Assembly (NCBI RefSeq): GCF_000008665.1
Contig: NC_000917.1
Location: 270,001 to 302,000, forward strand
Source: Archaeoglobus fulgidus DSM 4304
GTDB lineage: Archaea; Halobacteriota; Archaeoglobi; Archaeoglobales; Archaeoglobaceae
DNA length: 32,000 nucleotides
Reading direction: 5' to 3'
Positions within the stretch are counted from its first letter, which is position 1. Each line of letters opens with the position of its first letter. Positions 1 to 32,000 of this stretch are shown one piece after another. The position numbers and the translations under genes were made by a program. Below the pieces are notes generated by a model. It saw only the letters and a program-made list of their open reading frames with translations. It was not told the DNA's origin and did no database searches.

Positions 1-6389: not shown

Positions 6390-7551
6390 ACCGCCGTTTT
6401 ATTCTCCGAATCCTGAATATCCTCTCCATAATTACGATACTTATCTAATTTACATAAAAACTGCATTGTTTTATCCTTTACACAAATTTTCCTGCTTTTT
6501 ATGCGTTTTGGGTAGCGAGGTTATAAGAGATCAACAAACAGTGCTTCTTTTCGGGATCTTAATTTTCTCGATATTTGTAGCTCTGATAGCGATCAATAGA
6601 AAAAATCTTGAATTAGATAGATTCGCAAAGTGGTATGGATTGCTCGCATTTGGCGTCTTAACTTCCCTCGAACTGGTTGTAACAAGGTCAGGCGACATAG
6701 CAAACTATTTTGGACCTCCAGAGAAAATTTTCTTTCTACCATCCTACCGCCATTACCCTGTAGTTTTTCTCCCGCTGATATGCGTTTACAGTCTTTCCAT
6801 TTTATACTCTACTCTCAGCGAGGAAAATAAAGGTATGATTAAGACTTCGGCTAATGCCTTTCTAAAAACCATGCTCTTCACCCTTCTCATTTGCAGTTTC
6901 ATCTTGAACTTTTTCCCAGGGATTAAAACAGGAGAACACAACTTTGTTAGTATGAGCGAAAGATCAGCAATACTGAAAACTTACGATGTTCAACCAGATG
7001 AGAACTTAAAAAAACTGCATCTTAATCCAGAAATTGTTAAAAAAAGGGCTAAAAAACTTGAAGAACTGAGACTCAGTGTTTTTGCTGAAAACAATATTTT
7101 GCTATACAAGCCCGACGAAGTTAAGCTCCTGCCAAAGCAATCTCAGCTCCAGGGAGTTTTAAGAATTTATAACGATGTAAAATTCGTTCTTTTCCAGCAT
7201 CCAATCTCAAATGAAAATCGCTCAATTATCGTTTTCAATGAAATTTACATTCCCCAAAACGCAAAACTCAGGTTCAGCATTGCATTACATCCTGATGTCT
7301 GGGATCCAGAAAAAGGAGACGGTGTAACCTTCGAGGTTTACATAAGAGACGAAGGATTCGAGGAGCTCGTTTTCTCTAAGTACATAGATCCCAAGCACAA
7401 TCCAGAAGAAAGGAAGTGGAACGACTTCGAGGTCGATCTGAGCAGATATGCTGGCAGAAACGTAACCATAATTTTCTCTACGCTTCCAGGCCCCAACAAC
7501 GATTCGAGGTGGGATTGGGCATGGTGGGGTGAGCCGAGGATTGAATGGTAA
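6358..7551 (+). CDS. Hypothetical membrane protein with a soluble C-terminal domain; 5' end uncertain, possibly truncated
   Basis: Several hydrophobic segments (LLFGILIFSIFVALIAI, YGLLAFGVLTSL, VVFLPLICVYSLSIL, LFTLLICSFILNFF) then a W-rich tail (RWDWAWWGEPRIEW). The GTG at 6358 overlaps ugd and its first ~50 codons look non-coding. Confidence 0.5.
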   Translation: MFFVHFWVLSKPPFYSPNPEYPLHNYDTYLIYIKTALFYPLHKFSCFLCVLGSEVIRDQQTVLLFGILIFSIFVALIAINRKNLELDRFAKWYGLLAFGVLTSLELVVTRSGDIANYFGPPEKIFFLPSYRHYPVVFLPLICVYSLSILYSTLSEENKGMIKTSANAFLKTMLFTLLICSFILNFFPGIKTGEHNFVSMSERSAILKTYDVQPDENLKKLHLNPEIVKKRAKKLEELRLSVFAENNILLYKPDEVKLLPKQSQLQGVLRIYNDVKFVLFQHPISNENRSIIVFNEIYIPQNAKLRFSIALHPDVWDPEKGDGVTFEVYIRDEGFEELVFSKYIDPKHNPEERKWNDFEVDLSRYAGRNVTIIFSTLPGPNNDSRWDWAWWGEPRIEW

Positions 7552-7581
7552 GAAAGATCTACGAAGATTAAAGTTTTAACT

Positions 7582-8687
7582 TCAGCCTCGGCTCCCGTCT
7601 ATAATGATTTCAGCCACTTTTTCACCGTTCAAAAATACTTCTATCGGCTTCTCCAGATCCGGAACTACGTTATCTACTCTGAACCTCGCATTTTTGGCTA
7701 TTGGGTTATCGGGGTGTAGTTCTCCGAAAATGGGGGAAGGTAAGCCCCACTGGATTTCCTTTATACCTTCTGCGTCTTTTACAGTTAGCTTGACACCTTC
7801 AGCATTCTTTGGCAGTAGCAATCCACTGAGGATTAATCTGCCGTTGAGAAGGTTAGCCTGCAAAACATCGATCCTGAAAAACTCAAGATTTGCTTCAGGC
7901 AAGTAGTTAACGTTCACCTTTGGGAATATCTTTTCCTTCGCCATGATCCCCTCACGTTTCATAAACTCAAGAACTTTTTGATACCTCTCCTCAATCGCCC
8001 TCTCTATAACTTCCCTCGGAATCTGATCCTGCTGTCTGTAGAACTCTATCTCCTCTTCGCTCAATACAAACTGATTTTTGGTGCCAAAGTACTCCCTGAA
8101 CAGCTTTTCGTTGGATTCCCTGAACTGCTCTAGGAATTTTATTCTTTCTTCGAGTGTAAAGAAGGTCTTAAGGATGCTGCCCTCTCTTCTGTCGAGTTCG
8201 AGGAGGTAGTTTACGACTTTCCAACGATCCTGCGGAGACAAATTGAGCTCCTCGTTTATTCTCCTCATAACCAGTGTTGAAAGGTGGCTCAGCGATGGGT
8301 TAGCTTCGATCTTGTATTCTCTTGCTTCTGGCATGTCTATACCCAAAGCTTGCAGAAAGTCGAGAATAACGTTGCCTTCCGGGAATAGTTTTCGGTCGTA
8401 GATTCTTACGATGATTTCTGCTTCTGGGAAGGCTTGTTTCCAATTAGATAACTTAGAATAATAATCAAAATACTTTATTTTGAATTTTTCAGTGCTTCTA
8501 TTAAATGGGCTTTTAACCGCTTGTTTGTATCCTGATTCCAGCCATAAATCTTGTCTGCGTAAATAGCAGACTATTTTGGATACTCTGATATTTAAAAATT
8601 TTCTAAATTTAAGTATTTCATTTATATTTAAATTCAAAAAAGCCTCTGAACTTACAATCACTTTTTTTGGATTGTATTCCCGAATCT
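7582..8687 (-). pseudogene. Sulfotransferase-like gene, 3' portion (interrupted by the 1214-bp IS)
   Basis: ORF 7582..8724 has no real start (TTG read out of the IS end). After IS removal, its codons from EYNPKKVIVSSEAF onward join the 9902..10143 N-terminal piece in frame. Confidence 0.8.
8678..8687. repeat. Target-site duplication (left copy), TCCCGAATCT
   Basis: An identical 10-mer occurs at 9902-9911, directly outside the IS inverted repeats. Confidence 0.85.
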
Positions 8688-8707
8688 GGTTTTGGGACAA
8701 AATTCCT

Positions 8708-8881
8708 TTAATCCCTGACAACAATCACATACGCTCTCCACCCAATATACCTCTTGGGCACATCAACCTTTGCTGAATTACCGAAAGGCGTGACTCTCTT
8801 CTCGAAAACAACCTCAACCTCCTCTTTCAGAACAAAATCTCCCTTCTTCACTTCAACCCTCCTCATGTTAAGTATATCCAT
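8708..8881 (-). CDS. Small IS-encoded AbrB/SpoVT-like protein (DUF2080-like)
   Basis: The last 57 codons of ORF 8708..9118 read MDILNMRRVEVKKGDFVLKEEVEVVFEKRVTPFGNSAKVDVPKRYIGWRAYVIVVRD. FGNSAKVDVPK..IG resembles the looped-hairpin motif of small transposon-encoded proteins. Divergent from the transposase start; an alternative ATG lies at 8866. Confidence 0.5.
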   Translation of the reverse strand: MDILNMRRVEVKKGDFVLKEEVEVVFEKRVTPFGNSAKVDVPKRYIGWRAYVIVVRD

Positions 8882-8917
8882 AGAAATACTTAAATACTTT
8901 TTGGTTGGAATCAGAAC

Positions 8918-9886
8918 ATGAACCTTGGATTCAGAGTGACAGGGAAGTTTGTAAGGGAACTTCTGGATGTTTTGGATGAAATTGCAGAGGAGATAAGACA
9001 GGAGGAGAAGGAAAAGTATCCGTACACAGAATGGGAGAGGAAGAGAGAAGTTGTTAAGGAAAGGCTGAGAAAACTCCCTGAATACGTTAGAGAGGCTATT
9101 TCTGTGATAACCGTGCAAAAGAGGGTGGGAAGACCAAAGAAAGTTGATCTGGAGAAGAGAGTTATGCTCTTTCTGTTTGCAAGGCTGATGGACAAATCAA
9201 ACAGAGATATTGAGGAGCTTTTAGAGCTGTTTGAACCTTTATTCGGGATAAAGGTTAGCTACAAAACGATAGAAAGATTATACTCGGATGAAGAAGTTAG
9301 AATGGCTTTACACAACCTCTTCATCCTTCTGCTTAGAGAGGAAGGAGTTTCAGGAGATTTTTCAGGAGATGGGACAGGATACAGCCTAACCATCACTAAG
9401 CACTATAGAAGCAATCCTAAAAGGAAAGGTAAAGACTTCAGATACGTTTTCAGGATAATTGACATCGATACGGGAATGTACGTTGGCTTTGGCTATTCTG
9501 ACAGATCTGAGAAAGATGCCTTTGAGAAGGCTTTAGGAATGCTCAAAAGCATGGGGGTGAAGGTAAACTCGATTTCTCTGGATAAGTATTACAGCAGTAG
9601 GAAGACTCTGAGGCTGTTTGATGCTGAGACAGCTGTCTACGTCATTCCAAAGCGAAATCTTGCCAGAATAGGATTTGACTGGTTGAGGGTTATCGAGAGG
9701 ATTGTTGAAGCTCCTTATAGGTTTCTGAAGAGGTACTTCAAGAGGAACTTAAGTGAGGCAGGATTTTCTGCTGATAAGAGGAGATTTGGATGGTTGATAA
9801 GGCAGAGGAGGGAGGACAGGAGAGAGATGGCTTTGTTTGCTGTTGGGCTGTGGCACAATGTGTTTGCTGTTAGGGTGGTGAGGTAA
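8918..9886 (+). CDS. IS transposase (322 aa)
   Basis: Fills the IS between its inverted repeats. Basic and helical N-terminus, with GDGTGYS...D...E-type features. The stop lies 15 nt from the IS end. Confidence 0.85.
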   Translation: MNLGFRVTGKFVRELLDVLDEIAEEIRQEEKEKYPYTEWERKREVVKERLRKLPEYVREAISVITVQKRVGRPKKVDLEKRVMLFLFARLMDKSNRDIEELLELFEPLFGIKVSYKTIERLYSDEEVRMALHNLFILLLREEGVSGDFSGDGTGYSLTITKHYRSNPKRKGKDFRYVFRIIDIDTGMYVGFGYSDRSEKDAFEKALGMLKSMGVKVNSISLDKYYSSRKTLRLFDAETAVYVIPKRNLARIGFDWLRVIERIVEAPYRFLKRYFKRNLSEAGFSADKRRFGWLIRQRREDRREMALFAVGLWHNVFAVRVVR

Positions 9887-9901
9887 TTTTGTCCCAAAGT
9901 C

Positions 9902-9911
9902 TCCCGAATCT
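9902..9911. repeat. Target-site duplication (right copy), TCCCGAATCT
   Basis: Identical to 8678-8687. Confidence 0.85.
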
Positions 9912-10143
9912 CTGATTCTAATAAACTACAAACATTTCCAATTTGAAGGTCTTCGATACCCCTTGCTTTCGCAATATTTGGTCGAAGTGACAAAGGCAAC
10001 AAATGGTGGCCTGAATTGAACAAAGGCGTTGAGGGGTATAGGACGCCATGTTTTTTATATAAAAAGTATTTATTATTAATTAAGAATCTTTGTATAGTCG
10101 TCGTTCCAGTTTTCGGAAGTCCAATGTGAAGAAAAACATCCAT
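9902..10143 (-). pseudogene. Sulfotransferase-like gene, 5' portion (interrupted by the IS)
   Basis: MDVFLHIGLPKTGTTTIQRFL is the PKxGTTxx PAPS-loop-type N-terminus of sulfotransferase-family proteins. ORF 9715..10143 runs into the IS after ...SLLESEIRE. 242 nt remain before the IS, which completes a codon with base 8677. Confidence 0.8.
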
Positions 10144-10144
10144 A

Positions 10145-10906
10145 TCAGAACCCCTCCTTATACATATCTACAACTTTTTCCCACAGCACCATGTCCTCCT
10201 CATTAATTTCCATCAGCTTCTTGTAGAAATCTTTACCAACCTCATTCTTTATAATTTTCAACCTCTCCTCTAAAGGCATATCGGGACTAAACTGAACATT
10301 GGTCCTAATAACACTTGCTTTAAACTCAGGGAAATATTCTCTCACGGTCTCTTCCAACTTTGTCATTGACTTTTCAAATTCCTCTACCAACCCTATAAAA
10401 GGAAGTCTTTTTAGAGCTATAAGTGCTTTTTCCAGCGGTTTCATGTTCTTTTCGCCATGGAGCATATCTGCCAATCTGAAAACATGGAAATTGCTTACAT
10501 TGAACTCCTGTCTTGGTATAGCCAACCTTATTTCGACATAGCCTTTAAAGTCCGTATTGCGAGCAATGACCGGTCCAGGGCGAAAAATGTCCACCTGCTT
10601 CCTTTCATAATGGTATGCAGAATGAATCCGAATAATAGGATGTCTTACAAAAATAATAGGAATGATTTTGATACCTCTCCTTTCCAAAAGTGTGGAGTCA
10701 AACAACCTCGCCGTATGGGATGAGAACGCAACTGCATCGCTCTCATTTTCGATCCATTTAATTACTTCCTTTATATTTTCGTAGTAAGGCCACAGTTTAA
10801 ACTCTTTTTTTACAAATCTATCTCCAAAATTCTTTTCAAGTATATAATCCACGGCAGAACCAGCATTCTTAAAAAAGTGAAAATGGAACAGTATAACTCT
10901 ATTCAC
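10145..10906 (-). CDS. Sulfotransferase-family protein (Sulfotransfer_2-like)
   Basis: 253 aa. FHFHFFKNAGSAVD (P-loop-like) and FVRHPIIRIHSAYHYE (RxPxxRxxSxY) resemble carbohydrate sulfotransferase motifs. The stop lies 1 nt from the next gene start (operon). Confidence 0.55.
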   Translation of the reverse strand: MNRVILFHFHFFKNAGSAVDYILEKNFGDRFVKKEFKLWPYYENIKEVIKWIENESDAVAFSSHTARLFDSTLLERRGIKIIPIIFVRHPIIRIHSAYHYERKQVDIFRPGPVIARNTDFKGYVEIRLAIPRQEFNVSNFHVFRLADMLHGEKNMKPLEKALIALKRLPFIGLVEEFEKSMTKLEETVREYFPEFKASVIRTNVQFSPDMPLEERLKIIKNEVGKDFYKKLMEINEEDMVLWEKVVDMYKEGF

Positions 10907-11003
10907 AATTCCACCTCTTTTATGGTTTTAATATTCATTCCACTCTCTATGTATTTAAAATCCCACATCAAATCCATATCCGTATTTCGATCAACTTTTC
11001 TTT

Positions 11004-11340
11004 TTACAATTCTTTCACCTTCCTCAACCAACAAGAGCCACCTCCAATCATTTTTTTGCATTTTTCTAATACTTTATTCGGAAAACGTGTCGATACATAG
11101 TAACTTGAAAATACAATTTTAAATATTTGGTTGTACATTAAAAAGGCCCTTAAAAGATACATCTCGTTCCATCCTCTGTTTTCTTTGAACACCCAGTCCT
11201 TTGGATATTCGTCAGGTATGAAGATGTCGTGAAAGTGAATCAACACTCCTTTATGTATCCTTGGCATTATTTCAAAGAAAATATGATTTACATCACTACC
11301 CACTTTAGCCACATGCGTTGAATCAATAAATAAAATGTCA
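11004..11340 (-). pseudogene. Class I SAM-methyltransferase gene, 3' portion (interrupted by the 963-bp IS)
   Basis: Reads ...DILFIDSTHVAKVGSDVNHIFFEIMPRI...; after IS removal it joins the 12319..12911 piece in frame (FETLEEN|DILFIDSTH). Confidence 0.8.
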
Positions 11341-11355
11341 TTTTCCTCTAAAGTC
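11341..11355. repeat. Target-site duplication (left copy), TTTTCCTCTAAAGTC
   Basis: An identical 15-mer occurs at 12319-12333, immediately outside the IS inverted repeats. Confidence 0.8.
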
Positions 11356-12318
11356 TGTAGTATCCCTAAATTATTTCACTACCCACAACCAACTTCATGT
11401 GAGAAAACTAACGAACAAAAAGATCAGATGGATCATCAAACAACTCGAAAAGGGAACCCCAGTAAGAGAAATAGCAGCTGTGATGAGAGTAACACCAAGA
11501 AGGATCTACCAACTCAAAAAACAATACGAAGAAACAGGAGAAATTCCAGAACTCAAACAACCTGGAAGAAAGCCCAAGCCAATAGACAAAGAAACTGAGC
11601 AAATAATCCTGCAAGCCTACGAAAAATACAAGCTCAGCCCAGTTCCGCTGGAAAGGCTGATAGAGAGGGATTACGGCATCCACATCCCCCACAACACTAT
11701 ATACAGAATCTTGCTAAAACACGGTTTGGTGGAGGAGAATATGAATAAGAAAAAGCGGAGGAAATGGGTTCGTTATGAAAGAAAACACTCAATGAGTTTA
11801 TGGCAGGGAGACTGGAAAAAGCTTGGAGAGAATTGGATAATAGCCTTCATGGACGATGCTTCCCGCTTCATCACCTGCTATGGAGTATTTGAGAAGGCAA
11901 CGACTGAGAACACGATCAAAGTTCTCAGGAAAGGGTTCGCTGAATATGGAATTCCAGATGAAATATTGACGGATCACGGAACTCAGTTTGTGGCTGCGAA
12001 GAGCAGGGAGAGGGCTAAGCACAGATTTAAGAAATTCCTGGTTGAGAATGGTGTTAGGCATATTCTTGCCAGAATAAACCATCCTCAAACCAATGGAAAG
12101 ATTGAGAGGTTCTTTGGACTGATGGAGCAAAAAATTGGTCTTTTTGAATCACTGGATGAATTCGTTTACTGGTATAATTACGTTAAACCTCACATGAGCC
12201 TTAATTTTGAAGAGCTGGAGACTCCTTATCAGGCTTTTCTCAGGAAGCTGCCTGCTGAAAGGGTGTTTGAGTACGGGAGGTGGTTGATTGAGGAGTGAAA
12301 TTATTTCGGGATATCACA
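11356..12318 (+). mobile_element. Insertion sequence, 963 bp (ISA0963-type by length, from memory), rve/DDE transposase
   Basis: Ends TGTAGTATCCCTAAATTATTTCACT and (reverse complement) TGTGATATCCCGAAATAATTTCACT match at 21/25 by my count. Flanked by a 15-bp direct repeat. A single transposase ORF has its stop inside the right inverted repeat. Confidence 0.85.
11399..12298 (+). CDS. DDE (rve integrase-core) transposase, IS481/IS3-like
   Basis: 299 aa with a GTG start. N-terminal HTH (GTPVREIAAVMRVTPRRIYQL), WQGDW...D, LTDHGTQF and HPQTNGKIERFF, the classic rve-core signature. Confidence 0.9.
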   Translation: MRKLTNKKIRWIIKQLEKGTPVREIAAVMRVTPRRIYQLKKQYEETGEIPELKQPGRKPKPIDKETEQIILQAYEKYKLSPVPLERLIERDYGIHIPHNTIYRILLKHGLVEENMNKKKRRKWVRYERKHSMSLWQGDWKKLGENWIIAFMDDASRFITCYGVFEKATTENTIKVLRKGFAEYGIPDEILTDHGTQFVAAKSRERAKHRFKKFLVENGVRHILARINHPQTNGKIERFFGLMEQKIGLFESLDEFVYWYNYVKPHMSLNFEELETPYQAFLRKLPAERVFEYGRWLIEE

Positions 12319-12333
12319 TTTTCCTCTAAAGTC
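12319..12333. repeat. Target-site duplication (right copy), TTTTCCTCTAAAGTC
   Basis: Identical to 11341-11355. Confidence 0.8.
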
Positions 12334-12911
12334 TCGAAAAATGATAAATCAACATCTTGCACTGGTTGATCAATTAACTCAGCATTTCTGTAAAATAAAA
12401 TTCCTCTTCTCAAATAATCAGATGGGTAAGGTTCAATAAGAGCTATTTCTATTTTATCATTATAGAACTTTTTATTCACATCCATAGCTATAAGTGACGA
12501 GAATCCTGAACCTATTTCTACAATCCTATTTGGTCTGTAGTGAATTATGAAAGCAAAGTATGCCAAAGCATCTAACTTTTCAAACACCCCATTATTTTTA
12601 TAATATATACATTTTAGATTATGTTCGGGGGTTTCTGGATAATCGAATAAGTCAACGTAAGAACCAATTATCTCCAAATGCTTCAATTGTTCTTCTTTAT
12701 TCAAGTCTATGCCAAGGACCTCATTATCAGTTCGAACTCTAAATATTTTTTCCTCCCGTCTCCTTACCTCTTTTATATTTGGAATAGGGGAGTAAAAATG
12801 ACCTGGTGGAAATATTTTTCCGACCTCCCTGTCCACACTTTCACCTCTAAATAATATTAATGATTTTATTTTTTGCAACATTGTATGAAAAATTACACTT
12901 AACATGCTCAA
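12319..12911 (-). pseudogene. Class I SAM-methyltransferase gene, 5' portion (interrupted by the IS)
   Basis: ORF 12240..12911 carries RIVEIGSGFSSL (SAM motif I) and reads into the IS after ...SFFETLEEN. The start is uncertain (12911, 12905 or 12881); all overlap the upstream gene end. Confidence 0.75.
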
Positions 12912-14262
12912 TCGACCTCATTGAAATTTTTTCCCATAGAGCTTTGTCTGTATATAGTTTGACTACTTTTTCAGCAAATTCTACCGGATCATCGGCGATT
13001 AGTGCATTCTCCCCATCAATCAATCCCATCCCCTCCCCTCCTATCGACGTTGTTACTACAGGCACACCATGAGCCATAGCTTCACCAATTTTTCCCTTAA
13101 CACCAGCGCCGTATCTAAGTGGCGATACGAATACCCGAACGCTTTCAAAGTAAGGCTCTAATTCTCTAACATACCCTGTTACAATTATATCATCCGAACT
13201 AAGCGACATAATTTCCTCAGGAGGGTTGCTCCCTACGATTATAAATTTTACTTCCGGTAGTTGTTGCTTAATTTTTGGAAATATATCATTAATGAACCAT
13301 TTTACTGCATCAATGTTGGGAGGGTGGGCAAAACCGCCTAAGAACATTATATCTTTACGATTCTCGAAACTATTTTTTGGAGGTTTTATCTCATGGATGT
13401 TGGACAGAACCTCCACATTTAGTGTTGGATCTTCTTTCAGTAGAAGTTCTTTTTCGAATGGCGAGACTACCAACGTCAAGTTGGCCAATCTCGCCAACTT
13501 CAGTTCAATATTCTTCAACTTTTCGGCCAACTCTTTAACTTTGTCATTTTTTTCTAATTCTGCTCTCCTCATTTCTCTCAAGAAGTGGAGATCCACTGTA
13601 TCAAAAATTATTTTCGCTTTACTGCAGTATTTACGAACTGCTAATATATGTTTCTCTGCTATCGGTGCCCTACTCAAGATAACTATGTCAAAGAATTTTC
13701 CGTGGTCTTTTAAGTAGTCCTCAATTGATCTGGTGTAGGGCCCGTAAAGCACTTCGATACCAATCTGCTGCAAAATACTGGTATACGGCTCCATTTTTGC
13801 CAAATTATCGCCTATGAACGTAACACAATGACCAAGCTCTATCAAAATTTTGAGTATATTATACATCCTGTAGGAACCGCTATCTTTGTCAAATGTTGGA
13901 ACATAGTGGTCAATCACCAAGATGCGCTTTCCTCCGTTCCTGCATCTCGCCAAAAACAAGTTTGAAGGATCAGGATTATAATGGTGCTTTAGCAAGGTAT
14001 CTTTCCATTTTTCGTAAAACTTCTGTCTATTTATTTCTTGAAACTTCTTTACGCCTGAACTCGTATCTGTTCCACATGTTGCCCCCTCTAAATGAATTAT
14101 CACGGATTTCGGTTGGTACATTACCTTGTAACCCATTTTTCGAACAGAAAAGCATAAATCTGTATCTTCATAGTAAGCAGGTTTAAACCTCCCGTCAAAT
14201 CCCCCAATTTTTTCGAAGATCTCTTTTTTGACCATCAGAGCAGCACCAGAGCAGTAATCCAC
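12847..14262 (-). CDS. C-terminal part of a frameshift-split giant glycosyltransferase: second half of a GT2 domain plus a GT4 (GT-B) domain
   Basis: The ORF-track 'start' is a GTG coding V in EVDYCSGAALMV...YEDTDLCFSVRKMGY (GT2 C-half). This is followed by a GT4 domain (GGFAHPPN, RYGAGVKGKIGEAMAHGVPVV). This frame stays open upstream as DEYNFVRE, continuing ORF 14267..16438. Confidence 0.8.
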   Translation of the reverse strand: MDYCSGAALMVKKEIFEKIGGFDGRFKPAYYEDTDLCFSVRKMGYKVMYQPKSVIIHLEGATCGTDTSSGVKKFQEINRQKFYEKWKDTLLKHHYNPDPSNLFLARCRNGGKRILVIDHYVPTFDKDSGSYRMYNILKILIELGHCVTFIGDNLAKMEPYTSILQQIGIEVLYGPYTRSIEDYLKDHGKFFDIVILSRAPIAEKHILAVRKYCSKAKIIFDTVDLHFLREMRRAELEKNDKVKELAEKLKNIELKLARLANLTLVVSPFEKELLLKEDPTLNVEVLSNIHEIKPPKNSFENRKDIMFLGGFAHPPNIDAVKWFINDIFPKIKQQLPEVKFIIVGSNPPEEIMSLSSDDIIVTGYVRELEPYFESVRVFVSPLRYGAGVKGKIGEAMAHGVPVVTTSIGGEGMGLIDGENALIADDPVEFAEKVVKLYTDKALWEKISMRSIEHVKCNFSYNVAKNKIINII

Positions 14263-14266
14263 TTCT

Positions 14267-16438
14267 CTAACAAAATTGTATTCGTCTTTCTGGGTCGTCG
14301 TATCTTCCGTAGTTCCACCCTGATGCGTCTTTCCATATTATTCCCCCAGCCTCTTGGAGTTTTCCATCCGGGTATGCGAGTTTAGCGCCTACTGCCCCAA
14401 CATCTTCTCGTTTTATCAACTCCAAAAGTGGTGGTAGCCATCCTGGAGTAACGATGGTATCATTATTTAAAAATAATATATATTTTCCTGAACTAGCTTT
14501 TGCACCAATATTACAGGATTCAACGAAGCCTACATTTTCTTTGTTTCGTATAATCTTCACGTTTTTGATTTTATCAAATAGAGTATCAACCTCCTTTTCT
14601 GTTGATGCATCGTCAACTAATATAACCTCATATGAGCAACCAGCAGTATTAGAGAGTATTGATTTCAAGCAATTATATGTTAATTCTGCATTATTATATA
14701 CAGGAATCACTATTGAAACTTCAGGATTTTCGAAATTAGGAAATTCTAATTCTGACACATCAGCTGTATTGAAAGATGTACTAGGAGTACCGTAAATGTC
14801 TTTAGTCTCAATTTGCATCTCTTCCAACTTTCTTTGCTTTCTGTACTCTGACGCGCTTCTCCACAAACCTCTGAATCCAGAACTAGCCAAAACCCTCAAC
14901 CCTTTAATCCCCAAATCATACCACCTTCTCCTCCTCGTCCCTAATGGAGCAACTCTCTCAACAAAGGAGTGCCACTTCATCACAGCTCTCCACGTAACGC
15001 TGGACTTTATCGAGTCCAGCTCTGCTGCCAGTCTAATATTCTCCTCCGTGAGATTTCTTATTTGCTCTTCCCTGGCAGCAAGTTCCGACTTAACCCTCTG
15101 CTCCTCCTTCCTAAGCTCTTCAATTGCTTTCTCTCTTGCTGTAAGCTCTCCATTCAGCCTCTCCACCAAGCTCTCCTTTTCCTTCAGCTCCCCCTCCAAG
15201 CTCCTTATTTTTTGCTCCAAGTTGATCGATTTTACCTTGAACTCGTTCAGCTCTTTGGTTTTCTCTTCGAGCGATTTTGTTAGAGCGGATACCCGTTCCC
15301 TCTCACTTTCAAGCTCCCCACTTATCCTCTCAAGCTCATCGTTGAGCCTTTCGATCTCAGCTTCCCTATCCCTGACCGCACTCCTCAGGCTCTCTATCTC
15401 CTGCTGCAACCTGCTTAATTCTCCATCCTTGATTTTCAACGCGTTTTCAAGCTCATAGACTCTTCCACTCTTCTCGGCCACCTCGGTGTTTAATTTATCC
15501 AGACTCGCACTCAGATCCCCTATTTGCCTCTCTTTCTGCTCAACAATTGAATTCAATCTGCCAACTTCCACCTCCAGCTCCCTTAACCTTTTTTCAAGAT
15601 GCCTGATGTATTTTCTGAAGTTGTTGATTAGGACACTACTAACATCGGTAAGATAACTTCGATAATCAATTTCTTTCAGCGGTGAATCTGATGCTATCGC
15701 AATAAAATACATAGGTTCCTTCCTTTCAGCCTCAACTCTAACAAAACTCCTCTCTCCCCTTTCTATTACGAATTCACTGCTTCTATCATTATCTTCTGTC
15801 AGGCACCAGATTTGCGAAGAAGGATAAACTCTCTGCCCGAAAAAGTAGATGTGCTTGAAGTATCTGCCAAGCAAAGCTTTAAACTCATCAAAGTACAGCT
15901 CCTTTACGTGAAACGGATTCTGATAGTTTGGTTCGTCACTGTAAACCTTTTTGTTGGGAGTCGACACAACGAAAATTCCATCCTTCTTCAAAACTCTCTT
16001 CACTTCCTGAAGCATTTCCTCATGTTCTGCAATGTGCTCAAGAACTTCAAAACAAATTACAGCATCGAAAATTTCCTCACCATCGACCGGTATGCTGGTA
16101 ACTGAACCGACACGATATTCAAGATTGCTTCTTATATATGTGCTGCTCGCGTGCTTTATAGATTTATCATCAATATCCACCCCAACAACTTTCTTGGCGT
16201 ATTTGGATAAAATATAGCTCCCATAACCCTCACCGCATCCGAGGTCCAAAACAACCTTCCCCTTGACAAACTGTGCTGCAAAATAATACCTGTGAAGGTG
16301 CTCATAGTGAATTTCCGCTCCAACCTCTTCAGGTTTTGCCGTTGGAATATATCTCCCCCCCGTCCACTCTAACATACTTTGCACCCGCCCCAAATTATTC
16401 GAAAGCCACCAATACTTTATAAAAGAGTTTCTATGCAC
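14267..16438 (-). CDS. N-terminal part of the split gene: SAM-methyltransferase, long coiled coil, first half of a GT2 domain
   Basis: VLDLGCGEGYGS / FDAVICFEVLEHI (methyltransferase). A heptad-rich E/K/L/R region of roughly 210-220 aa (about 14940-15590). Then VSIVIPVYNN...VILVDDAS...FLNNDT (GT2). Ends ...GRYDDPERRIQFC* inside the GT2 fold. Confidence 0.8.
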   Translation of the reverse strand: MHRNSFIKYWWLSNNLGRVQSMLEWTGGRYIPTAKPEEVGAEIHYEHLHRYYFAAQFVKGKVVLDLGCGEGYGSYILSKYAKKVVGVDIDDKSIKHASSTYIRSNLEYRVGSVTSIPVDGEEIFDAVICFEVLEHIAEHEEMLQEVKRVLKKDGIFVVSTPNKKVYSDEPNYQNPFHVKELYFDEFKALLGRYFKHIYFFGQRVYPSSQIWCLTEDNDRSSEFVIERGERSFVRVEAERKEPMYFIAIASDSPLKEIDYRSYLTDVSSVLINNFRKYIRHLEKRLRELEVEVGRLNSIVEQKERQIGDLSASLDKLNTEVAEKSGRVYELENALKIKDGELSRLQQEIESLRSAVRDREAEIERLNDELERISGELESERERVSALTKSLEEKTKELNEFKVKSINLEQKIRSLEGELKEKESLVERLNGELTAREKAIEELRKEEQRVKSELAAREEQIRNLTEENIRLAAELDSIKSSVTWRAVMKWHSFVERVAPLGTRRRRWYDLGIKGLRVLASSGFRGLWRSASEYRKQRKLEEMQIETKDIYGTPSTSFNTADVSELEFPNFENPEVSIVIPVYNNAELTYNCLKSILSNTAGCSYEVILVDDASTEKEVDTLFDKIKNVKIIRNKENVGFVESCNIGAKASSGKYILFLNNDTIVTPGWLPPLLELIKREDVGAVGAKLAYPDGKLQEAGGIIWKDASGWNYGRYDDPERRIQFC

Positions 16439-16441
16439 CAG

Positions 16442-17284
16442 CTACCTTTCTCTACGACGAGTTTGACAGATGGAGTGTTCCATTTCCGTGGAGATATCCT
16501 CAACTTCAGCGCGTATGTCCTGAACACTTGTATTATTCCTTTTCCTGAATTCCTCTAAATCACCAAATATGCTTTCCTCTCCAACAACGATTCTGGGCCC
16601 GATTACTGTTTTTTCTGGACATTCCTTTCTGATCACACATAAAGAATTGTAAAACTCAACTGATCGTATCGTAGCGAGCTCTGAGTCGTCAAAACTCAGG
16701 TTATACTTTTCAGCAAACTTCGAAAGTAACCACTTCCTCGATTTGCCCAATCTCCAATGCTCGTAGTTAATAACATCAATGAGGGTTTTGAAGAAATTAA
16801 TTGCTGAATAGTATTCAAACAAACCGCCGCCAAAGTTTTTCCAGTAACTGCAACACAGGTCTTCGACAATATATATCCCACCGTAATTCAACAGAGGGTA
16901 GTAATTTGCAAAGGCTCTAATTATATCGGACGATTTATGTGAGCCATCGTCTATTATTATGTCCAAACTGCTAACAATTTCTCTCACCCTTTTAGCAGTC
17001 AATAAATCACCTGCATCTCCTATCACGATCTTTATTCGCTCGTCGTCGTAAGTAAGCTCAGAGCATCTTTCATCTATGTCGCAGCCAATTATATTTTTTG
17101 CATTTGTAAAATATTTCGCCCAGATTTCAAGGCTCCCACCATTCTGAACTCCAATCTCCAAAATGTTTACTTCTTTATCCTTGTAGTCTGAAAATAACTG
17201 CTCATATATTTCTAAATAGGAAGTCCATTTATCCGTCACCTTTCCTTTATGCGTTCTAAATAACTCCACGAGTCTATAAGTCAT
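16442..17284 (-). CDS. Class I SAM-methyltransferase, CmcI / sugar O-methyltransferase-like
   Basis: 280 aa. HKGKVTDKWTSYLEIYE, ILEIGVQNGGSLEIW (motif I) and IIIDDGSH are typical of the CmcI-like family found in glycan clusters. First gene of the minus-strand operon. Confidence 0.75.
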   Translation of the reverse strand: MTYRLVELFRTHKGKVTDKWTSYLEIYEQLFSDYKDKEVNILEIGVQNGGSLEIWAKYFTNAKNIIGCDIDERCSELTYDDERIKIVIGDAGDLLTAKRVREIVSSLDIIIDDGSHKSSDIIRAFANYYPLLNYGGIYIVEDLCCSYWKNFGGGLFEYYSAINFFKTLIDVINYEHWRLGKSRKWLLSKFAEKYNLSFDDSELATIRSVEFYNSLCVIRKECPEKTVIGPRIVVGEESIFGDLEEFRKRNNTSVQDIRAEVEDISTEMEHSICQTRRRER

Positions 17285-17310
17285 AATTTTAGATTTCTGC
17301 AGAATTATGT

Positions 17311-17318
17311 AATATAAT
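17311..17318 (-). promoter_or_regulatory. Candidate TATA box (ATTATATT, minus strand) for the glycan-modification operon
   Basis: 26 nt from the ATG at 17284, in an AT-rich divergent intergenic region. Confidence 0.4.
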
Positions 17319-17361
17319 TTTTACTTACAACAAAGGTCGGCTAAAGATGCATTGCCAATAA

Positions 17362-17426
17362 GCGTGCTACAAAGTGCGCCAATCCAAGCCACGAAGTAGC
17401 GAATGCCAAATTTTAGAAATTGTGAT
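17362..17426 (+). repeat. Inter-module block, copy 0 (GCGTGCTACaAAGTG ... GCCACGAAGTAGCGAAtGCCAAATTTTAGAAATTGTGAT)
   Basis: The same block recurs after toxin 1 (18130-18199) and toxin 2 (18865-18961), and partly after module 5 (21005-21027). Confidence 0.7.
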
Positions 17427-17451
17427 TGAGCAATCAAAAAAGACTGCAGCC

Positions 17452-17464
17452 GAAACCTATTTCT
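17452..17464 (+). promoter_or_regulatory. Conserved GAAACCTATTTCT box (putative BRE/TATA) of module 1
   Basis: Identical 13-mer 21 nt upstream of the antitoxin ATG in all five modules. Confidence 0.5.
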
Positions 17465-17485
17465 TCTTTCATGCAAACTAATAAC

Positions 17486-17677
17486 ATGCCAAAAGTCATT
17501 GAAGCCATTTACGAAAACGGAGTGTTCAAGCCCCTCCAGAAAGTTGAACTCAGGGAGGGGGAGAAGGTAAAAGTCATTGTGGATCGGGGACTTACCCAGT
17601 TATTCGGGATGTTCCGACACAGGCGTAAGACGGACCTGGACGAAGATATGGATCTGATGATAACGGAGAGAGCATGA
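17486..17677 (+). CDS. AF2212-like (DUF104) antitoxin, module 1
   Basis: [30 protein letters not shown]... The ATG at 17486 is preferred to the TTG at 17426 because all paralogues start at MPK(I/V)IEA. The stop overlaps the toxin ATG (ATGA). Confidence 0.8.
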
Positions 17678-18126
17678 AGGTCTTTTTCGACACCTCTTTC
17701 TTTGTCGAGTATTTTAGAGGGAATGAGAATGCACGGAGGATTTACGAAGAACTGAAGAATTACGAATATTTTACATCGCTCAATGTGGTAGAGGAAACGA
17801 CCTATATACTCATGAAGTTTACCGCTTCTGATTTTGTGAAATTGGAGAAGCACTACGAAGTAATCAAGAAACTCAAGGAAGATTCAAATGTGTACGAGAA
17901 AAGTCTCAAAAATGCAAAGCTGTTTTACAGCTCAATTCTTCATGACGGATTCCAGATCCTGCCATTGCCTTCTTGGGACCTCGTTCTCGAGATTATGGAG
18001 CGATACAGACTCCTGCCAAACGATGCCCTAATAGCAGCAACCTGCAAGCATTATGGGATAAAGAAAATCGCAACCTTCGATGAGGATTTCAGGAGGGTTG
18101 ACTTTCTGCAGGTCGTAGAGCTTTGA
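17674..18126 (+). CDS. vapC: PIN-domain toxin (VapC-like), module 1
   Basis: 150 aa. [10 protein letters not shown] at the N-terminus; C-terminus [38 protein letters not shown], shared by all modules. Confidence 0.85.
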
Positions 18127-18129
18127 ACT

Positions 18130-18199
18130 GCGTGCTACGAAGTGAGCAAGCTGAAAGCTTGCCACGAAGTGGCGAACGCCAAATTTTAGAAATTGTGAT
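18130..18199 (+). repeat. Inter-module block, copy 1, with hairpin 18142-18165
   Basis: GCGTGCTACGAAGTG-aGCAAGCT-GAA-AGCTTGC-CACGAAGTGGCGAACGCCAAATTTTAGAAATTGTGAT. A 7-bp stem plus a GTG/CAC extension. Confidence 0.7.
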
Positions 18200-18223
18200 G
18201 GAGCAATCTAAAAGGCGGCAGCC

Positions 18224-18236
18224 GAAACCTATTTCT
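18224..18236 (+). promoter_or_regulatory. Conserved GAAACCTATTTCT box of module 2
   Basis: 21 nt upstream of the ATG at 18258. Confidence 0.5.
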
Positions 18237-18257
18237 AAACTGTAACCAAATAACAGT

Positions 18258-18452
18258 ATGCCCAAAATAATCGAAGCCATTTACGAGAACGGCGTGTTTA
18301 AGCCCCTCCAAAAGGTTGACTTGAAGGAGGGGGAAAAAGCCAAAATCGTTTTGGAATCCATCTCTGACAAGACGTTTGGTATTCTAAAGGCCAGCGAGAC
18401 GGAAATAAAAAAGGTTCTGGAGGAAATAGATGACTTCTGGGGTGTTTGTTGA
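18258..18452 (+). CDS. AF2212-like (DUF104) antitoxin, module 2
   Basis: [33 protein letters not shown]...; 64 aa; overlaps the toxin start by 23 nt. Confidence 0.85.
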
Positions 18453-18861
18453 TACAAATATTTTGGTAAGACACCTTGCTGGGGATCAAAAGGCAAAGAA
18501 ATTAATAGATCAAATTGAGATCGGGGAAATTCGCGGATATATTAACCAAATCGTGGTTTCGGAAGTTGTCTTTGTGTACATGAGACTGTTGACAAAATTA
18601 GACGCAAAAACGCTGAAGAGAAATCATGAGATTATCTGCAAAATTGACCTTGAGCCAGTTTACGAGATTCTAAGCATTTTTGTCGAATTACAATCTTCCA
18701 ATTTGATTACGGTTGAATCTCGGAAAATAATGTCGAGATACGGGCTTTTACCAAACGACGCGTTAATCGCTGCAACATGCAAGCATTATGGCATCAGGAA
18801 GATTGCAACTTTCGATGAAGATTTCAGGAGGGTTGACTTTCTGCAGGTCGTAGAGCTTTGA
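18430..18861 (+). CDS. vapC: PIN-domain toxin (VapC-like), module 2
   Basis: 143 aa. VFVDTNILV at the N-terminus; C-terminus [38 protein letters not shown]. The last 42 coding nt, the stop codon and the following 15 nt (60 nt in all) are identical to module 1. Confidence 0.85.
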
Positions 18862-18864
18862 ACT

Positions 18865-18961
18865 GCGTGCTACGAAGTGTGCAAACCGCCCATGAGACTT
18901 CTAACCCAAACAGGTTTGCCACGAAGTAGCGAACGCCAAATTAGGATTTTAGAGATTGTGA
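18865..18961 (+). repeat. Inter-module block, copy 2, with hairpin arms 18881-18887 / 18913-18919
   Basis: GCGTGCTACGAAGTG-tGCAAACC...GGTTTGC-CACGAAGTAGCGAACGCCAAATTaggATTTTAGAgATTGTGA. The stem differs from copy 1 by paired (compensatory) changes. Confidence 0.7.
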
Positions 18962-18989
18962 CCGGCAATCGAAAAGGAAAACATCAGCC

Positions 18990-19002
18990 GAAACCTATTT
19001 CT
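18990..19002 (+). promoter_or_regulatory. Conserved GAAACCTATTTCT box of module 3
   Basis: 21 nt upstream of the ATG at 19024. Confidence 0.5.
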
Positions 19003-19023
19003 AAACCTCAACCAAATATCAGT

Positions 19024-19218
19024 ATGCCCAAAATAATCGAAGCCATCTACGAAAACGGAGTTTTCAAGCCCCTCCAGAAGGTGAATTTCAGACCGGGATC
19101 CAAAGTAAGAATTGTGATTCAAGAAGACAAAAAAGAAATCCTGCGAAAATACAAGGGTGTTTTCGGAAAAGCAGAGGTGGAGGAGTTGAGAGAATACGAA
19201 GGGGAGGTAATGCTTTGA
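19024..19218 (+). CDS. AF2212-like (DUF104) antitoxin, module 3
   Basis: [33 protein letters not shown]... The ATG at 19024 is preferred to the GTG at 18877 of the ORF track. Confidence 0.8.
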
Positions 19219-19664
19219 TCGTTTTGGATACCAACATTTTCTACAACTTCCTCTTCGAAACGAACTTGACCGAAAAATCTGAAAGAATTCTCGAAACCTA
19301 CGAACCGCTGTTCTCGACTTTCACTGTTTGGAACGAGACGATTTACGTAGTTTCAAGAAAGCTTGCCGAGATAAAATTTGGAATAAAATCGTATGTAAAG
19401 TTCAGGAAATTAGTGGCAGAGGAAGGATACAGTTTCTGTGCCAAGGAGATAGAGGCTTTTGAAAGTGTAATTCGAGACTTAAACATAACAGTCTTGAGAG
19501 ACTATCAAAATCCGCGGGAAATATCGGAAATCATGAGCAAATTCAAATTACTTCCGAACGATGCCCTGATAGCTGCAACCTGCAGGCATTACGGGATAAG
19601 GAAGATCGCCACCTTCGATGAAGACTTCAGGCGAGTAGATTTTCTTGAGGTTGTTGAGCCTTAG
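19215..19664 (+). CDS. vapC: PIN-domain toxin (VapC-like), module 3
   Basis: 149 aa. TTG start overlapping the antitoxin TGA (TTGA). IVLDTNIF at the N-terminus; C-terminus [38 protein letters not shown]. Confidence 0.8.
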
Positions 19665-19666
19665 GG

Positions 19667-19679
19667 GAAACCTATTTCT
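19667..19679 (+). promoter_or_regulatory. Conserved GAAACCTATTTCT box of module 4
   Basis: Starts 2 nt after the module 3 stop; 21 nt upstream of the ATG at 19701. The long inter-module block is absent here. Confidence 0.5.
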
Positions 19680-19700
19680 ATTCTCAGACCCACAATCTAT

Positions 19701-19926
19701 ATGCCAAAAATCATCGAAGCTGTATATGAGAACGGAGTTGTTCAAGCCCCTTCAGAAGGTTGACTTGAAGGAGGGAGAAAAAATCCGACTTAGATTGGAT
19801 GAGAGGGGCTATATCGATCACAGTCTGATCAGAGAGCTTGAAGTTTTACTTAAAAACGCACCAAAAACAAAAATAGACCTCAGAGAACTGGAGAGGTTAC
19901 ACGATGTCGGAAAAATGCTTTATTGA
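19701..19926 (+). pseudogene. AF2212-like antitoxin, module 4, frameshifted after codon 13
   Basis: The ATG at 19701 gives [20 protein letters not shown]. One extra base in GGAGTTGTTCAAG (paralogues have GGAGT(G/T)TTCAAG) shifts the frame. The rest ([22 protein letters not shown]...) is readable only from the internal ATG at 19726. Confidence 0.7.
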
Positions 19927-20359
19927 TACCACAGTGATTCTCGAAGTCATCTTAAGGAAAGAGTTCAAGATTTTAGAGAAACTGTCGGAATACGTTCTCC
20001 ATACATCTGTAAACGTTCTTGAGGAGGCATCTTTCAAGATCATCTTTGTAAGCGTGGTTGACGAACTCTCCGTTAGCCGTGTCAACATTTTCAAAGTTAA
20101 GGATAGCTTTGAGAAAGGTATAGGTTCATCCCTAACTGAAACGAGGCTTCACGCACTAAATGTGCTTAAGGATGCTCTGAAAATCATAGAAATCGACGAA
20201 CACATTTTTGATATGGCCAAGAAAATAATTCTGGAGTATAAGCTCTTGCCAAACGACGCCTTAATAGCTGCCACCTGTAAGCATTACGGCATAAAGAAAA
20301 TTGCAACTTTCGATGAGGATTTCAGGAGGCTTGATTTTCTTGAAGTACTTGGACTCTAA
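19904..20359 (+). CDS. vapC: PIN-domain toxin (VapC-like), module 4
   Basis: 151 aa. CFIDTTVIL at the N-terminus; C-terminus [38 protein letters not shown]. Appears intact. Confidence 0.85.
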
Positions 20360-20387
20360 CTGAAAAATCAAAAAAGAAGCACCAGCC

Positions 20388-20400
20388 GAAACCTATTTCT
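20388..20400 (+). promoter_or_regulatory. Conserved GAAACCTATTTCT box of module 5
   Basis: 21 nt upstream of the ATG at 20422. Confidence 0.5.
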
Positions 20401-20421
20401 TCTTTCATGCAAATTAATGAC

Positions 20422-20619
20422 ATGCCAAAAGTAATAGAAGCCGTGTATGAGAATGGCGTGTTCAAACCGTTACAGAAGGTTGACTTGAAGGAGGGGGAAA
20501 AGGTTAAGGTGGAGCTAAAGGAGAGTGTTGTGGAGTCTGTGGCTGGAATTCTCAAAGTGAGCGATGAAAAGGTGAAAAAAGCCCTTGAAATGATTGAGTA
20601 TGGAGAAGATATTTATTGA
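20422..20619 (+). CDS. AF2212-like (DUF104) antitoxin, module 5
   Basis: [34 protein letters not shown]...; 65 aa from the ATG at 20422 (the ORF track starts 5 codons earlier). Confidence 0.8.
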
Positions 20620-21002
20620 CACGAATGTCATAATCGACCTGCTGAGAGGAAAGAAAAGCGTTGTTTCCTTCTTCCGGGATGTGGAAGATGGTGAAATACA
20701 CGGCTTGACTAACAAAAACGGTGTTTCTGGAAACTGTTTACGTTTACCTGATCCTTACAACGGATAAAGGTCCGCTAACCTTAAGAAAGAGGCCAGAGCT
20801 AATTGAGAATGTAAATCTGGAGCCAGTTCTGAGAGTTTTTGAGATTATCGACATGCTGCCAACTGACAGGATTGCCAAAGAATACATAGTTGAACTTATT
20901 GGAAAATTTGGATTGCTGCCAAACGATGCCTTAATCGCAGCAACCTGCAAGCACTATGAAGATTTCAGGCAAGTGGATTTCCTTGAAGTTGTAGAGCCTT
21001 GA
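20600..21002 (+). pseudogene. vapC: PIN-domain toxin, module 5, frameshifted and internally deleted
   Basis: The ATG at 20600 gives [17 protein letters not shown]...EIHGLTNKN, then the frame is lost in the A-run 20711-20720. ORF 20721..21002 continues VFLETVYVYL...[15 protein letters not shown]|[14 protein letters not shown]. That tail lacks the 9 codons GI(K/R)KIATFD present in all paralogues. Confidence 0.75.
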
Positions 21003-21004
21003 AT

Positions 21005-21027
21005 TCGTGCTAAGGAGTGTGCAAACC
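21005..21027 (+). repeat. Partial inter-module block closing the array (TCGTGCTAagGAGTGTGCAAACC)
   Basis: Matches the first part of the block at 18867-18887; only the left hairpin arm is present. Confidence 0.55.
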
Positions 21028-21050
21028 ATCCGGCAACGTAATCTCAGTGT

Positions 21051-22025
21051 CTATCGGAGAACCCCTGCTAACCTCGCAACCTTCAGAGCCTTGCCAAAAC
21101 CAAGCCCCTCGATGTAGTCTTCAACTGCCTTAAACCTCACTTTTTGCTGAACTTCCCTCCTCTTCTCCAGAAACTTCCTGAGCTCTCTGATAGCGTCGAT
21201 TTTTGACTTCAAAATTGCAAAATTGCCCCTCAGGCAGAAGAACAGCATCGAGCTGAAATTTCTCAGGATGAAGTAAGGAAACTCCCTCAGAAGTAAATCC
21301 CTGGGCACGTTCTTAACCACACTCCACACCCAGTTCCTGCTGTTGTAATACACAGAGAAATCCGATAAGAAGCCCGTAGATGCTGAGTGTAGGTGATAAG
21401 CTATGGCCGTTGGAACGTACAGAATCTTCCAACCTCTAATCAATGCTCTTAAACTCAAATCCACATCCTCGTTATACATGAAGTAGTCCTCATCAAACAA
21501 ACCCACGTCCTCGAAAAGGCTTCTGCGATACATTGCAGCCGCAGCGCATGCTCCGGCAACGTAGCAAGGCTCGTCAAACTGCCCCTCATCCTTCTCCAAA
21601 AACCCCCTCTCCATCACAGCCAGACCTCTGTGTATTGCATGTCCCGCCGAGTTTATTCGCCCGTCCTCAAACAGTATTTTGGATGCAAAGATTCCCGCCC
21701 TTAAATCATCTGCAGCCTTCAGCATCTCTTCTGCCCAGTTTCTTTCCAGAAAGGCATCGTTGTTTACGAGGGCAACGAATTTAGTGTTTGCCATTTCAAT
21801 TCCCTGATTGGCAGCCTTGGCAAACCCCAAATTCTCCTCATTCCGAATAACCTCAAACCGAGAGTAATAATCCTCAAAATTCCTCAAAATATCTCTGGAT
21901 CCATCTGTTGAACCGTTGTCTATCACCAGAACTCTGAGTTTTCTGTAAGTCTGGTTTATTATGGAATTCAGGCATTCTTTCAGGTATTTTTCCCCGTTGT
22001 AGTTAACCACTATGAAGGTCAGCAT
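21051..22025 (-). CDS. GT2 glycosyltransferase (rhamnosyltransferase-like)
   Basis: 324 aa. FIVVNYNGEKYLKECLNSIINQTY, VIDNGSTDGS, LVNNDAF, and a DVDLSLR-type second half. Overlaps the upstream GT2 gene by 7 nt. Confidence 0.85.
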   Translation of the reverse strand: MLTFIVVNYNGEKYLKECLNSIINQTYRKLRVLVIDNGSTDGSRDILRNFEDYYSRFEVIRNEENLGFAKAANQGIEMANTKFVALVNNDAFLERNWAEEMLKAADDLRAGIFASKILFEDGRINSAGHAIHRGLAVMERGFLEKDEGQFDEPCYVAGACAAAAMYRRSLFEDVGLFDEDYFMYNEDVDLSLRALIRGWKILYVPTAIAYHLHSASTGFLSDFSVYYNSRNWVWSVVKNVPRDLLLREFPYFILRNFSSMLFFCLRGNFAILKSKIDAIRELRKFLEKRREVQQKVRFKAVEDYIEGLGFGKALKVARLAGVLR

Positions 22026-22879
22026 CTTCTCCCTTTCCTACTTAAAATTCCGTGAACCACCCCTTTAAGGTATTGGATGATGTCACCTTTCCTCTTCAGC
22101 CTCACCAAATAGTATAAAACCCTCAGCGGCTCGGTAATCAGCGCATAGAAAAACATCGCTTTTCCAGCTCTTCTCGCCACTATCAGCCAGTTTCTGGCAG
22201 TATAGTAAAGATAATGGGGGCTGAACAGTCCCAGGGAGGCAGATACCTTGTGTCTCACCACAGCTTTGCATACGGCGAGCCTGTAACCCTTCTTCCTCGC
22301 TCTTATGCACCACTCCGTCTCCTCGTGCATCATGAAAAGCTCCTCGTCAAAGAAGCCCACGTCCTTCAAAGCCGAGCTTCTTATCAGCATCGCACATCCA
22401 ACAAGCCCAAAAGGAGAGTCGAAACTTATCTCAACCTCAACCATCTTGTTCTTCAAATGCAAAACAGGATATCCAAGAAAAATGCGTGTGCCAGCAGACC
22501 ATATTCTTTCGTCGCCGTAGTACTTCACCACAGGCTGACAGGCTGCAATTGTCTCATCTTCTTCCATCTCTGAGACCATTCTTTCTACTGCATCCCTCTC
22601 AAAAACCACGTCGTTGTTGGAAATCAGCACGTAATCGGCTTTGTCAATAACAGCTCTAATGCCAGCATTGCAACCTCCCGCATACCCCCTGTTCTCACCG
22701 AGTTCTAGCATTTCAACCTGAGGATACTTCCTTCTGAGCTTCTCTATCACCTCTCTCTCCGATCCGTTGTCCACCACAACTACCCTGCACGGATATGTCT
22801 GGTTCAAGAGGGAGTCTATGCATTCAGCGGTATCATCGAAATTGTTGTAGTTCACAACGATTGCGTAAACAGTCCTCAT
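22019..22879 (-). CDS. GT2 glycosyltransferase (rhamnosyltransferase-like)
   Basis: 286 aa. AIVVNYNNFDDTAECIDSLLNQTY, VVDNGSE, ISNNDVVF, MHEETEWCIRARKKGY. The start overlaps the rfbC stop. Confidence 0.85.
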   Translation of the reverse strand: MRTVYAIVVNYNNFDDTAECIDSLLNQTYPCRVVVVDNGSEREVIEKLRRKYPQVEMLELGENRGYAGGCNAGIRAVIDKADYVLISNNDVVFERDAVERMVSEMEEDETIAACQPVVKYYGDERIWSAGTRIFLGYPVLHLKNKMVEVEISFDSPFGLVGCAMLIRSSALKDVGFFDEELFMMHEETEWCIRARKKGYRLAVCKAVVRHKVSASLGLFSPHYLYYTARNWLIVARRAGKAMFFYALITEPLRVLYYLVRLKRKGDIIQYLKGVVHGILSRKGRRC

Positions 22880-23373
22880 TTATGCGGAGGATAAAACCAG
22901 TCCCACGGCTTTCCGCAGCGAGGGTCGTCTTCCCTGCCGTTTATCTTTGCAGGCACAATTGTGGAGTCGTTCCAGGGCCTCCTCACCTCGTCGGGATTCT
23001 CGTAGTCATACAGTCTGCTGACGAAATACACCAGCACTGCAGGCTCCACCCCAATCGCCTTGAAGCCGTGCCAGTAATGTCCCGGCACCCTCACAACCTG
23101 AAGGTTTTTGCCCGTCGAAACTATTTCTGCCAGCTCCTGAGTTTCATCATCGTAGGCACATATCTTTATCGCCCCGCCTATGCAGACGAAGTAGTCCACC
23201 TGCCCCCTCTCATGCTTGTGCCAAGCCCTCACGATTCCCGGATAGGTCACGGACATGTTCGCCTGAAGGATTTCATCCTCAAAAACATCCCAGTCTCTTC
23301 GCATTATCTCCGTGAAGAAACCCCTCTCGTCTGCGAAGGTTTTGAGCGGTTTAACAACGATACCTGGCAGCAT
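22876..23373 (-). CDS. rfbC: dTDP-4-dehydrorhamnose 3,5-epimerase (short cupin form)
   Basis: FADERGFFTEI, AWHKHERGQVDYF, PGHYWHGFKAIG. The ATG at 23373, preceded by GGTGGT, is preferred to the TTG at 23388 of the ORF track. Confidence 0.85.
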   Translation of the reverse strand: MLPGIVVKPLKTFADERGFFTEIMRRDWDVFEDEILQANMSVTYPGIVRAWHKHERGQVDYFVCIGGAIKICAYDDETQELAEIVSTGKNLQVVRVPGHYWHGFKAIGVEPAVLVYFVSRLYDYENPDEVRRPWNDSTIVPAKINGREDDPRCGKPWDWFYPPHK

Positions 23374-23384
23374 ACTACCACCAA

Positions 23385-24242
23385 TCAAACCAAACCCTTC
23401 TCAGCTAAATAATCTCTTAAAGCTTCCCTCCAGTGCCTCATCTTAATGCCAATTCTTTCGAGTTTGTAGTTTTGCAGGGCAGAGAAAGCTGGCCTTCTCG
23501 CCAATCTGTTAAGCTCGCTCGACTTTATTGGCTGAATTTCCACATCCCAGTCGAGAATTTCGAATATTGCCTTCGTAAACTCAAACCACGAGCAGTATCC
23601 GTCGTTTACCATGTGGTAAATTCCGTAGTCGGGGCGGAGTTTGAGAAACTCTCTAACAGCGAGGGCCACGTCCTTGGTATAGGTGGGGCTCATAAACTGG
23701 TCCGCAACAATCCTCAGCTCCTGCCCCTTTCTCGCCATATCCACCACCCAGTTTACGAAGTTACCGCCCTTTCCGCTCGCCCCGGCCTTCCCGTATAGAC
23801 TTGCAACCCTGATCACGTAGTGTTTTTCCGAGTAGTTTTTCGTGAGAATTTCTCCGGCATACTTGCTCGCTCCGTAAACGTTTATAGGATTTGGCTTATC
23901 TGTCTCGACATAGGGCTCTCCCTTCTCACCATCGAAAACGTAGTCTGTACTGATGTAAATGTTAACCGCATCAATTTCCGAAGAGATTCTGGCCACATTA
24001 AGCGCCCCGATGGCGTTGACCGCAAAGGCCTTTTCCGCATGATTCTCCGCATCATCAACTCTGACATAGGCAGCGGTGTTTATGATAACGTCGGGGTGGA
24101 TGTCTCTCAGCACTTCAAGGCTTTCAGACACTGCAACATCAACATCCTCATGAGTAAGCGGATAAACTGTGAACTCCTCCTTAAGAACGTCAACAAGGTC
24201 CGTTCCAAGCTGGCCTTTGGCTCCTATTACCGCTACCTTCAT
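23385..24242 (-). CDS. rfbD: dTDP-4-dehydrorhamnose reductase
   Basis: 285 aa. MKVAVIGAKGQLG Rossmann start, STDYVFDG, YGASKYAGE (YxxxK). Sits between rfbB and rfbC. Confidence 0.9.
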   Translation of the reverse strand: MKVAVIGAKGQLGTDLVDVLKEEFTVYPLTHEDVDVAVSESLEVLRDIHPDVIINTAAYVRVDDAENHAEKAFAVNAIGALNVARISSEIDAVNIYISTDYVFDGEKGEPYVETDKPNPINVYGASKYAGEILTKNYSEKHYVIRVASLYGKAGASGKGGNFVNWVVDMARKGQELRIVADQFMSPTYTKDVALAVREFLKLRPDYGIYHMVNDGYCSWFEFTKAIFEILDWDVEIQPIKSSELNRLARRPAFSALQNYKLERIGIKMRHWREALRDYLAEKGLV

Positions 24243-24243
24243 T

Positions 24244-25242
24244 CTACCATCTCAGCTTCCATGGCGTGGGATGCAAAATCCTCTCATCAGCCAGAGGCCT
24301 CCACCACCACTCGTTTTGCAGGTACCACTCAACAGTCCTCCTTATCCCTTCTTCAAAGCTAATCTTTGGCCTCCATTTCAGCTCTCTCATTATCTTCCAC
24401 GAGTCGAGGGAGTAGCGAACGTCATGTCCTGGTCTATCCTCAACATACTCAATCAGGCTCTCGTCTTTCCCCATGATTTCCAGAATCGTTTTTACAATCT
24501 CAAGGTTCGTTCTTTCCTCTCCGCTTGAAATGTTGTAAACTTCTCTTCTCTCCCCCTTCTCCATAACCTCCCAGACTGCTCTACAGTGGTCCTCGACGTA
24601 AATCCAGTCCCTCACGTTCATTCCGGTTCCGTAGATTGGGACGCTCAGATTCATTTTTGCCCTTATTATGGTCTTCGGAATCAGTTTTTCCGGGAATTGA
24701 TAGGGCCCATAGTTGTTCGTGCACCTTGTAATGGATGCGTTTAGGTTGTAAGTCCTTGCATAGCCGAGGACCAGCATGTCTGCAGCAGCTTTACTTGCTG
24801 AGTAGGGTGAGGAAGGCATCAACCCGTCCTTTTCCGTAAAGGAGCCTTTTTCAATGTCCCCGTAAACCTCATCCGTGCTGACGTGCACCAATCTTACCTC
24901 AGGATTGCACTTTCTCACTGCTTCGAGAATCGTATACACTCCAAGAAAGTTACTCTCGATGAAGGCATAGGGACTGGATATACTCCTGTCCACATGGCTC
25001 TCTGCAGCGAAGTTCACCACCGCATCTACCTTCTTAATCAGATCAGAGACGAGTTCATAGTCGTTTATATCCCCTTTGATGAAGCTGTATCTCTCATCCT
25101 CTGCCAAGTCTTTCAGATTTTCCGGATTGGAGCCGTACTTCAGAGCATCGAGGTTCAGAATCTCTACCTGGTGGTGAGCAAGAGCGTACCTAACGAAGTT
25201 GGAGCCGATGAACCCCATTCCTCCCGTAACAAGAATTCTCAT
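24244..25242 (-). CDS. rfbB: dTDP-glucose 4,6-dehydratase
   Basis: MRILVTGGMGFIGSNF, STDEVYG, YSASKAAADM. The ATG at 25242 with an upstream GAGGTG is preferred to the TTG at 25254. Confidence 0.9.
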   Translation of the reverse strand: MRILVTGGMGFIGSNFVRYALAHHQVEILNLDALKYGSNPENLKDLAEDERYSFIKGDINDYELVSDLIKKVDAVVNFAAESHVDRSISSPYAFIESNFLGVYTILEAVRKCNPEVRLVHVSTDEVYGDIEKGSFTEKDGLMPSSPYSASKAAADMLVLGYARTYNLNASITRCTNNYGPYQFPEKLIPKTIIRAKMNLSVPIYGTGMNVRDWIYVEDHCRAVWEVMEKGERREVYNISSGEERTNLEIVKTILEIMGKDESLIEYVEDRPGHDVRYSLDSWKIMRELKWRPKISFEEGIRRTVEWYLQNEWWWRPLADERILHPTPWKLRW

Positions 25243-25250
25243 CTTCCACC

Positions 25251-26309
25251 TCAAAGCAGGATCTCGGAGTAATCCCCAATGGTGAATCTTAGGAACCTCT
25301 TTCTGTCGTTCTTTCTGATTCTGACTTTCCTCCCAATGAGACTCTCCTCAATTCTCTCCACACCCTCGATAATTGACTCGCTGAGAACTATGCAGTATTC
25401 AAGCGAGCTGTTTTTAATGACCGTTCTTTCACCAACGCTCGTGTAGGGCCCGATGAACGAGTTCTCGATTATGCAGTCTTCCCCGATGACCGCTGGCCCC
25501 CTTACGATGCTGTTAGTTATTTTTGCCCCTTCTCCAACCTCAACTCTTCCCTCAATTTGCGACGCCAAAACCTCTCCCTTTACACTCCTTTTTGCCCTCT
25601 CATCGAGAATCGTTGCGTTCACCTTCAGTATGTCCTCTGCCTTGCCTGTGTCGAACCACCAACCCTTCAGTTTAGCATATCCCACATTGTAACCGTTTTC
25701 AATCATTTTTTGTAGCGTGTCGGTGATTTCAAGTTCTCCTCTCCAGCTCGGTTTTAGGTCTTTGATTATGTCAAAAACAACTGGTTTGAACATATATACA
25801 CCAATTACCGCGTAGTTGCTTGGAGGTTCTTTTGGCTTCTCAATGAGTCCGACCAGTCTCTCGCCCTCAAACTTGGCAACACCAAAGGCTCTTGGATCCT
25901 CAACCTCCTTGAGAAGTATGAAGGCGTCAAAATCTTCCTCGTCAAATCTCTTAACGTATTCCTTTATACCATCCTGAATCAGGTTGTCGCCGAGATAAAC
26001 TACAAACTTTTCATCACCGACGAAGTCTTTGGCAAGATAGACTGCATGAGCAATACCGAGTGGCTTACCCTGATGGATGTATGTAATCTTGCATCCGAAC
26101 CTCGAACCATCTCCGTAGTGCTCTTCCACCATTTCTGGATAGGTCTCCCCCAAAATTATGGCTACCTCTTTGATTCCTGCACCAATCATGTCCTCAAGGC
26201 AATACTGGGAAACCGGCTTGTTGGCTACGGGAATCAGCTGCTTTGGCCCCGTAAAGGTTAGTGGTCTTAATCGGGTGCCGGCACCACCGTGAAGCAGTAC
26301 GCCCTTCAC
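25251..26309 (-). CDS. rfbA: Glucose-1-phosphate thymidylyltransferase (long form with C-terminal left-handed beta-helix)
   Basis: 352 aa with a GTG start. LHGGAGTRLRPLTFTGPKQLIPVANKP nucleotidyltransferase signature; hexapeptide-like repeats in the C-terminal third. Confidence 0.9.
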   Translation of the reverse strand: MKGVLLHGGAGTRLRPLTFTGPKQLIPVANKPVSQYCLEDMIGAGIKEVAIILGETYPEMVEEHYGDGSRFGCKITYIHQGKPLGIAHAVYLAKDFVGDEKFVVYLGDNLIQDGIKEYVKRFDEEDFDAFILLKEVEDPRAFGVAKFEGERLVGLIEKPKEPPSNYAVIGVYMFKPVVFDIIKDLKPSWRGELEITDTLQKMIENGYNVGYAKLKGWWFDTGKAEDILKVNATILDERAKRSVKGEVLASQIEGRVEVGEGAKITNSIVRGPAVIGEDCIIENSFIGPYTSVGERTVIKNSSLEYCIVLSESIIEGVERIEESLIGRKVRIRKNDRKRFLRFTIGDYSEILL

Positions 26310-26328
26310 GATAAAAGAGGGAAATTGA

Positions 26329-26336
26329 TTTATAAA
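26329..26336 (-). promoter_or_regulatory. Candidate TATA box (TTTATAAA) for the rfbA-B-D-C-GT2-GT2 operon
   Basis: Palindromic TTTATAAA 19 nt from the GTG at 26309, in the 45-nt gap after the manC remnant. Confidence 0.4.
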
Positions 26337-26354
26337 ATATTGTCGGTTTTAACT

Positions 26355-27696
26355 CTAACCTCTCCCAAAATCGTCCTCGAACCTTTCTATGTCATCCTCC
26401 TCCAGATAATCTCCAATCTGCACCTCAATTATCTCAAGAGGGATTTTTCCGGGGTTCTCTATTCTGTGCAGAGAGCCGGCAGGGACAAAAGTGCTCTCTC
26501 TCTTCCTCAGCAGTATCTCTTTCCCATCAACAACAATCCTTGCAGTACCGTTCACGACAATCCAGTGCTCGCTTCTGTGATAGTGTCTCTGCAGGCTAAT
26601 TCTCTTGCCGGGTTTGACTGTAATTCGCTTAATCTTGTAGTTGTTCTCCTCCAGAACTGTGTAGCCCCCCATGGTCTGAAGGCGGTTCTGTGGATAATTG
26701 CCCTCTTGTCGTTTTTAGTTTTGAGGATGTTATAGACTTCTTTAACCTTCTCGGCGCTTCCCCTCTTTGCCACAAGCATTGCATCGTCAGTGTCTATTAT
26801 AAGAAGGTTCTCCACGTCAATGAGCGTGGTTAACCTCTCCGCAACCACCAAATTTCCCTTTGAGTTGACCGCAATAACTTCACTTCCAGCCACTGCATTA
26901 CTGCTCTCATCTTTATGCAGGTACTCATAAATAGCATCGAAACTGCCCATATCACTCCATTCTACATCAATTGGCACCACAGCTACTCTCTCCGATTTTT
27001 CTACAATGCCATAGTCAATCGAAATTTCCGGAACTTCAGCATATGCTCCCACACCTTTTTCGAAAATGCGCAGCATTTCCGGAGCGTGCCTTTTTAACTC
27101 CTCCTTAAAAAGAGTACTGTCAAAAAGAAACATGCCGCTGTTCCATAGGTAGCCCTCCTTTATGAGCCTCTGCCATCCTTAAATCTGGCTTCTCATGGAA
27201 ATCCTCTACCCTGAACGCGCCCTCAAGGTCATTACCCGGCTTGATGTACCCGTAACCAGAATGTGCTTTTGTCGGCCTAATGCCAAAGGTAACCAGAAAT
27301 CTATCGCTGAACTTTTCTGCAATTCTGAACGCTTTGATGCACTCCTCATTGACCTCTACGATATGGTCAGATGGCAGAACAGCGAAATTTCCGTCTCCTG
27401 CTTTCATCATGGCATAGCAGATTGCTGGTAATGTATTTTTGGCTTCTGGCTCAAGCAGTATGTTCTCTTCTGGAATTTTTACCCCCTAAATCGTCAAGAT
27501 CATCTGAAACTCTGAATCTGTACTCTTCGTTAGTAACCACGTATATATCACTTGCATCGGAAAATATCAAGGCTCTTCTGACAGTCTTCTGAAAAAGAGA
27601 TTCTCCAAATAATCGTTAAAACTGCTTGGGCATGGCTTCCCTGCTAAGCGGCCAGAGACGTGTCCCCTTCCCGCCTGCAAGTATTATGGTTTTCAT
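26355..27696 (-). pseudogene. manC: Mannose-1-phosphate guanylyltransferase / mannose-6-phosphate isomerase (bifunctional type II), multiply disrupted
   Basis: The pieces MKTIILAGGKGTRLWPLSREAMPKQF*, RLFGESLFQKTV..., ILLEPEAKNTLPAICYA..., EGYLWNSGMFLF... and RPWGGYTVLEE...RHYHRSEHWIVVNG (cupin) cover a whole manC. Reading through requires crossing one in-frame TAA (27616-27618) and three frame changes. Confidence 0.85.
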
Positions 27697-27780
27697 TGTA
27701 TCTGGTTTATTGTTCTGAACATAATTTTTTCTGATGTTGTATCTGAGTAAAAATGAAAAACCACCTTGTAAACTTATAAC

Positions 27781-28854
27781 GTGGAAGTTGTGTTCATTTA
27801 CGACGCAGTTTACCCTTGGGTAAAGGGCGGGGTTGAAAAAAGGATTTACGAGATAGGTAAAAGGCTCTCCCATTGGGGATTCAGAGTTAAATGGCTCTGT
27901 GCCGGGTGGTGGGGCAAAGAGCAGAGAAAATTAGAAGGGATTGAGCTGATACCCGTTTGCGGTCCCTTGAGGCTTTACTCGGGAGAGAGGAGAAGTATCA
28001 GCTCAGCTCTTTCATTTGCGTTGAGTCTGGCAAAGAACGCAAAAATCAATGCAGACGTTCTGGACTGCCAGGTTTTCCCATATCTTTCGGTTTTTCCCTT
28101 CTTCAGGAGAAGGAATTTGGTGCTCACGTGGCACGAGTATTGGGGGGACTACTGGAAGGAGTATCTGGGATATGCGGGATTATTTGGCAGGCAAATTGAG
28201 AGAATTGTTGCTTCACTCGACAGAAAGATGGTTGCGGTATCTGAAACAACCGCCCGAAACCTCCTGAATCTTGGTGTGAAAAATGTTGAGGTAATTCCCA
28301 ACGGAATCGACTTTGAATTTATAAGGAGGGTCGAAGCGTCTGAAGAATCACTGGATGTGGTTTTTGCAGGCAGGCTGATAAAGGAGAAAGGTGCTGATTT
28401 GCTAATCAAAGCGATGAAGCTCCTCCCTGATTACAGTTGCCTTATTGTAGGTGAGGGGCCGGAAAAAGCCAGTTTAATCAAGTCAGCTCCCGAAAATGTC
28501 AAGTTTGCTGGCTTTATGAACTATGGGTATCTGATAGCGACGCTGAAAAGCGCAAAGGTTTTTGTTCTTCCCTCCAGAAGAGAGGGTTTCGGAATTGCAG
28601 CCCTCGAAGCTAACGCCTGCGGTCTGCCTGTTGTTACTATAAACCACCCAATGAATGCTGTGGTGGAGATTGCGAGAGAAACCGGGTTCATAGCCTCACC
28701 TTCTCCCCAAGACATTGCCGAAAAAATTAAAATTGCGATGGAGTCAAGGAAAAAAATGAGGAGAAGATGTGTGGATTACGCCAGAAAGTTCGACTGGAGC
28801 GTTATAGCAAAAAAGATGGCTGATTTCTATGATAACTGTGGTTCTTCCGACTAA
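27781..28854 (+). CDS. GT4 (GT-B fold) glycosyltransferase
   Basis: 357 aa with a GTG start. YPWVKGGVEKRIYE N-terminus; LPSRREGFGIAALEANACGLPVV (E-x7-E region). Confidence 0.85.
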   Translation: MEVVFIYDAVYPWVKGGVEKRIYEIGKRLSHWGFRVKWLCAGWWGKEQRKLEGIELIPVCGPLRLYSGERRSISSALSFALSLAKNAKINADVLDCQVFPYLSVFPFFRRRNLVLTWHEYWGDYWKEYLGYAGLFGRQIERIVASLDRKMVAVSETTARNLLNLGVKNVEVIPNGIDFEFIRRVEASEESLDVVFAGRLIKEKGADLLIKAMKLLPDYSCLIVGEGPEKASLIKSAPENVKFAGFMNYGYLIATLKSAKVFVLPSRREGFGIAALEANACGLPVVTINHPMNAVVEIARETGFIASPSPQDIAEKIKIAMESRKKMRRRCVDYARKFDWSVIAKKMADFYDNCGSSD

Positions 28855-29944
28855 AAACGAGGAGAAGGCGATTGAGGAAATAGTGAAAAAATGTTTGGTG
28901 GTTGGGGTTAAGGAGATAATCGTTGTAGATGACTCTACCGACTCAACGCCGGAAATTGCGGAAAAGCTTGGATGCAGGGTGATAAAGAACGTCAAAGGTT
29001 ACGGCAATGCCTACTTGGAGGGTTTAAAGCATGCAAGTGGTGATATCATTGTTCTGATGGATGCAGACGGAACCTACGACCCAGCTGAGATACCTAAACT
29101 TGTTGAGCCAATTTTAAGGGATGAGGCGGATGTTGTTATCGGCAGCAGGTTTAAAGGCAAAATAATGCCCGGCGCTATGCCCTGGCACCACAAATATTTG
29201 GGAAACCCCCTCCTCACAAAGCTAACAAACTTCCTGTTCGGGACGGGATTCAGCGATGTCCACAGCGGTTTTAGGGCAATAAAAAAAAGTTCACTCTCCC
29301 AACTCGACCTCAAATGTCCGGGAATGGAGTTTGCAACGGAATTTGTTCTCAAAACAACGATGAGCGGTTTGAGACTGCTGGAGGTTCCCGTAACATACTA
29401 CCCCCGGAAGGGAGATAGCAAGCTGAGGTCGTTCAGGGATGGTTGGAGGCATCTCAGGCTAATTCTCGCCACCTCTCCAGGCCATGTTTTTCTAATCCCA
29501 TCCATATTTCTGACTTTAATCGGCGTTGCAGTCATGACCTACGTCCTGACCTTTGAACCGATAAGGACACATACTCTGATTCTCGGAACACTTTTAACTC
29601 TCATTGGTATCCAGACCTTCTTTTTCGGCGTTTCGGGAAAGCTGTACTCAAGGCAGATTGGATTCAGGAGAGACGATAGAATAACGTCTTTTTTCAGCAG
29701 ATACTCGACCATCGAGGGGTTAATGCTTGCTGGGTTAGCAATTCTCGCACTCGGCTTTTATCTCGGTTACAGAATAGTTTCATTCTGGCTTGCTAAAGGA
29801 TTTGGGTCTTTGGACGAATTTAATGATGCAATTCTTTCCATGTTGCTCATTTTTTCAGGATTTCAGATAATCCTGAGTTCTCTTTTCCTCAGCATGTTTC
29901 TGCTGAACGAGAGCAATGGAGAAAAAGTAATATTGAAATCATAA
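28829..29944 (+). CDS. GT2 polyprenyl/dolichyl-phosphate glycosyltransferase (Dpm1/GtrB-like) with a C-terminal membrane domain
   Basis: VVLPTKNEE, VVDDSTDST, LMDADGTYD (DxD), followed by about four hydrophobic helices (VFLIPSIFLTLIGVAVMTYVL etc.). Confidence 0.8.
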   Translation: MITVVLPTKNEEKAIEEIVKKCLVVGVKEIIVVDDSTDSTPEIAEKLGCRVIKNVKGYGNAYLEGLKHASGDIIVLMDADGTYDPAEIPKLVEPILRDEADVVIGSRFKGKIMPGAMPWHHKYLGNPLLTKLTNFLFGTGFSDVHSGFRAIKKSSLSQLDLKCPGMEFATEFVLKTTMSGLRLLEVPVTYYPRKGDSKLRSFRDGWRHLRLILATSPGHVFLIPSIFLTLIGVAVMTYVLTFEPIRTHTLILGTLLTLIGIQTFFFGVSGKLYSRQIGFRRDDRITSFFSRYSTIEGLMLAGLAILALGFYLGYRIVSFWLAKGFGSLDEFNDAILSMLLIFSGFQIILSSLFLSMFLLNESNGEKVILKS

Positions 29945-29954
29945 TACTGCCTTC

Positions 29955-31730
29955 ATGGACAGAAAGGTATTGATGCTGGCGGTTATACTCTTTGCCCTTG
30001 CGGTCAGATTTCAGAACTTCGGTGAGATTTTCGATTCGGGGATTTACTACACGGGTTACGACTCCTACTACCACATGAGGCTTGTGGAGGTAATGGTAAA
30101 GGAAAGTTTCCGCCCGGATTACGATTACTATATAAACTATCCCTTCGGGCTGAAAATAACCTGGCCCCCGCTCTTTGATTATATCCTTGCCTTCCCCGGC
30201 ATGCTCTTCGGTTTTCATTCGTCGGAAATCTTCGCCGTCTTCCTTCCCGTCATCCTTGGCGTTTTGTCTGTTGTGCTAATTTGCCTCACAGCCCTTCAGA
30301 TTGTAAACAATCAGACCTTTGCTTTAATCTCGGCCTTCATCTATGCCGCAGCACCGGTGGCAGTGTGGAAGACAGTTCTTGGGCAGGCCGACCATCACGC
30401 TTTGGTAATCTTTCTCTTTTTGCTATCAGCGTACCTTCTGCTTAAGGATGGTGTCTGGAAGATTCTAGCTGGACTTCCAATGCTTTTTATGGCTCTTGCC
30501 TGGCTCGGTTCACCGATATATGGAGCATTGCTGGCATTTTCAGCACTTGTTCACTTTGACAGAAAAGCGCTGAGACTTGTAGCAGCCTCATACCTTATTC
30601 CAGCAATCTCCTTCGTTCTGTATCCTCCAGTTGGTATATCATTTTTCGGACTTGCCGCCTTTCTTTTCGTTGGTAGTGTAGTAAAGGGTTACGAGGACAG
30701 ATTTAGAAACGCCACGATCTACTACATAGCATTATCGCTTGCCACCGTTCTTATTATCTACTTTATTCCCCTCCCACACTTCGAATTCGTGAAGGGAGGC
30801 ATCAACTACATCTTTGGGGCCAACATATACCTTCCAACCATAAGCGAGGCGAGGTCTCTACAAATTTTTGAAATCATATCAGCTTCAGGTTACATCTACT
30901 TCATTTTCGCTCTGATTTCGGTTTTGTTTTTTAGAAACAGGTTTGTACTCTCGATGTTCTTCCTGTCCTTCATTCTTGCTCTGATGCAGCTCAGGTTTAC
31001 GGAAGTTCTTGTGGTGCCGTCGGCACTGCTATCTGCCTACTTGGTTAGCTTAGTTCTCGAAAGGCTGGAATATCCTGTTTTCGAAAAGGCTGATGAGGAG
31101 GAAAAGAGTAGAAGGAGGAAAAGAAAGGACAGAAAAGTCAAGCAGAAAAATGCGGAGGTAGAGTGGAAGGATCATGCTGTTGTTGCAGCATTCCTCGTAA
31201 TCCTCGCCATACCGTGTATAGTCGTTGCCGTAGTCCCCTTCGACCTCACCGAAGACTGGAAAGAAGCTCTCGAATGGATGAGAACTTCGCTGGAAGAGCA
31301 GAACTACCTGAACCCCTACGAAAAGCCTGAGTATTCTGTAATGAGCTGGTGGGACTACGGTAACTGGATTCTCTACGTTTCAAAAAAGGCTGTGGTCTGC
31401 AACAACTTTCAGGCAGGGGCTGTTGATGCGGCTAAGTTCTTTACTGCAAAAAGCGAGGATGAAGCCATTAAAATTGCAAAGAAACGTGGTGTGAGGTACG
31501 TTGTTACCGCCGATGAGATTACGATGAAGGACGCTAACAACACTAAGTTCCCCGCAATCATGCGGATCGCTGGCTACAATGTGGATTTGATGACTGAAGG
31601 TGAAATCCTTAACTTCTTCAACCATACCGTGCTTTACAGGCTCCACATGGAGAACGCCGAAAACCTGACCCACTTCAGGCTGGTAAAGGAATTCGGCGAT
31701 GTTAAGATTTTTGAGGTTGTGGGTAGCTAA
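29955..31730 (+). CDS. aglB: Archaeal oligosaccharyltransferase AglB (STT3 family), short form, 591 aa
   Basis: Multi-pass membrane N-terminus with [15 protein letters not shown] at 31347-31361 (residues 465-469). DK-type motif [11 protein letters not shown]. Length and motifs match what I recall for A. fulgidus AglB-S1. Confidence 0.9.
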
Positions 31731-32000
31731 TACCTGATTTTCGATGCACACTCCCTGCAGAAGCTAACCGGCTTTCTGTCAACATCCTGAACTGAGTTTG
31801 AAAACCGCATAACGCAGTTGTTACTGCAGTGCTTCAAACCAAGAACGTGGCCGATCTCGTGCACAGCCTCCTTGACAACCCTCTCCCTGTAAAGCTCGCT
31901 GTCCGCTGTTGTGAGGCGGAAAACTGATAGCACGGCCCTCGCCCCTCCGAGTTCTGCCTCGCCAAAAACGAAGTTCATTCCTTTGGCGTAGATATCCTTA
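31727..32000 (-). CDS. amzA: Archaemetzincin (zinc metalloprotease), C-terminal part; 5' end beyond the window
   Basis: [20 protein letters not shown]...CRECASK is the HExxHxxGxxHCxxxxCxM...CxxC signature. The frame stays open upstream of the ATG at 31978 to base 32000 ([15 protein letters not shown]). Confidence 0.85.

Follow-up and report, generated by a model that had tools for sequence, protein, structure and literature searches.

The Archaeoglobus fulgidus DSM 4304 ORFs 14267..16438 (ORF1) and 12847..14262 (ORF2), both on the minus strand, are one gene that is interrupted within its GT2 domain (coordinates are positions in the window, the whole 32-kb stretch of DNA of this strain that was analysed). 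We consider it likely that the gene was inactivated recently, and that its intact form encodes a single-polypeptide glycan polymerase-terminator of ABC-transporter-dependent polysaccharide assembly.

The ORF1 product ends in ...GRYDDPERRIQFC*, with the stop codon TAG at 14267-14269, and EYNFVREVDYCSGA, read in the +1 frame, is its continuation. Intact homologues read DDP(D/E/N)K-P-EYNF at the junction; the codons there are GAC GAC CCA GAA AGA C GAA TAC in the window and GAT GAT CCT AAC AAA CCA GAG TAT in L009 (an Archaeoglobi MAG). Based on this comparison, two nucleotides of a conserved Pro codon are missing beside 14284: the 2-nt deletion, between 14284 and 14283, shifts the frame and brings in the premature TAG downstream, and the DSM 4304 gene does not have an uninterrupted frame through all its catalytic domains. 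An earlier note on this DNA had proposed that the two ORFs are halves of one gene, which is upheld by homologues that are single ORFs across the junction, and had placed the frame change at 14278-14293, an interval that contains the deletion. Its length estimate of 1190-1200 codons was too high; the homologues and the DSM 8774 allele begin MLEWTG (ATG 16375), so that the repaired gene has ~1176 codons. The AlphaFold2 model of the repaired protein has a confident GT-A fold over the junction (pLDDT 91-95).

Domains of the repaired protein and its homologues

The repaired product comprises, in order, a SAM-methyltransferase, a coil, an amphipathic/basic joint, a GT2 (GT-A) domain and a GT4 (GT-B) domain:

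15650..16375, minus strand: class I SAM-methyltransferase domain (residues 1-242 from ATG 16375)
15002..15634, minus strand: coiled-coil spacer (residues 248-458, 207-210 residues; heptad scan, AlphaFold2)
14795..14998, minus strand: conserved joint, an SxxW amphipathic helix (460-475) and an Arg-rich helix (481-527) (AlphaFold2 helices)
14285..14734, minus strand: GT2 (GT-A), N-terminal two thirds, ending at Arg697 (AGA 14287-14285)
14283..14284, minus strand: lesion, with the orphan C (14284) of the former Pro codon (codon-wise comparison with L009 and protein homologues)
13975..14283, minus strand: GT2, C-terminal third, EYNFVREVDYCSGA...YYEDTDL in the +1 frame
12847..13932, minus strand: GT4-type GT-B domain and stop codon (Pfam, Foldseek)

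Pfam profiles and fold searches (AlphaFold2, Foldseek) back the methyltransferase, GT2 and GT4 assignments of the earlier note. The N-terminal domain, presumed to be the chain-terminating cap enzyme, matches Pfam Methyltransf_31/11/25/23 (E 1e-17 to 1e-22) and is modelled with pLDDT >90. The GT2 domain is divided between the ORFs: ORF1 carries profile positions 1-123 of 168 of Glycos_transf_2 (1.8e-28, 100 bits; pLDDT >90 for this N-terminal part) and ORF2 carries profile positions 156-216 of Glyco_tranf_2_3, with Y734 and D739 (invariant) as well as E736 and D737 (90% conserved) kept in the C-terminal third. The GT4 domain matches Glyco_trans_1_4 (E 3.8e-32) and Glycos_transf_1 (8e-12), and Foldseek matches it to the GT4 structures of BshA and MshA (TM ~0.7).

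The long heptad-rich coiled coil described in the earlier note is borne out by a heptad scan, which delimits residues 252-458 (207 residues without Pro, rich in E, L, R and K), a run reached by 0/200 composition-preserving shuffles (longest shuffled run, 54), and by AlphaFold2, which models residues 248-457 as a single helix; fully extended, the coil would be ~30 nm long. Tandem DNA repeats were looked for in the coil-spacer region and none were found. The joint that follows has the motif SIKSSVTWRAVMKWH...RRRRWYDLG, kept in homologues P0002, P0008 and P0018 and in L015 (an uncultured archaeon); its helices (hydrophobic moment 1.27; net charge +2 and +6) make it a candidate membrane-proximal or recombination joint.

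Cassettes are swapped at the coil joint: one methyltransferase-coil head is joined to three unrelated GT cassettes (DSM 4304, DSM 8774 and L015), and in an Archaeoglobi MAG the DSM 4304-type GT2-GT4 cassette follows a sulfotransferase head. APS kinase is encoded in this MAG too, as are Wzm and Wzt; together they hint that chains may be terminated by sulfation, a kind of cap not described before.

Homologues number 328 at E<=1e-20, in bacteria and archaea, and most of the 120 listed have 1000-1400 aa with methyltransferase, GT2 and GT1 Pfam domains; the architecture is intact elsewhere, in more than 300 single-ORF homologues, archaea included. In the best 120 of the 328, the spacer varies from 27 to 544 aa (median 162). 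Among the homologues listed, the modules are near constant in length (methyltransferase ~216, GT2 ~266, GT4 ~365 aa), the spacer of 110/119 holds at least 28 coil residues, and the number of coil residues rises with spacer length (r = 0.83). Wzm and Wzt are encoded within 10 kb in all ten intact loci with enough flanking sequence (L009, L010, L011, L013, L014, L016, L017, L018, L021 and L022), with a Wzt_C cap-binding domain in one of them, and intact relatives often adjoin rml genes. A ruler would be expected to combine fixed-length modules with a spacer of hypervariable length; this pattern, with Wzm/Wzt at 10/10 loci, gives comparative support to the ruler logic of the earlier note.

In the intact enzyme, the membrane-near GT2 and GT4 domains would alternately extend a lipid-linked, probably rhamnose-containing chain, and the methyltransferase would occupy the opposite end of an oligomeric coil, at a distance of ~30 nm. 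As long as the chain is too short, its non-reducing end would stay out of reach of the methyltransferase; beyond that point, capping would stop growth and so set chain length. The capped chain would be exported by Wzm/Wzt; in the archaeal setting, the neighbouring AglB-S1 could possibly hand it to protein.

By analogy with O9a WbdD and O12 WbbB, in which the coil is established as a ruler (PMC11231755), coil length probably measures product length. We regard it as rather unlikely that the family are polymerase-modifiers in which the coil merely provides oligomerization or a scaffold, with chain length set by enzyme stoichiometry or export kinetics. WsaE methylation in vitro was reported to be independent of chain length, an additional length factor was proposed (PMC2943079), and some family members have very short spacers (27-70 aa); however, spacer length is hypervariable between fixed-length modules, and the like-placed coils of WbdD and WbbB are experimentally established rulers and have been called a marker of the strategy (PMC11231755).

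Gene cluster and state of the gene in DSM 4304

The surrounding genes and insertion sequences (IS) are:

27781..31730, plus strand: GT4 gene, AglJ-like dolichyl-phosphate hexosyltransferase and AglB-S1 (Pfam, NCBIfam, gene order)
25251-26309, 24244-25254, 23385-24242 and 22876-23388, minus strand: rmlA, rmlB, rmlD and rmlC, respectively (Pfam)
22019-22879 (rhamnosyltransferase-like) and 21051-22025, minus strand: two GT2 genes (Pfam)
16442..17284, minus strand: CmcI / rhamnosyl O-methyltransferase-like gene, upstream and co-oriented (Pfam Methyltransf_24, E 9e-7)
11004..12911, minus strand: 307-aa Methyltransf_24 gene, downstream, IS-split (direct/inverted repeats; Pfam on the restored protein)
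11357..12316: 960-bp IS with 18-bp direct repeats (transposase 11399..12298, plus strand)
10145..10906, minus strand: sulfotransferase family 2 gene of the same cassette (Pfam Sulfotransfer_2, E 1.2e-5)
7582..10143, minus strand: 445-aa sulfotransferase-like gene (P-loop GLPKTGTT), IS-split (intact 461-aa homologue in L009)
8688..9901: 1214-bp IS with a 10-bp target duplication and 14-bp perfect inverted repeats

The position beside a dTDP-rhamnose operon and rhamnosyltransferase-like GT2 genes is as the earlier note described (rml at 22876-26309, GT2s at 21051-22879), and this block (21051..26309) is syntenic in L009 and L015. The best NCBIfam match of the 22019-22879 gene is 'rhamnosyltransferase', below the curated cutoff, and the only grounds on which we infer rhamnose as the putative donor sugar are the adjacent rml genes and the parallels with WsaE and O7. 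AglB-S1 (29955-31730, 591 aa; Pfam STT3 and AglB_core) is AF_0329, known as a protein of 591 residues (PMC3703281); the AglJ-like gene scores 194 bits against NCBIfam AglJ, below its cutoff, and gene order beyond AglB-S1 runs to AF_0334 (Pfam) and PCNA. The upstream 16442..17284 gene (RMNT_CmcI, 24.2 bits; cutoff, 23.2) is 100% identical in DSM 8774.

Two genes of the cassette are cut by freshly inserted IS elements, both with perfect target duplications. Removal of the IS and one repeat copy exactly restores the ORF at 11004..12911, and L021, the closest intact relative, has a Methyltransf_24 gene in the same position, directly after the large gene. A homologue of the sulfotransferase gene at 10145..10906 directly follows the polymerase in L009.

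The earlier note had seen no Wzm/Wzt in the window, and none turned up there, at the syntenic locus of DSM 8774 or in the 10 kb that follow AglB; in these regions the system has no transporter encoded with it, unlike the 10/10 intact relatives. An A. profundus Wzm homologue (54% identity) is among the best 120 Wzm homologues in a word-indexed search, and an A. fulgidus protein is absent from these 120.

Most likely, the DSM 4304 gene is dead and the pathway non-functional, because the truncated ORF1 product lacks the conserved GT2 YYEDTD segment, IS elements cut two cassette neighbours, and no Wzm/Wzt is found at the locus. The suspicion in the earlier note that the gene may be dead is thereby strengthened, by a frameshift that recurs in four assemblies and by the IS insertions in two neighbours. 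Apart from the 2-nt deletion, the gene retains 144/146 of the columns conserved at >=90%, which indicates that inactivation was very recent or that some function persists. A further sign of decay is E7G in the methyltransferase domain, which alters a residue with 96% conservation across the family; the DSM 8774 allele keeps E at residue 7, and its nucleotides are 100% identical down to ~15400.

It is very unlikely that the split is tolerated or bypassed, either by +1 ribosomal frameshifting at AGA-C-GAA or as two cooperating polypeptides (methyltransferase-coil-partial GT2, and GT2 tail-GT4) made by reinitiation at GTG 14262. The halves are otherwise intact (144/146 conserved positions), ORF2 carries a complete GT4 domain, and its GTG start lies 4 nt past the ORF1 stop, so translation could still yield a GT4-containing product on its own. 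However, every homologue carries one more residue (P, S or A) at the very place of the 2 missing nt, which argues for a deletion rather than a recoding site; AGA-C-GAA has no slippery run; the break, within the GT-A fold, leaves the DxD in one half and the conserved YYEDTD segment in the other; and the neighbouring pathway genes are IS-disrupted, with no exporter found. A sequencing or assembly error in the reference, with the gene intact in the organism, can practically be discounted: this is an early genome, and single-site frameshifts are a classic artefact, but the lesion in the 14260-14300 region is reproduced in four assemblies from separate read sets (Logan SRR606249, ERR9765746 and SRR13570407; JGI 3300004930), all with the identical 702-aa truncated ORF and 100% identity to the window over 12289-17476 (up to 5.2 kb around the lesion), and the lesion site (CCAGAAAGACGAA) has no homopolymer.

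In annotation, ORF1 and ORF2 should become a single entry, marked as a pseudogene for a polymerase-terminator of the WsaE / O7-ORF6 type, and the AglB-S1-linked cluster of the type strain should be treated as degenerate throughout, which is relevant to anyone assigning a glycan or a function to AglB-S1 via DSM 4304. The Archaeoglobi alleles form a compact natural series (same head with different GT cassettes, same cassette with methyltransferase or sulfotransferase head, varied spacers), usable for testing recombination of coiled-coil rulers and terminators. As a tentative joint reading, Archaeoglobi might have a ruler-controlled, bacterial-style polysaccharide pathway (rml genes, GT2s, coiled-coil polymerase-terminator) wired to N-glycosylation through the oligosaccharyltransferase AglB-S1, with modules exchanged on either side of a joint that stays constant (the final third of the coil with the SxxW/Arg-rich helices) and sulfation as one cap; the DSM 4304 copy would then be a case of a strain-variable surface antigen lost recently or in a laboratory strain.

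Comparison with known polymerase-terminators

The architecture matches a known class of polymerase-terminators (WsaE, Klebsiella pneumoniae O7 ORF6, WbbB and WbdD). As in that class, a putative terminator domain, the N-terminal SAM-methyltransferase whose activity we infer, is distal to the polymerase; an extended coiled coil lies between the terminator and polymerase modules; and GT2 and GT4 domains follow the coil and joint, with the GT2 interrupted in DSM 4304. As in the WsaE type, a methyltransferase and two GT domains are on one polypeptide, encoded beside dTDP-rhamnose genes.

WsaE of Geobacillus stearothermophilus NRS 2004/3a, which makes a poly-rhamnan S-layer glycan, has an N-terminal 2-O-methyltransferase and two rhamnosyltransferase domains and is encoded adjacent to wzm-wzt (PMC2943079); the A. 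fulgidus gene likewise encodes a putative capping methyltransferase followed by two GT domains, a likeness drawn from the published domain description. Full-length Paenibacillus homologues (P0039, P0051 and P0060) with 38-39% identity suggest membership of the WsaE type. Both clusters have rmlABCD (PMC2943079), and the transfer of the WsaE product to S-layer protein by an oligosaccharyltransferase is paralleled by AglB-S1 beside the A. fulgidus cluster (PMC2943079; PMC3898925). However, wzm-wzt are directly upstream of wsaE in Geobacillus, whereas none were found at the A. fulgidus locus, and the A. fulgidus copy is frameshifted.

K. pneumoniae O7 ORF6 comprises a methyltransferase-kinase, a CBM, a coiled coil and two GT2 rhamnosyltransferase modules (PMC11231755), and thus shares with the A. 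fulgidus gene the order of terminator, coiled coil and two polymerizing GT modules; its product is a rhamnose polymer, ABC-transporter-dependent. In contrast, the A. fulgidus protein has no detectable kinase or CBM domain, its second GT is a GT4 (GT-B) rather than a GT2, and a methyl group, not methyl-phosphate, would form the cap.

WbbB (K. pneumoniae / Raoultella O12) has a terminator, a coiled-coil ruler and two C-terminal GT modules in one protein (PMC11231755), although its terminator is a beta-Kdo glycosyltransferase and not a methyltransferase; WbbB was not among the sequence-search matches, PDB sequence search included, such that no sequence relationship was detected. In the WbdD/WbdA system (Escherichia coli O9a / K. 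pneumoniae O3), a methyltransferase terminator sits on an extended coil, as predicted for A. fulgidus, and a membrane-proximal amphipathic helix of WbdD adjoins the polymerase (PMC11231755). The WbdD methyltransferase is among the PDB sequence matches of the A. fulgidus domain (E 2e-5, query 41-178 to WbdD 69-213), a similarity no stronger than that of many generic class I methyltransferases. WbdD has a kinase domain besides its methyltransferase, and the O9a polymerase is a separate protein recruited to WbdD, whereas the GTs are fused in A. fulgidus.

This architecture is already biochemically characterized in WsaE (PMC2943079) and O7 ORF6 (PMC11231755), and the latter paper had pointed out ORF6(O7) homologues in an archaeon, Methanoculleus marisnigri (PMC11231755). 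These findings leave current understanding in place; the Archaeoglobi alleles extend the capped-polymer, ABC-transporter-dependent strategy to hyperthermophilic archaea.

The frameshifted gene and its lesion

The earlier note had read two minus-strand ORFs of A. fulgidus DSM 4304 as halves of one frameshifted gene (the large gene) that would encode a methyltransferase (MT), a long coiled coil, a GT2 and a GT4 domain:

14267..16438, minus strand: large gene, first ORF, 723 codons from GTG, C-terminal end ...GWNYGRYDDPERRIQFC followed by a stop
Down to 12847, minus strand: large gene, second part, in the +1 frame, continuing EYNFVREVDYCSGAALMV

Pfam profiles and homologues bear this reading out. 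The first ORF encodes a SAM-methyltransferase (E ~1e-22) and only positions 1-123 of the 168 positions of Glycos_transf_2 (E 1.8e-28); the second ORF encodes the tail of the GT2 profile (Glyco_tranf_2_3, positions 156-216) and a whole Glyco_trans_1_4 / Glycos_transf_1 domain (E 3.8e-32). The GT2 profile is thus divided between both ORFs, which places the break well inside a GT-A fold, and homologues cross the junction as single ORFs. The intact architecture does occur in other organisms: 328 entries of a large protein collection matched at E<=1e-20, and their sources include many bacterial phyla as well as archaea (a Methanophagales fragment, an Archaeoglobi MAG, and an uncultured archaeon); most of the 120 matches listed are single ORFs of 1000-1400 aa with MT, GT2, and GT1-type Pfam domains. 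Homologues and the DSM 8774 allele begin with MLEWTG(E)RYIP, which indicates that the true start is ATG 16375 and that the repaired gene has ~1176 codons, rather than the 1190-1200 estimated previously.

Every intact homologue inspected has one extra residue at the junction (DDPDK-P-EYNF, NPKK-S-QYNF, DPDK-A-EYNY). The window reads GAC GAC CCA GAA AGA C GAA TAC at this point, and the closest archaeal relative (MAG locus L009) reads GAT GAT CCT AAC AAA CCA GAG TAT; in this codon alignment the lesion appears as a Pro codon that has lost two bases, beside position 14284. The 702-aa truncated product is encoded on four contigs, each assembled from a separate public read set, with 100% identity to the window over 12289/12534/13456..16456/17476. 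Two of the four contigs end at 12289 and 12296, within the right inverted-repeat arm (12289-12318) of an insertion sequence (IS), as expected because repeats break assemblies. Assembly ends also lie at the edge of a VapBC toxin-antitoxin array (17469/17476).

Three alternative explanations of the split were considered. A phase-variable site is unsupported, since a repeat is absent at the lesion. The four independent and identical assemblies reject a sequencing error, and the frameshift is therefore real in the DNA of the strain, with the reference not in error. That the two ORFs are normally separate genes is rejected by fused homologues numbering in the hundreds.

The repaired protein and its variable coil

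The frames were joined at the lesion and the resulting 1175 residues were modeled with a 58-sequence alignment (mean pLDDT 84.4, pTM 0.62). The methyltransferase (~15-242), GT2 (~553-800), and GT-B (~817-1174) regions, including the blocks around the repaired junction, have pLDDT >90. In Foldseek searches the GT2 structure matched GT-A enzymes, and the C-terminal domain matched GT4 enzymes of the GT-B fold such as BshA and MshA (TM ~0.7); Pfam, predicted structure, and Foldseek thus agree on the methyltransferase, GT2, and GT4 assignments. The best sequence matches of the methyltransferase are generic class I enzymes, with the O-antigen terminator WbdD at E 2e-5, and an NCBIfam scan of nine window proteins gave generic GT and MT similarities, with no curated cutoff reached.

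The long heptad-rich region is likewise confirmed: a simple heptad scan identified a proline-free run of 207 residues (252-458) rich in E, L, R, and K, compared to a longest run of 54 in 200 composition-preserving shuffles, and residues 248-457 are predicted to form a single unbroken helix. With a helix rise of ~0.15 nm per residue, the coil would be roughly 30 nm long. It is followed by an amphipathic Trp helix at 460-475 (SVTWRAVMKWHSFVERV), bearing the SxxW motif, and an Arg-rich helix at 481-527, which together form the joint between coil and GT2.

Across a 120-sequence alignment of the family, the catalytic modules are near-constant in length (MT ~216, GT2 ~266, GT4 ~365 aa), and the segment from the methyltransferase to SxxW spans 27-544 aa (median 162; 236 in A. 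fulgidus). Of 119 members, 110 have 28 or more heptad-scoring residues in this segment, and segment length follows the coil-residue count (r = 0.83); internal duplications visibly extend the coil in the homologues P0009 and P0012. A tandem-repeat search of the A. fulgidus coil for a mechanism of length variation returned no DNA repeats other than a trivial 12-nt, 2.7-copy match.

Module exchange, locus context and decay

The DSM 8774 locus (CP006577; L005) is identical to the window across the upstream methyltransferase, the MT domain, and the initial two thirds of the coil, to ~15400. In the remaining third of the coil and in the joint, identity per 100 nt is 92, 86, 65, 76, and 91%; similarity is nil over 14858-8566, and identity of 99% resumes from 8565; the boundary between conserved and variable sequence therefore falls inside the large gene (14859-15400). 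The DSM 8774 protein (P0018, 1395 aa) has the matching head, followed past the joint by a WbsX-like domain, a GT4, and a GT2. From these alignments, the GT modules and tailoring genes appear to have been swapped as a cassette, with the methyltransferase-coil head kept. The P0018 ORF stops inside its last GT2 (...KQWVKALPR and a stop); the coding sequence resumes in a different frame, in the next ORF (L005 14133-14792), with ...DDFCEKNFLEEL, and ~10 residues ahead of the DxD motif are lacking. The DSM 8774 large gene may therefore be damaged too. The sulfotransferase-like gene of DSM 8774 is also split (L005 16850-17143 and 17176-18270).

A closely similar methyltransferase-coil-SxxW head is joined to a third, unrelated GT cassette in an uncultured archaeon (binchicken_co25_133; L015 2262-5645), where the large gene is preceded by a GT2 gene resembling window 22019-22879. 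Conversely, the GT2-GT4 cassette has its closest archaeal relative (72% identity) in the MAG Archaeoglobi archaeon S5B8_HD70 (L009/L012 4721-12557), where a sulfotransferase domain (Sulfotransfer_1, 25.6 bits) with a short coil replaces the methyltransferase head. One head with different cassettes, and one cassette with different heads, suggest that the joint acts as a recombination point with exchange in both directions.

The MAG is syntenic with the window in two stretches: one comprises rmlD, rmlC, and two GT2 genes upstream of the large gene, and the other runs from the large gene through a sulfotransferase-2 gene to one for a 461-aa sulfotransferase-like protein. Beyond the latter, the MAG encodes Wzt, Wzm, and APS kinase. 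This gene set, together with the sulfotransferase head, suggests that sulfate may serve as a chain-terminating cap in the MAG system.

An ABC-2 permease and ABC ATPase (Wzm/Wzt) are encoded within 10 kb in all 10 intact loci with sufficient flank. In L021, the closest intact homologue locus, they are just upstream of the large gene with one small methyltransferase gene between; in the intact loci L010 and L022 they are immediately upstream, and the L010 ATPase bears a Wzt_C domain. As the earlier note had observed, the 32-kb window contains no Wzm/Wzt, and with the MAG Wzm as query the best 120 matches included none from a contig of the size of either A. fulgidus genome; an A. profundus protein is 54% identical to it. 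On the side that carries the transporter in L021, L010, and L022, the window past a CmcI-like methyltransferase has the VapBC array (17.4-20.4 kb):

17426-20359: four VapBC-like units in tandem, each an AF2212-like antitoxin and a PIN toxin, in repeated sequence

The array separates the rml/GT2 genes from the methyltransferase genes, and has five pairs in DSM 8774. Past the sulfotransferase-like gene, where the MAG encodes its transporter, the window carries a short ugd and a gene for a 397-aa membrane protein. The membrane protein (6358-7551, plus strand) has no Pfam match and is present in both strains; its C-terminal domain (7186-7530) has 31% identity (E 7e-12) to an insert between the ATPase and Wzt_C of the L010 Wzt, and could by this similarity be a candidate glycan-binding module. 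A 591-aa STT3/AglB gene at the right end of the window is AF_0329, or AglB-S1 (PMC3703281), as identified from the succession of genes that leads to the Pfam family "AF_0334" and PCNA. Literature on rhamnose-containing glycans of A. fulgidus, or on the function of AglB-S1, yielded nothing except the structural paper (PMC3703281).

Two IS elements have inserted into tailoring genes:

11357-12316: 960-bp IS with 18-bp direct repeats (perfect target duplication), cutting a 307-aa Methyltransf_24 gene directly downstream of the large gene
8688-9901: 1214-bp IS with a 10-bp perfect target duplication, cutting a 445-aa sulfotransferase-like gene

In-silico removal of each IS with one repeat copy restores the exact reading frame of both genes; both IS are absent from DSM 8774, and L021 has a Methyltransf_24 gene at the position of the one cut in the window. 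The large gene is otherwise near-pristine: of the 146 columns with conservation of at least 90%, it retains 144. One of the two exceptions is E7G in the conserved N-terminal motif (codon 7, 16355-16357; MLEWTGERY to MLEWTGGRY); DSM 8774 and 55 of 57 homologues have Glu at this position, and the comparison per 100 nt shows no other difference between the strains over 17300 to ~15400. The frameshift, IS insertions, and E7G in an otherwise near-pristine gene suggest that function was lost recently and that selection is now relaxed. The UDP-glucose dehydrogenase gene (5415-6389; 324 aa) lacks its C-terminal domain, likewise in DSM 8774, and the mannose-1-phosphate guanylyltransferase/isomerase region (26355-27133) is broken up into ORFs of 193 and 105 aa that lie in separate frames, which suggests older decay at both cluster edges. 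The earlier suspicion that the gene is dead is strengthened by the 2-nt deletion in all four assemblies and the IS-cut neighbors. Given the split GT2, the destroyed tailoring genes, and a transporter found neither at the locus nor among the closest Wzm homologues, the polymer pathway is most likely inactive in DSM 4304.

Comparison with known coiled-coil polymerases

In ABC-transporter-dependent O-antigen synthesis, a coiled coil separates a terminator at its distal end from polymerase GT modules at its membrane-proximal end, and a chain is capped only if it can reach across the coil; in the prototypes O9a WbdD and O12 WbbB the coil is a demonstrated chain-length ruler (PMC11231755). The N-terminal methyltransferase of WsaE caps a poly-rhamnan that its two GT domains help to build, and the chain is exported by Wzm/Wzt and then attached to the S-layer protein by an oligosaccharyltransferase (PMC2943079). 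By analogy, the GT2 and GT4 of the large gene would add sugars by turns, probably L-rhamnose from the adjoining rml pathway; the helices at 460-527 would keep the polymerase end at the membrane, and the methyltransferase would cap chains of approximately the length of the coil. The product may once have passed to AglB-S1.

On function and architecture, we assign the large gene to the class of WsaE, K. pneumoniae O7 ORF6, WbbB, and WbdD/WbdA. As in the comparison with WbdD and WbbB drawn in the earlier note, it shares three architectural features with the class: a putative terminator domain, an extended coiled coil, and GT modules beyond the coil. The Wzm/Wzt transporter of the class was found neither at the DSM 4304 locus nor among the best 120 Wzm matches. 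Unlike O7 ORF6, the large gene is without a kinase and CBM, and its second GT is a GT4; its terminator chemistry differs from that of WbbB, and its polymerase is fused, unlike that of WbdD. The likeness to WsaE is one of architecture. Homologues of the O7 coiled-coil protein have been reported in the archaeon Methanoculleus marisnigri (PMC11231755, JBC 2024), so occurrence in archaea was already known. The large gene is a pseudogenised addition to a known class; what the analysis adds is the pattern of module exchange at the coil joint and the sulfotransferase-headed variant of the MAG.

Follow-up and report, generated by a model that had tools for sequence, protein, structure and literature searches.

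The locus analyzed here raises the question of what keeps the ends of neighboring toxin-antitoxin pairs alike while their interiors differ, and whether the shared ends also serve as sites of recombination. The window, i.e., the whole stretch of 32,000 nucleotides of Archaeoglobus fulgidus DSM 4304 that was analyzed (NC_000917.1, positions 270,001 to 302,000), contains at 17.3-21.0 kb five head-to-tail modules, each with an antitoxin and a PIN (VapC) toxin gene and all on the + strand. The antitoxins are AF2212-like (COG2880/DUF104), a group that has been assigned to the AbrB superfamily and has 12 paralogs in A. fulgidus, some of them clustered with adjacent PIN genes, which was read as tandem duplication (Makarova, Wolf and Koonin, 2009; PMC2701414). 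The COG2880 and PIN pairs that were predicted in that study are of the same family and organism as the array. The literature was searched for a junction/cassette mosaic, the age of cassette types, a promoter and stem-loop, pseudogenized members and junction recombination, and these are not in PMC2701414; the family and the A. fulgidus cluster are already published, and the mosaic and recombination architecture is newly documented. We consider it likely that the ends of the modules are old and selectively maintained, functional parts, and that recombination at these same places swaps, removes or patches whole pairs.

Five Paralogous VapBC-Class Operons

The locus consists of five paralogous type II VapBC-class operons of the COG2880/AF2212-like and PIN family of A. 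fulgidus. Pfam matches were obtained for all ten array genes, with E-values of 1e-20 to 5e-25 for all intact antitoxins (PF01954, AF2212-like) and 4e-20 to 1e-25 for all intact toxins (PF01850, PIN), and together with the coordinates they bear out the tandem array of five modules proposed in the initial annotation. Module 1 (M1) comprises antitoxin A1 (17486-17677, 63 aa, E 1.8e-20) and toxin T1 (17674-18126, 150 aa, E 4.7e-25), the latter being 100% identical to an A. fulgidus protein named "VapC family toxin" at NCBI. Module 2 (M2) comprises A2 (18258-18452, 64 aa, E 1.4e-22) and T2 (18430-18861, 143 aa, E 1.3e-25), and module 3 (M3) A3 (19024-19218, 64 aa, E 4.7e-25, with an additional weak MazE_antitoxin match at E 0.0011) and T3 (19215-19664, 149 aa, TTG start, E 4.4e-25). 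These three modules are intact. In module 4, a frameshifted antitoxin (A4, 19701-19926) precedes an intact toxin (T4, 19904-20359, 151 aa, E 3.7e-20), and in module 5 an intact antitoxin (A5, 20422-20619, 65 aa, E 3.3e-22) precedes a dead toxin, the pseudogene T5 with a T2-like head (20600-21002).

A sixth, more distant pair, also proposed initially, lies on the - strand at 886-1532 (A6, 1332-1532; T6, 886-1341) and is real by Pfam (E 2e-20 and 1.9e-20); its head is related to those of the array (61-68% identity), but its tail is not (29-38%).

The Conserved Ends Are Old

A junction block, defined as toxin tail, terminator-like hairpin, BRE/TATA-like promoter and antitoxin head, spans ~340 nt and recurs every 0.65-0.8 kb, while the interior, or cassette, is defined as antitoxin tail plus toxin head. 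Between modules, the first 28 antitoxin codons are 75-93% and the last 38 toxin codons 83-97% identical in amino acids, with dN of 0.01-0.19 (0.01-0.10 for the toxin tails) and dS from 1.15 to saturated. The toxin tail holds helix alpha6, strand beta4, helix alpha7 and strand beta5, including two catalytic Asp residues, and all of 88 homologs have D6, E41, D117 and D136. Across 83 toxins and 114 antitoxins, drawn from ~60 archaeal genomes, tail and head columns are 80-99% conserved, and in a set of 1.84 billion representatives 241 clusters at 50% identity carry the toxin tail. Because the same ends are conserved across ~60 archaeal genomes, their likeness in the array is, as judged from these alignments, ancient and due to purifying selection rather than recent conversion. 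The initial suggestion of protein-level constraint on the toxin tails beyond recent conversion thus agrees with the low dN against high dS and with the family-wide column conservation; analyzed region by region, ends and interiors diverge unequally (75-97% versus 9-42% amino acid identity).

Gene conversion, i.e., concerted evolution, could instead be what mainly homogenizes the ends, with protein-level constraint being secondary. Conversion tracts are indeed directly visible (see below), and the amino acid likeness of the ends is higher within a genome (0.92 and 0.87) than between genomes (0.81). However, the toxin tails of the array use the same codon at a fraction of only 0.41-0.62 despite their protein identity, so that most synonymous sites differ and dS is at least 1.15, the same residues are kept in distant archaeal lineages with different codons, and significant tracts are limited to the M1/M2 tails and the A2/A5 heads. 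We therefore regard this explanation as improbable, and favor ends that are held alike by selection.

The Interiors Are Probably Ancient Specificity Types

Antitoxin tails are 9-42% and toxin heads 13-30% identical between modules, the closest interiors being the T2/T5 heads (30%) and the A2/A5 tails (42%). Each cassette type nevertheless has orthologs of ~50-70% identity in other archaea (49-69% for the toxin heads, only 40-48% for T2-type heads), which occur in Archaeoglobales, Methanophagales, Bathyarchaeia and other metagenome-assembled genomes (MAGs). Ortholog pairs have dN of about 0.2-0.6 (0.22-0.59) and mostly saturated dS, and a comparison of the two gave no sign of positive selection on the interiors. 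Across genomes, antitoxin-tail similarity follows toxin-head similarity, as 89-97% of the tails are similar where the heads score at least 80 bits, and 0% where they score below 40 bits. The interiors are old and purified types set side by side, and would represent ancient, co-inherited specificity types. The terms "hypervariable" and "diversification" in situ, applied to them initially, are not supported, given that orthologs of each type exist elsewhere and dN is far below dS.

A recent tandem duplication in situ, after which diversifying selection rapidly altered the interface and gave insulated paralogs, was the main initial reading. It would account for the adjacency of the modules on one strand and their common ends, it accords with the tandem duplications of Makarova et al. 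(PMC2701414), and the T2/T5 heads and A2/A5 tails could represent an older local duplicate. Against it, even the conserved ends are almost saturated with synonymous changes, each cassette type is closer to other genomes (40-69%) than to its own array (13-30%), with some of the closer relatives coming from other archaeal classes and phyla, and strains differ least from one another in the interiors. With saturated dS, distant orthologs and low ortholog dN, this reading is largely refuted, and we give it very little credence.

That the variable part is plausibly the toxin-antitoxin interface, as proposed initially, is indirectly supported by the co-similarity of antitoxin tails and toxin heads, and by structure. 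The AF2 model of T1 (pLDDT 96) has VapC structures as its best Foldseek matches, including Rickettsia felis VapBC2 (PDB 3ZVK; TM 0.60-0.68), in which a PIN toxin of the same fold is paired with a swapped-hairpin antitoxin of the AbrB type, and A2 residues 1-53 match AF2212 (PDB 2NWT, E 4.9e-14). In VapBC2, the N-terminal part of the antitoxin is a beta domain that binds DNA, and its C-terminal part touches helices alpha2 and alpha4 of the toxin and occupies the active-site groove (PMC3326315); in the T1 model, the equivalents of these two helices belong to the variable head. The array antitoxins appear to follow the same two-part plan. Sequence identity to VapBC2 is only 17%, and Pfam places the AF2212-like head in a family of its own. 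By homology, the N-terminal AbrB-like head would dimerize and bind DNA, and the C-terminal tail would wrap and block the PIN RNase; the toxin head would carry the partner-binding and dimerizing helices and form, with the antitoxin tail, the specificity type.

Promoter- and Terminator-Like Elements in the Junctions

The exact BRE/TATA-like 13-mer GAAACCTATTTCT is present 5' of all five antitoxin genes on the + strand, at 17452-17464 (module 1, 21 nt 5' of the ATG), 18224-18236 (module 2), 18990-19002 (module 3), 19667-19679 (module 4) and 20388-20400 (module 5); none of 100 shuffles had as many matches, and of 94 members of the family in other genomes, 43 carry it at a fixed offset of -36 to -34. 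Every module would thus be read from its own core promoter, about 27 nt 5' of the ATG, and with this spacing its mRNA is probably leaderless.

A stem-loop followed by a T-tract lies after T1 (18129-18192, +, MFE -26.3 kcal/mol, z -3.65) and is kept with compensatory changes in other Archaeoglobales. The stem-loop after T2 (18864-18949, +, MFE -27.3 kcal/mol, z -2.73) has an inner stem, GCAAACC/GGUUUGC, that co-varies with the M1 copy. Upstream of module 1, a degenerate copy with a weak fold (17361-17419, +, z -0.72) matches the conserved element GCGUGCUAC-GAA-GUG...CAC-GAA-GUAGC, and the T3-A4 spacer of module 4 has only 36 nt and no stem-loop. In the first three spacers, the stem-loop and T-tract past the upstream toxin stop look like a terminator. 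Strong purifying selection, acting throughout the family on each of toxin tail, terminator, promoter and antitoxin head, probably explains why the junction block is conserved.

Recombination at the Junctions

A 60-nt tract covering the end of the T1 tail, its stop codon and the left hairpin arm (18085-18144, +) recurs identically at 18820-18879 (+). This M1/M2 identity across the toxin stop, noted initially, is exact and lies far beyond chance in a Sawyer-type run test, where 0 of 5000 permutations matched the observed run, which is 36 concordant polymorphic sites long (P<2e-4); the A2/A5 heads gave a global P of 0.0024. Strain comparisons likewise support the suggestion of ongoing exchange, since polymorphisms that match paralogs are clustered: the finished genome of DSM 8774 has six clustered SNPs in IG1 and the A2 head, 6/6 matching M3, and in L078 7/7 T2-tail SNPs match M1. 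Overall, strain SNPs fall at 32 of 1225 junction positions versus 9 of 1834 cassette positions (Fisher P 1e-6).

Module number, compared between strains as had been suggested, also varies. Two MAGs, L070 and L074, lack M2, the switch lying within the 60-nt identical tract; in L074, the A1 head also contains a breakpoint and the left flank differs. These configurations come from MAGs with many frameshifts, in which an assembler could jump across the tract. T2 was not found on other contigs of the two samples, but the assemblies may nonetheless have collapsed there. At a syntenic site in L010 and L014, with left flanks 89% identical, the cassette orders are a-b-c-d-e and d-a-c-x-y-e. In 447 of 611 triples, which are mutually non-independent, tails are closer to paralogs of the same array than to head-orthologs, with the reverse in 124. 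The identical-codon fraction is 0.58 at the same locus, 0.54 on other contigs of the same genome and 0.42 between genomes, and part of the within-genome excess could be due to shared codon usage.

The M2 loss in the 60-nt tract, the A1-head breakpoint and the permuted orders fit the earlier proposal of flanks acting as homology arms. At the level of sequence, conversion, deletion and reordering of cassettes via the junctions are shown, and the junction block is a recombination substrate despite its old, selected ends. Blocks of ~340 nt that return at intervals of 0.65-0.8 kb are acted on by ordinary homologous recombination, which gives short tracts of conversion as well as crossovers, unequal or ectopic, by which whole cassettes are deleted, added or reordered.

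A stronger version holds that the junction exists to promote the exchange of specificity cassettes among arrays and among genomes, possibly to keep pace with viral anti-toxins or to exclude competing elements, by analogy with orphan CdiA-CT/CdiI and Rhs arrays. In those, conserved blocks alternate with variable toxin-plus-protector units, and recombination in a conserved stretch changes the cassette present, features that the array has in common with them. Same-strand arrays are common in the AF2212-like/PIN family across many archaeal MAGs, and the permuted order in L010 and L014, indels bounded by junctions and head-only antitoxin fragments in several arrays (e.g., L015, L012) would fit such a system. 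However, the array has no associated recombinase or dedicated site, the ordinary function of every junction piece explains its conservation, the events are those of general homologous recombination on any dispersed 300-nt repeat, and there is no evidence of a benefit; a comparison of the array with known defense-system models gave no match. It also differs from CdiA-CT/CdiI and Rhs in that it has no large secreted delivery protein, its toxins are predicted to be complete PIN RNases that stay inside the cell and have promoters of their own, and its conserved block reaches from the end of an operon into the beginning of the following one. A dedicated exchange system is thus doubtful, and selected ends on which ordinary homologous recombination acts remain the preferred reading.

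Expanded VapBC sets, e.g., in Mycobacterium tuberculosis (PMC2781298), also have many PIN/VapB paralogs per genome. They raise the same question as the array, namely how cross-talk is avoided. Mycobacterial VapBC loci are mostly dispersed and are not known to form head-to-tail arrays in which a 340-nt junction is shared, whereas the ends of the array are near-identical in protein and its interiors about 20% identical.

Broken Modules

The frameshifted A4 and the T5 pseudogene were both absent from the initial annotation. An extra T at 19738 (GGAGTtGTTC) stops the A4 frame after 20 codons and leaves only an N-truncated ORF of 66 aa from an internal ATG; the same frameshift is carried by L072, while DSM 8774 and most other strains have an intact A4 of 74 aa. 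In T5, one nucleotide is inserted into an A-run near 20714, and an in-frame 27-nt deletion takes out GI(K/R)KIATFD, including the fourth catalytic Asp. Owing to this deletion, the toxin C-terminus described as shared by five modules is retained in full by only four of the toxins. T5 is broken in other strains too, by different lesions, and A5 is effectively an orphan antitoxin. Two natural variants have a broken antitoxin adjoining an intact toxin, namely the A4 +T allele (the window and L072) and a 26-nt deletion in A2 (delta-26, L071), an unexpected arrangement that is awkward for active toxins strictly dependent on their own cognate antitoxin.

The array and its family

Between 17.3 and 21.0 kb, on the + strand, lie five head-to-tail modules (M1–M5), in each of which a short antitoxin gene (A1–A5) sits directly upstream of, and overlaps, a toxin gene of about 150 codons (T1–T5) on the same strand, the overlap being 4 nt in M1 and M3, 20 nt in M5 and 23 nt in M2 and M4. 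Every intact antitoxin matches the AF2212-like family PF01954 in Pfam (E 1e-20 to 5e-25; 73–88 bits for a curated cut-off of 21.6 bits), and every intact toxin matches the PIN family PF01850 (E 4e-20 to 1e-25); a lone weak MazE/AbrB match was obtained among the array antitoxins (E 0.0011). The antitoxin head matches PDB entry 2NWT (AF2212; E 4.9e-14), with the first 33 residues near-identical, and AF2212 has been placed in the AbrB DNA-binding superfamily (Makarova et al., PMC2701414). Each intact toxin is a complete PIN protein of 143–151 aa, T1 is 100% identical to the NCBI entry [quoted passage not shown], and D6, E41, D117 and D136 are invariant across 88 toxin homologues; T5, from which D136 is deleted, lacks the complete set of four acidic residues. 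Searching the PDB with the T1 sequence returned chance-level matches only, an NCBIfam scan of toxins and antitoxins returned no match, and T1, A1, T2 and T4 were all without a defence-system match in PADLOC-DB at E up to 0.01.

At the sequence level, the locus is assigned to the VapBC-class type II systems and its antitoxins to the AF2212-like/COG2880/DUF104 family. A 2009 paper (PMC2701414) had described the COG2880 family, its 12 A. fulgidus paralogues and the way they cluster with PIN genes. The array, which also occurs in the finished genome of A. fulgidus DSM 8774 (CP006577), is a real, well-delimited instance of a known toxin-antitoxin family, in which same-strand arrays are common. Neither the junction/cassette mosaic of the family nor its cis elements or recombination dynamics turned up in the literature that was searched. 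Module DNA and protein alignments confirmed the initial annotation of five modules with conserved ends and variable interiors, and Pfam matches confirmed a sixth pair on the opposite strand (886–1532, –).

Conserved ends and old interiors

Within the array, amino acid identity is 75–93% over the first 28 codons of the antitoxins (the antitoxin head) and 83–97% over the last 38 codons of the toxins (the toxin tail), compared with 9–42% for the antitoxin tails and 13–30% for the toxin heads that together form the interior, or cassette, of a module. Nei-Gojobori estimates give dN of 0.01–0.10 with dS from 1.15 to saturated for the toxin tails, dN of 0.05–0.19 with dS from 1.2 to saturated for the antitoxin heads, and dN of about 1 with saturated dS for the interiors. 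Such low dN relative to dS bears out the earlier argument for protein-level constraint as against gene conversion alone and is the mark of purifying selection on the conserved ends; a nucleotide-level function as the cause of toxin-tail conservation was rejected because synonymous sites are near saturation, and for the same reason the age of the ends lies at the limit of what these sites record. Among the 83 toxins and 114 antitoxins drawn from some 60 archaeal genomes (including Archaeoglobales, Methanophagales, Methanoperedens, Bathyarchaeia, Thermoproteales, Desulfurococcales and one Heimdallarchaeota MAG), tail and head columns are 80–99% conserved and the interiors variable, and a filter-free HMMER scan of 1.84 billion representatives placed the 38-residue toxin tail in 241 clusters (50% identity).

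The interiors had been regarded as hypervariable and diversifying in place, a view that did not hold. Every toxin head has nearer relatives in other genomes than within its own array, with orthologues elsewhere that are 40–69% identical (49–60% for the T1 type, 40–48% for T2, 44–59% for T3 and 50–69% for T4), and the dN between head orthologues is 0.22–0.59 with dS mostly saturated, which indicates that toxin heads are under purifying, not diversifying, selection. The paired antitoxin tails are similar in 89–97% of cases where head similarity is at least 80 bits, and in none where it is below 40 bits. This co-inheritance is consistent with a co-evolving interface without proving one, as physical linkage alone would give the same result. 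The pattern of conserved head and variable tail, together with the covariation, fits a predicted two-part antitoxin that would bind DNA with its N-terminal domain and the toxin with its C-terminal region.

In the AF2 model of T1 (pLDDT 96.1), the elements follow the order b1-a1-a2-b2-a3-a4-a4'-b3-a5, and then the conserved tail a6-b4-a7-b5. The top Foldseek matches of the model are VapC structures, including that of Rickettsia felis VapBC2 (3ZVK), the antitoxin of which is of the AbrB type. In VapBC2, the active-site groove is filled by the antitoxin, which also makes contact with toxin helices a2 and a4, and the toxin dimer is formed via a3 and a5 (PMC3326315). Helices a2, a3, a4 and a5 all fall within the variable head of T1, leaving two catalytic Asp residues and core strands to the tail; because the VapBC2 contact and dimer helices are all located in this head, it is read by homology as the probable partner surface as well as the probable self-association surface.

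Promoter-like motif and stem-loop

Upstream of the module antitoxins lies a promoter-like region (CGAAACCTATTTCT), and the exact 13-mer GAAACCTATTTCT is located 21 nt upstream of each of the five antitoxin ATGs (17452–17464, 18224–18236, 18990–19002, 19667–19679 and 20388–20400, all +). The same 13-mer is present in further Archaeoglobales loci of the family (L005, L006, L010, L012, L013, L014, L023, L024, L025 and L037) at a fixed distance (–35) from the antitoxin starts, and 94 family upstream regions anchored on the ATG yield the consensus cgAAAccttTTT at –36 to –24 and contain no Shine-Dalgarno motif. Owing to the fixed –35 offset and the family-wide CGAAA plus T-rich form, a BRE/TATA core promoter giving a leaderless mRNA is preferred over an antitoxin operator alone as the predicted role of the 13-mer; an overlapping, shared operator is possible.

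A stem-loop with a T-tract follows the stop codons of T1 (18129–18192; z –3.65) and T2 (18864–18949; z –2.73), a degenerate form precedes A1 (17361–17419), and the M3–M4 and M4–M5 spacers are without it. Copies are also found in related loci of other genomes, namely L010 (7915–7975), L020 (10432–10495), L035 (about 559–640), L014 (five copies), L018 (two) and L037 (three). The symmetric GAA/GAA internal loop is strictly conserved, and the inner stem differs in sequence among copies while keeping its complementarity: three of the 19 consensus pairs in six copies of equal length (64 nt) have compensatory double changes. RNAalifold reported no covariation on 12 copies of unequal length, the inner stem being lost through misalignment, and a permissive Rfam scan of 17000–21300, stem-loop included, gave no match. 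The stem-loop looks like a terminator, a resemblance that gives no reason for the invariant internal loop. The annotation gains a predicted promoter motif that is conserved in archaea and a stem-loop not previously catalogued.

Recombination at the junctions

Across their stop codons, T1 and T2 share a 60-nt stretch without a single difference (18085–18144 = 18820–18879). In a Sawyer-type run test on the window, the M1/M2 tails contain a run of 36 concordant polymorphic sites that was equalled in 0/5000 permutations, and the A2/A5 heads gave a global P of 0.0024. Comparisons between strains that are about 99% identical point the same way, as DSM 8774 has six clustered differences in the M1–M2 spacer and A2 head, 6/6 of which match module 3, and the T2 tail of the close A. 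fulgidus relative L078 differs at seven sites, 7/7 of which match module 1; patches of a similar kind are found in the heads of A3 and A5. The density of polymorphic sites in the junctions (toxin tail, stem-loop, promoter and antitoxin head; 32/1225) is five times that of the intact cassettes (9/1834; Fisher P 1e-6).

Module number, a point singled out for checking, appears to vary between strains. Module 2 is absent in two MAGs (L070 and L074), where M1-type sequence switches to post-M2-type sequence within the 60-nt identical tract. This absence could be an assembly collapse, given that an assembler could jump over the identical 60-mer and that both MAGs have many frameshifts; T2 was not found elsewhere in the L070 and L074 samples, although this does not settle the matter. 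In L074, a divergent junction gives way to identity inside the A1 head, and the left-flank genes differ. Two loci from related Archaeoglobales MAGs, L010 (8190–12160) and L014 (8200–16060), have a left flank that is 89% identical, next to which the cassette order is a-b-c-d-e in L010 and d-a-c-x-y-e in L014, with extra or missing cassettes. The junction-located loss of M2, the L074 breakpoint and this permuted order uphold the proposal that the conserved flanks act as homology arms. The tail of a same-array paralogue is nearer than that of the head orthologue in 447/611 triples, and the reverse holds in 124, the triples being non-independent; within-genome codon similarity may stem partly from shared codon usage. 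Taken together, the comparisons provide evidence that the constrained gene ends may drive cassette turnover. Head-only antitoxin fragments were also observed in several arrays (L015, L012 and L005).

Damaged modules

Three pairs are intact; in M4 the toxin is intact but the antitoxin damaged, and in M5 the antitoxin is intact but the toxin dead, defects that had been overlooked initially. An extra T at 19738 ends the A4 frame after 20 codons, and T5 has a 1-nt insertion and an in-frame 27-nt deletion that takes out GI(K/R)KIATFD, including the fourth catalytic Asp, so that the annotation status of two genes is corrected, A4 being frameshifted and T5 a pseudogene. Among close A. fulgidus relatives, the extra T is shared by L072 and is not in L071, which is otherwise identical; in L071, A2 is broken by a 26-nt deletion (L071 5380–5450; = window 18357–18382). 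These disruptions are independent mutations and the cognate toxins stay intact. Unless the shortened antitoxins retain activity or are replaced in function by others, this speaks against toxins that depend strictly on their cognate antitoxin, or against strong toxicity. The pattern of A4 and A2 disruption could be due to sequencing error, to repair through conversion or to losses that are tolerated.

The T5 pseudogene head carries ten SNPs in 31 nt (20653–20683) between the window and L070, L074 and L078. The variant bases have no consistent match to any array paralogue, suggesting relaxed decay or a donor at another genomic site.

Comparison with cassette arrays and wider significance

In Cdi/Rhs-type arrays, a large conserved delivery protein has its C-terminal tip swapped with downstream orphan tip/immunity cassettes, whereas no delivery-protein gene was found near the A. 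fulgidus array, which is flanked by methyltransferase and glycosyltransferase genes. Integron arrays have an adjacent site-specific integrase and attC-like sites flanking promoterless cassettes, whereas the A. fulgidus array has no adjacent integrase (the sole rve-domain ORF, at 11399–12298, is an IS-type transposase 5 kb away) and each module has its own promoter-like motif. On these features, the array belongs to neither class and is alike in layout only.

It is conceivable, if rather unlikely, that AF2212-like/PIN arrays of thermophilic archaea combine junction-recombined specificity cassettes with network-wide transcriptional cross-regulation, type-specific neutralisation and A5-like anti-addiction orphans. 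Cassettes would be swapped, lost and reordered through the shared junction that runs from the toxin tail through terminator and promoter to the antitoxin head. Transcription of all modules in the array and the genome would be cross-regulated as one network, as proposed because antitoxin heads and promoter motif are near-identical in all modules, whereas neutralisation would be type-specific, with A5 and similar orphan antitoxins serving as anti-addiction elements.

If the main picture of constrained ends, old cassette types and junction recombination holds, the family would be a natural test bed for the specificity of paralogous toxin-antitoxin pairs, with several pairs per genome that have essentially the same catalytic core, promoter and predicted DNA-binding head and differ only in the presumed contact surfaces; orthologous cassette types in other genomes offer a comparison for such studies. 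The array also shows that gene ends under functional constraint can double as recombination arms, which makes a chromosomal toxin-antitoxin cluster behave as a cassette array without a dedicated recombinase.

Genomic surroundings

The array is placed between a rhamnosyl-O-methyltransferase-like gene and glycosyltransferase genes, in a surface-glycan island of low GC content, where AglB/STT3 is encoded as well. GC content is 0.35–0.44 upstream of and through the array (1–21000) and 0.44–0.49 downstream (21000–32000), which puts the array at the edge of the island. The island genes include UDP-glucose dehydrogenase, sulfotransferase, glycosyltransferase and rhamnose genes and AglB/STT3 (29955–31730), and the transposase at 11399–12298 (HTH plus rve integrase core) has inserted between genes for glycosylation. 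The left flank of the array varies between strains (L070 and L074).

A second cluster of toxin-antitoxin-like genes at 886–4395 comprises the divergent AF2212-like/PIN pair (886–1532), a short PIN protein preceded by a 73-aa ORF (1738–2273), a PIN_3 protein (2884–3357) and a HEPN plus nucleotidyltransferase pair (3717–4395). At 26552–27410 (–), two adjacent short ORFs of 193 aa (ManC beta-helix) and 96 aa (NTP_transferase fragment) look like the pieces of a single split gene for a sugar nucleotidyltransferase.
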